DNA of 64,000 nucleotides from an uncultured virus (IMG/VR IMGVR_UViG_3300030339_000028) (IMGVR_UViG_3300030339_000028), one strand, 5' to 3'. Positions 1-64,000 are shown, numbered from the stretch's first letter. Notes: generated by a model not told the origin, from the sequence alone. Program-made: numbers and translations.

Positions 1-2
1 CA

Positions 3-461
3 GGATCTGGTAACCTGGATGCTGACTTTACCGTTCAGCAAGCAAATATTGACGGAGCCGTTATTGGACCAGCTTCGGTAACTGACAATAGTATTGCATT
101 GTTTGACGGTATTACCGGAAAATTAATTAAAGCAGGTTCAGTAGTTGGTACAATGGCTTACGAAACAGCTACCAACTATATGCTAAAATCAATCTACGAT
201 GCGAACTCTATTATATATGCCACAGCAGACAACACCCCTCTATCCTTGACAATCGGTGCTTCAACTATTGTGGGGCGTAAGGCTACAGGAGATATTGTAG
301 CACTGACACCAGCAGAATTAGCTAACGTTCTTTGTGTTACTGCTCCAGCATCTAAAACAGCAGCAGGAACGGCCGGACAGATTGCTTTCGATGCAAATTT
401 CATTTATCGCTGTACTGCAACAAACGCTTGGACAAGAGCAGCAATGGCAACTAACTGGTAA
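3..461 (+). CDS. Putative virion structural protein, 5'-truncated by the window edge
   Basis: Frame is open from position 3 (GSGNLDADFTVQQANIDG...) into the listed ORF 99..461; Ala/Thr/Gly-rich with a C-terminal GQIAFDANFIYRC..NAW motif typical of fibre/decoration proteins. Confidence 0.5.
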   Translation, partial: GSGNLDADFTVQQANIDGAVIGPASVTDNSIALFDGITGKLIKAGSVVGTMAYETATNYMLKSIYDANSIIYATADNTPLSLTIGASTIVGRKATGDIVALTPAELANVLCVTAPASKTAAGTAGQIAFDANFIYRCTATNAWTRAAMATNW

Positions 462-472
462 TATTTTAAGTC

Positions 473-1063
473 ATGGCTTCAGGAGATATCAAAGTACTGC
501 AAGAAGGATCTGATGGTAAATACACCGAGATTGAGGCTAAGACTGTCTTGGCACCATTAGCCTCCCCAACCTTCACCGGAACAGTAACGCTACCAAAAAC
601 TGTACTAGGAGAAACGTCGTTTCAGTTAGATGCTGCACTCTCTGCTGATGGAACATGGAGTGGAATAACAGAAATCGGAACGGTTGGAGCTTCAACTCTT
701 GCTTTTGGCGATCTCTGTTATTTTAATGTTTCTACATCAAAATGGGATTTAGCAAAAGCAGATGTAGCTGCTACTTCAGGGGGCGTTAAATTGGGAATGT
801 GTGTGTTGGCAGGTGCTGCTAATGCTGCTACCGAAATGTTGTTGTACGGCAAAATTAATGCTGCTTCAAAATTCCCGACATTAACTATCGGAGCAGTCTG
901 TTACATTTCTGCTGCAACGGCTGGAGCAATAGTTGCTGGTGCGACAAACGTAACGACAGGACAACCGAGTGGTACAGATAATGTAATCCGAATAATAGGA
1001 TACGGAAATACAGCAGATGAACTTTTTTTCTCTTGTGATCAATCATATATGACTCATACCTAA
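473..1063 (+). CDS. Putative virion structural (fibre/decoration-like) protein
   Basis: APLASPTFTGT motif common in phage tail-fibre repeats; Gly/Ala/Thr-rich. Confidence 0.5.
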   Translation: MASGDIKVLQEGSDGKYTEIEAKTVLAPLASPTFTGTVTLPKTVLGETSFQLDAALSADGTWSGITEIGTVGASTLAFGDLCYFNVSTSKWDLAKADVAATSGGVKLGMCVLAGAANAATEMLLYGKINAASKFPTLTIGAVCYISAATAGAIVAGATNVTTGQPSGTDNVIRIIGYGNTADELFFSCDQSYMTHT

Positions 1064-2340
1064 TGGACTACAAAAAATCACAGAACAACTACTTCGCTAC
1101 TCCTAAAGATAACCCTAAGGATAAGATTGAATTGGTTATTGGCGACGATAAACAAGTTGCTTTTTATCCTCAAAAGAAGGTTAAGCGTTGGGATAATGAA
1201 GTAAATGTTTCAATTCGGTTAGTTCACAATGAGAAAGCACCCACATTCAGGAAAGACCCCGACAAGGTCGTTTGGACAGGAGAAAAAGTTGAAGCTCATT
1301 TTTACGACATCGATCCTAGCGATGAACATCCTGAAGGTGCAAGTGAGTTTGAAATATTTCTGAAAGAAAAACCTGTAACCAATGTTGTTTCGTTTACTGT
1401 TGTAGATAAAGGAGTCGAATACTATTATCAGCCAGAACTTGCAGATGAAGAAGTTCAGGAAATGGTAGATAAGGAAGGAATATCTTTGCTTGAAGCTAAA
1501 CGGCAATGCAGACCCGAAAATGTAGTTGGTAGTTATGCTATTTATGCTAAAGAGCCAAAGCAAAATATAGTTGGGGGCAAGCAATATAAATGTGGCAAAG
1601 TAGGGCATATTTACCGACCACGCATTGAAGATGCCAATGGTGTAAAAGTTTGGGGTGAACTGAAAATTGACAAAGGATTATTAACTGTTACTATTCCACA
1701 AGAGTTTATAGATAACGCTGTTTATCCCGTTCGCCATGCCGCAGGTCTGACGTTTGGATATACGAGTCTTGGCTCTAGAGCACTTAGTATTGGTGTAGAT
1801 AATATAATTACTTCTATTATTGGGACTGCATCAACTGATGGAATACTGTTGAAAATACAAGCTGCATTATGGAGTCCAAGTGGCGTTGGTTCTGTTGGAA
1901 TGGCATTGTATAATGACACAGGCGGATCACCAACTACTTTAGTTAGTAATTCTTATTCTGGATCACTAAGCCCCACGAGGACAACTTCACCAACACAAGA
2001 TTCTGAATGGTTCTCAAAGGATGGAGTAAGTGGCATTGTTGTTAATGGTAATAAATATTGGATTGTACTTAATTCAAATAACTCTACTCTTAGAATTTCT
2101 GCGGACAGCGGACTTCCAAGCGGAACAAGTAGATACAAGGTTTCTCCTTATGGTAATTTTCCAGTAAATCTTATTACAAGTACAAGTGCTAATACTAATA
2201 TGTTTTCTATTTACGCCACCTATACAGCATCAGGAGGTTCATCAGCCATTAAAACCATAAACGGCTTGGCAAAAGCATCGGTAAAAACATGGAATGGTTT
2301 GGCTATTGCAAGTGTTAAATCAATAAACGGATTGACTTAA
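1063..2340 (+). CDS. Hypothetical virion-associated protein with C-terminal (I/V)KxxNGLA repeats
   Basis: 425-aa ORF coupled to the upstream gene (TAATG); Ser/Thr-rich C-terminal half; ends IKTINGLAKAS-VKTWNGLAIAS-VKSINGLT. Confidence 0.5.
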   Translation: MDYKKSQNNYFATPKDNPKDKIELVIGDDKQVAFYPQKKVKRWDNEVNVSIRLVHNEKAPTFRKDPDKVVWTGEKVEAHFYDIDPSDEHPEGASEFEIFLKEKPVTNVVSFTVVDKGVEYYYQPELADEEVQEMVDKEGISLLEAKRQCRPENVVGSYAIYAKEPKQNIVGGKQYKCGKVGHIYRPRIEDANGVKVWGELKIDKGLLTVTIPQEFIDNAVYPVRHAAGLTFGYTSLGSRALSIGVDNIITSIIGTASTDGILLKIQAALWSPSGVGSVGMALYNDTGGSPTTLVSNSYSGSLSPTRTTSPTQDSEWFSKDGVSGIVVNGNKYWIVLNSNNSTLRISADSGLPSGTSRYKVSPYGNFPVNLITSTSANTNMFSIYATYTASGGSSAIKTINGLAKASVKTWNGLAIASVKSINGLT

Positions 2341-2362
2341 TTATCAAATAACAAATTAAGAT

Positions 2363-3838
2363 ATGGAACGAGTTAGGACAAGTAAAGTCAATATCAATGA
2401 GCAAGCTGCTAGATTGCAGACTTTAAGTGCATTGGTTTCCAGAGCTAACCTATCTGCTGGTTTAGGTATGGATCAGTTTAATGGAGAAAGAGACATATAT
2501 GAAGCTTTAGGTTACAAAAAAACTCTAATGTTCTCTGACTATGCTTCCAGATACTTAAGACAAGATATTGCCAGAGCAGTTATAGATCGTCCAGCCAAAG
2601 CAACTTGGCAAGGTCCTTTATTGCTGCAAGAATCTTCTCAAGCAGAAGAAACAGAATTGGAAAGAGCCTGGAAATCTTTAAGCAAAGAATTCGGATTAAA
2701 AACAAAGTTCAATCAAGTAGATAGGCTTTCTGGTATTGGTTGTTACGGAGTATTACTTTTAGGTCTTGATGATGTTAAAAAACCTGATGATTTTAAAAAG
2801 CAAGTAACTATTGGTAAACGGACTTTAAAGTATGTGAAGCCCTTTAGTGAAAACTCTGCTAAGATAGCCTCATACGAGGCTGACACCAAAAACAAAAGAT
2901 ACGGACTGCCTCTAACATACAATATTACAATCGCAGCCAATGAAACAGGATCTACGCTATCGAATGCAACGATGCCTTCTACACAGACTGTAGAAGTACA
3001 TTATACAAGGGTCATTCATGTAGTGGACGATGTTCTTGAGAATGAAGTATTAGGATCTCCAAAATTAGAAGTAGTATTCAATCGTTTAGCTGATTTAGAA
3101 AAGATCGTTGGCGGTGATGCAGAAATGTTTTGGAGAGGTGCGCGTCCTGGTTATCAAGGAGTAGTAAATAAAGACTTCCAAATGACTCCTGATGCTAAGA
3201 AAGATTTAAAAGATCAGATCGATGAATATGAACACCATTTACGCAGAATGTTGGTAAATGAAGGAGTTACATATTCTGCATTAGAAGGACAAATATCAGA
3301 TCCTGTAAACCACGTAGACATCCAAATACAGATGATTTCTACAGTAACAGGAATTCCAAAAAGAATATTAACAGGAACAGAACGAGGAGAATTAAGTTCA
3401 AATCAAGATGCAAGTGAATGGAAATCTTATGTAGGTGGAAGAAGATTAGATCATGCTGAACCTCATATTGTAAGACCGTTTGTTGACAGGATGATGGAAT
3501 TAGAAATACTTCCAGATGCTATTGACGAGGATTATGAAGTTGTTTGGTCTGATTTGTATTCTAAATCAGAAGCAGACTTAGTAAAAATCGGAATGGATCG
3601 TTCTACTGCATTGAAAAACTATGTTTCTTCCCCAATGGCAGAAGCGGTAATTTCTCCAGATGCATTCTTAGAATACTTCTTAGGACTTGACGACAATCAA
3701 ATTCAAATAATTAAGAAGCAAGGTTTGTCGGACATAGAGAAAGAGCAGTTAATGATTTCTTTAAATCCTCCTGCTCCTGTCACTAAACCTGGAACAGTAA
3801 AACCTCCAGTCAAAAAAGTAAGAGTAAGAACAGCTTAA
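2363..3838 (+). CDS. Portal protein (DUF1073-like)
   Basis: 491 aa; IARAVIDRPA, YGLP, VHYTRVIH and TGIPKRILTG motifs; directly upstream of the head morphogenesis gene. Confidence 0.85.
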   Translation: MERVRTSKVNINEQAARLQTLSALVSRANLSAGLGMDQFNGERDIYEALGYKKTLMFSDYASRYLRQDIARAVIDRPAKATWQGPLLLQESSQAEETELERAWKSLSKEFGLKTKFNQVDRLSGIGCYGVLLLGLDDVKKPDDFKKQVTIGKRTLKYVKPFSENSAKIASYEADTKNKRYGLPLTYNITIAANETGSTLSNATMPSTQTVEVHYTRVIHVVDDVLENEVLGSPKLEVVFNRLADLEKIVGGDAEMFWRGARPGYQGVVNKDFQMTPDAKKDLKDQIDEYEHHLRRMLVNEGVTYSALEGQISDPVNHVDIQIQMISTVTGIPKRILTGTERGELSSNQDASEWKSYVGGRRLDHAEPHIVRPFVDRMMELEILPDAIDEDYEVVWSDLYSKSEADLVKIGMDRSTALKNYVSSPMAEAVISPDAFLEYFLGLDDNQIQIIKKQGLSDIEKEQLMISLNPPAPVTKPGTVKPPVKKVRVRTA

Positions 3839-3839
3839 T

Positions 3840-4790
3840 ATGTGTGAAATCTGTAACAATACTATCCAGTCCAATAATCAGTATGATCCTACAAGGACAC
3901 TGACATTGAGAACTATGTTTGTAAGAAACATGGATAAGAGATTTAACGGTCTGGTTGCAGCTGTCATTCAGAAAGTAGTTAAAGAAGATTTTTTCGGATT
4001 AAAAGATATTCAGACAAATGCTGTCCCGTATGCTTTTCCACGTTCTGCAGATAAAGTAGCAGAATTTATGCTTTGGTTAAAAGGACAAGTAGATAAAGGG
4101 ATTTTGTCTGTAAATGAATACGAACAACTTGGTGCGGCTATTGAGAATGCTTGGACCAATATGTACGTTACTGATTCATATAAGAGGGGTATCGTTCGGG
4201 CACGTTATGAACTTCAAAAAGCGGGCTATGATGTCCCGAGCATTGAAACTACCGGAGGTATCTTTGTGTCAATGAATGTCCCTCTTCATATGGATCGTGT
4301 TGGTTTGCTTTACACCAGAGTATTTACTGATTTGAAAGGAATAACAGATGAGATGTCTGTTCAGATTAGTAAAGTACTTTCTCAGGGGATGGCTGACGGA
4401 GAAGGGATGTTAAGCATTGCAAAGAAGTTAATCGGAACGATTAATGGAACAGGGATGGGAGATTTAGGTCTTACTGACACATTAGGTAGATTTATTCCAG
4501 CTCAACGCCGTGCTCAAATATTAGCTAGGACAGAAATTATTAGAGCACATCACCAAGCAATGATTCAAGAATACAGGAATTGGGGATCTATAGATTTGTA
4601 TGTGATGGCAGAAATGTTGACTGCAGGAGATAATCGGGTTTGTAGTAAATGTGAAGAATTAGCCGCACAATCTCCATATACATTAGATGCAGTACAAAAT
4701 CTGATTCCTGTGCATCCTGATTGTCGTTGTATTGCTTTACCATTTGAAGTAGGTGTAGATGAATTGATTATGCCATTTAATAAAAGATAA
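3840..4790 (+). CDS. Head morphogenesis protein (SPP1 gp7 / Mu gpF family)
   Basis: RAQILARTE, TAGDNRVCSKC and IPVHPDCRC motifs. Confidence 0.9.
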   Translation: MCEICNNTIQSNNQYDPTRTLTLRTMFVRNMDKRFNGLVAAVIQKVVKEDFFGLKDIQTNAVPYAFPRSADKVAEFMLWLKGQVDKGILSVNEYEQLGAAIENAWTNMYVTDSYKRGIVRARYELQKAGYDVPSIETTGGIFVSMNVPLHMDRVGLLYTRVFTDLKGITDEMSVQISKVLSQGMADGEGMLSIAKKLIGTINGTGMGDLGLTDTLGRFIPAQRRAQILARTEIIRAHHQAMIQEYRNWGSIDLYVMAEMLTAGDNRVCSKCEELAAQSPYTLDAVQNLIPVHPDCRCIALPFEVGVDELIMPFNKR

Positions 4791-4791
4791 T

Positions 4792-6204
4792 ATGGAAAAT
4801 TTAGGAACATACTCATTTTTGCAGAATGCAAAACAAGTAACAGGGTACACCGTATCAGAAACTGTACATCAAGAAAAGAAACATTTGATTGTTCCTGTCA
4901 TTATGATTGTGGAAGGTGTTTTAAACGGTTCTCATGGACCTTTATATCACCCTGTAGAAGAGTTTGGGAAGTTTCCTGAAAGCTGGAATGGGATACCTGT
5001 AGTTATAAATCATCCAGAATCTGACGGACATGCAATATCTGCAAACAGTCCAGAAGTTGTAGATAATTTAGCTGTAGGACGTGTTTATAACTGTCAAGTT
5101 GTTTCAAACAAGTTAACCGGCGAAGTCTGGCTTGAAGAGGAAAAGCTGGGCAAAGTATCCGCCGACACTTTAAGTGCCGTAAACAGTAAGAAACCTATAG
5201 AAATCAGTGTTGGTGTTTTCACAGAGGATGAAGCAACTCCTGGAGTCTATGACGGAATACAATATACTGCTATTGCCAGAAACCATAGACCTGATCATTT
5301 GGCGCTCTTGCCCGGAGCCGTTGGAGCATGTTCTTTGGAAGATGGTTGTGGTATTCGTGCTAATCAAAAGAAAGGAGAACTCAATGTGGAAAAGGTAACA
5401 TTGGATAGCAGTATCCAAGTACTGAAAGAAGGGGGTTATAAAATCAGCACAATTGTTGATAACTCCGAAAAGGGATTAAACGAGAAACTCGATCAACTTC
5501 GGGATCTTGTTAGATCTTTGAACGTCTATGTCGATGGAGGCACTGACAATGCTTGGTATTATTTGATTGAAGCTTACGATGACTATCTCATCTATGAAAA
5601 AGAAGGGAACGGGGATTGTAAGTACTACAAACAGAATTACCAGTTTGTTGTTGACTCCGGTGCTGCTGAATTCGTCGGCAATGCTGTCGAAGTTAAGAAA
5701 AAGGTAGAGTATGAAACTATCAATACAAATGTAAAACGAGTAAGAACTAATAAAAAGGAGACTTCAAGTATGGCATGTACCCCATGTGTGGAAAAGAAGG
5801 CAAACGAACTGATTGCTAATTCAGCAACAGGGTTTACCGAAGACGATCGGGATATGTTGCAAGCTCTAACTGAAAAACAGCTGGATGCTCTTGTACCAAA
5901 AACGATCGAAGTAAATGCTGCTATGTCTGCAGAAGACACAAAAGCATTGGAATTTGGAAAAGCTGAGTTGGCTAAGAAAAGGTCAACATACATCAGTGGT
6001 ATCCAAAAGAACACCGCAGCCGACCTTTGGCCGGAAGCTACCCTCAATGCAATGGATGAAGACACTTTGGAAAGAGTGTTTAAATCTGTATCTAAAGAAG
6101 AAGTTGACTTTTCTTTAAACGGAAATGCTACTTCTTTGAATGCTAATAAAGACAAAGGCGGCCCAGAACATATGCTGCCTACCGGAATGGAACTTGGTAA
6201 TTAA
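4792..6204 (+). CDS. Prohead protease/scaffold (DUF2213-like)
   Basis: WNGIPVVINHP, EISVG and PDHLALL..GAC motifs; charged scaffold-like C-terminus; lies between head morphogenesis and capsid genes. Confidence 0.8.
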   Translation: MENLGTYSFLQNAKQVTGYTVSETVHQEKKHLIVPVIMIVEGVLNGSHGPLYHPVEEFGKFPESWNGIPVVINHPESDGHAISANSPEVVDNLAVGRVYNCQVVSNKLTGEVWLEEEKLGKVSADTLSAVNSKKPIEISVGVFTEDEATPGVYDGIQYTAIARNHRPDHLALLPGAVGACSLEDGCGIRANQKKGELNVEKVTLDSSIQVLKEGGYKISTIVDNSEKGLNEKLDQLRDLVRSLNVYVDGGTDNAWYYLIEAYDDYLIYEKEGNGDCKYYKQNYQFVVDSGAAEFVGNAVEVKKKVEYETINTNVKRVRTNKKETSSMACTPCVEKKANELIANSATGFTEDDRDMLQALTEKQLDALVPKTIEVNAAMSAEDTKALEFGKAELAKKRSTYISGIQKNTAADLWPEATLNAMDEDTLERVFKSVSKEEVDFSLNGNATSLNANKDKGGPEHMLPTGMELGN

Positions 6205-6230
6205 TTTATATTAGAAAGGAGATAATTAAA

Positions 6231-6686
6231 ATGGCTAAGAATACTGTTATTTTGAAAAACTACTCTGACATTTTTGAAGAGTATGTTGCCGCGGGAGTAA
6301 TTACCCCAGGAATGCTTGTAGAAGTTAAATCAGCTACCACTTGTGGTTTTCATGATGTAGCTGGCGGTAATGCTATCCCGATGTTCGCGATCGAAGATGC
6401 TTTGCAAGGCAAAGGTATTGACGACAATTATGCAGCAACTGATCCAGTCCGTGTTTGGATTCCTGGACGCGGTTGTCAGGTAAATGCTATCCTGGAAGAC
6501 GGAGAAGACGCCCATGCAGGTGACTTCGTTGTATCTGCTGGAAATGGTAAAGTAAAGGTTTACGATGTTGAAAGCACCGGAGACTATACTCCATTACAGA
6601 TCATTGGACAAGTCCTTAAAACTGTAGACATGTCGGATTCTTCTACTGTTGATCCTGACGGACGTGTTCAAATCCGTATTGTTTAA
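6231..6686 (+). CDS. Head decoration/cement protein
   Basis: 151 aa, directly before the major capsid gene; strong AGAAAGGAGA RBS; beta-rich. Confidence 0.7.
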   Translation: MAKNTVILKNYSDIFEEYVAAGVITPGMLVEVKSATTCGFHDVAGGNAIPMFAIEDALQGKGIDDNYAATDPVRVWIPGRGCQVNAILEDGEDAHAGDFVVSAGNGKVKVYDVESTGDYTPLQIIGQVLKTVDMSDSSTVDPDGRVQIRIV

Positions 6687-6712
6687 TTAAACTTAAGAAA
6701 GGAGATATAAAA

Positions 6713-7822
6713 ATGTTTGAAGCAAATGTTGATTTAATGGGAGCAAACGGCCAGGCTACAGGTGAAGTTGCTGGTGGCATCATCACTAACGGTCGTTTGA
6801 ATGTAGGTGCTCTTCGTCCATTTATTGATGAGACAGGAAGGCCTTGTATGACTGTTTATAAAGGTGGTGACCCGAAAATTGCTACTAACTGGGATACCAG
6901 GTTCATTAACACTAATGCAACCCTAAGAAGGGATGAGTGGAAACAATTGGATTCTGCTTTGATGGATGTTTCTCGTCAACGCTTAGGCGGTATTGACGAT
7001 TTACGTTCCAAAGGATTAGTTTACAATCTGGGAAATGCAATGGGAACAACTGTTCTTGAATGGCATGATATTTCTGGGGATATGGAAGCTGTTGTTACCA
7101 TGGACGGTGTAACCCGTGGAAAGAATGACAGACCGAAATATCAGCACAATTACTTGCCAATTCCAATTATCCATGTTGATTATGAAATCAACGCCCGTGA
7201 GCTTGCTGCTTCTCGTTCACTTGGTAATCCTTTGGATACCACAGATGCTGAACGTGCAACCAGAGCTATCCAGGAAAAATTGGAAGGAATGTTGTTTTCT
7301 GACAACCAACAGTACTCTTTTGGAGAAAAAGACTCTCGCGGACAGAACACCATTTACAGCTATGTAAACCATCCTGACAGGAACTTGGTGCAGTTGAAAG
7401 TAGCTTGGAACGAATCCGGCAAGACTGCCGCTGCTATTGTTGCAGATGTAATGGCAATGAAAGATGCCTCTATTGCAGACTACCATTACGGACCTTGGCA
7501 GTTGTACATTCCAACATCTTATGACACCGTTATTGACAATGATTATGATACCGCTGGTGCATCTACGATGACCATTCGCGAACGTATCTTGAAAATTGCT
7601 GGTATCTCTGGTATCAAAGTAATTGACACCTTGGAAGCTGACAACGTGCTTTTGGTGCAAATGACTTCTGACGTAGTACGCCTTGTTCAAGGATTAGGCT
7701 TACAGAACGTAGAATGGGGCGTAGAAGGTAAATTTATTACCAAATACAAAGTTCTTACCATACAGGTTCCTCAGATTCGTTCTGATCAGAACAAACGAAG
7801 CGGAGTTGTGCATCTTGCATAA
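6713..7822 (+). CDS. Major capsid protein (HK97 fold, encapsulin/linocin-like)
   Basis: NATLRRDEWKQLD, PIPIIHVDYEINARELAASR and YGPWQLYIP motifs; strong RBS; position. Confidence 0.85.
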   Translation: MFEANVDLMGANGQATGEVAGGIITNGRLNVGALRPFIDETGRPCMTVYKGGDPKIATNWDTRFINTNATLRRDEWKQLDSALMDVSRQRLGGIDDLRSKGLVYNLGNAMGTTVLEWHDISGDMEAVVTMDGVTRGKNDRPKYQHNYLPIPIIHVDYEINARELAASRSLGNPLDTTDAERATRAIQEKLEGMLFSDNQQYSFGEKDSRGQNTIYSYVNHPDRNLVQLKVAWNESGKTAAAIVADVMAMKDASIADYHYGPWQLYIPTSYDTVIDNDYDTAGASTMTIRERILKIAGISGIKVIDTLEADNVLLVQMTSDVVRLVQGLGLQNVEWGVEGKFITKYKVLTIQVPQIRSDQNKRSGVVHLA

Positions 7823-7869
7823 TTGAAGTATCCTAATCATGGATTATTTTAATTTTTAAAATCTTAATC

Positions 7870-8298
7870 ATGGAAAATAAAAGAGTACGGGTAAGAGCAG
7901 ACAAACCCGAAGGAAAAGTTAAAAAAGAGAAAAAGGTTGTTGTTGAAGAAGTCGAAGAAACTGCTGTTATCATTGAACAGCCCATAAAATCTCTTTTTAG
8001 AAAAATCGGAGGAGGTTCTTTCTTATTTGAGAATCATCATATCAAATCAAACCAAACTTTTTGGGCTGATCCTGATGACATACCTAAATCGTTTCGTAAC
8101 GTCGTAATCCTTGTAGATCCCGGTGATGCAGTTGCTCCTAAAGCACCTAACAAATTACCTGTACCTCCAGAAGTTTACCATTTGGAAGAAGTAGAAGGTG
8201 ATCTTTGGAATGTTGTTAATGAAAAAGGAAAACCTATCAATGAGGCTCCTTTAAGTAAAGCATCTGCTGAAGAATTACTAACGGTTTTGGGAGATTAG
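7870..8298 (+). CDS. Hypothetical protein (head module)
   Basis: 142-aa ORF after the capsid gene. Confidence 0.6.
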   Translation: MENKRVRVRADKPEGKVKKEKKVVVEEVEETAVIIEQPIKSLFRKIGGGSFLFENHHIKSNQTFWADPDDIPKSFRNVVILVDPGDAVAPKAPNKLPVPPEVYHLEEVEGDLWNVVNEKGKPINEAPLSKASAEELLTVLGD

Positions 8299-8301
8299 GT
8301 T

Positions 8302-8982
8302 ATGAAATGGACAGTTCCAAAAGTATGGGATGGTGGACAATGTGTAATTATTGGAGGTGGTCCTTCTATAATTAAACAGTTTGATATCCCGGAGTCTTTA
8401 GTAAAGCAAGTTTATGAAGGAAAAGCGGATGTTTCGTCCTACTCCCCATACTTGGAACGTATCCATGCAGAACACATTATTGCGGTAAACATGGCCTACA
8501 AATTGGGAGATTGGATAGACATGTTGTTTTTCGGAGATCCTAGTTATTGGAAAAAAAATAAATACGATATTTTAAATTTTCGGGGCTTAAGAGTTTCTTG
8601 TGCTCCTGATATTTTAGATGTCAAAGGTGTAAAATACATTGCAAAGAATAAACAACAGAAGTTCGGCATTACTGATGATCCTAGAATGCTTAGTTGGAAT
8701 AATAACAGCGGATCTTCTGCCATCAATGTTGCAGTACATACAGGAGTAAAAAGGATCATATTGTTGGGATTTGATATGTCGTTAGACACAAACAAAAATC
8801 AGCATTGGCATAAATTTTATGCAACAGATCCTAGAACAATTGGAAGAACATTGAGGTCACATTTAGATGGATTTGGATCAATGGTGCATGATCTAAAGAA
8901 ACTTAATATTGAGGTTCTTAATTGCAGTCCAGAAAGTAAAATTGAAGGATTTAAAAAAGTCAACTTTAAAGATATTGCATAA
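8302..8982 (+). CDS. Maf/DUF115 (sialyltransferase-like fold) putative glycosyltransferase
   Basis: CVIIGGGPS, IIAVN, NSGSSAIN and GVKRIILLGFD motifs. Confidence 0.65.
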   Translation: MKWTVPKVWDGGQCVIIGGGPSIIKQFDIPESLVKQVYEGKADVSSYSPYLERIHAEHIIAVNMAYKLGDWIDMLFFGDPSYWKKNKYDILNFRGLRVSCAPDILDVKGVKYIAKNKQQKFGITDDPRMLSWNNNSGSSAINVAVHTGVKRIILLGFDMSLDTNKNQHWHKFYATDPRTIGRTLRSHLDGFGSMVHDLKKLNIEVLNCSPESKIEGFKKVNFKDIA

Positions 8983-10205
8983 TGTTTACAGATGATATAA
9001 AAGACACACATATTGGACAGACAGCATACATTGTCGGGAAAGGTCCAAGTTTGAATTACCTTACCAAGACAATGGTAAAGGAAGGTCTTGTTATCACTTT
9101 AAATCAAGCTATCATTAAAGTTGAAGAATTAGAACTACCTAACAGTATATATTCTCTTCAAAAAGATCAGTTTACTGTTCCTGTAAAAGAATCAACCACA
9201 TTAATTTTGCATAAACACGAGTCTGTTAAAACTATCGGTAAACCGAAATTGTCTTATTTAGAATTTGATGCAAAAGAAATGGGGTTTCCAATAGACACTT
9301 TTTCAGCCATAATTGCAATCAAAATGGCAGAAATTATGGGATGTGTCAAGTTTGTATTTATTTCTTTTGACTCATGCACTACCGGAGATGTAACGACTTT
9401 TGACACCAGCAAACCGTATTTTCCTAAAGCGTATGTTACCCAAGCTACAAAAATGAAGGAGTATGTAAAGAACCTCAATTGTGAATGGATTACACCTAAA
9501 AGAAAACCGATTGCACTGATTACACCAACAGGAGGACGTCCAGAACAGATTAAACATTGTATGGGCTTTATGAAAAATCAAACATACTCTGGCCCTGTTA
9601 TTTGGATTTTGGTTGATGATTGTTACCCGACTACTGTAAATACAGTACCTGAAGATTTCAGAGAAGATTGGACAATAGTAAAATTTTATCCATTCCCTAT
9701 TTGGAAGGAAGGAGATAACACTCAAGCAAGAAATTTAAAAGCAGGTATTGAGGAAGTTAAAAAGTATGATGTAGATGCAGTTTTTATCATTGAGGATGAT
9801 GACTACTATACTCCAAAATATTTGTCTGTTATGACTGCTGCTTTAAAAGGATTTGATGTTGTTGGAGAGATTCAGACAGTCTATTATAACGTACAATTAA
9901 AGTCAGAACGCAGGTGTGTCAACACAAAGCATTCTAGCTTATTTCAGACAGCATTTACTCCAAAGATGATTAACTTGTTTGAGGAGGTTTTAAAATACCA
10001 GGAAAAATATATTGACATTTCATTTTTTAAAGAAGCAAAAAATATTCAGTTTTTAAAAGGTTTAAATTTGTCTGTAGGCATAAAAGGGTTGCCAGGAAGA
10101 GGAGGGATAGGAAACGGACATAATTCAAGTATGTACCGTGATAAACATGAAAAGGTGTTACCAGAAAATCTAAGAAACACAATCAAAGAAACTTACAAAC
10201 TATGA
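8982..10205 (+). CDS. Two-domain glycosyltransferase: Maf/DUF115-like N-terminus plus GT-A (GT2-like) C-terminus
   Basis: AYIVGKGPSL...MGCVKFVFISFD N-domain; IALITPTGGRP, ILVDD and IEDDDYY (DxD) in the C-domain. Confidence 0.7.
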   Translation: MFTDDIKDTHIGQTAYIVGKGPSLNYLTKTMVKEGLVITLNQAIIKVEELELPNSIYSLQKDQFTVPVKESTTLILHKHESVKTIGKPKLSYLEFDAKEMGFPIDTFSAIIAIKMAEIMGCVKFVFISFDSCTTGDVTTFDTSKPYFPKAYVTQATKMKEYVKNLNCEWITPKRKPIALITPTGGRPEQIKHCMGFMKNQTYSGPVIWILVDDCYPTTVNTVPEDFREDWTIVKFYPFPIWKEGDNTQARNLKAGIEEVKKYDVDAVFIIEDDDYYTPKYLSVMTAALKGFDVVGEIQTVYYNVQLKSERRCVNTKHSSLFQTAFTPKMINLFEEVLKYQEKYIDISFFKEAKNIQFLKGLNLSVGIKGLPGRGGIGNGHNSSMYRDKHEKVLPENLRNTIKETYKL

Positions 10206-10867
10206 ACTACTCAAACAAACCTATTCTAATTACCGGCATAGAAAGATCAGGATCTACCATTGTTGCTAAAATTATTGAGTCTTGTGGTGTGTTTACAGGA
10301 TGTACCACAAAGATGCATGAAAATCATTCAATTAAAACTTTGGTAAGTCATTTGTACGGAGACAATAATTTAGATCCAAGAGGACAGTTTCCAATACCAG
10401 AACAACCGTACATTAACCTATATACCCATAATTGGAAGTCTACTATTAAAAAGATTCTTGACAGAGAAGGGTATAAAGGAGATAATCTCTGGTTGTATAA
10501 AAGTTCAAGAATTGGACAAACATGGCCGGTGTGGAATAATTTATATCCTGAAGCCAAGTGGATTGTAGTTAGGCGTAGAACAGGCGATATCGTGCAAAGT
10601 TGTATTAAAACAGGCTTTATGTCTGCTTTTAAAGATAAAGCCAATCTTCAAAAGGTAAATGCAGCGAATGAGGCTGACGGTTGGCTGTGGTGGGTACACG
10701 AGCAGGAAAACCGTTTTGTAGAGATGGTAGATGCTGGTTTAAACTGTAAAGTGATATGGCCGGAGAGAATGCGAGACGGGGATTTTGAACAAATGTATGA
10801 AATAATAAATTGGCTAGGATTAACAATACCTCCAAATTTTGAAGAGCAAGTTAAAAAACTATTCTAA
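10202..10867 (+). CDS. Sulfotransferase-family protein
   Basis: PILITGIERSGSTIV (5'-PSB motif) and YPEAKWIVVRR...IVQS (3'-PB motif). Confidence 0.75.
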   Translation: MNYSNKPILITGIERSGSTIVAKIIESCGVFTGCTTKMHENHSIKTLVSHLYGDNNLDPRGQFPIPEQPYINLYTHNWKSTIKKILDREGYKGDNLWLYKSSRIGQTWPVWNNLYPEAKWIVVRRRTGDIVQSCIKTGFMSAFKDKANLQKVNAANEADGWLWWVHEQENRFVEMVDAGLNCKVIWPERMRDGDFEQMYEIINWLGLTIPPNFEEQVKKLF

Positions 10868-10878
10868 TAATACACAAC

Positions 10879-11244
10879 ATGGCAGCAAGAGTAACAGCAA
10901 AAGAGGTAAGAGCAATTTTAGACAATACAGAATTGTCTGATCCGCAGATAGGGTATTACATAACTTCTGCGAATACTTTGGTAAATTCAGTATTAGGTTT
11001 AGGAACTACAGATATCCTAAAAGAAATTGAACGCTGGTTTACTGCTCACATGATTGCATGTACCAGAGAAAGGATGGCAATTAAAGAAGGAGCAGGCGGC
11101 GCTTCAATAACATACACTGGCAAATATGAAGAAGGATTAAAATCTACTCCATATGGACAGATGGTTTTAACTCTTGACACAACCGGTTTAATGGCTGCTC
11201 AAGACGGAAAAAAGGTAGCTACCATTTATGCAATAAAATCCTAA
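10879..11244 (+). CDS. Head-tail adaptor (DUF4054-like)
   Basis: FTAH and LKSTPYGQ motifs; size and position. Confidence 0.75.
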   Translation: MAARVTAKEVRAILDNTELSDPQIGYYITSANTLVNSVLGLGTTDILKEIERWFTAHMIACTRERMAIKEGAGGASITYTGKYEEGLKSTPYGQMVLTLDTTGLMAAQDGKKVATIYAIKS

Positions 11245-11247
11245 GCT

Positions 11248-11634
11248 ATGAGTATCACTAGCTTCATAAAGAAAGTATGTGTCCAGACTGCTGTGTATTG
11301 GGGAAACCCAACAAAAGACGGTTATGGCAATGCTACATTTGATGAACCGATAGAAATCAAATGCAGATGGGAAGACATGCAAAGAACATTTGTTGATCCT
11401 AAAGGAAAAGAACAAACCTCTAAAGCCTCTATTTTGGTAACACAAGATTTAGATTTTGAAGGTTGGTTATTTTTAGGAACACTTTCTGATTTATCAATAT
11501 ACCCGTCGTTAGCTAATCCTAAAGACATTTTTGGAGCCTATGAGATTGTTGCCATTGACAAAATACCAATGATAAAATCAAATAAAGTATTTGTCAGAAC
11601 ATTGTTTTTAGGATTCAAGAATCTAAATAACTAA
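11248..11634 (+). CDS. Head closure/stopper protein
   Basis: DGYGNATF..P.EIKCRWE motif; position. Confidence 0.7.
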   Translation: MSITSFIKKVCVQTAVYWGNPTKDGYGNATFDEPIEIKCRWEDMQRTFVDPKGKEQTSKASILVTQDLDFEGWLFLGTLSDLSIYPSLANPKDIFGAYEIVAIDKIPMIKSNKVFVRTLFLGFKNLNN

Positions 11635-11638
11635 CACC

Positions 11639-12031
11639 ATGCCTCAAGGAATCTCAGGAGCAAGTATAAGAGGGTTTGAACAAGTTATTTCAAACTTCAA
11701 TAAGGAGGTTATAGCTTTAAAAGACAGGAATGCAAAAGGCTTGCAGAAAATGGCTAAATTTATCAGAAGGGATATGGACAACACCATTCCTTTGATTCCT
11801 GTAGATTTAGGAAACCTAAGAGATAGCTGGCAGCAACATTCTATCACAGTGAACAGAGAACATGGTATAGAGATGGGATTTTACGCCAGTTATGCTCTTT
11901 GGGTACATGAAATGCTTGGTGCAGTAAATTGGACAAGACCTGGATCCGGACCTAAATTCTTTGAACAAGCAATAATGAGAAATTGGGATGTACTATTACA
12001 AATAATTGCATCAGAAACAAAAATACCATAA
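11639..12031 (+). CDS. Neck protein (HK97 gp10 / minor capsid-like)
   Basis: PVDLGNLRDS, YALWVHE and PKFFEQA motifs. Confidence 0.75.
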   Translation: MPQGISGASIRGFEQVISNFNKEVIALKDRNAKGLQKMAKFIRRDMDNTIPLIPVDLGNLRDSWQQHSITVNREHGIEMGFYASYALWVHEMLGAVNWTRPGSGPKFFEQAIMRNWDVLLQIIASETKIP

Positions 12032-12035
12032 AGAC

Positions 12036-12431
12036 ATGAACTCAGCCTCAGAAGATATAAAAGATATGTTAGTAGCAGAATCTGATCTAGGATTAGTATT
12101 CGCTACAAATTTGTTCATAGGACAAGAACCTGCAAAACCTTCTGAGACAGCAACTTTATTTGACTACTCAGTGATTCCGCCTCAGTTAACCCTAGATGGG
12201 GCAGGAATAGATAATCCATCTGTACAAGTTAGGGTAAGATCGACAGATTATCAAAAAGGATGGATTTTGGCAGAAATTATAAAGAACTCACTTCACGGCC
12301 GGGCACAAGAGACGTGGAATGGGACTTTATATTCTGTAATATACTGCTCCAGCGGACCAGCACTACTGGATTGGGATGAGAATAACCGGCCTCGTTTTAT
12401 TGTAAACTTTAATATTCAACGTAGATCATGA
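12036..12431 (+). CDS. Tail terminator (minor capsid family)
   Basis: ATG at 12036 preferred over TTG at 12006; PSVQVRVRS and DENNRPRFIVNF motifs. Confidence 0.75.
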   Translation: MNSASEDIKDMLVAESDLGLVFATNLFIGQEPAKPSETATLFDYSVIPPQLTLDGAGIDNPSVQVRVRSTDYQKGWILAEIIKNSLHGRAQETWNGTLYSVIYCSSGPALLDWDENNRPRFIVNFNIQRRS

Positions 12432-13039
12432 GTTCTGGAATTTATCAGATAAGGAATTTGGTAAACGGTAAACGGTATATTGGAAGCTCTTTAAATATTG
12501 AGAGAAGATGGAAACATCATTTGCAATGTTTAAAATTCAGTTATTCTAATAAGGTGTTACAAAAAGACTGGGATTTGTATGGTGCAGATGCTTTTGTTTT
12601 TGAAGTTCTGATTTACTGTGAACCTGATGAATTATTGTTAAAAGAACAGAAACGAATTGATCATTACAAAACACTTAGTCCCAATGGGTATAATAGATGT
12701 CCAATTGCAGGCAGTTGTGCAGGTGTTAAACATTCTGAAGAATACAAAAGAAATTTAAGTGAAAAATTAAAAGGAAACACAAATGGTCTAAATAACAAAG
12801 GCAAAGTGATTTCTGAAGAAACTAAACTTAAAATGTCTATAGCAGCTTCTTCAAGAAAAATATCTGGTATGTCAGGAAGAAAGCATTCTGAAGAATCCAA
12901 ACTTAAAATGTCTTTTTTAAAATTAGGAACTTCTAGTAAACGTAAAGGAAGCACTCTTTCTGAAGAAACTAAGCAAAAGATGAGGGATTCTCATAAAGGA
13001 CATAATCTTGGGATGAAGTATTGTAAGTATCCTTATTAA
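12428..13039 (+). CDS. Free-standing GIY-YIG homing endonuclease with NUMOD3 repeats
   Basis: SGIYQIRNLVNGKRYIGSS; repeated (H/I/L)SEETK.KM motifs. Confidence 0.9.
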   Translation: MSSGIYQIRNLVNGKRYIGSSLNIERRWKHHLQCLKFSYSNKVLQKDWDLYGADAFVFEVLIYCEPDELLLKEQKRIDHYKTLSPNGYNRCPIAGSCAGVKHSEEYKRNLSEKLKGNTNGLNNKGKVISEETKLKMSIAASSRKISGMSGRKHSEESKLKMSFLKLGTSSKRKGSTLSEETKQKMRDSHKGHNLGMKYCKYPY

Positions 13040-13081
13040 TTTTTACAAAATTTAATTTTTTAAAGAAAAGGAGAATATCAA

Positions 13082-13519
13082 ATGACGAAAGCATTTAGTG
13101 GTGTAGGAACTATTTTTCAGAAATGGAATGGCTCTGATTGGGTTGTCATTTCTGAGATTACTTCTATCAAAGGACCCGGCTTCAAAAGGGATCCGATCGA
13201 AGTAACAAACATGGACAGTACCGGAGGGTATAAAGAGTACATTGCAGGATTTCGTGACTCAGGGACAATCTCTTTGTCAATGAACTTCTCTCGTGATGGC
13301 TTTGATGCCTTGAAAGCAGACTTTGAAACTGATGAACTTCAGAACTACGAAATTGTTCTTGGGGATGCTGTAAAAACATCTTTTGAGTTCCAAGGGATGG
13401 TGACAGAACTTCCATTAACAATTAGTGCAAAAGAAGCAGTGACACTTGATGTTACTATTCAAATCAGTGGTGTTGTAACTTGTAACTCTGGACAAGAATC
13501 AAGCTCTCCAGGTGCATAA
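13082..13519 (+). CDS. Major tail (tube) protein, lambda gpV / TP901-1-like
   Basis: IEVTNMDS.GGYKEYIAGFRDSG and FEFQGMVT...IQISG motifs; strong RBS. Confidence 0.85.
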   Translation: MTKAFSGVGTIFQKWNGSDWVVISEITSIKGPGFKRDPIEVTNMDSTGGYKEYIAGFRDSGTISLSMNFSRDGFDALKADFETDELQNYEIVLGDAVKTSFEFQGMVTELPLTISAKEAVTLDVTIQISGVVTCNSGQESSSPGA

Positions 13520-13573
13520 TTAATTCAGTCCTAATCACGGATTTTTAAACATTAATCAAAAAAATTACTAATC

Positions 13574-14002
13574 ATGGGAAATTTATTGAACCGCAAAAGT
13601 TTACTGGCTAAAGAAAAGCTGGAGATCGTTAAAGTTGATTTAGGCAAAGATGATTTTGTCTATGTGCGTCAAATGACTGGAAGAGAAAGAGACACATTTG
13701 AGCAATCGTTGATCAAAGAAACAAAAGATGCCAAAGGAAATGTTGTAAGTTATGACAGATCCTTGACTGACTTCCGTGCAAAATTATCAGTGGTTACATT
13801 GTGTGATGAAAAAGGAGTATTGATTCTGGAACCAGAGGATTACCCAACATTATCACAAAACATGTCCGCAGCACGTTTGGAAAAGATTGTCAACGAAGCT
13901 CAGAAACTAAATAAAATCTCGGAAGAGGATGCGGAGGAGTTAGTAAAAAACTCCGTGGCCGGCCAACCCGGCGCTTCTATTTCAGACTCTGTCGTGAATT
14001 AG
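13574..14002 (+). CDS. Tail assembly chaperone (gpG-like)
   Basis: VYVRQMTGRERD..E motif; between tail tube and tape measure genes; slippery site near its 3' end. Confidence 0.85.
   Translation: MGNLLNRKSLLAKEKLEIVKVDLGKDDFVYVRQMTGRERDTFEQSLIKETKDAKGNVVSYDRSLTDFRAKLSVVTLCDEKGVLILEPEDYPTLSQNMSAARLEKIVNEAQKLNKISEEDAEELVKNSVAGQPGASISDSVVN
13945..13972 (+). promoter_or_regulatory. -1 programmed frameshift site A AAA AAC with downstream hairpin
   Basis: In-frame GTA AAA AAC (13943-13951) followed by GCCGG-CCAAC-CCGGC; the -1 frame stays open into ORF 14026..14361. Confidence 0.85.
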
Positions 14003-14361
14003 GCTATCCACATCCTGATCATTTATTGAATGAATTAACCTCTGCTCAGATTAGTGAGTGGGTTGCATACGATAAACTTGATCCTATAGGAACGTGGAGA
14101 GATGATTTTCGATTTGCTCAGATGCAAGCATTTATTTCCAATATAATGAATGCAATGTATCACAAAGAGGGAGAAGAACCTACTATTGTACAACCAATTG
14201 AGTATATGCCTGTTTGGAATGAAGAAGATAGAGTCGAAAAAGAACCAGAAGTTCAATCTGTAGATGATATGCTTTCAACCATGTTAGGTATTGCTAAAAG
14301 GCAGAATGCAAAAGTAGCTTATAAAAGAACAACACCACCGATAAATAAAGACACAAAATGA
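13951..14361 (+). CDS. Tail assembly chaperone frameshift extension (gpT-like)
   Basis: -1 frame reads LRGRPTRRFYFRLCRELGYPHPDHLLNELTSAQISEW..., a typical gpT-like sequence with no independent RBS. Confidence 0.8.
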   Translation, partial: LRGRPTRRFYFRLCRELGYPHPDHLLNELTSAQISEWVAYDKLDPIGTWRDDFRFAQMQAFISNIMNAMYHKEGEEPTIVQPIEYMPVWNEEDRVEKEPEVQSVDDMLSTMLGIAKRQNAKVAYKRTTPPINKDTK

Positions 14362-17300
14362 ACATAGGACAACTTATAGTGACATTGGGTGTAGACACCT
14401 CTGGACTGAATACTGCAACCGCAGCATTGCAGAACTTTCAAAGAACAGCAACCACCAACATGAATAATGTTTCTGCTGTATTAGAAAGAACATCCAATCA
14501 GTTCCAGAGATTCGGGAGTGCGGCTAACAGGTATTTAACTTTACCATTGTTAGCCGCAGGTGGTGCTGCTATTAAGATGGCTGCAGATTTAGAATACTCC
14601 ACTCAAAAAATTGTAGCTTTGGCAGGAGTAGGACAATCTCAAGTTGATGCATGGAAAGGTAAAATGATTGCATTAAGTAATGAAACAGGGGTTTCTCAAA
14701 AAAGTATTGCAGATACTTTGTACTATGTAGCATCGGCTGGTATTAAAGCGAAAGAAGCCTTAGAAATAACAGAAATTGCAGCAAAGGCATCTGCAGCCGG
14801 TTTAGGAGAAATGTCCGACATGGGGCGATTATTAACGTATGCCATTAACGCTTACGGCAAGGAGAATATTACTGCCGCTAGAGCTGCTGATGCGATTACC
14901 ATTGCTGTACGAGAAGGTACTGCTGAAGCATCTACTATGGTAAGTGTGATTGGTGACTTGATTCCTGTGGCTGCTGCTATGGGAGTTTCCTTTGATCAAG
15001 TCACAGGTTCTGTTGCTGCAATGACAAGAACAGGTTTCAATGCTCATAAATCTGCTACTGCATTGAGGCAGATTATGGTGTCTTTATTACATCCAACTGT
15101 AGAATCAAAAAGAGCGTTAGACACATGGTCTAAAGCATTAAACGATTCAAGCTATACTGCCGAAGGTTTAAGAAAGACAATCAGAGAAAAAGGATTGATC
15201 GAAGCATTGATCAAAATTGATAATTTAACAAAGCAATTTGGAGAATCTGCTGCTGGCATAGTATTTGGTAATGTCAGAGCATTGACTGGGGATTTGTCCT
15301 TAGTTGGAAAGAACATGGAAGCTGTCTACGAGATCATCCAAAAATCTAAAAATGAGACAGGTGCTTTTGCTACTGCATTTAGTATAATGACAGGAACTTC
15401 CACGTTCAAATTAACACAACTTCGTTCAGCATTACAAAATACATTTATTGGATTAGGTCAATCTATGCTTACTCCATTGAATTCTGTTTTGGAAGATTTA
15501 ATTGATATTCTTAAAAATCTGACTACTTGGTGGAAAAACCTAAACACAACTACTCAAGAATGGATTATTAAATCTGCGGTTTTATTAGCTGCGGTAGGTC
15601 CAATTGCTATGGCTTTTGCAGGTTTGATTAAGATTTACTCTGGAATGAGAATAGTGCTACTTCTTACCGTAGATGCTTTCATATTATTAAAAACAGTTTC
15701 TGCCGTAGCTTTTCAAGCAATCATAGTAGGAGCAAAGGCAGCCTTTGCAGCATTGGTTATGAATCCAGAATTACTTGTATTGGTAACTGGATTAGGTATT
15801 GCTTTTGGAGGATTAGCTATTGCAATGAGTCGGGCAAAAGAAAAAGCTACAGAATTGACAGCTACCCAAAAAATGTTATTGGATATTGATTCTCAGGCTT
15901 TGCAATCTACAGTAAATGAAAGGATAGAAATTGAAAAATTATTATCTATTGTCAAAAGTGAATATTCTACCAAACAAGATAAGGCTGCTGCAATCAAACA
16001 ATTGAATGCAATGAGCCCTACCTATTTAGGTGCAATAACGGAAGAACAAGTCTTAACGGGAAAAGCCACTTCTGCCATAGACACATACATTGAAAGTCTA
16101 AGAAAAAAAGCTACCGCTCAAGCTTCTCAAGAAATGTGGGTAGAGGAAGAAAAAAGAAGGATTGCAAATTTATCAGCAGCACAAAAAGGAGATTTTAGAT
16201 ATCAAGATGTTAAAAAGGTTGCAGGTACTTTTCCTGCAATGATGGTTACCATAGGTGCATTTAAAGTAAATGAATCAGGTAAAAAAGCTATCTCTGATTT
16301 GATCAATAGAGAAGCTACAGACAATATCATGGCATTGCAAGGTAATGTTTTTGCAGCTTTCACATCCAATGAGAATCTGGTTGATTCCATGAAGACTTTA
16401 AAATCTACCTTGGATGCGATTAGCACAATAAAACCTAAGGATTTAGATGCTGCTGAAATTGATGATTTAAGGAAGCGTATTGACACCCAAATAGGACAAG
16501 AAATTGCATACACAGGTACAATAAAAGAAGAATTAGATAAAAGACTATCTTACGACTCAAAACTTCAAGAACTCAAGAAGAGTTTGGTTAATGCTGAAGT
16601 AGCTACCACAACCGCAGCATACAAGGCAGGTATTGCTAAACAGATACAAGATAGGAAAGATGCTATTACTCAAGAGTATCAATTAAAATATAATGCCAAT
16701 CAACAAGATTTAAAATTGTTGTCTGGATGGTCTGTGTCTGTTGATAATATGATTAAATCCATGCCTGAGAAAAGTCTTGGATTAGGTGATCCTGGAAAAT
16801 CAAAAGACAGGCTTACAGAATTACAGGAGTTGATGAAAACAGCTTCTGGAGAAAGACTAAATCAACTTGCTAATGAATGGCTTGGATTAGAATCTGTCCG
16901 ATTAAAACAAGAGGAGTTGATAGATCAGGCTATTTACTTGGCAAAGATTAATGCAGAAGGAGACAACTATTCTTCTTACAAGCTTGCGGACTCTTTTGAT
17001 TGGAAAGGTTCTGGTATGTCTAACAACATAGATCTAACAGGACATGGTGTACTAGGAACTCAAGCAGGATTAAAAACTCCAACAAACGAACCGTCCTTCT
17101 CAGGCATGTTTGGTCCTGCCGTAGACTCTACACCTATAGATACTAAGAAATTAGTAATCATGAAGATGTTGACTGCAGAACAAATAAAGCAGTTGGCATT
17201 GGCAGGAGTTGCTGCTGACAAAGAACAAAAATTAACGGCATGGTGGGATAAGCAAAGAGAATTAAAAAAAGGAAGTTATGCTCAAATAGCCAGAGAAGTA

Positions 17301-17837
17301 CAAAGGTATTCTCAAGGTATAAATGATTTATTGAGTGCATATTCTTCATTGATGGATGCCAAAAAGAACAAGGCATTTGCCGCCATAGATGCTATTGCGA
17401 AAGCAGATCATAAATCAGCTAAATGGGTTGCAAGAGAAAAAGAACGTATTGAACATGAATACGCTAAAAAGTCAAAAGCGGTTGCAGTTGCTCAGGCATT
17501 GATAAATACAGCGGTTGCAGTTACAATGGCATTGTCCTCAGCCCCACCTCCTTTCAACTTAATTCTAGCTGCAATGTCAGCCGCTGCAGGCGCGATGCAA
17601 GTTGCAGCAATAAAAGCTACGCCTATGGCAAACGGAGGTACGATACCGGCTGGATATCCTAACGACAGTTACCCAGCAATGTTAACCTCAGGTGAGACGG
17701 TAGTCCCTCCAGGAAAATTACCTAACTTCCAAAATGCCCAAAGAGAACTAAAGTTTAAACCACTTGTATTTGAATTAGATGGAAGAATAATTCGTGCGGC
17801 GTTAGAATTGGAAAATGAATTTGTAAAATCTTTCTAA
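14358..17837 (+). CDS. Tape measure protein (TP901 core)
   Basis: 1159 aa, Ala-rich and helical, MNIGQLIVTLGVD start, internal hydrophobic segments, C-terminal MANGG...AMLTSGETVVP. Confidence 0.92.
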   Translation: MNIGQLIVTLGVDTSGLNTATAALQNFQRTATTNMNNVSAVLERTSNQFQRFGSAANRYLTLPLLAAGGAAIKMAADLEYSTQKIVALAGVGQSQVDAWKGKMIALSNETGVSQKSIADTLYYVASAGIKAKEALEITEIAAKASAAGLGEMSDMGRLLTYAINAYGKENITAARAADAITIAVREGTAEASTMVSVIGDLIPVAAAMGVSFDQVTGSVAAMTRTGFNAHKSATALRQIMVSLLHPTVESKRALDTWSKALNDSSYTAEGLRKTIREKGLIEALIKIDNLTKQFGESAAGIVFGNVRALTGDLSLVGKNMEAVYEIIQKSKNETGAFATAFSIMTGTSTFKLTQLRSALQNTFIGLGQSMLTPLNSVLEDLIDILKNLTTWWKNLNTTTQEWIIKSAVLLAAVGPIAMAFAGLIKIYSGMRIVLLLTVDAFILLKTVSAVAFQAIIVGAKAAFAALVMNPELLVLVTGLGIAFGGLAIAMSRAKEKATELTATQKMLLDIDSQALQSTVNERIEIEKLLSIVKSEYSTKQDKAAAIKQLNAMSPTYLGAITEEQVLTGKATSAIDTYIESLRKKATAQASQEMWVEEEKRRIANLSAAQKGDFRYQDVKKVAGTFPAMMVTIGAFKVNESGKKAISDLINREATDNIMALQGNVFAAFTSNENLVDSMKTLKSTLDAISTIKPKDLDAAEIDDLRKRIDTQIGQEIAYTGTIKEELDKRLSYDSKLQELKKSLVNAEVATTTAAYKAGIAKQIQDRKDAITQEYQLKYNANQQDLKLLSGWSVSVDNMIKSMPEKSLGLGDPGKSKDRLTELQELMKTASGERLNQLANEWLGLESVRLKQEELIDQAIYLAKINAEGDNYSSYKLADSFDWKGSGMSNNIDLTGHGVLGTQAGLKTPTNEPSFSGMFGPAVDSTPIDTKKLVIMKMLTAEQIKQLALAGVAADKEQKLTAWWDKQRELKKGSYAQIAREVQRYSQGINDLLSAYSSLMDAKKNKAFAAIDAIAKADHKSAKWVAREKERIEHEYAKKSKAVAVAQALINTAVAVTMALSSAPPPFNLILAAMSAAAGAMQVAAIKATPMANGGTIPAGYPNDSYPAMLTSGETVVPPGKLPNFQNAQRELKFKPLVFELDGRIIRAALELENEFVKSF

Positions 17838-17838
17838 G

Positions 17839-20349
17839 ATGGCTTACGGAAATATATACTATGCAGAATGGGCTACACCTAAAAAACAAGGATATCTTTA
17901 TATTGATAAACTTGATTATGTGGGTGAGGCTTCTAAGTTGCAGTTGTTGGGAAATGGATTCTACATCTCTACAAATACTCAAGAGTGTATTATTGGGGCT
18001 AATGCAGAGTTTGAAATTTTTAATGATAAAATAAATCCTTTTGATTTAGATCCTTTGTTAATAGCTAAGGAACGAGAATACAAGATTAGGATTGAGGTCA
18101 TTAATCCTGTTACAGTATCTTTATTTGAAGGGTTTTTAAACTGTAATCTAATTACTCAGAAATATCTGCATAGGCAGTCTATCAAATTTGTAGCCTCAAG
18201 TTATTTATCTAAATTGGATGATGATTTTCCTACCTTAGTAGATACTTTACAGAATGTGACATTTATTGATTTAATAGATCAGACTCTTCGAGGGACAGGA
18301 TCCTCATTTCCAATTTATGTCAACAATACCTTAAAAGCTGAAGGTGATGTTAAATCTTCAAGTCAAACCTGCTTTAATAAGAACGGCATTTTTACTGAGA
18401 TGTTTTGGACAGATGAGGCAGAGAAGAAGACAGGTTTTGAAATATTAAAAACTATTCTTATTTCATTTAATTGTAAACTGTATTGTGAAAACAAAATTTG
18501 GTATATTGAAAGACAGCAAGAAATTTGGGGTACTTCAATAAACTATGTTTCTTATAATTCTGAACAAACATATACACCAGTACAATCAGGAACAGTTGTT
18601 AATATTACCAAAACAGTATCTGATCTTCATTCACTTGTGTTTACTAATCAAAGTCAAACAAGAGGAGTCAATCCAGGATTAAAGACTGTTAAAATAACAT
18701 TGAATGATCAAAGGTATAACAGTCTTTCTAAAATAGATTTAGCTAACTTAATAGAAACAAATAATGCAGCACATGTTCCTGCAGTCAGAACCTGGGAAGC
18801 GTTTGATAATAGTGTCAATATAAATTGGTTAAATCCTGGCAAGTCTGTAGGAAGTATTAAAAATGCAGTACAGAGATCCTTATCTGCAGATGCTTTAAAT
18901 AAAGAAGAAGGACTAAAAACCACTTTTAAAATAACCGTTGTAAATGAAAATACAGTTCTTGAAGTATCTTTAAAATATCATATTGATAAGGTGTCTTATG
19001 CAAATATTGGTAAAATTGAAGACTTGATGTTCTCTTTCCATTGGTGGTTAAAAGTACTTGAGGAAGATCAATATGTTGAAGGACCTGTTGAAGATCCTGA
19101 CAGTTCTATTCAATCAGATGCTTGGACTTTAGCTACAGAAGGTTCTAATTTAGACGGATTGCAGTACATTGAAAATATATCAGGTACTGGATTTAATAAA
19201 GTAGACAATACATTAGATTTAAAAATCTCCATACCGATTGGAAAGGTTGAGACATTTATTAATGATTTGCCAGCAGGTTATTTACAAGGAGACAGAACCT
19301 TATTATTTTGTTTAGGTACGGAATCTGTTAGATATGAAGATGAGTATGACGTTGGAGACGAACAATATGTATCTTGGGCAGCATTTGGTGATATTTACAT
19401 AACAGAAACAGGAGACGATCAACCTAATATCATTACTGGCAAGATCGAAGAAAACTTTGTAAACAAAGAAGACATTTCTCTTGATGTATACGATTCCGAA
19501 AGTTACTCTTACCGCAATGCTATCCTTCGAGGAGACAGTTTAGAAAGCAGAACTGAACGATGGGGTATGTTGTCTGGTACTAATGAAATAAGAGAACGTG
19601 GTGTATGCTACGGACTTTCCACAGATCCTACAATAGCAGGAACCAAAGTAGTGGTGGGAACAGGATTTGGTGCTTTTGATGCAAGGATCGGAGGATTGGC
19701 AGAAGGAACGACTTACTATGCCAGAGCGTATGCAATAGATGGAGCAGGTACTGTGCATTATGGAGCATCCATTTCATTTACCACTTTAGAAATTGTCTTA
19801 GGAAAGTATTATGAAGGAGGAATCGTTGCATACTTTTTACAGCCTGGAGATGATGGTTACGAGGCAGGTGTAAAACATGGATTGATTGTGTCTATGTATA
19901 ATTTAAGTGAGGCAGTTGGTATAGGAGATATCACTGGAGGAGGTCCTTACACCAGTGATGCAAACAGATATGGGTTAGGAGATGGTCCAGCAAATACAGC
20001 AGGAATTCAAGCAAATACCAATCAAAATGTATATGGCATTCGTTTAATTACAGACTACAATACTAAAGAGGCAGGAGGCAGATCAGATTGGTTTTTGCCA
20101 AGTTGGCTCGAATTACAAAAGATTCTCTTCAATAAGATAATTGTTGGAGGATTTATTAATCATTACTATTGGACTTCTTCAGAACCAGCAGACGGAGATT
20201 TAGGATTATTTTCAAGTGAATGGAAATACGCTCATGCCATAGATGCATCTAAAGATAGTGGATCTATTCAATTTATACAAAGACTTAATTCTGATGGTTA
20301 TTGGAAGAAAACTCATAAGTTTGCAATTAGAGCGGTTCGTTCATTTTAA
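17839..20349 (+). CDS. Tail/baseplate protein with partial FN3-like domain and C-terminal DUF1566 (C-type lectin fold) domain
   Basis: Follows the tape measure gene; ERGVCY...GTTYYARAYA...SFTT (FN3-like); GGIVAY, DWFLPS..EL, YYWTSSE and IRAVRSF (DUF1566). Confidence 0.75.
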   Translation: MAYGNIYYAEWATPKKQGYLYIDKLDYVGEASKLQLLGNGFYISTNTQECIIGANAEFEIFNDKINPFDLDPLLIAKEREYKIRIEVINPVTVSLFEGFLNCNLITQKYLHRQSIKFVASSYLSKLDDDFPTLVDTLQNVTFIDLIDQTLRGTGSSFPIYVNNTLKAEGDVKSSSQTCFNKNGIFTEMFWTDEAEKKTGFEILKTILISFNCKLYCENKIWYIERQQEIWGTSINYVSYNSEQTYTPVQSGTVVNITKTVSDLHSLVFTNQSQTRGVNPGLKTVKITLNDQRYNSLSKIDLANLIETNNAAHVPAVRTWEAFDNSVNINWLNPGKSVGSIKNAVQRSLSADALNKEEGLKTTFKITVVNENTVLEVSLKYHIDKVSYANIGKIEDLMFSFHWWLKVLEEDQYVEGPVEDPDSSIQSDAWTLATEGSNLDGLQYIENISGTGFNKVDNTLDLKISIPIGKVETFINDLPAGYLQGDRTLLFCLGTESVRYEDEYDVGDEQYVSWAAFGDIYITETGDDQPNIITGKIEENFVNKEDISLDVYDSESYSYRNAILRGDSLESRTERWGMLSGTNEIRERGVCYGLSTDPTIAGTKVVVGTGFGAFDARIGGLAEGTTYYARAYAIDGAGTVHYGASISFTTLEIVLGKYYEGGIVAYFLQPGDDGYEAGVKHGLIVSMYNLSEAVGIGDITGGGPYTSDANRYGLGDGPANTAGIQANTNQNVYGIRLITDYNTKEAGGRSDWFLPSWLELQKILFNKIIVGGFINHYYWTSSEPADGDLGLFSSEWKYAHAIDASKDSGSIQFIQRLNSDGYWKKTHKFAIRAVRSF

Positions 20350-20360
20350 AAATAAATAAC

Positions 20361-20693
20361 ATGGCAATATCTGTTACAACCCAATTTTTAACATCAGAGA
20401 TAACATCCCACTCTGCATTATCTGGCGGAGAGGTTTCTGGAAGTACAGGTGCATTTGACACCTTAGTAGATATACTAATGAAAGACAAACATAGAAATTC
20501 TAACGTTTCTCGTCAAAAGATAACTGCTACAATCAAATTTGATGGTATTCTAAAAATGTTCCAAATGTTTACTGACTCTAAACAATCAAATAAAAAGTTT
20601 ATTCTAGTAGGGTATAGGATGGACATTTTAAATGATCAATATGATGTAGAATTATTAGAGTATGATAATGAAACCGTAGTAAATCTAGTATAA
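20361..20693 (+). CDS. Tail protein: FN3 N-terminal strands fused to a tail-protein-like C-terminal segment
   Basis: SVTT...SEITSHSALSGGEV start; see findings. Confidence 0.55.
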   Translation: MAISVTTQFLTSEITSHSALSGGEVSGSTGAFDTLVDILMKDKHRNSNVSRQKITATIKFDGILKMFQMFTDSKQSNKKFILVGYRMDILNDQYDVELLEYDNETVVNLV

Positions 20694-20695
20694 CC

Positions 20696-21079
20696 ATGGT
20701 AGACGTAGTTATAACAAAGAAATTCAAAGGAGGCAAAGAAGAAAAGCATTCTTCTATAAATGTGAACTCTAGTAGAGAAATAAAAAACTCTATTCAGATA
20801 GAAAACATTCTTAAATCTGCAACAACAGAAGTCACACCAAGATCCTTTGCTATCTGTTTTGATTTTAAAGATCAGATTGACTTTATCTATAAGTGTCAAG
20901 AAGACATGATTATAAAAGAACAGGTTGCTGAGAATGATTCCTTTGCAAAAATTTATCAAATAATTGAAGATGAACCGGTAGCGTATGTATCCGGTACATT
21001 TTTATCACAATATGAGAAACTCTTAATTCACCCAACTGCAATAGGCATGGCAATAATAATAGGAGAATTTAAACTATGA
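20696..21079 (+). CDS. Hypothetical tail-module protein
   Basis: 127-aa ORF in tightly packed tail operon. Confidence 0.55.
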   Translation: MVDVVITKKFKGGKEEKHSSINVNSSREIKNSIQIENILKSATTEVTPRSFAICFDFKDQIDFIYKCQEDMIIKEQVAENDSFAKIYQIIEDEPVAYVSGTFLSQYEKLLIHPTAIGMAIIIGEFKL

Positions 21080-22581
21080 TACTTCCAACTTATATAGAGT
21101 ATATTGAGGTTGGTATAAAGGGCAGTTTTGTCTATATAGCTTATGCCTCTGACGGAACCGGAACAGGGTTTACAATGACAAATGACCCTGATTTAAGATG
21201 GAGTGCTATCTTAATATCTCCAATTAAAATAACTGCACCGGTGGTTACTGATTTTGCAGGTTTGTGGAGAGAGGATCGTGAAGGTAGCGGTGGCGGAACG
21301 AACTATTTTCCTGATACCATTACTTCTGAAACAGGGAATGTTCAGGCTGATGGGAAGCACACACATGAATTGGGAATCGTTTCTACTGAAACTGTTGTAA
21401 AATATGATCCAGATTACGTTAGTTACGGAGCTTTATATAATTGGCCTGTAACAGTTGATTCTCGTAAAATAAGTAGTTCTGACGATTGGGATATTCTAAC
21501 TCACACGGAACAGGAAGAATTAAGAGACAATGTTGGTGGTGAAACTGTTGGTGGCGGACATTTAAAAGAAGTTGGATATACTTTTTGGAACGAACCAAAC
21601 GTAGGGGCGGTTAATGATTTTGACTTTAATGCAAGGGGCAGTTCTTACAGGTTAAATACTGGGGTATTTGCAACTACTTTAAATATAGATGCCATATATT
21701 GGAGTAAAACCGAAATGTCTTTTTTGACAATTTCGGCATGGTATTTAGCCGTTGACACAAATCACGAAATATGTATAACAACCGGAGGGAATTATAAAGA
21801 ACAAGGTAATTCAATTAGGTTGTCCAGAGATGCAACTGAATCAGAACTACTTTTACCAGATGGATTAATTTCAGCCATATATACAGGGAATGATGGCAAG
21901 ACGTATGGATGTACAAAAATTGGTTCTAAAATTTTTATAGTATCGAATCTTAACGAAACACAATGGCGTGACCACTCGTGGATTGAAGGGTTTAATGGTG
22001 GAGTGTATACGCCTATTCCAAACGAAGATTGGGCTTCTCGTGGATTGACAGGAGAAAGTTTAATGTGTTATCACGAAAACAATAAAGCTAACGGTGGCGG
22101 CGAAATACCACTTGCAGACCTTTTAATTTCAGAACACAACAAACTAAAAGGTCTTGACGGTGGCGACCCTGACAATAACTTCTTCGGGCATTTAACTGAA
22201 GCTGAATTGGCAAAGGTACAGGCACTGCCTGAAACGTTCCTTGCAGCCTCAGACATCCCTTATGACATTGACTTTGAATTTACAGACTTTGTCTTGGGTA
22301 CTGCAAAGACATATACTCTTGATTTAAAGGCAAAGAAAGCATATACAATTGAGGGAATAGTATTAGAAACAGATACTGGAACATTTACAGGAATATCTGT
22401 TAAAATAGGTTCAACAGCCGTTACTTCACTTTCATCTTTAACAGCTACAACATTGGCAGAAACTGCATCTACAGGTGCAAAAACCGTAGCATTAGGAGAT
22501 AGGGTAACTATTAATCTTTCAACAGGGTATACAGGAACTCCGACAACCATTAGAGGAAAACTTTTAAGACAACTGACATGA
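21076..22581 (+). CDS. Tail fibre/receptor-binding protein with a circularly permuted FISUMP (Fib_succ_major) domain
   Basis: VYIAYASD.TGTGF fibre-type N-terminus; YGALYNW, GGHLKE..W..PN.GA.N, YWSKTE and SIRLSRD, followed by DGKTY...KIG....SNL. Confidence 0.75.
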   Translation: MILPTYIEYIEVGIKGSFVYIAYASDGTGTGFTMTNDPDLRWSAILISPIKITAPVVTDFAGLWREDREGSGGGTNYFPDTITSETGNVQADGKHTHELGIVSTETVVKYDPDYVSYGALYNWPVTVDSRKISSSDDWDILTHTEQEELRDNVGGETVGGGHLKEVGYTFWNEPNVGAVNDFDFNARGSSYRLNTGVFATTLNIDAIYWSKTEMSFLTISAWYLAVDTNHEICITTGGNYKEQGNSIRLSRDATESELLLPDGLISAIYTGNDGKTYGCTKIGSKIFIVSNLNETQWRDHSWIEGFNGGVYTPIPNEDWASRGLTGESLMCYHENNKANGGGEIPLADLLISEHNKLKGLDGGDPDNNFFGHLTEAELAKVQALPETFLAASDIPYDIDFEFTDFVLGTAKTYTLDLKAKKAYTIEGIVLETDTGTFTGISVKIGSTAVTSLSSLTATTLAETASTGAKTVALGDRVTINLSTGYTGTPTTIRGKLLRQLT

Positions 22582-23492
22582 GCCGATTACTTTATATACC
22601 GAAAAAAAGGATCCCTATTGTAGTTGGACGGTATGATTCACTTAGGAATGCAAAAACCGTCGGTGTAGGCGGAAATTATGCCTATGTTGCTGATGGAGGA
22701 TGGGGTACTAAAATCTTTGATGTTACAGACACCACAAATCCAATCTGGGTATACACTATTTCAGAAGGATCATACGACTTGTTTGTTAGAGGAAATCGAC
22801 TGTATATTATAGGTGGAAATTTAGCAATATACAATATCACTAATCCTCTTTCACCAACACTTGTTGGTTCGTGTGCTTTACCAACTTATAGTGGTCCTGA
22901 TGTCTGGGTTGACGGAAACTATGCCTATTGTGCCTGCGGTTCGTACGGATTACAAATAGTTGATATTTCTACGGAAACAGCACCAGTCATTGTAGGTACT
23001 TATAAAGGCGGAGTATCTGGTTTAATTTGTAACTCTGTTTGTGTGGTTGGAGATATTGCATATGTCGGAGAAAATGGATTTAGGATAGTTGATGTTTCAA
23101 ATCATGCTAGTCCGTCTTTAATTAGTGTTTTTGATGTAGGTAGTAATTATGCTGGAATAAAGGTTGTTGGAAATTATGCTTATGTTGCCAAGTATCACAA
23201 TACACAGGGAGCAAGAGTGATAGATATATCAAACTCTGCCAGTCCTTCTTTGGCAAGTTCAATATCACTTGGATCACCTGGATATGACGTTTCTGTTTAT
23301 GGCAATCATGCTTTTTACGCTGTTTATTGGACAGGTATGCACATTGTAAATATTTCTAATCCAACAGGCATTGTTGATATTTCAGTTCCTTATCTTGGTC
23401 AGTATGTGACATCTATACATTATGATTCCGCTAAAGATCGCATATTCCTTGTAGCTAATCCAATTATGTATATAATTAATCCGAATGTATAA
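22578..23492 (+). CDS. LVIVD-repeat beta-propeller protein (putative receptor-binding/tail appendage)
   Basis: Repeats V.V.GNYAYVA...GL.IVDIS...P..VG. Confidence 0.85.
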   Translation: MSRLLYIPKKRIPIVVGRYDSLRNAKTVGVGGNYAYVADGGWGTKIFDVTDTTNPIWVYTISEGSYDLFVRGNRLYIIGGNLAIYNITNPLSPTLVGSCALPTYSGPDVWVDGNYAYCACGSYGLQIVDISTETAPVIVGTYKGGVSGLICNSVCVVGDIAYVGENGFRIVDVSNHASPSLISVFDVGSNYAGIKVVGNYAYVAKYHNTQGARVIDISNSASPSLASSISLGSPGYDVSVYGNHAFYAVYWTGMHIVNISNPTGIVDISVPYLGQYVTSIHYDSAKDRIFLVANPIMYIINPNV

Positions 23493-23526
23493 GTAAATCA
23501 TAAACAATTAAAAAAACCTTACCATT

Positions 23527-23952
23527 ATGACAGTTCTACAGGTAGTAACTACATTAACACCAGGTATTTTGATAGAGTTTGCTATGTTGGGTCTTGCTTC
23601 GATTGGTATTTTGTTAAAGATCGGTGCGAATAATACAGCAACAAAGTTATTGATTAATGAAAATTCTATCAAACTTTTAAATTTAGAGAAGGAGTTATTA
23701 CAGTTGAAAAATGACTACAATAATAAACTCCACGATTATGACACCAAATTAAATGAAAACAAGATCGACCTAACAAAAGCACTCACAGAGTTCAACAAGA
23801 ATAATAGAGAAGATCATCAAATGATATTTAACAAGGTAGAGACGGCTGTAACAAAAATGACAGAAGTTGCTACTGCATTCAAAGTACATGCAGATAATCA
23901 TGCTTATTACAGATCACCAAGAGATATTTTAAACCAAAAAGAAGGAGAATAA
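23527..23952 (+). CDS. Membrane protein with coiled coil (putative holin/lysis accessory)
   Basis: N-terminal TM segment then coiled coil; immediately before the endolysin. Confidence 0.5.
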   Translation: MTVLQVVTTLTPGILIEFAMLGLASIGILLKIGANNTATKLLINENSIKLLNLEKELLQLKNDYNNKLHDYDTKLNENKIDLTKALTEFNKNNREDHQMIFNKVETAVTKMTEVATAFKVHADNHAYYRSPRDILNQKEGE

Positions 23953-23955
23953 ATT

Positions 23956-24378
23956 ATGGTTTTATCATTAAAAAGAATTGCAAGACGTCCAACCTATACA
24001 ATAGGTAAGCTATTTATAGACGGCGAGTTTTTCTCAGACACACTTGAGGACAAAGACAGAGATTATAATCTCGATGGGGATATTACTGATCCCGGAGAAG
24101 GAAAAGTTATGAATGAAACCTGTATTCCAGCAGGAGAGTATGAAGTAATACTTAACTGGTCTAATCGCTTTCAAAGGATAATGCCTTTACTTGTGAATGT
24201 TCCAGGATTTGAAGGAATCCGAATTCACAATGGTACAACAGACAAAAATACTTCTGGTTGTTTACTTGTTGGAAATAACAGCATTGTAGGACAATTGACA
24301 AACTCTCATGAAATATTTGATAAATTGTTTCACATTCTTTCAGTAACTAAAGAAAAGGTTAAAATTATTATCACATGA
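23956..24378 (+). CDS. Putative endolysin, DUF5675 family
   Basis: YTIGKLFIDG, DTLED, TCIPAGEY, VPGFEGIRIHNG and TSGCLLVG motifs. Confidence 0.85.
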   Translation: MVLSLKRIARRPTYTIGKLFIDGEFFSDTLEDKDRDYNLDGDITDPGEGKVMNETCIPAGEYEVILNWSNRFQRIMPLLVNVPGFEGIRIHNGTTDKNTSGCLLVGNNSIVGQLTNSHEIFDKLFHILSVTKEKVKIIIT

Positions 24379-24743
24379 AACGGATATTGCTTTTTGTATT
24401 TGTGATGTTTTCATTATTGTCTTTTTCTCAGACGTATGTTAAGGTAGCAGATAAACCAGAATACACAAGGTATCTTATTTACTGCAATACATATACATAT
24501 AAATACTTTGAAGTCTTAGGAAAAGTTCCAGTTATAAAAGTTGGAGGATTTTATGCAGATACCGTCGGAAATTACAGCATTAAAGAACCTTTAACGATAA
24601 CTTGGTTAAAACCTGGGACAACATCTATTACCGTAGCTGAGTCAGAAGTCTTAATAACCACAACATTAAAACTAATGGTTAGGAAAAGGACTCCTTCAAT
24701 ACCTGATTTTTATTCTTCTTGGATTACTCATAAAATTCCATAA
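24375..24743 (+). CDS. Secreted hypothetical protein
   Basis: MKRILLFVFVMFSLLSFSQ Bacteroidota-type signal peptide (Q at +1). Confidence 0.6.
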   Translation: MKRILLFVFVMFSLLSFSQTYVKVADKPEYTRYLIYCNTYTYKYFEVLGKVPVIKVGGFYADTVGNYSIKEPLTITWLKPGTTSITVAESEVLITTTLKLMVRKRTPSIPDFYSSWITHKIP

Positions 24744-24747
24744 CATC

Positions 24748-24978
24748 ATGGCACACATACTAATCAATAAAGACGGGGAAATTTCAGTTTTTGAGTATAA
24801 TCCAGAACGAGCAAAATCAGGATGCATGTGCAAATATGATATAATAAAACTTCCTGAAACAATATTCTCTGAAGAATTTTTAGAGAAATTAAAAAGGTCA
24901 GAAGACCCTATTGATTTAAATGAATTAAAAAACAAAAATTATGAACACTTTAATCAAAAGATTGTTAGTATGGGGTAA
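24748..24978 (+). CDS. Hypothetical protein
   Basis: 76-aa ORF in the lysis region. Confidence 0.45.
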   Translation: MAHILINKDGEISVFEYNPERAKSGCMCKYDIIKLPETIFSEEFLEKLKRSEDPIDLNELKNKNYEHFNQKIVSMG

Positions 24979-25624
24979 AGATAATTGGATTTTCTTTATG
25001 ACCTTGTCTGCCTTAGTTTTTTTATTATTTCTTGGTAAATGCAATAATGATAAAATTGCAGACAAACTTCAACTATCTCAAGTAGAATTGTCCACTTTGA
25101 AGGATACTGTGAAAGTATTCAAAGACAAAAACAAAAATTTAACTTTTTCACTATCTTCTGTTGTTGTGGAATCAGATAACAGACGCAAAGCATTGGAGGC
25201 GGCTGGATTTGAGATAAAGGACTTAAAAGCTAGGGATATAAAATGGCGGGATATTACAGATGCTTTAAAATTACAAATCAGTGCAGAAAGCCACGGTTCT
25301 ACGCCTTTGAAGGATACTGTGTATGTAAGTAATACCGACACTATAAAAGCGGCTGAATTCGACTGGAATAATAAGTTCCTTTTTCTTAAAGGAAACATTA
25401 TAGATAAAAATATGCAATTTGCATACAAGTACAAGACGGGAATAGACATTGTAACTACCAAAAAAGGAAAGAGTTATGTTGTGAGTGCATATTTGTCTGA
25501 TCCTAATGCGGTAGTAATTACTGCAAACTCTATAACAATAGAAAATAAAATACGTTGGTATGAAAAACCCTGGGTGTGGATGGTGGTTGGAGCGGGAGCA
25601 GGATTTTATTTAGGAACCCGATAA
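24941..25624 (+). CDS. Putative spanin-like lysis protein
   Basis: N-terminal hydrophobic segment ending in Cys, coiled coil, C-terminal TM (WYEKPWVWMVVGAGAGFYLG). Confidence 0.5.
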   Translation: MNTLIKRLLVWGKDNWIFFMTLSALVFLLFLGKCNNDKIADKLQLSQVELSTLKDTVKVFKDKNKNLTFSLSSVVVESDNRRKALEAAGFEIKDLKARDIKWRDITDALKLQISAESHGSTPLKDTVYVSNTDTIKAAEFDWNNKFLFLKGNIIDKNMQFAYKYKTGIDIVTTKKGKSYVVSAYLSDPNAVVITANSITIENKIRWYEKPWVWMVVGAGAGFYLGTR

Positions 25625-25634
25625 AACAAATGGT

Positions 25635-25871
25635 ATGGAAAAGGTAACAATCAAAGATATTATAGCTGCATTGGTTTTATTCTTGATTTTTGCAATTGTA
25701 GGGGTTTTAATTTTTGTAGAGATTCCGACAAATAATAAAGACATCCTATACCCAATTGCAGGAGGACTGCTACCTACAGCAACAATAATCTTAGGTTATT
25801 ATTTTGGTAGTAGTTTTAATTCTTCAAAGAAGGACGACACAATAACAACATTATCCAATAACCAAAAATAA
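25635..25871 (+). CDS. Putative holin (2 TM)
   Basis: Two TM segments; IILGYYFGSS..SSKKD motif. Confidence 0.7.
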   Translation: MEKVTIKDIIAALVLFLIFAIVGVLIFVEIPTNNKDILYPIAGGLLPTATIILGYYFGSSFNSSKKDDTITTLSNNQK

Positions 25872-25904
25872 GCGGTAATTTTTCTCAGTTTTTTAATTGT
25901 TTGA

Positions 25905-26273
25905 TTATTGTAAAGCCCCGGTTGTCGTGTCCGGGGCTTTTTTGTAACTGAATAAAAACCCTTTACAATTAAACCCTCTTCTAATCGCATTTGAAATTGT
26001 TCCTTTATGCACACCTAATTTTAAAGAAGCTTGAACAGCACTGTCATGCTTATCAACATAATCCCCGTCTAATGTAAATTGATACACCATCCTAGTAGGT
26101 GCTTTTGTTCGCATTCCTTGATGAAACCCTATGCTGTATAAATAACGCAGATATTTTTCTATTATAGAGTATTCTACATCTCCAAAATAAACTTCATTCT
26201 TTAGAGCTTTCATTGCTTTTAATACTGCTAAAAGCTCATGAGAATCTTTTATGTCGTGTAATGGAGATATCAT
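25905..26273 (-). CDS. NUMOD1-domain DNA-binding protein
   Basis: VYQFTLDGDYV....SA..AS..LG....TIS...R...GFLFSY. Confidence 0.7.
   Translation of the reverse strand: MISPLHDIKDSHELLAVLKAMKALKNEVYFGDVEYSIIEKYLRYLYSIGFHQGMRTKAPTRMVYQFTLDGDYVDKHDSAVQASLKLGVHKGTISNAIRRGFNCKGFLFSYKKAPDTTTGALQ
25912..25943 (+). terminator. Intrinsic terminator at the convergence of the two genome arms (probably bidirectional)
   Basis: AAAGCCCCGG-ttgtcgtgt-CCGGGGCTTT followed by further Ts. Confidence 0.85.
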
Positions 26274-26402
26274 ATTAGAAAAATATCATGTACAACATTA
26301 TGATGAAAACAAATACTGTAAGAATTGTTACTTCATAATTGTCTATAGAACGATCAATACCTTTCCGCATCATCGTTCTGACTTTAGAGAGTGTCATAGA
26401 TG

Positions 26403-26579
26403 TTAAATTTGGAAGTCTATAACCACTGCTTCAGCACAATGATTAACAATAGATTTGATAGCCTTAAGACAACCACCTCTTCTTTTGTACGTTTCACTCG
26501 TTGCTAATGTTTGTCCATTTTTTGCAGTAATGATGAAGAACCATTCTTTGTTTACTGCCCTTTTAATAATGAATTTCAT
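26403..26579 (-). CDS. DUF1508/YegP-like small protein (58 aa, not in ORF track)
   Basis: Translated by hand: MKFIIKRAVNKEWFFIITAKNGQTLATSETYKRRGGCLKAIKSI...; ATGA overlap with the upstream gene. Confidence 0.7.
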   Translation of the reverse strand: MKFIIKRAVNKEWFFIITAKNGQTLATSETYKRRGGCLKAIKSIVNHCAEAVVIDFQI

Positions 26580-27187
26580 GATGATTTGATTTTTGAGATT
26601 CCTTTTTTAATTGATACTTCAAATACCCTGTCTGCGTATGCAGCTAAAGTTTCTTCATGTGTAACAATAATGAACTGAATACCTAATTTAGTAGACAGAT
26701 CTTTTATCATTTGGGAAGCACGTTCTTGACAATCAACAGAAAGGTAACGTAAAGGTTCATCTAAGACAATTGTGTTCGATGAAGCATCCTCAAGCATAGA
26801 CCAAGAAGCTATCCTCAAAGCAAATGCAGCAACATCAACAGTTCCACCTCCAGCAGCATCTAAAGGCTTAACTTTACACTCGTCTCGAACAAACATTAAG
26901 TCACATTCTGTTTTATTTCTCCTTTGAACAAACTCTACAGAAAGTTCATAAGGATCAGAGAATACGGATTCTAAAGCTAAAGAGGTTATGTCAGAAATAT
27001 GGAACTGTAATTGCTGTTGAGTTTTCATTCCCACTTCTCTGACAATTTCCCTAGCTTGCTCATGTCGTATTAAAGACTTTTTAGAACTCTTTAAGGTTCC
27101 CTTCAGTTGTTTTAGATTCTTTTCAATCTGAAGTTTTCTCCCTTTAGCTTGTTCTAATTTTTGTCTTAATTGGGTTGCAGTTGTCAT
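26576..27187 (-). CDS. sbcC: SbcC/Rad50 C-terminal half (coiled coil, signature, Walker B)
   Basis: LDAAGGG signature-like motif, IVLDEP Walker B, QFIIVTH. Confidence 0.8.
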   Translation of the reverse strand: MTTATQLRQKLEQAKGRKLQIEKNLKQLKGTLKSSKKSLIRHEQAREIVREVGMKTQQQLQFHISDITSLALESVFSDPYELSVEFVQRRNKTECDLMFVRDECKVKPLDAAGGGTVDVAAFALRIASWSMLEDASSNTIVLDEPLRYLSVDCQERASQMIKDLSTKLGIQFIIVTHEETLAAYADRVFEVSIKKGISKIKSS

Positions 27188-27420
27188 AAAGCCTCATATT
27201 TTTCCTCAAGTTCTTCCAATCCCTTTTCTAAAGCATCGGACATTTTTTGATATTCTGTCTTCATAGAGACTAATTTCTTATCAGCTTTTTCTACAGTATC
27301 ACAACCCCAATCATTTTTGAGCTGAGTCAGTAATGCTGTAAGCTGTCCTTTTTTCTGAGAGACTTCCTCTTTTGAGTTGTCAATCTCTTTCTTTAATTTT
27401 AATAATTGAGTTTCAGTCAT
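27184..27420 (-). CDS. Small coiled-coil protein
   Basis: 78 aa, heptad pattern, ATGA-coupled to the SbcC C-half. Confidence 0.55.
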   Translation of the reverse strand: MTETQLLKLKKEIDNSKEEVSQKKGQLTALLTQLKNDWGCDTVEKADKKLVSMKTEYQKMSDALEKGLEELEEKYEAL

Positions 27421-27756
27421 GACTAAAAATGTGATTCGTTTAATTTAAAAATAGCTAATTTATATTCTTTGATTGCAGGTTCTAGATTAGACAAATGCAT
27501 CAAATGAGTATGCTGACCTATTACTCTGTTGGTAAACATCTCTTGTGATTTTTCTTTATCCCTTTCTAATTCCAACAACTGCTTCTGCAATAATTCCAAT
27601 GGAGTGATTATCATCTTTCTAATAGTTTTCTAATTTCTCTAAAAAGCCGGAGCCAACATAGTTTATGCTCTATAAGAGCACCTTCAGAGGTTTTAATAAC
27701 ATTGGTTCTGTGCCATTCTAAAAATACTCTTTGTCTTCGGGTTAAGCATGGTTTTT

Positions 27757-28638
27757 TCATAAAGCGTCATAGATTATAGTCATTACTTTTGATTTAACTT
27801 TATTCAATTTTTTGAATTGCTCAAGGTTGTCTTCAAAAGACATTGATATTTTCCAATCTCCATTTAACTTAGAAATAAAAGCATCTATCCTATTTTCTCT
27901 TTCCTTAATGACATCTAAGTGTTCCCGACTTACTGACTCTTTAACGATTGGAATATATATGGGTGTAACTGTATTATCCGCAGCGTGCCACAGATAAACA
28001 CGAGGTTTAAAATCAATTTGATCTGCATCCATGCGAAATATAGATCCAGGATTAACAAGTAATCTGCCTTTGTGTTCTTCAACAAATGCTTGATGATTAT
28101 CTCCTGTTAGTATTAAATCAAATTGCGGATATTTCCTTAATAGCTTTGCAGCTTTAGGATCTGTGCAACCCGGCCAAGGCTCTAATCCTTGGTATGTCAT
28201 AATGTGCTGCATGGTTAATTGTCTTCCACGAACAATCCAACCTGTCCTGCCGTCACCTAATGATTGATTCCAATGTCCGTTCTGTGGAACTGAAACTTTT
28301 CCGTTTATCATTAAATTGTACAATCCGCATTTATAAACAAGTTCAAGATTGTGCTGCGGTGTGTCGTGATTCCCATAAACAGAAAAGAAGTTTTCTGGCA
28401 TGTGTTTAGATGCCTCAGACAATAGCTCTGCACTAGGATTCCATTTATCAAATAAATCTCCAGCATGGAACACAGGACATTGATATTTCCTTTGCAATGC
28501 AGAAATAAAATCTACTTTTCCCCATTCTGTTTTAGGAAAGTTGTCTGTCCTACAAATAGGAGTATCTAGTCGCAAATGCCAATCTGCCGTTAGTATAGCA
28601 TCTACTTCTTTGGTTATATTATTCCTTTGACGTTCCAT
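27757..28638 (-). CDS. sbcD: SbcD/Mre11 metallophosphoesterase nuclease
   Basis: TADWH, AGDLFD, GNHD, GDNH and NPGS motifs. Confidence 0.88.
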   Translation of the reverse strand: MERQRNNITKEVDAILTADWHLRLDTPICRTDNFPKTEWGKVDFISALQRKYQCPVFHAGDLFDKWNPSAELLSEASKHMPENFFSVYGNHDTPQHNLELVYKCGLYNLMINGKVSVPQNGHWNQSLGDGRTGWIVRGRQLTMQHIMTYQGLEPWPGCTDPKAAKLLRKYPQFDLILTGDNHQAFVEEHKGRLLVNPGSIFRMDADQIDFKPRVYLWHAADNTVTPIYIPIVKESVSREHLDVIKERENRIDAFISKLNGDWKISMSFEDNLEQFKKLNKVKSKVMTIIYDAL

Positions 28639-28640
28639 TT

Positions 28641-29735
28641 TTAGTCTTCAAAATGTTTGTGCATTCCTTCAAGATCCCCGTAAGGATTATCTAATAAATT
28701 TGTTCCGCATAACGGGCAAACGTCAGGCATTTCTTTTGCAAAAATATCCAAATTGGATTGCAAGAGAATTTGAGTTGTCTTTAAATCAGTTATGGTACTT
28801 TTGATGTTCACTATAAACCGATAAAAAGTATTCCATTCTGCTTTTTTAGTTTCTACAACTTTGATATCCTTCAACAGTTTCTCTACCTCAGGTTGCAATC
28901 CTAACAAAGCTGTCCTTTCTTCAATATCCGTTTCTGTCAATTTAATGCCTTTAATCAATGAGATTAACTTGCCTTGCGAGATTAAGGATGTTTCACAAAG
29001 ATTTCGCAAGCCTATTGCTTCTGTAACGTATTTATCTAATGCAAGTACTTTCTTTGTTTCTTCAATGGATTCTTGCACTTCTTCAATGTTAGAAAGCAAA
29101 ACAGTTAAGTCGCTGCAATTACCTTTAAAACTTTTAACCTGCTTAGTTAATAATTCTAAAGACTCAACCTCTATCTCAAACTTTTCTAAGAACTCGTAAT
29201 TAAGCAAATCCTCTTTCTGTTTTTCAACATCATTTTTGGTATACTCAATATCAGATTTTAGTTTGGATATTTTACCATTGATTGTAGTAATTGCTTTGTC
29301 TATCTGATCAATTTTTGCAATCTTGTTAAAATGTAAAGCAACCTCTCCTGCCGTTGAACTTAACAGGAAAGAACTGTCCATTTGATTCTGTAGATTGATT
29401 TCACTAAAGTTTAGAGTCTCTGAAATCTCTTTTGGTACTTCTGATCCAAACGCTCTAAACTCAGTATCATTTAACCAATACTCTTCTCGCTTGTCTTTAA
29501 CCCTAGTAATAAGGTTTCCGTCAGCAAGTAATACAGCAACAGAAGAACGTCCACCCCAATTAGAACGTAAACCATCTCCAGACGGTCTGTTAAAAGCTGC
29601 TAACTTTAAGGATCTTATAATTGCAGTCTTTCCACAATCAGAAGTTCCGACAATTACATTAACACCTGGATGGAATTCTAACTCCGAGTGTTTATGTGAT
29701 TGAATGTTCTCGATTGTTAATCTCTGGATTGTCAT
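28641..29735 (-). CDS. sbcC: SbcC/Rad50 N-terminal half (Walker A to zinc hook)
   Basis: IENIQSH, GVNVIVGTSDCGKT, Q-loop, coiled coil, terminal CPLCG. Confidence 0.85.
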   Translation of the reverse strand: MTIQRLTIENIQSHKHSELEFHPGVNVIVGTSDCGKTAIIRSLKLAAFNRPSGDGLRSNWGGRSSVAVLLADGNLITRVKDKREEYWLNDTEFRAFGSEVPKEISETLNFSEINLQNQMDSSFLLSSTAGEVALHFNKIAKIDQIDKAITTINGKISKLKSDIEYTKNDVEKQKEDLLNYEFLEKFEIEVESLELLTKQVKSFKGNCSDLTVLLSNIEEVQESIEETKKVLALDKYVTEAIGLRNLCETSLISQGKLISLIKGIKLTETDIEERTALLGLQPEVEKLLKDIKVVETKKAEWNTFYRFIVNIKSTITDLKTTQILLQSNLDIFAKEMPDVCPLCGTNLLDNPYGDLEGMHKHFED

Positions 29736-30244
29736 TTGTATTCTGATTTAGCTAATTCCAACAGCCACAAAGCATCTGCCTCATTATCATTTTTACCTGG
29801 ATATTGAAGTAAACAATGAGCGGCAGCAATCATAGCAGGCTTTCCAGCATTACCTTTACCAGTAGCTTTTACTTTCATTTCCTTTGAGGAATATGCTCTA
29901 TAATTAATACCTAGATCTTCACAAACTACTTTAATCTGTCCCTGTAATTCTGACTGGACAATTATTGCACCTTTAAACTGTCCTCCAGGACGTTCAAATA
30001 CTACAAGATTAATTTTCTCTGAATTAATCACTTCGTGCATTTTAGATCTAAGTCTGATTAATCGCATACCTGCGGACTCGTCTCTCTTAGCAGTTAAATC
30101 CCAAACACCGTAGACTGTTCTTGATGTAGCCCATCCGCAATGTGTGGCAGGATCTATTGCTAAAATGTTGTAACTGCTTTTCTGATGCTGGGCATCTACT
30201 TTAGGTAATTCTGGATGTGGTGTTCTTGTTCTTTTACGTTCCAT
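29732..30244 (-). CDS. ruvC: RuvC-like Holliday junction resolvase
   Basis: ILAIDPA, VVFE, ATGKGNA.K and DNEADA; start set at ATG 30244 just after the upstream stop. Confidence 0.85.
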   Translation of the reverse strand: MERKRTRTPHPELPKVDAQHQKSSYNILAIDPATHCGWATSRTVYGVWDLTAKRDESAGMRLIRLRSKMHEVINSEKINLVVFERPGGQFKGAIIVQSELQGQIKVVCEDLGINYRAYSSKEMKVKATGKGNAGKPAMIAAAHCLLQYPGKNDNEADALWLLELAKSEYK

Positions 30245-30245
30245 C

Positions 30246-30791
30246 TTAAGTATTTTGTGATTTAGGTTTCCAATAATCTTTTTTGTCTGTGTCTTCAATT
30301 GTAATCATTCCTGAAATAGCAAAAGAGGTTTCACACCTTATAAACTCTGTGGAATTTATTTGTGTGCATTCAGTTATATAGGCATTAAAAGAAATCAACA
30401 TATCTTCTACTTGATTTATTTTACAATGAACAGCTTCATCCGATGCTAATAATTGGTGAGCATAGTAATTGTCCATGGTTCCTTTCATCATGTGAGATTG
30501 TCTTCCTTGAATATATTCATGTCCAACCTGTATAGGTTCAAAAGAAGAGGAAACCGTTGCTGAATATAAATTACAAATGTACTCTCCTTTTAAAGAATAT
30601 ATTTGAACCTCTCCTAATATTGCTTCTTCTTTATTAGGTCTTGTAACAATAGGAGTCGGAGTTTTTACCTCTGGAATAATTTTCTTAGGAACAATTGGTG
30701 CTTCTGCAGCTTGTATTTCTTGCAGTATTTTCGGAGATGCTGCAATAACACCTAAAGCAGCTAGGTTTCTAAAGAAGGATCTTCTTTCCAT
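30246..30791 (-). CDS. Twin-arginine-signal protein with tail-tube-like domain
   Basis: MERRSFFRNLAALG...; C-terminal domain resembles ORF 13082..13519 (see findings). Confidence 0.55.
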   Translation of the reverse strand: MERRSFFRNLAALGVIAASPKILQEIQAAEAPIVPKKIIPEVKTPTPIVTRPNKEEAILGEVQIYSLKGEYICNLYSATVSSSFEPIQVGHEYIQGRQSHMMKGTMDNYYAHQLLASDEAVHCKINQVEDMLISFNAYITECTQINSTEFIRCETSFAISGMITIEDTDKKDYWKPKSQNT

Positions 30792-31185
30792 ATTATTGGT
30801 ATTTTTGGTTTCTTAACTTCGTAACAAAGTGCATGAACAAGGCTTACTCTTTGGATGCCTATTTCCATCACTTTATATGTTTTTCTTTTAAATGCAACTT
30901 CTGATCCAACAAACAATTCTACCTTAGTATCGTCTGAGAATAGAAATTTGTTTTGTCTTTCTTTAAGTTTGTTTTCCTGGACAACATAGTAGTTGATTGT
31001 CATTTGTAGGTTTTAGGCTGTTCGTATTCTTAATAATCTACGATGAGGAAGTTCTTTTTGATTTTGTGATATGTTGTACTTTACCAATTCATTTTTAATG
31101 TTCCTGATAGGGTCTATGTCATCTACAGTAACTTTATCAATAAAAGAAGTAAATCCTTCTATCACAAGACATTTGTAAGTTCTTC

Positions 31186-31476
31186 TCATCTTACCCAGGT
31201 TAAATTGTAAGGTATTGGTTTTTTCTGTTTATATTTAATAGATGGTAGACAAATGTTCCATTGATTGCCATACATCTTATATCTGACGTAGTACTTGCCT
31301 TTTTTTGACACTCTAAAAATGTAATAATAATTAGGCAGTGGACAAGGAAACCAATTTACGGAATCCAAGGCACGTTCTAGAGTCATTAATTTAAACAATG
31401 CAGGAGGATTGTACTGGATCAAATAACCTATTGTCCAGCACAATCCTTCTGTAGACTTTTTTCTTGTCCGTATCAT
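31186..31476 (-). CDS. Hypothetical protein
   Basis: 96-aa ORF starting MIRTRKK. Confidence 0.5.
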   Translation of the reverse strand: MIRTRKKSTEGLCWTIGYLIQYNPPALFKLMTLERALDSVNWFPCPLPNYYYIFRVSKKGKYYVRYKMYGNQWNICLPSIKYKQKKPIPYNLTWVR

Positions 31477-31628
31477 TCTACAAAGAATTTAAAAACAAAC
31501 CTTGCAGAATTGAAAGCCATAAAAAGCATAAATCCGTAAACATAAAGAAGAACAGCATACAATACAGCATCCATAATGAAGTTCTTCCTTCTTTGAAACC
31601 ACGTAGCACTATTCTTTGTCAACATAAC

Positions 31629-32681
31629 TTATCTCTTTTTAGGTTCTCTGACTTGTTCAAACTTAGCCTCAATTTCCTCCCAAAGATCAATAACTTGTTC
31701 TTTAAGTTCTTTTTCGAGACTTTGTTTCTCAACCATCTTAATTGATTCTTCCAACGAAGCAGTCAATTTAGCACCATTTACCGTATATGTGGTATTCTTG
31801 GTAAAGTTTTTAATGTACTGTAAATTGGCACGAATGTCATCGATACCATAGTCAAATAAGATGTAAAGTGGAGCAGTATGATAAGGTTTCCAAATACTTG
31901 ATTTATAAACTTCTACCTCTACCTCAATCCCCATTACCCTGGAAACTTCCTTACCTACGACTTTTTGTTTGTCTTTGATTTTAGAAGGTTTGGTAAACTT
32001 TAATCTCAAAGAGGAATAGAATCCCACAGACACTCCGCCAGGTGTAGAATACTTTTCTCCGTAAGGTCCAGCGTCAGCATTCTGTCTAATTTGATTGCTA
32101 CAAACCATAATATAGTTTTTCTCAGCAATAACGCGACAAAATTTACGAAGTTGTTCGCTGAAATCCTTTGCACGTTTCATTCCCATTTTATCGCCCTCTA
32201 CCTTTTCCATTTCTAGTTCGGTAGATAATGCAGCAAGGGAGTCAGCAAAAATTCCATTAATAGCTTTCTTTTTAGTAGGAGCAGGTTCCCAGGAGTTTGC
32301 AGATTTGAAAAGCTCAACAACTGTATCTGGTCTACTGTACCCTTGTTCAGTTAATGTTAAACCAAACATGGAAGCGAACTGTTGATTAAGTCTTGCTTCG
32401 GGATCAGCAAACATTATATCCCCACCTTTTCTTTGTACGGCACCGGCAATCTCTGACAGTAGTACTGTCTTGCCCGACCCTGAGGGCCCAAACGCCTCTA
32501 CAAATATACCTCCGGGCAAGCCTCCTCCTCTAATTCTCCCCCCTGATATGGCTAAATCAAGCAAGGTACTGCCCGTGCTTAATACAGTCCCAAAGTCACC
32601 ATCGTATTCTTTCTTTTCTTTAACTTCTTCTTTTACTCTTTGTCTCATTTGACTGGATAATGTGGTTCTACTTCGTTCCAT
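31629..32681 (-). CDS. recA: RecA/UvsX-like recombinase
   Basis: STGSTLLDLAI, GPSGSGKT, DPE, DSLAAL, NQIR and TPGG motifs. Confidence 0.92.
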   Translation of the reverse strand: MERSRTTLSSQMRQRVKEEVKEKKEYDGDFGTVLSTGSTLLDLAISGGRIRGGGLPGGIFVEAFGPSGSGKTVLLSEIAGAVQRKGGDIMFADPEARLNQQFASMFGLTLTEQGYSRPDTVVELFKSANSWEPAPTKKKAINGIFADSLAALSTELEMEKVEGDKMGMKRAKDFSEQLRKFCRVIAEKNYIMVCSNQIRQNADAGPYGEKYSTPGGVSVGFYSSLRLKFTKPSKIKDKQKVVGKEVSRVMGIEVEVEVYKSSIWKPYHTAPLYILFDYGIDDIRANLQYIKNFTKNTTYTVNGAKLTASLEESIKMVEKQSLEKELKEQVIDLWEEIEAKFEQVREPKKR

Positions 32682-33030
32682 TATTGAAATTTATTAAAAT
32701 AGATTTGATTGTGTCTTCCGATAAACCTTTCCATTCTAACTCTGCAATCAACTCTTCCTTAAATATGCGAATTAATGTACCACTATCTTTAGCTTTTTTT
32801 AATTTCCAAAGTGTAAGACATCTATCAGATATTTTAGTAATGAGTTTTTCTTTGTCAATTCCAGCTTCCCATTTCTCAACAAGACTGATGATTAATTTTG
32901 TCTTGGAAGATCCGTTTGCCAAAGAATACAAATTTAATGTATTCGCAAGACCCGGGGGCAATTTTACCCCCAGGTGTTTTGCACTATTTAAGTCTTTGCA
33001 TTCTTTATGGAATACTTTTAAAATTGGCAT
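32668..33030 (-). CDS. Hypothetical protein (possible ribbon-helix-helix DNA binder)
   Basis: HLGVKLP...LNLYS...SKTKLII pattern. Confidence 0.4.
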   Translation of the reverse strand: MPILKVFHKECKDLNSAKHLGVKLPPGLANTLNLYSLANGSSKTKLIISLVEKWEAGIDKEKLITKISDRCLTLWKLKKAKDSGTLIRIFKEELIAELEWKGLSEDTIKSILINFNNGTK

Positions 33031-33033
33031 GAT

Positions 33034-34500
33034 TTATTTCTTTTTAGACTCTTTTGCATCTAAGCAATCATCCCAAAGAGGACAATCATTACAATCTTTA
33101 AACTTGTCGGTATCTACTCCGAACTGATGTTTGTTTGGACACTTTTCTTTAGAAGGGGAGGTCTTCTTCTTCTCCTCCTTTTCCTCCTTTACTTTTTTTT
33201 TACCTCCTTTTTCCTCAGCTACTTTCTTTGCCTTAGGAACTTCAATGTTCAACTCTTTTGCAATAGCTTTACGCAAAGACAGAAGATCGTCATCATAATC
33301 TTTAGCCTTAGTTGTAAGTTTGCCTTCTTTGCAAAGAGTTTTCATGTCGTTGTAAGACATCTCTTCCAACATTTCCCAAGACAATTCCGGTGCATCATCA
33401 TCATCGTCGTCATCGTCATCGTCCTCTGTCTCAACAGGCTTTGCAGATTCAAGGATTGCAAGCATTTCTGTCTTTAACAGTTTCTTTTTGGTAATTGTTT
33501 TGAGTGTTTTCATATGCTTTTTGAAAACATCGTCACTTTTAGCAATCTCCAACAGCATTTCCACATCCTCAGCTTCTCCGATAGCATCTTCCAAAGACAT
33601 ATCTTCTGCAGCTTCCTTTTCCGGTTCTTCCTCAGGTTCCTCTTCTACTTTTTTCTTTTTACGATCAGATTTTTCTTCCTTTTCCGGTTTAGAATCCTTC
33701 TTGTCTTTCTTTTTGTCCTTTTTTGGAGCGTCATCATTATCATCCTTGCCAATGTCCTCAGGATCCATTTCCAGGAATTTTGCATCAAGCTCAGCATAAG
33801 TCAAAATCTTTAAGACTTTGTCCAAATTTGGAACGTCTTTTAGAATGTCTTCACTGTAAGGCTTTTTCCTTTTCTCAAAGTCAATCCTGCTTGCTTCTGC
33901 AAACGGTTTAGACGACCCAATTGTAGAACTGTCAAAACGTATTTTTAAAGATAAACCTTCTTCGAGGTCTGGGAACACTTGGTAGTCCTCATCCTCTTCC
34001 AACTCGTCGTTTAACAAGTTTTGGAACAAGTATTGACTGATGTCCATGAGATACGGTTTAACTTCGTGCTCTTTGCTATCCAAAGGAATAACTGCATAAA
34101 GAACTCTCAAAGACTGTTTCAATGCAGCAAGTTCTTCTTTGTCTGCACCGGCAGCTTGTCTTTTAGCTCTGTATTCACAAATCGGACATTTTTTACCAAT
34201 AGAGGCAAGACACACAACCGTATCCTCATCAGAACCGATTTTCTTGTGTACCTTGTATGGGCGTTTGTACCACAATGTTCCAACAACTGCAATGTCCAAA
34301 TCCGCATTTTTGTCTGGATGTTTCTCATCCGTTACTTCATAAGGCATGAAGTCCAATTTAACTTTACTTCCAGGTTTAGGACTGAATACACTTACACCTT
34401 TTGGTAACATTAAGTGACCGTAAGAAGACCCTTGTGATTGCTGTCTTTTTGAATCACTAGCTACTTTACCTCTGAAACTACTCTTTTTACCTTTTGCCAT
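33034..34500 (-). CDS. Single-stranded DNA-binding protein (T4 gp32-like) with long acidic/basic extension
   Basis: YKVH...VVC....KKCPICE zinc site; between UvsY-like and RecA genes; D/E/K-rich tail ending in a Cys cluster. Confidence 0.7.
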   Translation of the reverse strand: MAKGKKSSFRGKVASDSKRQQSQGSSYGHLMLPKGVSVFSPKPGSKVKLDFMPYEVTDEKHPDKNADLDIAVVGTLWYKRPYKVHKKIGSDEDTVVCLASIGKKCPICEYRAKRQAAGADKEELAALKQSLRVLYAVIPLDSKEHEVKPYLMDISQYLFQNLLNDELEEDEDYQVFPDLEEGLSLKIRFDSSTIGSSKPFAEASRIDFEKRKKPYSEDILKDVPNLDKVLKILTYAELDAKFLEMDPEDIGKDDNDDAPKKDKKKDKKDSKPEKEEKSDRKKKKVEEEPEEEPEKEAAEDMSLEDAIGEAEDVEMLLEIAKSDDVFKKHMKTLKTITKKKLLKTEMLAILESAKPVETEDDDDDDDDDDAPELSWEMLEEMSYNDMKTLCKEGKLTTKAKDYDDDLLSLRKAIAKELNIEVPKAKKVAEEKGGKKKVKEEKEEKKKTSPSKEKCPNKHQFGVDTDKFKDCNDCPLWDDCLDAKESKKK

Positions 34501-34525
34501 TTGTTTTTAATTTAAAAAATTAACA

Positions 34526-35029
34526 CTATTTTTCTCTTTTACGATTATTGAATTTACTTGCAACTTTCTCATCAGAAGACTTTTGTTTCTCTTCTTGTTC
34601 CCAACCTCTGTTAAGCATTTTAGGAACATTAGGTCCAGAGAAGTATCCTGATAGATAAAGTTTAACCAGACCTTCTAAAGAATCCTTTTTATGCTCTAGA
34701 GCACGGACAGCACCTTTAGCCATGTCTGCTTCATACTTTGCTTGTAGATATAATCCGTTGTCTTCGGTATAACTACCTTGAACAATTATTGCAGCAAATA
34801 CAGAACCTTCAGTAAGTTTTTCAATCTCATATTGTTGAGGATCTTTTCTAATTGCTTTGTCTAATCCAGCTTTGGTAACATCTAGTTTCTCTTTTGCTCG
34901 ATCAACTTCTCTGTTAGCCTTTGCAGCAAGTTTGGTGTACTTCATCATTAAAGATGATTGACGCAACCATTCGAGATCTAGTGCGTCAGGATTTATGTCT
35001 AAATCCTCTTTGTAATTGAGTTTACCCAT
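34526..35029 (-). CDS. Recombination mediator (UvsY-like) helical protein
   Basis: All-helical 167 aa with DL.I....LD.E...Q...Y and ALEHKKD.L; adjacent to SSB. Confidence 0.5.
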   Translation of the reverse strand: MGKLNYKEDLDINPDALDLEWLRQSSLMMKYTKLAAKANREVDRAKEKLDVTKAGLDKAIRKDPQQYEIEKLTEGSVFAAIIVQGSYTEDNGLYLQAKYEADMAKGAVRALEHKKDSLEGLVKLYLSGYFSGPNVPKMLNRGWEQEEKQKSSDEKVASKFNNRKREK

Positions 35030-35103
35030 AATTTATGATTTTAGGATTGGTATGCAATATAATAAAAATAAAATTAACAAACAAGGATTTTTTACAAAAT
35101 ATT

Positions 35104-36042
35104 TTATCCTTTAATTACTTGTAGACAATTGTATGTGAGTTGTGGAAATCCGTTTGTAAAGTTAGGTTCCATAAAACACTCTAAAACCAGAGCACATTGC
35201 TCATCCCATTTGTTTAAAAGTATTGCTTGAGCATAACCTAACACAACCCTTCTGATTCCTTCAGGATCCTCTGTCTTAAGACCTCTTAAAACAGAATTAA
35301 CCTGTTGCCAATTAGATCCTTTTTTTGTCAATAATCTGGCAAGCTCTATTGCCTGAGATTGTATTGCTGCCTGTTGTTTAGCAGTTTCCAATCTGTCATC
35401 CTTATCAGCAGCAAGTACTTTTTCAAGTATGTTGATTGCAGCTCTAGGATGTCCAAGACTGTCTTGTATGATTTGTTCATACACTTCTTTGTCAACTTTC
35501 TCATCCTCAGCTTTAACAATACTTTTCAACAATCCCTTCATTTCTGTATCAGAAAGCACTTTAACCTGGAACTCTTGACACCTGCTTTTTACTGCCGGTA
35601 TTAATTTGTTAGGTTCTGTTGTACACAGAATGAAGTAAATGTGATCTGGAGTATCCTCAAGTATCTTTAATGAAGCATTCTGAGCATCATTTGTCCACTT
35701 ATGAACCTCATCAATTAAATACACTTTGCATCTGCCTGATGTTGGAGCATATTGTGAAGACTTAATAATGTCCCTAACAGAATCAATACCTCTAAAATCT
35801 GAGGAATTTATCTCTGTTAAATCATTACCTTTGCAACCTAATTTACTGGCCAGTATTCTTCCTAATGTTGTCTTTCCTGTACCTGTTTCTCCATGAAATA
35901 AAAATACATGAGGACAGGTGCTAGAATGAAGTACCATTTTATCTAAAATAGAAATTATTTCAGACTGACCTTTTACTTCTAAAAAAGATGTAGGACGATA
36001 TCTAATGTATAAAGGACCCACATTTGATTTTTCTTGATTCAT
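35104..36042 (-). CDS. dnaX: Clamp loader AAA+ subunit (DNA Pol III gamma/tau-like)
   Basis: YRP..F.EV.GQ, GETGTGKTT, IDEVH, LKILED and SRC motifs. Confidence 0.88.
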   Translation of the reverse strand: MNQEKSNVGPLYIRYRPTSFLEVKGQSEIISILDKMVLHSSTCPHVFLFHGETGTGKTTLGRILASKLGCKGNDLTEINSSDFRGIDSVRDIIKSSQYAPTSGRCKVYLIDEVHKWTNDAQNASLKILEDTPDHIYFILCTTEPNKLIPAVKSRCQEFQVKVLSDTEMKGLLKSIVKAEDEKVDKEVYEQIIQDSLGHPRAAINILEKVLAADKDDRLETAKQQAAIQSQAIELARLLTKKGSNWQQVNSVLRGLKTEDPEGIRRVVLGYAQAILLNKWDEQCALVLECFMEPNFTNGFPQLTYNCLQVIKG

Positions 36043-36886
36043 AATTAAATTTTATTAATTCTTGATAAAACTGTTGATGATATTCTCTATTATAGTTTGC
36101 TCTTACATTACAACTGACACATAAAGTAATCAAATTTTGATTATCACAATTTTTCTTGTTGTAATCTATGTGATGTACTGTTAGTGTGTCTGTAACATTT
36201 TTACAATTTACATTCTGACAAACATAACCGTCTCTTTCCTTAATTTCTAATCTCTTATCTTTATTCCAATCAGAAGAGTAAGGTAGTCTACCTATCCCAC
36301 CCTTCCAATTAGGATGTTTCTCATTTTTATTTCCAAACTTCTTTTTTTCTTCTTCAGAGTAAATTTTACCGTAATTAGGATTTAAAGATCCTATTTTTCT
36401 TAAACTACATTTTAAGATTGTTTCTTTACTATGACATCTACCTTTTCCAGAGTCACTTATTTTCTTTTTTGTTTCTTCTGTATGTAATATTCCTAATCTT
36501 GCATTTTTACAAATTGTTAAAGAATCCCCTTTATGAACCTTTCCATAAAAAGGGTTATTTTCTCCTTTACGAGATTCGCTTCTTTGTCTATATTGATCTT
36601 CCGTTAAATTTAAAGACACTCCTTTCTTAGAATTTGATATATTTAATCTGTGTGTTTCAGAAAGCTTTCTTCCTTTTAAAGAATCACTTATATTTTTACA
36701 AGATTCTACAGATCTCTTCTTTCCCTTATTTGAGACACTTCTTTTCAATTTTTGTTCGATGGACAATCCTGTGTAGATTCTATTATTACCAGTGTGGTGG
36801 TTAAAATTGTGCCCAGAAAGAAACCTTCTTCCTAAATTAATATACCCTCCGCATCCACAAGCACACATCGGTTTTAATTCATTCAT
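36002..36886 (-). CDS. HNH homing endonuclease with NUMOD3 repeats
   Basis: CACGCG, H.EETKKKIS repeats, HPNWKGG, RDGYVCQ, VHHIDY, NLITLC..C. Confidence 0.88.
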   Translation of the reverse strand: MNELKPMCACGCGGYINLGRRFLSGHNFNHHTGNNRIYTGLSIEQKLKRSVSNKGKKRSVESCKNISDSLKGRKLSETHRLNISNSKKGVSLNLTEDQYRQRSESRKGENNPFYGKVHKGDSLTICKNARLGILHTEETKKKISDSGKGRCHSKETILKCSLRKIGSLNPNYGKIYSEEEKKKFGNKNEKHPNWKGGIGRLPYSSDWNKDKRLEIKERDGYVCQNVNCKNVTDTLTVHHIDYNKKNCDNQNLITLCVSCNVRANYNREYHQQFYQELIKFNYESRKIKCGSFIH

Positions 36887-37121
36887 GTTGTTTAAAATTT
36901 AGTTTTTTTAATTGATAAGTAGTCATTTTTTTACAGGCATGAAGTCCGAAATTATAATATCCCATAAAACAAGGTTGTGGAAGTTGAGGTCCAATGTGAT
37001 TTGGACAATACTGTTTCCTTACAGCAGCCTCATACAAGACATACTCATACCCGTATTTATAAACAGAAATAATCTCTCGTCCATCTTCCGTAAATTTAAG
37101 GTTAGCCATAGTAGTAAGGTT

Positions 37122-38504
37122 TTAGTCTTTTATTTTCTCTGCAAAACTACCGTCTATTGGGTATTCTGCTATTTCGATTTCCATTGGTACAATAATCCAC
37201 TCAAATGCTTTTGGTAACTCTTTTGTTAAAATTTGATTAATGGTTTCTTTAATGTAGTCTTTTTCTGACGGATGCACATCTAAGACAATACTGTCATGGA
37301 TTTGTCCGACAAGTTTTGTATCCCATTTCTCTTTCTGCATCCTAGCATCTGAAGCAATAAAACTCCAAAGCAATGAATGGAAAGCAGATCCTTGTCCTGG
37401 GTAATTGCATACTTGTTTCTTGTCCATCAAACCAACACATCGGAATCCTGTAGGTATGTCAAAATACCCTTTCTTTTGATACTTTTTCCACCATTTGTCT
37501 TTCCACTCTGCATACTCAATAAATCTGTTACCCCAAAAGTCTTCCTCAGTCATTTTAACATGTTGAACAAATTTATCAAAGTTAGTTAAGTCTTGAGATA
37601 TTAAATGATCAGACAATTTAGCATCCCCAATTGGTATGCCCATCCCAGGTTTCCATTTCCCTTTTGGAAGCTCTCCCCAATGCCCGACTAAACCTTCAGC
37701 ACAATTTTTATAATAACTCCCATAAAACTCTGGAAACACGAAAGCGTTTTTCGCAGCCTGTCGCAACACCCCATGCCCAGTAATACTTTTATCTAGCTTA
37801 TCTAGTTTAAAGAGCTGCTCAGCCATGTCTCCGTGCATGTCAGTTGTAGGATCCTCAATGTACTTTATTAAGTTTTTGTCTTTGTTTATACAGGCATTTG
37901 AACGTACTTCAATCCCACTAAAGTCAGCCTCCATTAACATGTGTCCAGGTCTTGGATAAATTGCAGACCGAACAATCTTCATAGCCTCTTTGTCTCTGTT
38001 AGGCATATTTTGGAAGTTCGGGCTATCAGAACTGCTTCTAAATGTTTGTGCAAGGTGCAAGTTAAACACAGGATGGATGTACCCGTTGACTTGTTCTCGT
38101 TCAATTCCGTTTAAATAATCCCGAAGTTTTTTAAGCTGCTTTTTCTTTAGTAGCTCATTTAACTCTGGGATATTTAATTCCTTCATTGTTTCATCATTCG
38201 TAGATCCCTTCCCGCTTTTAGTTTCTCTTGGAGGTTTAATTCCTTTAGTCTTGTACAGAAAGTCTGCAAGCTGATCTCCACTATTGACGTTTATTGCTTT
38301 GGTAGAGGATTTAGTCCAGTCCTTAAAAAATGTAGTCTTTTTAAAGTCTGCATCTATACGTTCCATTTCAGAAGTCAAATACTCCTTTGTCTTAATAATG
38401 TAAGGCACGTCAACTCTCAATCCTTGTTGCTCTGCCCTAGATAAAGCCAGTACTCCGTCATGGAGTAGTTTATAGGCTTGAGGTGTTGTTGGACTAACAT
38501 TCAT
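37122..38504 (-). CDS. polA: Family A DNA polymerase, polymerase domain
   Basis: RSSSDSPNFQN, ADFSGIE (motif A), RQAAK...F...YG (motif B), QIHDS (motif C). Confidence 0.92.
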   Translation of the reverse strand: MNVSPTTPQAYKLLHDGVLALSRAEQQGLRVDVPYIIKTKEYLTSEMERIDADFKKTTFFKDWTKSSTKAINVNSGDQLADFLYKTKGIKPPRETKSGKGSTNDETMKELNIPELNELLKKKQLKKLRDYLNGIEREQVNGYIHPVFNLHLAQTFRSSSDSPNFQNMPNRDKEAMKIVRSAIYPRPGHMLMEADFSGIEVRSNACINKDKNLIKYIEDPTTDMHGDMAEQLFKLDKLDKSITGHGVLRQAAKNAFVFPEFYGSYYKNCAEGLVGHWGELPKGKWKPGMGIPIGDAKLSDHLISQDLTNFDKFVQHVKMTEEDFWGNRFIEYAEWKDKWWKKYQKKGYFDIPTGFRCVGLMDKKQVCNYPGQGSAFHSLLWSFIASDARMQKEKWDTKLVGQIHDSIVLDVHPSEKDYIKETINQILTKELPKAFEWIIVPMEIEIAEYPIDGSFAEKIKD

Positions 38505-38772
38505 GAAATTCTATTTGTTTTAGGTTTGCAGCTTTTACAATTTTAAAGAATCTTCTTTCTGCCTTTTTCCTGTCCAAGCAACTAGGCATTGTCTGAGCAT
38601 ACTGTAATTTATTCTCTTCTATACGTTTAAGACATTTCTGGTACGCTTGTTCATTACTCTCATGAGGATGACAAAGAAGCACAATAAAATTAGTACCTGG
38701 AAACATTGGGTAATTCCAATCCACTAATCTAATGTCTATTTTTTTAATTGTACATTTCATTACTGTTTTCAT
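38494..38772 (-). CDS. Hypothetical protein between the two polymerase halves
   Basis: 92-aa ORF overlapping both neighbours. Confidence 0.55.
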   Translation of the reverse strand: MKTVMKCTIKKIDIRLVDWNYPMFPGTNFIVLLCHPHESNEQAYQKCLKRIEENKLQYAQTMPSCLDRKKAERRFFKIVKAANLKQIEFHEC

Positions 38773-39977
38773 GGTATTAGACTTTTTTGTAACATTGCTA
38801 ATCTAAACTCATAAATAGAATCATAACCGCAGTAAATCAATAACTTTTCTTCCCCTCCCGGTATTTTAAGAAGTTCATCAATTTTATTAATTGCATTACC
38901 GTTATCATTGTCATCCGCTTTTAAATAAGGAGCAACTTCAGAAGCATAATCAACAACTCCGAATCTAACATACGTTTGGAACTTTACATTTGTGATTGAG
39001 GATCTGTTGTCTAAACAATGTGTCATTAACATTGTGTCCATGTGCCAATTGACTACAGGAGTCTTTAAACGTACACTAGACCATGTTTCCTCAAATTTCA
39101 TATTCTGTGCAATTTTCCTGACTTTAGGATTTAAAAGGAAATCAACAAAAGGCTGTCTTCCGTTCTTTGTCTTAGGCATCATAAATACATACGCAAAATC
39201 TTCACTGGTAGCAATAGAGCAACAAACAATACGGTGTCCTGGAGCATGAGGTTTGATGCCTGTTGTTTCATAATCAAATGCAGCAGTACCTCTGATCTTA
39301 GACAGTACGGACAAATCTTCAATAATTTTGATAGTAGGTTCTTTGTGTACAGGAAAAGGAACATCTAGACATTTGATTGCCTCTTTTAAATCCTCTTTCC
39401 AAATTACTGTCAATTCATCCCTTTGCCATTGATACACTTGCTTAGGTTCATAAGTTGGGCAAACCCAACATTTATAATCTTGATCAGGGATAGTCCAGCC
39501 CCGCCACTTGTCAATTTTATCTAAGTCCTTCTTCCAACGATGTCCTATGAGGCTGAATAAAGCTGAATTCCCGAGGATAATTATTAGCTTAGGCTTTTTA
39601 TCCTCTATTAACTTTAAAAGCGTTTTTCGGCAGCATTCTACCTCATAATTAGTTGGTATGCGGCAACTGTTTTCCTTGTCCTCAACATAGCAGCGGCAAG
39701 CATTAATGCTCAAGCAATCTTTAAAAAGATCAACACCTAGATTTTCTAAAGTCCTTTCTAACAGTACACCGTATCTGCTTTGGAAAGGTTTACCTACTCT
39801 ATCATCAATCTTTTCTATTCCGGAACCTACAATAAGGATTTCTTTCTCAAAATCCCCGAAAGCTTCCATCCTAGAATGATCACAAGTTTTATAGGCTCCA
39901 CATGCAATGCAGGTATATTTCCTACCTCCTGGACGATCTTTAGATTCTGTTTCTTTTTGTGAAAAGAAGCCGGTCAT
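38769..39977 (-). CDS. Family-4 UDG-like domain fused to 3'-5' exonuclease (N-terminal half of a SPO1-type DNA polymerase)
   Basis: CIAC, GKPF, NACRC, P...EVECC and PKLIIILGN (UDG-F4); AFDYETTG, QNMKFE and YCGYD (Exo I-III). Confidence 0.85.
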   Translation of the reverse strand: MTGFFSQKETESKDRPGGRKYTCIACGAYKTCDHSRMEAFGDFEKEILIVGSGIEKIDDRVGKPFQSRYGVLLERTLENLGVDLFKDCLSINACRCYVEDKENSCRIPTNYEVECCRKTLLKLIEDKKPKLIIILGNSALFSLIGHRWKKDLDKIDKWRGWTIPDQDYKCWVCPTYEPKQVYQWQRDELTVIWKEDLKEAIKCLDVPFPVHKEPTIKIIEDLSVLSKIRGTAAFDYETTGIKPHAPGHRIVCCSIATSEDFAYVFMMPKTKNGRQPFVDFLLNPKVRKIAQNMKFEETWSSVRLKTPVVNWHMDTMLMTHCLDNRSSITNVKFQTYVRFGVVDYASEVAPYLKADDNDNGNAINKIDELLKIPGGEEKLLIYCGYDSIYEFRLAMLQKSLIP

Positions 39978-40365
39978 TTATGTATGCTTTTGGATTGTTT
40001 AACTCTGATTTTATTTGCCCAGCGTGCCAAACGACTTTTTGTGTCCATAGGTAAAAATACAGAATCTTTATCACCTAAAACCTCTTCTGCTTCTTTTTGC
40101 AAATTGTCCGGAACAGGGGTAAACTTCTCAAATTCAGGATCATTTATATCAGGACGTTCCCTTCTTAGTTCATTGGTTTCTACATTCATGATTGTTTATT
40201 TTGTCGTTAAATTTCTTACACTCTTTGCAGGTTAACTTATTGATGTGCTCATGCAGACATAATTTGTCAAATTCTTCTTCTATTCGTTTTAATGTTTGCA
40301 TTCCTGGTAGGGATAATTTTTCGTTATCTCTAAGAACTTGGAAGTATTTCTTTGCGTGGTTCATT

Positions 40366-40695
40366 TTATTTAAATCGGTTAGCAACTTCCACAAGTAACT
40401 GCGGAGGAAATTTATAATAGAAATCGTCACTTAGAATAGTAATACTCTTTTTAGAAACATCAACATAGACTCCACTAAAAGGAAAAGGAATACTTTCAGG
40501 AAAGTTTTCTGTTTCACATTTGCAAGCATAATAAGAAAGAGGCATTGGTGATTTAACCCCTCCGTAACATACTTGATGTCTTTTAGTGAAAATATTTACA
40601 ACTTCTGGTTCTAACTTCTTAATCAAGTATTTAAAAACCCAATGCAGTTTCTCATCAGTTGTGTATTCTATTTCTTTGTTTCTTGAACGTATCAT
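40366..40695 (-). CDS. Hypothetical protein
   Basis: Start set at ATG 40695 (ATGA overlap with the clamp stop), MIRSRNK... Confidence 0.5.
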   Translation of the reverse strand: MIRSRNKEIEYTTDEKLHWVFKYLIKKLEPEVVNIFTKRHQVCYGGVKSPMPLSYYACKCETENFPESIPFPFSGVYVDVSKKSITILSDDFYYKFPPQLLVEVANRFK

Positions 40696-41711
40696 TTTTT
40701 CAATGCTTTTAAAGCTGAGACATACACCCAATTTGGTCCTTTAAACTTTAGTCTGTTAGTAACTAATCTGCCTTCTAAGGACTGATTAATAATGCCTTTC
40801 AGTAAGTATGGGGTAATAAAGAATTCTACTTCCTCACCTTTGTAATCCATGTCAACAGACTCCTCAAACCATCCTGACTCAGACTCTCCTTTCATCTTTA
40901 GTTTTTTACTTTCTAAAGTGATTTGAACAGTCTCATCCAACATGTGATCCCTTTTAGCAAAGACAGCAGCTCTGTCTAACACACCTGCAATCTCTTTAGG
41001 TAGTGTAAACTTTGTACCTTTCATGTCAAGTATAGGATCTGTATTTGGAAACTTATCTGAGAATACTCTGCAAGACAAAACAGTACCTGCTTCATTCTTA
41101 AAGTGAATCCATCCGTTTCCTTTTGCTACTTTTGTAGGCTTCAGTTTGTACATAACTACCGCAGCTGGTACAGGTAACAGTATATTGTCTAAAGGCATCT
41201 TTTCAGACATTGTGTACTGCATAACTCTTAAGTCGTCTGAGGACTCAATAATACCATCTTTCCTGATATGTATGCAGGTTAAAACAGGACGGGACATATT
41301 CCTTGAAGCACAAGGCATAGCAAGGTTAATTCCTTCTAAAAACTGTTTTGGAAGTTCTTTCCACTTTTCCTTGTAGGCAATTTCCTCTTCCAAAGGAAGT
41401 TTGATTTCTTGCTGCAAAGTTAAACCTGCTTTCGCTCTACCAGACTTTAAAAGTATTTCACTACCTTTGATGTCCATGGTTACTGTATCAGTAGAAAACT
41501 TACCTAAAATCTGATAAAGTTTTTCTGCTTTGATAGCACCGGTTAATTCTAACCCTTTTATTGGGTGTGCAATAGAGATGTCATCATTGTATGTGACAAT
41601 TTTGTCTCCCATAAATGCAAATGAGGTAGATTGTTCTACCAACTCTTTGTTTGCAAGTCCTGGTTTGACAATCTCCAATGCTTTTAATAGATCAATTCTG
41701 TTAATTTCCAT
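40692..41711 (-). CDS. dnaN: Sliding clamp (DNA Pol III beta-like)
   Basis: 339 aa; RPVLTCIHI, SSD..R, KFPN and L.RAAVFA motifs of beta clamps; clamp loader nearby. Confidence 0.8.
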   Translation of the reverse strand: MEINRIDLLKALEIVKPGLANKELVEQSTSFAFMGDKIVTYNDDISIAHPIKGLELTGAIKAEKLYQILGKFSTDTVTMDIKGSEILLKSGRAKAGLTLQQEIKLPLEEEIAYKEKWKELPKQFLEGINLAMPCASRNMSRPVLTCIHIRKDGIIESSDDLRVMQYTMSEKMPLDNILLPVPAAVVMYKLKPTKVAKGNGWIHFKNEAGTVLSCRVFSDKFPNTDPILDMKGTKFTLPKEIAGVLDRAAVFAKRDHMLDETVQITLESKKLKMKGESESGWFEESVDMDYKGEEVEFFITPYLLKGIINQSLEGRLVTNRLKFKGPNWVYVSALKALKK

Positions 41712-42244
41712 TATTTGGTATTTAGATACATTTTAAGATCTTTTTCTAATTCAGACACTCTTTTAAACTTTGGTAAGTACTCTGCAGGTATCCACATCCT
41801 GTTTTTCCTGTCTGGGCGTCCTCTGTATGTCAACTCATAATGTTCTTTAGGAATGTCCGTATAAGGAAATAGAACGTACCTGTTACTCTGTTTGACATAC
41901 AAAAGTAAGAACACTTTGTTTTTCAAGAGATACTGTAATTGAGCTTCGACTCTTTCTTCTTCGGTAGTTTTGTCAACCATTTCCTCAGAAATATTACTGT
42001 TGGCTCTGCTGTCAATATTGTGCAAAGTTTCTACAACAATAATCTGAGTCAATAAATAGTTGTTTTTATCTTTACCAAAGTAGATCCTTTGTTTGTTACT
42101 TGTACCGTCAGACTTGTCTTTAAGACACTCAAATCCTGCTTTTTTCAATAAAGGAAGAACGTAGGAGTGGATGTCAGATAAGTTCTTATCTGATCCTCCT
42201 TTGTAGCCTGATCCTTTTTTCTCTTCTTCTGGAAACAGTCCCAT
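41711..42244 (-). CDS. Hypothetical protein
   Basis: 177-aa ORF coupled to the clamp gene. Confidence 0.55.
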   Translation of the reverse strand: MGLFPEEEKKGSGYKGGSDKNLSDIHSYVLPLLKKAGFECLKDKSDGTSNKQRIYFGKDKNNYLLTQIIVVETLHNIDSRANSNISEEMVDKTTEEERVEAQLQYLLKNKVFLLLYVKQSNRYVLFPYTDIPKEHYELTYRGRPDRKNRMWIPAEYLPKFKRVSELEKDLKMYLNTK

Positions 42245-42248
42245 GTTC

Positions 42249-42443
42249 TTATCTTTTAAAGATGACAGAAATCATAACAATTAAAACAAGAACAAGAATT
42301 ACGGCAGCAACACCTCCCCATAAAGGAGCAGTTACCCACCACCAGGACCAATCAATTGTGTGTGTTAATTTTAAAATCAAAAACACAATAAATAAAACGG
42401 TAAAGAAACTTATACCGGATGTTGAATTACTTTCTTTTGACAT
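42249..42443 (-). CDS. Small 2-TM membrane protein
   Basis: LFIVFLILKL...IDWSWWWVTAPLW motif common in phages. Confidence 0.7.
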   Translation of the reverse strand: MSKESNSTSGISFFTVLFIVFLILKLTHTIDWSWWWVTAPLWGGVAAVILVLVLIVMISVIFKR

Positions 42444-42555
42444 GATTAGGTATTATTACAGATTGTTAAAAATAAACTCAAAATTGATAAAAGTAAAGCT
42501 ACTATTGAAACAACATAAGCAGCCGTCTGATTAGTAGGAGACTCTTCTTCCATGA

Positions 42556-43626
42556 TTAGGTATTTTTAAGTGATAAAACATACTCTGCATTCTTTTCGTA
42601 GAAAAAGGATCTAAGAGTTCCTTTTAATTTAGAGATACTTTCAACAGCAACACCTTTCCAAAACTCATCCTCTTCACTTTTGCTTAATATTCCAGCAAAG
42701 TAAAAAGTCATGTATTGTGGACATTCTCCTTGTACAGGTGGTGTTGATTGCCTAGTGTGCATACTCCAGGGCCAGTTTGGAACTGTTTCCTGTATAACTT
42801 CAGAGAACATGAGATAATTCCAAACAACTCGTTGGATAATACTTGCTCCTAATTGATCAATAGTCATCCCATACTTCTCAAGACGTTTGTCAAATGCTTT
42901 TTTGGTATGCTTACTCATTCCTCCCAGCCAATTACCTGCTTGAGCTTCTAAACCAAACCCACATTCATTTTCTTTAATGATTTTAGGTCTAGCAGATACT
43001 TGGAAAGTACTTATCGGATTTTCTTTATCCTCGATCGGAATTACAATAGACCCGAAGTTAGCAAGTTTTCTGCAAGTTGCACTATCCACAGAATACCAAG
43101 AGTAACGCTTCATTAAAGGTAAACTGGTACAAGCAAATCCATGAAGCTTAACTTTTGGAAATCCGTCACTGTCTAATAAATGATCTTTAAACAGTTTATC
43201 AAGCAAAGGGATTAAAACACTTGTCGGGTTAGGTACAAGACCTCCGATTGCTATGTAGTCATAAGACTTGAGATAACGCTCTAACCATTTTACGTCATTC
43301 CCTAAATGCCAAACAGGAATAGGGTGCAAGCCTGCCTCCTCAAGAATCTTTTGATTTCTGTAGGTAAGCTGCGGATTGTTAATAACGTCTAAGTTGGAGT
43401 AAACATTAACTTCGTCACTATGTTTCAGCATGAAATCAATGTAAGATTGTCTATATGCTGCATACTCCGGTTTGTCTACATATGAGTAATCATCAAATTT
43501 ACGTTCACTCATTTTAGTACCCATTATGCCTTTAGCATCAGATAATACATTCCTTGACAACTTGTTGTACAAAGAAGGTGCACCGCAGTCAATAAAGACT
43601 TTGTAATCGTAGATAGAATGTTTCAT
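42556..43626 (-). CDS. dpdA: DpdA-like / TGT-fold guanine transglycosylase (DNA 7-deazaguanine insertion)
   Basis: FIDCGAPS, NLDVI, PIPVWH, YIAIGGLV, KLHGFA and YSVDSAT motifs; clustered with folE/queD/queE. Confidence 0.75.
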   Translation of the reverse strand: MKHSIYDYKVFIDCGAPSLYNKLSRNVLSDAKGIMGTKMSERKFDDYSYVDKPEYAAYRQSYIDFMLKHSDEVNVYSNLDVINNPQLTYRNQKILEEAGLHPIPVWHLGNDVKWLERYLKSYDYIAIGGLVPNPTSVLIPLLDKLFKDHLLDSDGFPKVKLHGFACTSLPLMKRYSWYSVDSATCRKLANFGSIVIPIEDKENPISTFQVSARPKIIKENECGFGLEAQAGNWLGGMSKHTKKAFDKRLEKYGMTIDQLGASIIQRVVWNYLMFSEVIQETVPNWPWSMHTRQSTPPVQGECPQYMTFYFAGILSKSEEDEFWKGVAVESISKLKGTLRSFFYEKNAEYVLSLKNT

Positions 43627-44648
43627 AATTCTCGTATGATTTTAATCATGTTTGGAATAGCATCCTTTCCTTTCTTCATAATAGTGTAATGTTGTTGATT
43701 CATGGATAAGTCAGGGTAGTACAAAATAAGCATCCTGATTCTGTCTACTAAATCACATTCACAATCATATTTAAAAATAGGAAGATACATTTCGGAATAA
43801 GACAGTCTGTTTGGTACAAGTGGTAAGCATCCACATATAACAGATTCTTGCATAGCAATACCCCAGGTCTCTTGATCAGCAAACGATACAGAAATGTATG
43901 CTTTTTGAAGTATTTGGTAATACCTGTCTTTTGTGTCACAGAACTTCTTTGTCATACAAAAGTTCCAATCAGAAAACTCATCCTCTAAGTCTGCTTTAAG
44001 TTTATTAAACATTTGAGGATTCTTTTCTGCATCAAGTCTGTGAGGAAATACAATAATCTTTTCCCGATTAGTATATTCTCTTGTAAACTCTGGGTTGATA
44101 AAATCCGTATAGAATGGAAACCCTGTTACTTCAATCTTATTAGGATTTTTCCACATCCTTGTTTTAATGAGCAGTCTTTTATGGAACTCTGTAGCAACAA
44201 AAATCTTGTCTACAATCCCATTAAGCCAACCCATCTCCATGTGCTCTGCCCAAGGAGTCATTCCTTTTTTATTCAAAAAGTCAAACTCGTCGTAACTGCC
44301 TGCATGAAGGCATCCGCAAATCTTGAGATACTTTAGACCTAACCCTTCTCGGATGTATGCAATAGTCTCAAGCCCAGGAAACCAAAGATCATGAAAAAAC
44401 AATACTATTTTTTCTTCCTTATCATACCCAGACAAAAATTTTAGTATCATCTGGAGTTGCGATGTTTTGTACTGATTTGTTTCAATAACATCCAAGAAAC
44501 TGCCACTGTTAATTTTACCACTTGTTTCCTGTCCGTAAACATGAACAACATCTAAGCCTGAGGTTTCAAAAGCAGCTTTAAACCACTTGTCCCATTGTGT
44601 TGAGTATCGCTCCTCGAGCGGCTCAATAGGAATATTGAGTATTACCAT
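43623..44648 (-). CDS. GT-B (GT4-like) glycosyltransferase
   Basis: IIVFPHRL..EK.P and QETWGIAMQES...GC.PLVP; start set at ATG 44648. Confidence 0.8.
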   Translation of the reverse strand: MVILNIPIEPLEERYSTQWDKWFKAAFETSGLDVVHVYGQETSGKINSGSFLDVIETNQYKTSQLQMILKFLSGYDKEEKIVLFFHDLWFPGLETIAYIREGLGLKYLKICGCLHAGSYDEFDFLNKKGMTPWAEHMEMGWLNGIVDKIFVATEFHKRLLIKTRMWKNPNKIEVTGFPFYTDFINPEFTREYTNREKIIVFPHRLDAEKNPQMFNKLKADLEDEFSDWNFCMTKKFCDTKDRYYQILQKAYISVSFADQETWGIAMQESVICGCLPLVPNRLSYSEMYLPIFKYDCECDLVDRIRMLILYYPDLSMNQQHYTIMKKGKDAIPNMIKIIREL

Positions 44649-44658
44649 TTTAAATAAA

Positions 44659-46014
44659 TTATTTAATGATTCCGAAACGTGCAAGGATGGCAAAAGTGAT
44701 AGCCATCTGTGTTTTTACATACGTAGATTCCCCGTATATGTAATCGCCTACTGTCATCCCGATTTCAATGTCCTTTGTAGGAAGTGTTACATTGTATAAG
44801 TTTAAATAAGGGAAGGCTGATTCAAGCAAATTCGGGCTGTATTCAGTAATGACACTCTCGAGGAAACTATGAGGCAAATATGAAGGTACTAACCTAATAG
44901 GTCTTTCTGTTAAAGTCATTCCTTTTTTATTGGCAGCATTATCGATCGAGGTTCCTTCGTATCTCTGGAAGAATTGTCCTAGTCCGCCTTTTGTACCATT
45001 TGTTCGAAGTCGACCAACAACCTCTTCCATCTCAAACCCATTCTCCAGCATAAACTCTCCTGTCTTGTTCAAAGACTTAATTGTCTCCCCAGGAAAGAAT
45101 GTAAGCAGCAACCAGAATATTTTAAATGGCAGCATGTGTTGAATTGCAGCTAAGTTTTCACAATCATCTAAATCTTTTCCTTGTCCCATAGATTGTGAAA
45201 CTTTTGCATCTCCGGATTCAAATCCAATCTCAATAATTTCCAGTCCGGCATTTTTGATAATATCTACACCGTATTTATCAATAAAAGCAAGCACCTTGTC
45301 TGAAGATCCTAATGCAATCAGATGCATTTCTTTTCCGTTTAAATACAACAGGATTTCTCTTGCTCTGTCAATGTCATAAAAGAAATCCTCATCCGTAAAA
45401 TGGATGTTCTTAATTTCTTGTTTAGTACACATTATGAGCATATTGAAAACATCCTTTAAAGGAAGTTCAATTCTACGTTTACCACAGTTAGTAGTCGATG
45501 GACAAAAAGCACATCCGTTCGGACAACCGTAAGATGTAAACAGCGGGTAAACTTTCTCATCTTTGTCCAAGTGTTTGAGGTGCATGTCACAATCACTTAA
45601 AAGTAATCTTTTAAAATGAGAATAATAAACCGGGTACATCAACATTGCTGTTTTAAGACTGTTTTCATCTTGTAAAGGATCAAACCCCAATGTCAATTCT
45701 ATATGAGGTAATCCTAACTGTTTAATCAGCGGAGTGTACCCTACAAAGAATACATTATTTTTACCATACATAAAGGGCAACATTTGTGCCAGTAACGTCG
45801 CAGTTTCTATCTGTGGGTAAGACCACAAACATACTATTTGAACAGCAGCGTCTGTTATTAAGTCAAGATCCTCAGGCTGGAAGCTTTCGTACAAAGTTAC
45901 ATCATTTGTAGGTGCTAAAAAGTTGTAACAAAGGTAAGGGGCGTAGCAAAATGATCCGCGATTGAATTCAGTCGATGAAGGATCGATTATGTTTATTTTT
46001 AAATATTTTTGCAT
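44659..46014 (-). CDS. Radical SAM enzyme with N-terminal cobalamin-binding-like domain (class B architecture)
   Basis: TSYGCPNGCAFC (CxxxCxxC), FTDEDF and IGFESGD; ~150-aa Rossmann-like N-domain. Confidence 0.78.
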   Translation of the reverse strand: MQKYLKINIIDPSSTEFNRGSFCYAPYLCYNFLAPTNDVTLYESFQPEDLDLITDAAVQIVCLWSYPQIETATLLAQMLPFMYGKNNVFFVGYTPLIKQLGLPHIELTLGFDPLQDENSLKTAMLMYPVYYSHFKRLLLSDCDMHLKHLDKDEKVYPLFTSYGCPNGCAFCPSTTNCGKRRIELPLKDVFNMLIMCTKQEIKNIHFTDEDFFYDIDRAREILLYLNGKEMHLIALGSSDKVLAFIDKYGVDIIKNAGLEIIEIGFESGDAKVSQSMGQGKDLDDCENLAAIQHMLPFKIFWLLLTFFPGETIKSLNKTGEFMLENGFEMEEVVGRLRTNGTKGGLGQFFQRYEGTSIDNAANKKGMTLTERPIRLVPSYLPHSFLESVITEYSPNLLESAFPYLNLYNVTLPTKDIEIGMTVGDYIYGESTYVKTQMAITFAILARFGIIK

Positions 46015-46026
46015 CGTTTTAATTTT

Positions 46027-46356
46027 TTAATCTTTATAAATCTCAGCGCCATTTTCCCCGTCCTCAAAGACAGACACAAAATCAGCATTAAACTTTTCCA
46101 TTAATTCCCAAGATATCATTTCACAAGACTTTTCTTTTAAATGTTTGTCTCTGTATTTCTCAGAAATAAAAGAGTCTATTTTCATCTTCTCTGATATAAA
46201 CTCAACATCCCTATCCATGTGCTTTATTTTAAACTTCATGGTAACATGGAAAACGTGTCTGTGAGCAGATGCTAAATAATAAACTTCTGGAATGTTGCAT
46301 GAGGGCCAGTTATGTGTGGCTGGAAAACTTGTTGTGATTACTACAAATTTTTTCAT
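46027..46356 (-). CDS. QueD-paralogous T-fold protein, DpdL-like
   Basis: H.W, LASAHRHVFHV (LxxxHRHxF), DRDVEF, SCEM and V.EDGENGA. Confidence 0.65.
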   Translation of the reverse strand: MKKFVVITTSFPATHNWPSCNIPEVYYLASAHRHVFHVTMKFKIKHMDRDVEFISEKMKIDSFISEKYRDKHLKEKSCEMISWELMEKFNADFVSVFEDGENGAEIYKD

Positions 46357-46628
46357 TTTATTACTTTTTCAAATACATGGAAGATTAATTTTCCAATCAG
46401 CAATTGATATGTACCAATGTAAACTAAATTGTCTGCATCTGGTATATCATGTCCGGTACCGTATGTGTAGATGATTCTTGTTTCCAATGCAGCAACAGCA
46501 TCATCTACAAGTGCCCAGATACAAGGAGTGTCATTTTGTGTTTGAACACAAAGTATTTTTGAATCTACAGGAAGATCAATAAACTGATTCTTTATTGTTT
46601 CCAATGAGTATTTGTAAATTGTCTTCAT
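46353..46628 (-). CDS. Small conserved phage protein
   Basis: MKTIYKY.L...ILCVQ.Q...CIWALVD...GTGH...YIGTYQ...FHVFE. Confidence 0.65.
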   Translation of the reverse strand: MKTIYKYSLETIKNQFIDLPVDSKILCVQTQNDTPCIWALVDDAVAALETRIIYTYGTGHDIPDADNLVYIGTYQLLIGKLIFHVFEKVIK

Positions 46629-47173
46629 TTTATCATTTGCATTAATTCTGCCTTAGCAGCAGCATTGGTAAAAAACTCTCCCTTCATCGAAGAAGTAACC
46701 ATAGTTGAACCTTGTTTACCTACTCCTCGCATTCTCATGCACATATGACAAGCTTCAATAATACAAGCAGCACCTTTAGGTTGCAGATATTGCATTAGAG
46801 CGTCTGTTACCTGTTCTCCAATACGTTCTTGGATTTGCATCCTACGGGAAAACATATCTACAAGTCTTGCAAGTTTAGAGATCCCAATAACATGTTCCCC
46901 GGGTATATAAGCTACATGAGCAACTCCGTAAAAAGGAAGCATGTGATGTTCACACATACTGTAGATTTCAATATCTTTTAATAAAACAATTTGATTGTAA
47001 GTACCTACTTCAAACACAGTAAGCAAGTCTGCAGGATCTTTTCCATAGCCAGAATATAACTCACCCCAGGACTTAACAATGCGATTTGGAGTGTCTAACA
47101 GCCCTTCTCTAGTTGGATCTTCACCAATATACGACAATTGATCCGCAATTATCTGAACGATAGTTCTTTGCAT
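46625..47173 (-). CDS. folE: GTP cyclohydrolase I
   Basis: REGLLDTPNR, SMCEHHMLPF, GISKLAR, QIQER and HMCM.MRG. Confidence 0.95.
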   Translation of the reverse strand: MQRTIVQIIADQLSYIGEDPTREGLLDTPNRIVKSWGELYSGYGKDPADLLTVFEVGTYNQIVLLKDIEIYSMCEHHMLPFYGVAHVAYIPGEHVIGISKLARLVDMFSRRMQIQERIGEQVTDALMQYLQPKGAACIIEACHMCMRMRGVGKQGSTMVTSSMKGEFFTNAAAKAELMQMIK

Positions 47174-47185
47174 TTCTTAAAGTTT

Positions 47186-47220
47186 AAAAAATAAGGGAAG
47201 ACAGTCACGAACTTCCCTTA
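47186..47220 (-). terminator. Intrinsic terminator
   Basis: TAAGGGAAG-N11-CTTCCCTTA followed by TTTTT on the minus strand. Confidence 0.7.
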
Positions 47221-47247
47221 CTTAGATTTAAATAAAAATTGGATGGA

Positions 47248-48075
<828 letters not shown>

Positions 48076-48447
48076 TTTAACGAATTTTTAATGATTAATG
48101 ATTAATTCAATACTAATTAACAAGTCTTAAGTATAAGGATAAAAATTAGTCTTCTATTGCCTTAGGGATGTTTTCTACAACATCTTCCAAAGAATAAATT
48201 ATATCCTCAAGTAGAGCAGCCGTTTGGGCATATTTTTGGCCCTCAATAGTAGCCTGATCCTCTTCCGATAAATTGGCAAAGGATTGTATTTCATCGTCTT
48301 TTATTTCTGTTAATAAATTTTTAGCAGTTTTAACAAGACTGGAAACTTTATTTAATAATTCTGACTTTTCTTTTTCCATAGAATTAATGTGTAAAAAATG
48401 AACCGTAAATAACCCTTTCGTAATATGCTGTAACTTTTTGTTCATTT

Positions 48448-49224
48448 TTAAATCCCGATTTTCTTCCCCCATACAATAATGTGTTCTCTGGTACAATATC
48501 TTACCTCATGTTTTATAGCCATCTCAATAACCATTTCTCTGTTTGCTTCAATGTCCTCTTTTGTAGAGCCTTGAGGCATCAAAATGATTTGTTCTCTTTG
48601 AATAATACCTGTACTGAGATATAAACAATCTATCTCATCCCATTCTTTTTGACTGGTAATAACAAATTTAAACCAAGAGTTATTTAAAGCAGCTAAAGTT
48701 TCTAAGATTGCAGGTTTGTAACATACATCTACATCATTGCCAGAATTGGAAAGTTTAGGAGAATTGTTCCAACATGAGATGTAATGCACCAATTCATCCA
48801 TCGGCTTGATAGTACATTCATTCTCTATCTCAATATAAGGACAGAATGAGTATCTTTTGATAAACTCATTAATAAAATTCAGCACAGACATCTGCTGACA
48901 TAACGGGCTTCCTCCTGTAAGTACTAGATGTTGCCCGTGCAATAATTTGTTTGGTAAACCGCAGACATCCATTAGACAAAACAACTCTGCAAACGTATAA
49001 GGATTTCCTTGCCTCCATACTTCCGTAGTATCACACCAAGTACAATCCAATACACATCCTTTCAATCTTAAAAAGGCTGCAGGAACTCCTGCGTTAACAC
49101 CTTCTCCTTGAATAGAGTCGCAAAAGAATTCCGACACATGGAGTATGTGTGCTTTAGGTAACCTTCCACTTTCAATAATCTTAGTAAAGGTTGGAAACGC
49201 TTTGATTATTTGAGTAGCTTCCAT
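48448..49224 (-). CDS. queE: 7-carboxy-7-deazaguanine synthase (radical SAM)
   Basis: SIQGEG...G.PAAFLRLKGCVLDCTWCDT, VLTGG.P, SPKLSNSG and FKFVI. Confidence 0.92.
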   Translation of the reverse strand: MEATQIIKAFPTFTKIIESGRLPKAHILHVSEFFCDSIQGEGVNAGVPAAFLRLKGCVLDCTWCDTTEVWRQGNPYTFAELFCLMDVCGLPNKLLHGQHLVLTGGSPLCQQMSVLNFINEFIKRYSFCPYIEIENECTIKPMDELVHYISCWNNSPKLSNSGNDVDVCYKPAILETLAALNNSWFKFVITSQKEWDEIDCLYLSTGIIQREQIILMPQGSTKEDIEANREMVIEMAIKHEVRYCTREHIIVWGKKIGI

Positions 49225-49227
49225 TGT

Positions 49228-49587
49228 TTACTTTTCTAAAGAGTAACGAGCATTCGTTTTCGGTGTCTCAGAAATCTCAATTGCATTTAACTGTGGTAAA
49301 CTCAATTTAAAAATCTGGTAGATGTGCATTGACATATTCTCAGCAGTAGGATTAAAGTCAAACACATCATTAAGATGTTTGTGATCCATTGTTTCATCAA
49401 TCCATTGTTTGATGTAGTCAAGTCCTCTGTAATCAAATACAAAGCCTACATCATTTAGATTGTCTGAGATTAACTCTACTCTAATAACGTAGTTATGGCC
49501 GTGTAATCTGGCACAAGGGTGTTCCTTTGGTAGTCCGTTTAATACATGACTAGAACAACAGGTAAACTCTTTTGTAATTTTGAACAT
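49228..49587 (-). CDS. queD: 6-carboxy-5,6,7,8-tetrahydropterin synthase
   Basis: CARLHGHNY, DHKHLND, PTAEN and ETP. Confidence 0.93.
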   Translation of the reverse strand: MFKITKEFTCCSSHVLNGLPKEHPCARLHGHNYVIRVELISDNLNDVGFVFDYRGLDYIKQWIDETMDHKHLNDVFDFNPTAENMSMHIYQIFKLSLPQLNAIEISETPKTNARYSLEK

Positions 49588-49616
49588 GATTTTCTATTTT
49601 AGTGTTATTAATGTTT

Positions 49617-49771
49617 CAATAAGGTGTGGGCTTTTGACACCCACACCGGAAAACTACTGCCTCTTAGGCTGCGGCTTTCATTTGATAATCGTTGCCGATT
49701 GTAATCAGAACATTCTTTGTGAATTAAATCACTAATTACTCACCTTATTGCTGTCAAAACCAGGCTGCCCC
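49617..49771 (-). ncRNA. ssrA: Permuted tmRNA, coding piece; tag (A)GNDYQMKAAA*
   Basis: 5' end GGGGCAG-CCTGGTTTTGAC at 49771; tag frame GGC AAC GAT TAT CAA ATG AAA GCC GCA GCC TAA at 49696-49664; 3' boundary approximate. Confidence 0.85.
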
Positions 49772-49874
49772 GTTATAAATACTCTGATGTGCCACGTTTA
49801 GATGACGAACTACACCTGTTGCCTTCAGAGTAAACCGTACTAAAGTGACGGGTTAACTTCTCTTGACGGAACTG

Positions 49875-49930
49875 TGGAGCAGGGCGGAATCGAACCGCCG
49901 TCCAAACAACAGACTCCGTAATCAGAATGA
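49875..49930 (-). ncRNA. ssrA: Permuted tmRNA, acceptor piece
   Basis: GGAC-GGCGG-TTCGATT-CCGCC-CTGCTCC-A; CTGCTCC pairs with GGGGCAG giving G3.U70; lies upstream of the coding piece; 5' boundary approximate. Confidence 0.85.
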
Positions 49931-49935
49931 ACTTG

Positions 49936-50063
49936 TGGAGGGGAGGAGAATCAAACTCCTCAGTGATGTTCCGTGTCCGAGCAGACTTAAGCAAATCCCG
50001 TCTGTTAACCATCTACGTTGCGGCCGCGTTACCGCAGGCACATTACCCATTTTGATACCCCCC
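49936..50063 (-). ncRNA. Atypical 128-nt tRNA-like RNA with G3.U70 (Ala-type) acceptor stem
   Basis: 5' GGGGGG pairs with 3' CCCTCC-A; T-arm-like GAGGAG-TTTGATT-CTCCTC; internal hairpins but no canonical anticodon arm. Confidence 0.55.
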
Positions 50064-50076
50064 GATTAAAAATTTG

Positions 50077-50191
50077 TGAGACTACCAGGACTCGAACCTG
50101 GAACTGAGGAACCATATATCAGCACGGCTATTCTTAAACCTCAATGTCCGAACTGTTTTAGGTTGGTGTCTGCCAATTCCACCATAGTCTC
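50077..50191 (-). tRNA. Atypical 115-nt tRNA (Leu-type D arm; anticodon not assignable)
   Basis: Acceptor GAGACTA/TAGTCTC-A, D arm GTG-GAATTGGCAGA-CAC, T arm CCAGG-TTCGAGT-CCTGG; short anticodon stem and very long extra arm. Confidence 0.7.
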
Positions 50192-50468
50192 GTGTAATAC
50201 GTTTGTAAAGCAAGTGTACATATAAAAATTTAGATAGTTACATAGAATGCAAATTATTTTTTGGCTTACCTAAAAATAAATTCAAGGAGCAACTACTCCT
50301 TTAATATTTCTAACTCCTCTGTAATAAATAAATTTTGCAAGATCTTCTGGAGTAGCTGTATCTAATAATAAAAGTACTCCAAACTACTCTGATCTCCAGA
50401 CATTTGAATTAGGATTTGAGAATCCCATTTTCAGTAGAATTTCCTGTGTTTCTTTCATAATTATAAAT

Positions 50469-52025
50469 TTATAGGTATGATGTTAAAAATGGTCGCCCTC
50501 TTTTTAGATTTTGCAGTATATAAATTTGATTGGAAGTCTCAAACCCTCCTTCCCTAACTACAATTTCATTCAATCTCATAATTCCTAATTTCTTTTCTCT
50601 TCCTGTATGATCTTGATTTAAACCATAAAATGCTGTCACATGTCCGAACTTTCTTTTATCCTCAGAAAAGTTCTTCATTGTCAACATATCTCGTTCATAA
50701 CTATCAGAATCTGCCTGTGTAACTGCAATCACTAAAGCATGTCTTTTCTGTGACACACCTCGCATTCGTTTCCATATTGCATTCTGTTTTGGACGTTCCT
50801 CAGTTACATTAGGCTCTATCATAATGTCTGGATAATCATAAATAACAACATCAGGAATAAACCCGTCTTGCTTTTCCCATATATCCATGATAGCTTCTGA
50901 TTCTTGAACGGAAAGAGTACTGTTTGCATGAGTAGACAGTTTAAAGTTCTTTTTGTTCTTGATAAAGAATTTATCTATCCAACTAAAAGCTTCATGCTCG
51001 TTTAAAGGTTCTGTAGAAGGTATTTTCTTTGCCCATATCGTACCTCTAAATTTCTTACAGTTTGTACATTGTACATGATCAGGATTATTCTTAATTGCTT
51101 CTTGGATATGTTCAAATGTAACTACTTTCCTAATATTTTCTTGAGTAATTTTTTCTAATTTGGTATTCTTTATTCCATTAAACAAGTTAGGTGAGTCACA
51201 TTCTCTTTCAGGACGTTTACAAAGATCAAGTTGATTGTTGATACAATCTCTGACAGGTTGCAAATGTGCGTCACAATATTGTTCTTTGTTTGATTTTTTA
51301 GATAAATAAATACAGATTCTTTTCAATTGTTCACTTTCAGACATATCTCCTGCCTGGAAGAATGCTACTTTGCGTCCTTGCTTGCAGGCTCTAATTGCTA
51401 TGTCTAATAGCATAAATGTCTTACCACGTTTCTCAGGACCTAAAAATGCAATAAATCCTCCACGTACAAATTGTTCATTCCAAAACTTACCTAACTCCCT
51501 TGGAAAGTGTATGAGTATTTCATTAGCTGTGGTAAATGCTAACTTGACTTTCTCTTTCATTATATCCTCGTCAGACAAGTCTATCCAACTACCCATATCC
51601 CTAGCCATAGGTTTGAAAGAACTTGCCTTTGCTTCTGCTTCTCTCAATCTACCTGCATCAAGCAATGCTTTTATTTCCTCAGAATGTCTCAACAAACTTC
51701 TTTCGTTGAAGTAATCTGTTGCTTTCTCAACCAAGTACTCTAAGTTGATAGATTCATCTTCATATTGTGCAGACAAGCTAGGTAAAATTTCCTCTTCTAT
51801 TTCCTCAGCTAAATCCTTAGGTAAACCATTCTTAGCTTTCTCATAAAAGATTGCTTCAATGTCTTTGCCTGGTGCTTTGTTGTACTTTAAGAAATACTCT
51901 TTTACCCAGGTAGCTATTCGTTTAGCTGTAGAAGATTCAAATAAAGAGACATCCCACTTGTCCTTAATCCGTAGGTTAAAGTCCGTAGATGTGATTAGGC
52001 CGATTAGTATGGTTCTTTCTATCAT
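50469..52025 (-). CDS. dnaB: Replicative helicase (DnaB/SF4-like)
   Basis: GPEKRGKT Walker A, PDVVIYDYPD, VTQA and FSEDKRK; Cys-rich insertion. Confidence 0.8.
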   Translation of the reverse strand: MIERTILIGLITSTDFNLRIKDKWDVSLFESSTAKRIATWVKEYFLKYNKAPGKDIEAIFYEKAKNGLPKDLAEEIEEEILPSLSAQYEDESINLEYLVEKATDYFNERSLLRHSEEIKALLDAGRLREAEAKASSFKPMARDMGSWIDLSDEDIMKEKVKLAFTTANEILIHFPRELGKFWNEQFVRGGFIAFLGPEKRGKTFMLLDIAIRACKQGRKVAFFQAGDMSESEQLKRICIYLSKKSNKEQYCDAHLQPVRDCINNQLDLCKRPERECDSPNLFNGIKNTKLEKITQENIRKVVTFEHIQEAIKNNPDHVQCTNCKKFRGTIWAKKIPSTEPLNEHEAFSWIDKFFIKNKKNFKLSTHANSTLSVQESEAIMDIWEKQDGFIPDVVIYDYPDIMIEPNVTEERPKQNAIWKRMRGVSQKRHALVIAVTQADSDSYERDMLTMKNFSEDKRKFGHVTAFYGLNQDHTGREKKLGIMRLNEIVVREGGFETSNQIYILQNLKRGRPFLTSYL

Positions 52026-52026
52026 G

Positions 52027-52212
52027 TTAATCTATCTTTGTAAATTTTTTACAAAACTCTACCTGCTCTCTAATCCAGATTATATTTGGATTATCTTCTC
52101 TTCTATATACAACATACATTCCTTTAAGTGAGATGTAATTCGTAGCATCCATAACATCGGAATAAAGTAAAACATAAGTTTCTCCAGATTTATTATTTCT
52201 ATATCTTTCCAT
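52027..52212 (-). CDS. DUF1653-like small protein
   Basis: RYRN.K.G..Y...YVVYR...IWIRE...F..KF. Confidence 0.6.
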   Translation of the reverse strand: MERYRNNKSGETYVLLYSDVMDATNYISLKGMYVVYRREDNPNIIWIREQVEFCKKFTKID

Positions 52213-52434
52213 ATTAGTTCATGTATTCTATAGTATATAACTTTGCTTCCATTAAATTTCTATAACTAGGAATAAACCAACCAGATCCCATCCCAGGTAC
52301 AACTTTTGAATTATCAAACACATACCTATCTGGCCAAGTATTTTTAAAATAAAGAGATAAGACAGAACACTCCTTCAAAGACAAAGGTCTAGTCAGTAGA
52401 TTTATAATTATACCTATATGCAATGGTTGTGTCA

Positions 52435-53322
52435 TTATAAATCCTCCTCTCTTAATTCTCGGGTTCTAAATTTAGGGTCTAATTCTCGTTCTTCGTAAGC
52501 ATCTACCTCACCTTGTTTTTTCCTCTCATTAAAACTTCCCATGGTACTTGGAGTGTCTAACCATCCGTTATTATTTAACCAGGTAGCAGGGTACGGGATC
52601 CACTGTCCATTTTCTTTAATCCATTGTTCTGTATTCTTTTGTAATCTTATTGCACGCTCTACAACTCTCCATTTTGGAGCATTTTTACCTTTCTTACAAA
52701 GTTTCTCCCAACTTGTTTTAGCCTTCCCTTTATTTGTCTTTCTTGGATATAGTTCCCAAAAAGTATCAAACATACTATTATGGAGATTTCCATCCCAAGA
52801 AATATTTGTATCTTCTTCTCCGCTTCCTGTGAAGGAAGCAAAGTTATTTTGTTCTTTAGTATTTTTACTATTAATATTATTAGTCGTTGGTTTCCCAGGA
52901 CCTGGGATCCCAGGCTGTGGGTTCTCCGGCTGTGGGATAATAACCTCCAAACCTTTAGACCTGAGAAGCTTTTTTGTAGATTTGATTTTAAACTTTAAAG
53001 GAGTGTCCGCATACGCCCAAAAAGAACCTACCATCTGTTTGGTATTTATATCTCTATAACGGAATCTTTTTAAGTAACCTAAAGTTTCCAATTCTGTTAG
53101 ACCTCCTTTTATAGAATGTAGCCCTTCCTTCATCATACTGTTTAAGGTAGTCAAATAACTTTTCCAACCTTCTTTGTTTGATAAAAGTATTCCTAATATT
53201 TTTGTAGATACTGCAGATATTTTAGGATTGCGAAGTACCTCGTCTGGTATTTGAGTATATCCTTTTGTCTTACTGCAATTGATTGCATCGGGAATTGTAA
53301 ATACGGTTCTAACTCTTTCCAT
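52435..53322 (-). CDS. Phage replication initiator/replisome organiser (N-terminal HTH)
   Basis: YTQIP..VLRNPKIS, L.ELE..GYLKR, FDTFWELYPRK..K..A...W.KL and IPYPATWLN. Confidence 0.8.
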   Translation of the reverse strand: MERVRTVFTIPDAINCSKTKGYTQIPDEVLRNPKISAVSTKILGILLSNKEGWKSYLTTLNSMMKEGLHSIKGGLTELETLGYLKRFRYRDINTKQMVGSFWAYADTPLKFKIKSTKKLLRSKGLEVIIPQPENPQPGIPGPGKPTTNNINSKNTKEQNNFASFTGSGEEDTNISWDGNLHNSMFDTFWELYPRKTNKGKAKTSWEKLCKKGKNAPKWRVVERAIRLQKNTEQWIKENGQWIPYPATWLNNNGWLDTPSTMGSFNERKKQGEVDAYEERELDPKFRTRELREEDL

Positions 53323-53340
53323 AGTGCAGATTAAAAAGCA

Positions 53341-53463
53341 CTACCAGCCACAAAAATACCCCAAAAGGAACAACCACGACGAAGAACCTTTGAGGTATAA
53401 TTTGAGCCGGTAGGGCTATATTGTAAATACGATTAGTCAAGTAAGTAAGCATGGCGTGGTTGT
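53341..53463 (-). ncRNA. Structured 5' leader upstream of the initiator gene
   Basis: Long G.U-containing hairpin 53413-53341; its loop CGTGGTTGT is complementary to ACAACCACG at 53463-53455. Confidence 0.55.
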
Positions 53464-53478
53464 ATTTAAAAGAGGATG

Positions 53479-53510
53479 CAAATATATGTTATATAAAACA
53501 GACAAACAAA
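53479..53510 (-). promoter_or_regulatory. Bacteroidota-type primary sigma promoter
   Basis: TTTG (53510-53507), 20 nt, TATATTTG (53486-53479): matches TTTG-N19-21-TAnnTTTG. Confidence 0.75.
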
Positions 53511-53747
53511 TGTTTTATAACATGCTATTTTTCTGCCGAATTCAGCCTTTGTGTACGTTTGCAATACTTTATACATATTTGTTTTATTCTGTTGTAGAAA
53601 CGCAGATAAAACGGCTGCTTTTTGTTGACTGTACTTATTTTAATAGCAGCCTTTTGTAAGTCAGCAAAAGCCTCACCTAATTTAACTAAGGCAGCTTGAA
53701 GTTCTGTTGTGTCTACTTTTAATTCAAATTCTATTTTAGCCATAATA

Positions 53748-54704
53748 CTAAAAATTTAAAAGTTCATTAACAATGTTTGAAGCTTGCTCCTGAGACATGC
53801 TCCCAGGATCATCAGTAATATCTACTCTAATAGCATCCTTACCCCGGAACTTTAAATCTGCGACTAATTCGTTAGCAGCAATTAAAGCCTGAGATTCCTG
53901 TCCATCAAAGCAGACAAAAATACGTTTAAAGAAACCTGCAATCAATCTTACCTGTTTGGGCTTATATTTAATCCCTGAGGTAGCACAACTTTGATCACCA
54001 AATCTCCATACATCGGTAGGTCCTTCAACAATAATACCTTGATCACCCCATGCAGTTTGATCCCCATACAAGATGTCTTTGTGGGAAATCTTTTCTCTAG
54101 ATTCTGGGCAAGCCATATACTTGTAAGGACTTTTACCAGTAATGTCTCTAGAGTCAAAACTAACTATGTCATCATCCCAGATAAATGGAATGATAATCCT
54201 GTGTTTGTAATCTAGTTGTTTGCCTTCAGTCTTAAGTAAGCTAATAGGACCAGACCCTAACAGTTTCCATTTCTGTTCTAGCATAGCAGGATCATAACCT
54301 CTTTTCTTGAGATACTTAATATGATTAAAAGCCATCGGAGAACAGTTGCTTGGAAGTTTTAGTATTTTTTGCCCTACTTTAATTACCTTTTCAGACTTAG
54401 GTATAAATATAGAAGATCCGTATTGCTTTATAATTGCATAGACTTCTCGTTCTGATAGATTTAAAAGTTTCACTAAGGTTGAGGCTGTGGGATGAAATCC
54501 ACACCGCCAACAAGTAAAGAAGTCTCCTTGTAGGTTATACCCTAAGTGATAACCATCGTGTCCAGAACCACTAGAGCACCAAGGGCAGGGTGAGTTGACC
54601 CATCCGTCCCTGGTGTGCTTGTGGCCCTCAGATTTATGATCTACACTATAATCATCATAAATTTGTTCGATGTCCATTAGGCAAGTGTGAACGATAATCC
54701 CCAA
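53748..54704 (-). CDS. DNA primase (zinc finger plus TOPRIM)
   Basis: CPWC...CWRCG, YLKKRG, RIIIP, IVEGPTD, CFD and DPG. Confidence 0.85.
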   Translation of the reverse strand: MGIIVHTCLMDIEQIYDDYSVDHKSEGHKHTRDGWVNSPCPWCSSGSGHDGYHLGYNLQGDFFTCWRCGFHPTASTLVKLLNLSEREVYAIIKQYGSSIFIPKSEKVIKVGQKILKLPSNCSPMAFNHIKYLKKRGYDPAMLEQKWKLLGSGPISLLKTEGKQLDYKHRIIIPFIWDDDIVSFDSRDITGKSPYKYMACPESREKISHKDILYGDQTAWGDQGIIVEGPTDVWRFGDQSCATSGIKYKPKQVRLIAGFFKRIFVCFDGQESQALIAANELVADLKFRGKDAIRVDITDDPGSMSQEQASNIVNELLNF

Positions 54705-54878
54705 CCAAACTCTTTAAGAATCTCTCTGTGTACATCAGTAATGGTAATTGCACCTAACTCCTTTAATTTTTTCAAGTTGTAGATTTTTGATCGGGTAATA
54801 AACATTGTCTTTGTCTTCCCGTCATAACGAGTAACACAATAGAACTTTTTTACGAATTCTGATACTTTCTTTTTCATC

Positions 54879-55292
54879 TTATTCCTCCTTTACTTTTTTA
54901 GCTCTTGGTTTGCGAGGTTTTTTCGGCATAACTACTTCAGGAACTCTTGTTTCAACTTCCTTGATACTTTTCTTTTTCAATTCTTCGTAGTACTGCAAAG
55001 TTTCCACAATACAATGCTCAACGAGGCCGTGGATGTAATCTCGTTCCCTTACTGAGAATTTTGACTCTTTGTTCTCAATCTTTAAAAACTCTACTGTCAA
55101 TTTATCCCAATTAAGGAAACCTAATTCACTTAAAGTGATGTAAGCATCTCGTCTTAAACGACTGCCAGCTTTAGAGTTCTGCAAAGTTTTGTCGTTTGCT
55201 TTTTTCTTACCAGCAAGCTCTCCGGATAACTGAGCTTTAAACTTTTTGTCATTGAAGATATCTCCGATTGATTCAAATACAGGAATAATCAT
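54879..55292 (-). CDS. Hypothetical protein
   Basis: 137-aa ORF with basic C-terminus. Confidence 0.55.
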   Translation of the reverse strand: MIIPVFESIGDIFNDKKFKAQLSGELAGKKKANDKTLQNSKAGSRLRRDAYITLSELGFLNWDKLTVEFLKIENKESKFSVRERDYIHGLVEHCIVETLQYYEELKKKSIKEVETRVPEVVMPKKPRKPRAKKVKEE

Positions 55293-55981
55293 AATTTTAC
55301 TTTTTAGGTTTTTTATTTCGTTCTGCTGCTCTTCTTGCTAATCTTTGTCTTTTCTTTACTTCATCTTCTAATGGAGATAGATTAGGTTCCCCATTACGGT
55401 TCCAATACCATCCAGCTGTTTCTGGTTGATTAGGAATGTGAATGTCTCTAGGCGGTGTCTTGCGGCTCATTTCTTAATGTTTATTTGGTTAATACAATAT
55501 TCAATACCTGCACGAAAAGCCTTTTCTAATTCCTCATTATAATTTTCCCAGGTTAATTCTACCCAGTCTGAGGAGGCTTCTACTAATAACGGCCTCAGAT
55601 ATTTTAAAGCTCTTTTTGGAAGTTTTTTTATACGTTTGCCCATTGCGGATAGTTACAGTTTAAATTCAGTGTAAATACAAAGTGAATTCAGCATTAAAAA
55701 TACAAAGTTGTGCAAATGTACACCTGTAAAATATAACGCTGAATTCACGAGAAAAATAAGCTAGGATTTTTATCCCTTCATAAAAGGAAGTAATTCTTGA
55801 TTTTCTTTAGACAACTGAAGTGTTTTGATTTTTGTTGTCTGAGTTTTAAGCATCTTGTCAGCAGCATTAATGGCTACCTGAGCTTCTTTTAGATCAATTG
55901 TCTTATTCAAGACACCGTTAAATACTTCACACATCTTGGAGTTTAAAGACTTCCAGTCAGTAACATTACTCTGTGCCATAA

Positions 55982-56554
55982 TTAATTTGGTTTTTGATTT
56001 GTAATTTCTCTTTTTATGAGAATCATTTGTCTTTTTATTTCTATGAATTCTTTATAATTTTCTTTTAAAATAAAAGTAGGTATTTTATAAATAGATGCAA
56101 TATAATTGTCTGGTAACAAGGCAACCCTTATTCTACTACGTTCTATAGATTTTTCAATATTAGAACTTCGATATATTGCACCTCTTATTTTGATTTTTTC
56201 AATATTTTTTCTTCTGTAATTTTTATTATGGGAAGATATTTTCTCTGGATGAAGAATTCTATAATCTTTGGATTTTTTTAAATAAAAAGCAGGATCTTTA
56301 TCATAGTTAACCCTCCAGGTGTCTCTTTTATGTTGTTTTTCTTTTTCTCTATATTCTTCATTTAAGAGGTACTTTTCCCTTTTTTTATTACCTATTTTTT
56401 CTTTATTAAAAAAACGATACTCCTTTGACGCACAATTTTCACAAGATCTGCAATAAGAGTAGGTGCATGAATTACCTTTATTACCTTTTATTATTCTAAA
56501 ATCAGATAAAGGTTTTTCAATAACACACTTCTTACAAATCTTAGTCTCTTCCAT
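55982..56554 (-). CDS. Zinc-finger protein (N-terminus like HNH/endonuclease VII-associated modules, no nuclease motif seen)
   Basis: KICKKC..EKPLSDF...YCRSC followed by basic helical repeats. Confidence 0.6.
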   Translation of the reverse strand: MEETKICKKCVIEKPLSDFRIIKGNKGNSCTYSYCRSCENCASKEYRFFNKEKIGNKKREKYLLNEEYREKEKQHKRDTWRVNYDKDPAFYLKKSKDYRILHPEKISSHNKNYRRKNIEKIKIRGAIYRSSNIEKSIERSRIRVALLPDNYIASIYKIPTFILKENYKEFIEIKRQMILIKREITNQKPN

Positions 56555-56557
56555 ATC

Positions 56558-57400
56558 CTAGGATAATTGCAGTTGGTTAAGAGCAAACCTGTATGCTTTC
56601 TTATTCAAGTTAGCAGTAGCACCAAACAAGTTGCCAAACACAGGTTCTTTCTGTTTCAATACATGTGTGGTATAATAGGTTACACCGTTAAACATACCCC
56701 AAAGGTTTTGTCCAACAGCATCCATTTCGGAACCCATAGCAAGGTACAATTGTTCTGCCTGATTCAATTTCTGTGTAGACACATTCCCGTCAAGCATTTC
56801 CTGTTGATCCAAGTCAAGCAGATAATTAATAGCAAGTTCTTTGACTTCCTCATCTACTTTAACCTTAATCATCTTCTCAAAGTTCTTGTACATTGTATCC
56901 CTGTTCTGGAAATACACTTCCAAAGACCTCAATAACTCCTCAATTTTCTTTGGAGCAGATTTTGTGTGCCTTACTTTCTTAATTTTGGAAATATTTGAGA
57001 ACTGATTTGTGCACCTTAGCAGTACGGTAGTCGTTCCAATAAAGAAAGCGTACTTCCCGTCACAAGAACTTCCGAGTATCAAATAATCCTGTATCGGATG
57101 ACCCCCAATTTTAAGATCTTTAACAGTATTCTTTAGATGAGAAATAACAATTGCTCCATTATTAATTTCAGAGTACCCTGTAATGTCAAATCCTGAGATC
57201 TTTTTCATTGTCTCAGTAGATTGCATAAAGTGAGCATTATAGGTAGGATAGTAACTGTTCTTCATTACAGACAGTTCTGTTCCGTTATCTGAACGAGACA
57301 GTACTTTGTGGTTTTTACTCGTCAGGACATTTCCGTTTATGTCATATAATACGGGAGATTCCTGGATCTCAAATGTTAATTTATCAACAAAAGTACTCAT
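56558..57400 (-). CDS. DUF932/DUF945-family protein
   Basis: RSDN...L.V....Y, YLIL..S.DG, LRCTNQ, VRHT and NLWGMFNGVT.Y..H. Confidence 0.8.
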   Translation of the reverse strand: MSTFVDKLTFEIQESPVLYDINGNVLTSKNHKVLSRSDNGTELSVMKNSYYPTYNAHFMQSTETMKKISGFDITGYSEINNGAIVISHLKNTVKDLKIGGHPIQDYLILGSSCDGKYAFFIGTTTVLLRCTNQFSNISKIKKVRHTKSAPKKIEELLRSLEVYFQNRDTMYKNFEKMIKVKVDEEVKELAINYLLDLDQQEMLDGNVSTQKLNQAEQLYLAMGSEMDAVGQNLWGMFNGVTYYTTHVLKQKEPVFGNLFGATANLNKKAYRFALNQLQLS

Positions 57401-58082
57401 TGTTATTTTGATTTAATTGTTTCCACTGTTCAATAGCTAAATTTAAAGACATTTCAATTAACTTGAATTTAGGAGTGCCTCTAGGAGTTTTTATTACTGC
57501 ATTAATGTCAGCAAGCCAGTCAATCCATTCTTGTATTGTCTTCCTAATACAGCCGTATTGTATGTGATTGTCTGTTAATGTTAAAAAGTAGACAAAATTT
57601 AAGGTAAAGCATCTTTTAGTACAAACGGCATCGCCATATACCTTGGCATCGCCAGATACCCAGGCATTGCCAGATACCTCGGCATCGCCAGATACCCAGG
57701 CATCGCCATATACCTTGGCATTGTCAGATACCCAGGCATTGCCAGATACCTTGGCATCGCCATATACCTTGGCATCGCCAGATACCCAGGCATTGCCAGA
57801 TACCCAGGCATTGCCAGATACCTTGGCATCGCCATATACCTTGGCATCGCCAGATACCTCGGCATCGCCAGATACCCAGGCATCGCCATATACCTTGGCA
57901 TCGCCAGATACCCTGGCATTGCCAGATACCCAGGCATCGCCAGATAGGTTATTTTCTTTTTCTACCCACCCTCCTTTATCTCCTACAGAACCCCATTTGC
58001 AATCAACAATAAGTTCTATTCTAAACAAAGTAGTTCTTAAAAAATTTACTTTTGATTCTGTTGTTAATTTAAAATGTTTCAT
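57384..58082 (-). CDS. Left-handed beta-helix hexapeptide-repeat protein
   Basis: LFRI...GDKGGWVE.E.NLS then about 18 G[DN]A.V[SY] repeats. Confidence 0.8.
   Translation of the reverse strand: MKHFKLTTESKVNFLRTTLFRIELIVDCKWGSVGDKGGWVEKENNLSGDAWVSGNARVSGDAKVYGDAWVSGDAEVSGDAKVYGDAKVSGNAWVSGNAWVSGDAKVYGDAKVSGNAWVSDNAKVYGDAWVSGDAEVSGNAWVSGDAKVYGDAVCTKRCFTLNFVYFLTLTDNHIQYGCIRKTIQEWIDWLADINAVIKTPRGTPKFKLIEMSLNLAIEQWKQLNQNNNEYFC
57626..57946 (-). repeat. 18-bp imperfect tandem repeat (coding)
   Basis: Units such as GGCGATGCCAAGGTATAT and GGCAATGCCTGGGTATCT. Confidence 0.9.
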
Positions 58083-58964
58083 AATTTCTATTCATATAAA
58101 GTTACAAATGTTCCGAAATGTTTCTTAAATACTTCTAAAAGATGTTCTCTATCAGAAGCAGTCATTTCCTCATAAATGAGGTTATAATTCAGTTGCAGTT
58201 GGATAGACCATTTCTTTGCTAAAGCAAGAAGATTGAAAGTATCCCCGTCAGAACTATTGATGTTTATCAATACTTTTCTAGGATGCAGTTCAGACTTTTT
58301 AATCTTTAATGGTTTACGCTTTCCTTTGGCAATCTTCTTTTCTTTTGCTATGGCTCTCTTTTCTATTTCTTTTCTAGATAAAGCCATGGCTTATTCCTCC
58401 GTTACTTTTTCTTTTTTAGTTGCTACTCTTTGACAATAGTTCAATTCCTTTGTGTAATACTCCCTTTCGGTAGGATGGCAGTTTGCAAGCAGAATTTCAT
58501 TATCTTGTTGTTCAAGATACTCTACAGACAAACACCTGTTGACGCTGTGTACATGATTGATCATCAACTTCCTCAAATTCAATAAAGGATTTTCTACAGT
58601 TTCCATAATGTAATTTTTAAAGGGTTTTTAATTCTTGTTTTGAATAATATTGAAACGTTCTGTGTTCTTTTACACGTTCTTTCTTTTCTGGTTTTAGAGA
58701 TTCTATTTTCTCTTTCAGAGTAATAGCATTCTCTTTTGGAGTAGCAACTTTTACCAGAGGAGTTACAACCAATGTCTTGTCTTTAACAAGATCGACTCTA
58801 ACAATCCAAGAGCTACCAGGAGCAATAAAGCTTCTGTGATTGTCATTTAAAAAGGATACAATACCTTCTACTCTACAAATTGGACGTCCGCCTTTTTCAT
58901 TCTTAATGAAGTCTACGGTAAACTCGTCTCCAGGAACAATAACTTTCTTGTCTTTCATAAGTTT

Positions 58965-61682
58965 TTATTTTTGGTAAGATTTAATAAGTTCCATTAGTAA
59001 GGATTCTGCAGGTGTACGTTTACCATCTAATATACCGTCTACAATTTGACGTTTCTTATCTAGTAAAGCTGCAATCTTTTCTTCAATTGTACCTGCTGCA
59101 ATCAATTTATAATTGGTACAGGCATTCTTTTGTCCAATCCTGTGTATTCTGTCGTCTGCTTGATCATGTACACCTGGGGTGTATTGATATTCAATTGTTG
59201 CTGTGGACCAAGCTGCGGTTAATGTTAAACCTACTCCTGCAGGATTTCCAGCAGCATCTAACATCCCAACAAATAATTTAATTCTAACGTCTGTCTGAAA
59301 TGATGTTACTGCTTTGTCTCTGTTTGATTGATTAACACCTCCATCATACCTAACAGATATCTTTGGAAATGCTGTCATTATAGCATCAATTGTCGCTGTA
59401 TGAGTACAAAACAATACAAGCTTCTCACCTGAGTCAATAAACTCTTCTATCCAAGATATAACATTAGCCATTTTACCTTTTACAGCCAATTGTTTTAAAG
59501 CATTAATCTGACCTAATGTTTCTGCATTGGAAGCTCTAATTGCTGCGGCAGTACCTTTCGTTTCACTTACCCATTTAATAAAGTTTCGTTCTGCATAAAC
59601 ATACTCAGCCCAATTGTCTAACTCAATAGGTACAAAAGCTGTCTGTTTGTCTGGCAAATCTTTTGCAACATTTACCTTCAGTCTTCTTAACATGACAGTA
59701 CTTGTCAGTTTCCTGTGCAACTCTTCAACATTAGAAGCACCTTGTACATTTGTACCCCATATAGATTTCTTAGCATCACAATAACGCTTCGTAAATACAA
59801 AATAAGAACCTAATACAGTAGGATCTATCATTGATACAGCATTGTATATTTCAATCGGTCTGTTAAGTACAGGAGTACCAGATAAACCAATAATGTGTTC
59901 TACAACTTTACCTAATTTCTTAGCAGCCTTTGTTCTTTTAGCAGCACCGTTTTTAATACAATGTACCTCATCCATTATTAGGATCTTTGGCTTAATCTTA
60001 ATCAAATAAGGTACCCAAGCTTCTAAAATGTCATAATTAAGAATAAGAATCTTTCCAGTCGTTTTGTATGGAGTTCTTCCTGTTAATACTTCTGCCTGAG
60101 AATTAGGTATCCAATTAAATGTTTCTCTTAGCCAGTTAAGTTTTAAAGAAGCAGGAACGACAATGATTGCTGTCCGAAGTTCTTTATGCAGTTGTAGGTA
60201 AGCTAAAGCCTGGACAGTATTATGTGTCAATATACAATGTTCTGTGACATATAAATGATCCTTTGTGTCTACAGAAATGCAGAAACATAAATCTGTTTTT
60301 ACATACTCTATTTTTGTGATAGCTCTTGCAGGACTGTATTTTACTTTCTCTTTACAAGAGGTTCTTTTTCTTATGCAAAAGAAAGGATTATTTCCTTTCG
60401 GCATCATTATTGTGAGTGAATGAGCTATCTTTCCTATTTTCTTGTCTCCATTTGGACAAACTTGTATTCCAGGATAGGATTTCTTTCTTGCAATACCTCC
60501 AAAAGACTCAACTAAAAAAACAACATCGTCACATAATTGTTCCGAAACAGACGTAAATTGAATAACTCCAGATTTTAAACTTGCATAACCGTCTGTATCA
60601 AGAAGTCCTCTTAATAGTTCAGCTCTTTGTTCTATAGAACCAAATTTATAATCATCAGGAATATACTTGTATTCTGAAGTAACATTTAATCTATACTTTC
60701 TGATAATGTTTTTTATTTCATTAATTTTAGACTTGTCTTTTGGATTTGTATGCACTACATGGAAATCACAATTCTCACCTTTGTCTTTTTTCAATGTGTA
60801 CCCCAATGGAAGCAGTTCGTTTCCAACTCTTTCAATAATATCAGAATCTGTGTTAGAAAAACAAACTCCTTTAGAAATACCTCCGTCACCTAATAAAGCA
60901 CCCATTGTGTATGGAGGAATAATTAATTTCCTTTCTGGAAAGTCAATTGCATCAGAAAGCATAGGTATAAAGACTAAATTAGCCTTAGATTTCTTATCTG
61001 ATTTTAATTGCATTTTCATAATTTCTTTTAATGGAAAAGTCTTACTAGGAAATCCCATCCATTTGTCTCTAGGAGAGTAAATCGTCCATAAATGGTCTTC
61101 ACAACATTCTACAGAAGTTTTATCAGAAAATGTAACCTTATACACTTTCTTATTTCCTTTATTGTAGATTCCTTTTAACTTATGAGATATTCCATCAGAT
61201 CCAAATACTTGATCTTTTAAAGAAAGATTACCTATCTGCTTCCATCCAGAAGGTGTTAGTACTTTGGTGTACCAAGGTTGTGCTTTACCCAAGCCCATCT
61301 CATCTGCAATTAAACATCTACCATTCTTAGCATCAATAAAACTAACACCAATATTTTGAAACGGTCTTAACGTCCCTTTTAATCCTGGTATTTTAATTTC
61401 CTTGACATCTGTGATAGATACTTTTGAGCGATCTAGGATAGCTTGTAAATTAGAATCAAGTTTAAATCCCCATTCTGCTAGAAGTTCCAATGAAGGAACA
61501 TCTACAGGACATGTCCAGTATTTACCTTCTGGATAGTATTTTCGTTCCCTTAAACCTCGTACCCTATTAAGGTCTTCTTGGTTGTAGGGAAACTCAATTC
61601 TACAAACAGGTGTACCGTTTTTAAGCTCTGCTAGTTTCACAGCTTTTTCAGCGTTACTTTTTGTAGGAGTACTGTTATACAT
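58965..61682 (-). CDS. SNF2/SMARCAL1-like helicase interrupted by an intein
   Basis: LRPFQ, LIADEMGLGK|T, VVPASLKLNW, MDEVH, LSGTP..NRP.E, GVGLTLT and QADDRIHRIGQ. Confidence 0.9.
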   Translation of the reverse strand: MYNSTPTKSNAEKAVKLAELKNGTPVCRIEFPYNQEDLNRVRGLRERKYYPEGKYWTCPVDVPSLELLAEWGFKLDSNLQAILDRSKVSITDVKEIKIPGLKGTLRPFQNIGVSFIDAKNGRCLIADEMGLGKAQPWYTKVLTPSGWKQIGNLSLKDQVFGSDGISHKLKGIYNKGNKKVYKVTFSDKTSVECCEDHLWTIYSPRDKWMGFPSKTFPLKEIMKMQLKSDKKSKANLVFIPMLSDAIDFPERKLIIPPYTMGALLGDGGISKGVCFSNTDSDIIERVGNELLPLGYTLKKDKGENCDFHVVHTNPKDKSKINEIKNIIRKYRLNVTSEYKYIPDDYKFGSIEQRAELLRGLLDTDGYASLKSGVIQFTSVSEQLCDDVVFLVESFGGIARKKSYPGIQVCPNGDKKIGKIAHSLTIMMPKGNNPFFCIRKRTSCKEKVKYSPARAITKIEYVKTDLCFCISVDTKDHLYVTEHCILTHNTVQALAYLQLHKELRTAIIVVPASLKLNWLRETFNWIPNSQAEVLTGRTPYKTTGKILILNYDILEAWVPYLIKIKPKILIMDEVHCIKNGAAKRTKAAKKLGKVVEHIIGLSGTPVLNRPIEIYNAVSMIDPTVLGSYFVFTKRYCDAKKSIWGTNVQGASNVEELHRKLTSTVMLRRLKVNVAKDLPDKQTAFVPIELDNWAEYVYAERNFIKWVSETKGTAAAIRASNAETLGQINALKQLAVKGKMANVISWIEEFIDSGEKLVLFCTHTATIDAIMTAFPKISVRYDGGVNQSNRDKAVTSFQTDVRIKLFVGMLDAAGNPAGVGLTLTAAWSTATIEYQYTPGVHDQADDRIHRIGQKNACTNYKLIAAGTIEEKIAALLDKKRQIVDGILDGKRTPAESLLMELIKSYQK
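60219..61283 (-). mobile_element. Intein (355 aa, Ala1, class 3-like) with LAGLIDADG endonuclease
   Basis: Inserted in Walker A GLGK|T; AQPW start, CCEDHLW, MGALLGDG, LRGLLDTDG, CFCISVD and ILTHN end. Confidence 0.9.
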
Positions 61683-61954
61683 TTTTATAAAATTAGTGTT
61701 GAATTCAGCAGAAAAACGTGCTGAAATTTAACTTGTTATTCCTTGTTAAACTTGTTATTGTATTCTAACTTTCTACCATTTAAAATAATAGGTTCTATTA
61801 CTTGCATTGTACCAGAAATAGTTAGTATTCTTCATGGAAGGGTAATACCTTTGATATCTTCTTTTACCATTGTTGTAATCTTTACTTGAGACACAGGAAA
61901 AAAGAAACAAAAATAAAATCAAGATGATACATTTTTTCATTTTCTAAATATTAA

Positions 61955-63887
61955 TTATTGAACACATATCGCAGGACGTATAAGTTTACCGCCGCGTATT
62001 AAAATATTCTCTTCAGTCAATTCATAAACAAGTACAACACCTGAGATGTCATATACATTGCATGAACATTTCTCAAACAAATCAGAAACATACATTGCAC
62101 CTGATAATGTCTGATTTCTATAGCATCCTTCATCTGCATATCTGATGCAGCAATGAGCAACAGGATTCTCTCCTGGAGTAGGATCCCATACTGTGGCAAA
62201 TGTTTCTCTTGACATAATCAGAATAGGTTAATGATAAATTTAACAACTAAAGGAATCAATGTCTCTCCTGCCATTATCACAAAAAGTACAACAATAGCCA
62301 AGAACATAATTCCTACATATTTCCAAAATAATTTAATGTCGTTTCTCATTAGTCTTGAGTATATCGTAAAACACAAACTAAACCAACTTTTGCATCATGA
62401 GGACTGTTATCAAAATCTTCGTCTTCCTCATCTCTTTGAGAAGGCATTCCTAATCCTGATCTGCTGTAAGCTTCTTTGATAGGAATACATGTAACTACTT
62501 CTGCAATAGGAACTAATTGTTCAGTGTTATGATAGTCTCCATAATTGGAACTAGACCAAACATCAATATCTCCAAAGTTTCTTCTGATGTCTTTTAACTC
62601 ATCAATCAATTCTGTAATAGTTAGTGTCATAATATTAGTTTTAATTATGTTGATTAATACAGTTTTGAATTCTCTTTGTAAAAATAACATCTGAAGGATA
62701 TGCTCCGTTAGAGTCAAGCACACCGATGTTCTTTAGATAAGTTTCAATTGAGGACTGCAAATGTAATTCATTCCAGTCTAATGTGTCTTTATTGTCTAAC
62801 CAGTATAATGTATTTATCAAACAGCATACAATGGTAGTGACACCTACGGAGAGAACTAATTTCTTTTTAGCCATTTTTGTAAGTTTTTATCAATTTATAC
62901 CGACAAAACCCCCTACCCTTTCGAGTAGGAGGCAAACCATAAAGGAAAACTTACGGAAAACCGTTATGGTTTAATGTCTAATTTCTTTTCGTACAAGTAA
63001 ATAATGTCTCCTATAGATACAAGTAAATACTCATAATCGTCAGCCATGTCGGCAATGTACTCTTCTGCTTCTTCAAAAGTCTCAAAAGCAGTCTCATCAT
63101 TTAATGAGTCCCATACTTTTTTCCAACCTAAGTCATCTTCGAGAATTGTTATTTTGTTCATACCTTTATTATTGAGGGTTTACAATCAAAGTAAATAGCA
63201 ATACCTGGAGGTGTTCTAAATCCTCCGTCAGTGTATTCCACTTTAAGTACATGAGGTAATTTTTCAACCTTAGCTTCTCTCTTTTTGTGAGCTGTGCCGT
63301 AAGGAGTCAATTTTAACCTGTACCTGTCTGGATGTTTCTTTGTCGGACATTTGTCCACATACGAGGTAGAGAAATTAGTCTCTAGGAGACCTTCAATCGC
63401 TATTCTGATAGGATTAATGTTTGCCATAATTATTGAGGTTTTTCACAAATGATGTAATCAACGTCTAACTCCCCGCAAAGATCGTCTCCTGTTAGTTTTG
63501 CATCTGCATAAGATCCAAACCATGCAGTATTACAATCATCTAGCATTAAAGGCTCTGCCTGAAATTGCTCGGGAGTTTCATTAAATTGGATAATAAAGTA
63601 AGATCTGCTCATAGTCACCATCCTTTATTTAAAATGTGTGTCTCAATAATTACTCTAGTCTTACATGGAGTTCCGTCTGTGCTGAGTAAGTCATAATCAA
63701 AATGATCGGGATTGTACACATCTGCAGTCCAATTCCATCCTTTGTTAATCTTAAATGATTGTTCGATAGCAAGTAAAGCAGTTTTTCGGGAAGAGAAGAC
63801 ACCGTATGTCTCCCACCACACAAACCCTTCTGTAGAAGAAGTTCTCCTCATGGAGGATTTCACAACATAGATTTTCTGTCGTTTCAT
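61955..63887 (-). other. Array of small hypothetical early-type genes
   Basis: Consecutive 60-125-aa minus-strand ORFs (61955, 62349, 62641, 62964, 63158, 63430, 63615) without recognisable motifs. Confidence 0.55.
62905..62932 (-). terminator. Intrinsic terminator with GAAA tetraloop
   Basis: CCTCCTACTC-GAAA-GGGTAGGGGG-TTTT. Confidence 0.7.
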
Positions 63888-64000
63888 ATTCAGTAAGTTT
63901 ATAAAAATACAAAGTAATTAATAAGTTTTAGAACTCCAAACTGATTGCAAAAATAAATTTAGAGTAAAGTGTCTACGTTATGGAACGCAAGAATAAAGAA

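Follow-up and report, generated by a model that had tools for sequence, protein, structure and literature searches.

The minus strand of a 64,000-nucleotide stretch of DNA from an uncultured virus (hereafter the window) had been read, from its sequence alone, as carrying a circularly permuted tmRNA gene of Bacteroidota type, in which the 3' module precedes the 5' module. This locus raises the question of whether such a gene is a functional two-piece tmRNA gene and, if so, whether its gene order arose in phages or was taken over from a lineage already known to possess it. From its sequence and that of its relatives, we regard the locus as probably a functional two-piece tmRNA gene belonging to a phage-borne lineage, with a tRNA-like domain and a tag that appear to be of Bacteroidota type.

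Sequence features of the permuted gene

Every sequence feature named in the sequence-only reading was located at its given position on the minus strand (Table 1). ARAGORN called a permuted tmRNA ('tmRNA*') at 49573-49966(-) with the tag GNDYQMKAAA, in agreement with the (A)GNDYQMKAAA that had been proposed. The Rfam model RF04321 (tmRNA_permuted; gathering score of 47 bits) matched with 66.6 bits and an E-value of 1.2e-10 over model positions 1-213, i.e. the full model. ARAGORN and RF04321 are two programs that agree independently of each other.

The tRNA-Ala-like acceptor stem, GGGGCAG paired with CTGCTCC, comprised 7 pairs including G3.U70, as had been claimed. CCA was not encoded in the window, where the trailer reads CAG and only the first C is present. 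The 5' end of the acceptor piece was placed by family conservation and is therefore approximate; the 5' block typical of the family, AGTTCGTTGA, was kept only partly in the window, as AGTTCATTCTGA. The spacer of 103 nt would be expected to be removed at maturation. In the coding piece, the tag frame was short, with a resume codon, a stop codon and an Ala-Ala end; the RF04321 alignment terminated on GCCUAA and the predicted fold placed the tag stop codon in a hairpin loop. A terminal hairpin followed, which is likely to be the transcript end of the coding piece. Only 16 nt separate the tag stop from this hairpin, and 35 nt the hairpin from the start of the next gene, which leaves no space for pk2-4, as had been noted for this short coding piece. 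The two pieces measured about 59 and 149 nt; among the one-piece Bacteroidota genes that we collected, the median length was 394 nt.

Table 1. Features of the permuted tmRNA locus and of its surroundings in the window.
Feature	Position	Strand	Basis or remark
Acceptor piece, ~59 nt before CCA addition	49875..49933	-	Sequence, RF04321 alignment, family alignment
Acceptor piece 5' arm, beginning AGTTCATT, the window version of the family block AGTTCGTTGA	49933-49904	-	
GGAC lead-in	49903-49900	-	
T arm GGCGG-TTCGATT-CCGCC	49899-49883	-	
Acceptor 3' strand CTGCTCC	49882-49876	-	
Discriminator A	49875	-	
Intervening spacer, 103 nt	49772..49874	-	Sequence
Coding piece, ~149 nt	49623..49771	-	Sequence, ARAGORN, RF04321
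Acceptor 5' strand GGGGCAG	49771-49765	-	
TGGTTTTGAC	49762-49753	-	Coding piece; the acceptor 5' strand is followed by CCTGGTTTTGAC (to 49753)
P2a, coding side GCAAUA	49751-49746	-	Pairs with 49906..49911
P2a, acceptor-piece side UGUUGU	49906..49911	-	Register from family analysis
Candidate distal P2 strand GTAATTAG	49739-49732	-	Coding piece
CTGATTAC, candidate distal P2 partner of 49739-49732	49918..49925	-	Acceptor piece, sequence
Cis copy of CTGATTAC	49708-49701	-	Coding piece
Decamer TTCTGATTAC	49927-49918, repeated at 49710-49701	-	Contains CTGATTAC
Tag frame GGC AAC GAT TAT CAA ATG AAA GCC GCA GCC TAA (GNDYQMKAAA, stop)	49664..49696	-	ARAGORN
Terminal hairpin GGTGTGGG-TGTCAAAAG-CCCACACC, then TTATTG	49623..49647	-	Sequence, fold
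FolE	46628-47173		7-deazaguanine set
QueE	48451-49224		7-deazaguanine set
QueD	49231-49587		7-deazaguanine set
Promoter-like motif: TTTG (50253-50250), 17 nt, TAAATTTT (50232-50225)	50225..50253	-	Predicted from sequence; upstream of the RNA cluster
tRNA-like gene, 115 nt, with extra sequence	50077..50191	-	Rfam tRNA 35.4 bits (cut-off 29)
Upstream tRNA-like element, nature unassigned by Rfam	49936..50063	-	Sequence

Phage context and assembly of the locus

The window belongs to a tailed phage, with genes for a portal, head proteins, a tape-measure protein, a tail tube, a family A DNA polymerase, DnaB, a primase and RecA. The tmRNA gene is placed between a 7-deazaguanine gene set and DnaB. Downstream of DnaB, we found, in order, a short unannotated stretch, a terminator-like hairpin (about 50302-50272), the promoter-like motif, the tRNA-like elements and the acceptor piece. 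We take TTTG and TAnnTTTG to represent the Bacteroidota promoter consensus, TAnnTTTG being its -7 box. No SmpB, CCA-adding enzyme or RNA ligase was found among the 69 window ORFs scanned, which were taken from 100 ORFs of at least 90 aa after 31 that ran against the direction of their gene block or lay inside longer ORFs had been dropped. A 79-aa ORF on the same strand (50012-49773), covering the acceptor piece and the spacer, was considered spurious (low complexity and no PHROG match at E ≤ 0.1).

Two tRNA-like elements lie directly upstream of the acceptor piece. The first, at 50077..50191, was read by ARAGORN in intron mode as a tRNA-Leu with a 21-nt insertion, and its fold was not significant against shuffles (z = -1.30). 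The second, at 49936..50063, exhibited an acceptor-like stem (GGGGGG/CCCCTCC) whose third pair is G.U, a T-arm-like hairpin (AGGAG-TTTGATT-CTCCT) and a discriminator A at 49936, 2 nt ahead of the acceptor piece. Rfam gave no family match for this element apart from a T-arm fragment, its fold did not stand out from shuffles either (z = -0.90), and the sole other copy found was in the same phage.

The stretch was present in 19 peat-metagenome DNA runs, of which four may be the source of the window; three other DNA runs, possibly from one campaign, were compared with it. In run X8, a 552-nt contig covering 49484-50035, and thus the whole gene, showed 0 differences; in run X5, two contigs covered both sides. 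The parts that remained uncovered in X5 and X12, as well as short, high-depth matches of 49874-49908 to long contigs of other organisms, were uninformative on the gene. The order of the modules, in which the 3' module precedes the 5' module on a single strand, is real, and the X8 contig speaks against the assembly artefact that the sequence-only reading had named. An assembly error or a chance juxtaposition of tRNA gene fragments is an explanation that the tRNA-rich stretch formed with the two upstream elements might suggest; it is close to refuted by the contig that crosses the whole gene unchanged, by two further assemblies that are identical (these may share a sampling campaign), and by 30 other phages with the same order and covarying halves.

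In the marine metatranscriptome X23, a 241-nt contig matched 49595-49772 with 3 differences, while both of its flanks differed; in gene orientation, the match starts one base ahead of G1. A close relative of the coding piece is present in an RNA library from another habitat; this molecule may be DNA and, as an assembled contig, cannot show ends.

A family of permuted tmRNA genes in phages

An identical gene was found in one viral contig (L001, 100% identity) and one metagenome contig (L262), and when metagenomes were scanned with the coding piece for close relatives, an identical copy was the sole match. Because all other copies of the exact gene are identical, nothing specific to the window phage is testable by covariation. 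The only MAG contig with the exact T-arm/acceptor 29-mer, which is unclassified, carried its own permuted tmRNA. The window tmRNA had no blastn match among GenBank phages at E ≤ 0.001, and the nearest of the virus records compared (G001, a fragment of 33.6 kb) had no RF04321 match.

More distant relatives were numerous. A gapped pattern, consisting of the T loop and acceptor, 88-118 nt, and GGGG..TGGTTTTGAC, yielded five more viral contigs, all above the RF04321 cut-off (58-68.5 bits). A scan for the 5' signature GGGGnnGnnTGGTTTTGACAG returned at least 119 viral loci (80 with full flanks); among the 119 listed, ARAGORN called 26 permuted genes, 45 standard genes and no gene in 48. When anchored on two motifs, 134 viral sources gave 44 permuted genes, 53 standard genes and 37 that were neither. 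The 44 permuted genes corresponded to 32 distinct genes, 31 of which had a complete 5' arm. Spacers ranged from 18 to 182 nt in these 31 genes and reached 266 nt in the 32nd. The permuted gene order is that of a widespread group in Bacteroidota phages.

The family is characterized by a conserved start (AGTTCGTTGA), by TGTTTGGAC ahead of the T arm and by GACAGCAA past the 5' acceptor strand. The GGC resume codon is preceded by an A-rich stretch with ATAAC or AAAC at its end, and a hairpin follows shortly past the stop in most members. Tags were mostly of the form GK(T/V)I...RAVA or G(E/K)QVE.AMAA. Among the 26 permuted viral genes called by ARAGORN and listed, 20 had Gly-first tags, and most tags ended in A, VA or AA. 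The window shares these lineage features: its gene has TGGTTTTGACAGC at the 5' end and TGTTTGGAC ahead of the T arm, resumes on a Gly codon and carries a hairpin shortly past the stop. A tRNA gene was found within the spacer of two of the 31 relatives (tRNA-Ala in L011 and tRNA-Glu in L082), and several members, including the window, exhibited tRNA or tRNA-like genes directly upstream of the acceptor piece. Such tRNA genes inside or ahead of the pieces are consistent with processing by tRNA enzymes.

Covariation of the paired regions

The 31 genes were aligned by reference, with no structure imposed, and 18 pairs, belonging to acceptor stem, T arm and P2a, were scored. Overall, 92.5% of the cells were paired, versus 46-55% in slid controls, with a covariation score of 0.461 versus 0.075-0.115; in both cases, 0 of 500 shuffles reached the observed value. 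The covariation in related phages that the sequence-only reading had named as a check was thus observed. The first four acceptor pairs, including G3.U70, were fixed by the search patterns and their invariance carries no evidential weight, so that the evidence comes from P2a, from the T arm and, within the acceptor stem, from positions 5 and 6. G3.U70 was present in 31 of the 31 genes. The acceptor stem, whose halves lie in reversed order on either side of the spacer, was 100% paired, and its two free positions varied as AU (22 genes), GC (7) and UA (2), and as GC (10), CG (9), AU (8), UA (3) and GU (1). The T arm was 98.7% paired, with two-sided changes in 4 of its 5 pairs. In P2a, part of the helix P2 that replaces an anticodon arm, 78.5% of the cells were paired and two-sided changes were observed in 5 of the 6 pairs. 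Gene order, sequence features, the family, and the covariation of acceptor stem, T arm and P2a are shown here.

The distal part of P2 was not alignable by column. Instead, duplex energies were computed for each 5' arm, once against the coding segment of the same gene and then against those of the 30 other genes. For the family, the cognate mean was -10.24 kcal/mol, versus -7.59 kcal/mol for non-cognate segments, and 0 of 10,000 permutations were as low. In the window, the pairing of GTAATTAG with CTGATTAC reached -8.7 kcal/mol and ranked 16 out of 31 against non-cognate partners, i.e. it was no better than chance pairing with the coding pieces of other phages. The distal P2 is supported for the family and not for the window itself. 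Of the two P2-like pairings that had been proposed, AGCAATA with TGTTGTT was borne out by family covariation; that of GTAATTAG with CTGATTAC exists, at the rank given above. As CTGATTAC is also present in cis, the minimum-energy cofold favoured the cis copy and the coding piece closed on itself.

The coding piece folded better than most shuffles (z = -2.68; 2 of 200 shuffles were equally good). The spacer fold was not significantly above shuffles (z = -1.22), and an Rfam search of the spacer (49772-49874) returned no family at E ≤ 1; a hairpin motif in it, AACCCGTCnCnTTAGTACGGTTT, is common to the spacer of another member (L103). No convincing PK1 was recognized by eye upstream of the resume codon, the folds used being nested and unable to predict pseudoknots.

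The locus might also be a relic, no longer working as a tmRNA, or a decoy whose tRNA-like domain would titrate SmpB and block host trans-translation, as is reported of the tag-less tmRNA-like RNA of mycobacteriophage DS6A; inhibition of that type has been described in the accessible parts of PMC4131195 and PMC11915505. The weak distal P2 of the window, the unusual KAAA ending of its tag and the second tRNA-like element directly upstream, whose third pair is G.U, would be in keeping with such a role. We consider it quite improbable, since the tag frame is intact, with the resume codon of the family and an Ala-Ala-Ala end, tags are open across the 26 relatives called by ARAGORN, P2a, which is needed only for joining the coding piece, covaries, and the coding piece is 98% conserved in the relative from the library of another habitat.

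Affinity with Bacteroidota tmRNAs and origin of the permutation

When searched with one genome per species, the same 5' signature returned at least 120 loci, 80 of them with titles. Among the titled loci listed, 78 out of 80 were Bacteroidota by name, and the two exceptions were MAG contigs labelled Bifidobacterium and Rhodanobacter. Among the 120 genome loci listed, ARAGORN called 68, all of them standard and 0 permuted; the 52 uncalled loci include 40 without full flanks. Gly-first tags, e.g. GENNYALAA, were found in 65 of the 68 called host genes with this signature. The statement that Bacteroidota tmRNAs are one-piece and Gly-initial thus held for form (68 out of 68) and largely for the tag; six other genomes of a phylum sample had Ala-initial tags. 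That sample comprised 151 genomes from the phylum of one such locus, none of which reached the RF04321 cut-off; the best 6 of its 21 sub-threshold RF04321 matches were ordinary one-piece genes.

The motifs GACAGC and TGTTTGGAC were common to the host and phage consensus and are not forced by the search pattern; the RF04321 consensus, that of classical two-piece forms, differs at both. Of 70 tmRNA genes from Bacteroidota hosts, only 3 encoded CCA; the first C was present in 70 out of 70 and is likewise invariant in the phage family; the lack of an encoded CCA, correctly reported for the window, is therefore no peculiarity of it. Signature matches, Gly-first tags and shared motifs together uphold the view that both the tRNA-like domain and the tag belong to the Bacteroidota type.

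As for the host, TAnnTTTG ended 1-8 nt ahead of the conserved start in 6 of the 31 family members, versus about 0.2 expected. The nearest phage homologues of QueE belonged to Chryseobacterium phage MA9V-3 (49.8%) and to seven Cellulophaga phage records (39.7%). The frequency of TAnnTTTG in the window itself (107 versus 87 ± 8 expected; 2 of 100 shuffles reached 107) was too weak to serve as a host indicator. No host signal was obtained from the portal, DnaB, DNA polymerase or other structural and replication proteins, and the genome contigs searched yielded no prophage relative of the portal. Because the signature matches, shared motifs, CCA habit, promoter motif and QueE homologues point the same way, a Bacteroidota host is likely for the window phage.

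Two origins can be weighed. Descent from a Bacteroidota-type one-piece tmRNA is the simpler reading of these sequences. An independent permutation in phages is plausible, since the tRNA-like domain and the tag resemble those of Bacteroidota and no permuted gene turned up among the 68 called host genes or the 151 sampled genomes; it would be a property of the lineage and not of this phage. The sequence-only reading had proposed such an event in a single phage, which does not fit the 31 genes, Maribacter phage Panino and crAss-like phage cr50_1; what survives of it is, at best, a property of the lineage.

Alternatively, the gene could have been captured from a classical two-piece lineage, of betaproteobacterial or similar type, and have converged later on Bacteroidota features under the need to function with the SmpB, AlaRS and ribosome of its host, with no independent permutation. 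Among lineage-specific Rfam models, beta_tmRNA (RF01850) matched best (43.9 bits, E-value of 1.4e-11), in an alignment that spans the full model and takes in the terminal hairpin. Moreover, a true beta-type phage tmRNA (L002, 148.7 bits) has an identical 29-nt GGAC/T-arm/acceptor segment and a very similar 5' end, and signatures can converge in a tRNA-like domain that is short and shows conservation throughout bacteria. However, 43.9 bits is far under the beta cut-off of 84 bits, and relatives scored 31-36 bits, in the tRNA domain only; the same 29-mer occurs in a one-piece phage tmRNA (L003, 225 nt) and is thus no lineage marker; and TGGTTTTGAC, GACAGC, TGTTTGGAC and Gly-first tags are common to Bacteroidota one-piece genes and absent from the classical two-piece Rfam consensus. 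Such a capture seems unlikely to us, less so than a decoy.

Returning to descent from a Bacteroidota-type one-piece tmRNA, its fullest form is a proposal that we consider evenly balanced between right and wrong. The window gene would belong to a phage-only lineage derived from a Bacteroidota one-piece tmRNA by a permutation separate from the alphaproteobacterial, betaproteobacterial, cyanobacterial and mitochondrial events, and by reduction to about 210 nt, leaving no pseudoknot past the tag and possibly none at all. The spacer would be a free slot, occupied by tRNA genes in some members. In the window, the duplication of the decamer TTCTGATTAC would allow the coding piece to alternate between trans pairing with the acceptor piece and a closed hairpin formed in cis.

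Proposed maturation and function

We infer the steps of processing and function, as well as the benefit to the phage, from the features above. A single transcript would run from the promoter through the two tRNA-like elements, the acceptor piece, the spacer and the coding piece to the terminal hairpin. Host tRNA-maturation enzymes would cut this precursor, RNase P cleaving ahead of G1 (49771). At the other end, the RNA would be trimmed past the discriminator A (49875, A73) and completed by the host CCA-adding enzyme, which would be needed because the gene, like the tmRNA genes of the hosts, encodes no more than the first C. The two RNAs would then be joined by the 7-bp acceptor stem and helix P2. 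Host AlaRS would alanylate the molecule via G3.U70 and host SmpB would bring it to stalled ribosomes, where translation would resume at GGC and append (A)GNDYQMKAAA to the stalled peptide.

Our preferred guess for the benefit to the phage is that ribosomes would be kept free when host mRNA decay or RNA-cutting defences yield non-stop messages. A second possibility is that the KAAA ending alters what becomes of the tagged proteins; that the ending is not the host-like ALAA counts against a functional gene. A back-up or redirection of host trans-translation was a conjecture of the sequence-only reading.

Significance of the lineage

The locus alone adds little, as standard tools recognise it and two-piece tmRNAs of phages have been published. 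The lineage is of more interest, and the question to follow is that of an independent, phage-borne, minimal two-piece tmRNA. If the permutation arose in Bacteroidota phages, tmRNA would have been permuted repeatedly, in viruses besides bacteria and organelles; the lineage would represent a further, viral origin of the two-piece form and include some of the smallest tag-encoding tmRNAs. Pseudoknot-poor molecules of about 210 nt would help to define the minimal parts of trans-translation and would be suited to structural and synthetic work. In addition, the permuted family could mark the Bacteroidota hosts of uncultured phages.

Comparison with known systems

The window gene is of a kind already recognised by standard tools and annotated in GenBank. 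Two-piece tmRNAs of phages are reported in the accessible part of PMC9004378 for OM43 phage Melnitz, as well as for pelagimyophages and cyanophages; by ARAGORN, 53 of 133 unique phage tmRNAs were two-piece, and the 53 permuted entries of Table S1 include Cellulophaga phage phi4:1, which has a Bacteroidetes host and is marked 'Permuted'. The list of known two-piece carriers given in the sequence-only reading was incomplete, as it left phages out. The genes of that study resemble the window gene in being phage-encoded two-piece tmRNAs found by ARAGORN. They differ from it in that, according to the same study, their lineage (alpha, beta/gamma or cyanobacterial) is that of the present or former host. 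Melnitz is further distinguished by a glutamine riboswitch (PMC9004378, same part). In the accessible part of PMC11915505, RF04321 is described as built from alpha, beta and cyanobacterial sequences, and 79 phage tmRNAs are counted. In the literature searched, we found no paper describing a Bacteroidota-phage two-piece lineage as such; a breakdown of the tmRNA database by taxon and form may list it.

Classical two-piece tmRNAs (RF01849, alpha; RF01850, beta; RF01851, cyanobacteria) share with the window gene the gene order, the joining by acceptor stem and P2, and a removed segment. The window gene falls below all of their cut-offs (beta, 43.9 versus 84 bits; alpha and cyanobacterial matches were outcompeted), is smaller, has no pseudoknot space past the tag, and differs in its Gly-first tag and its 5' end (UGGUUUUGAC). 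Bacteroidota one-piece tmRNAs are like the window gene in GGGGnnGnnTGGTTTTGACAGC, TGTTTGGAC, the T loop, the C-trailer without CCA and Gly-first tags, e.g. GENNYALAA and GNDYNYQLAA; they are unlike it in being of one piece, at the median length given above.

The closest known counterparts are two ssrA genes already annotated in GenBank, both of which ARAGORN calls permuted. That of Maribacter phage Panino (PP540027, 27557-27889), a phage of a cultured flavobacterial host, is like the window gene in being permuted (RF04321, 63.9 bits) and in having a Gly-first tag, GKVMNVSFAPTVRQFA; it lies among tRNA genes. In contrast to the window gene, it has a short spacer and a longer tag, and blastn gave no similarity between the two at E ≤ 0.001. 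In the accessible part of PMC11590407, where permutation is unmentioned, it is described as a tmRNA gene that may serve as an attachment site. The gene of crAss-like phage cr50_1 (MT774375, Crassvirales; also L013), from a group of Bacteroidota phages, likewise combines permutation with a Gly-first tag, GNNFVTDYTAIGA, and a long spacer. It differs from the window gene in its 5' end (GGATTTGAC versus GGTTTTGAC), a spacer of about 200 nt and a tRNA-like gene past the coding piece.

tmRNA spacers and upstream tRNA-like elements

A complete tRNA gene was located within the tmRNA spacer in two relatives, L011 and L082, with the tRNA-Ala(TGC) of L011 starting 4 nt past the acceptor end and ending 11 nt ahead of G1. 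The spacers of the window (49851-49828, minus strand) and of a third relative, L103, have a 23-nt hairpin motif, AACCCGTCnCnTTAGTACGGTTT, in common, and other subgroups of the permuted family share spacer motifs of their own.

Two tRNA-like elements were also observed upstream of the window tmRNA. The Rfam tRNA alignment of the more distal one contained two insertions of about 25 nt each; ARAGORN, which made no call there in default mode, read it in intron mode as a 95-nt tRNA-Leu(aag) with its anticodon loop interrupted by an additional 21-nt insertion. The proximal element, whose 3' end lies 2 nt ahead of the tmRNA acceptor piece, is characterized by an acceptor-like stem, GGGGGG/CCCCTCC, with G.U as its third pair and a discriminator A, a T-arm-like hairpin with the loop TTTGATT, and an internal GNRA-type hairpin; it has no anticodon arm. 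An Rfam search gave no match to this element, and the only further copy found was in the same phage.

Features of the tmRNA locus and of related contigs
Feature	Location	Strand	Basis or remark
tRNA-Ala(TGC) in tmRNA spacer	L011 532-605	-	
tRNA-Glu(TTC) in tmRNA spacer	L082		3 nt ahead of G1
tRNA-like gene, 115 nt	window 50077-50191	-	Rfam tRNA, 35.4 bits
tRNA-like element, ~128 nt	window 49936-50063	-	sequence features
Decamer TTCTGATTAC, two copies	window 49927-49918 and 49710-49701	-	sequence
One-piece phage tmRNA, only 225 nt	L003 406-630	+	ARAGORN and RF00023
Permuted tmRNA, tag ANDAFFLQAANA	L261 164-540	-	6.9-kb contig of unclassified MAG

Repeated decamer and genomic surroundings

The first copy of the decamer is part of the acceptor piece's 5' arm and the second lies just ahead of the resume codon, so that GTAATTAG (49739-49732) can pair in trans or in cis. 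The duplication was not seen in the other members of the permuted family.

The coding piece also occurs in an RNA-library contig of marine origin (X23, record 10), where it was identical to window 49595-49772 at 175 of 178 positions; the flanks differed, with an apparently different gene start downstream where the window has QueD. In the window, QueD belongs to a set of genes for 7-deazaguanine DNA modification that immediately follows the tmRNA on its downstream side (42559-49587, minus strand), together with a queuine tRNA-ribosyltransferase-like (DpdA-like) ORF, a radical SAM ORF, FolE and QueE.

Signs of homing endonucleases were present at 36005-39977 and 58968-61682 (both minus strand) and at 12428-13036 (plus strand). 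These correspond, respectively, to a NUMOD3 ORF (36005-36886) adjoining a family A DNA polymerase split into two ORFs (38772-39977 and 37125-38504); a SNF2 helicase ORF containing a LAGLIDADG domain; and a GIY-YIG/NUMOD3 ORF among tail genes.

Other tmRNA genes sharing the T-arm/acceptor sequence

The 29-nt GGAC/T-arm/acceptor sequence of the window tmRNA also occurs in the permuted tmRNA of L261, a contig that could be of phage origin and have been binned together with bacterial DNA. The same 29 nt are identical in the one-piece tmRNA of phage contig L003, which scored 49.2 bits with RF00023 against a cut-off of 47 and for which ARAGORN gave the tag GNSQNAFALAA.
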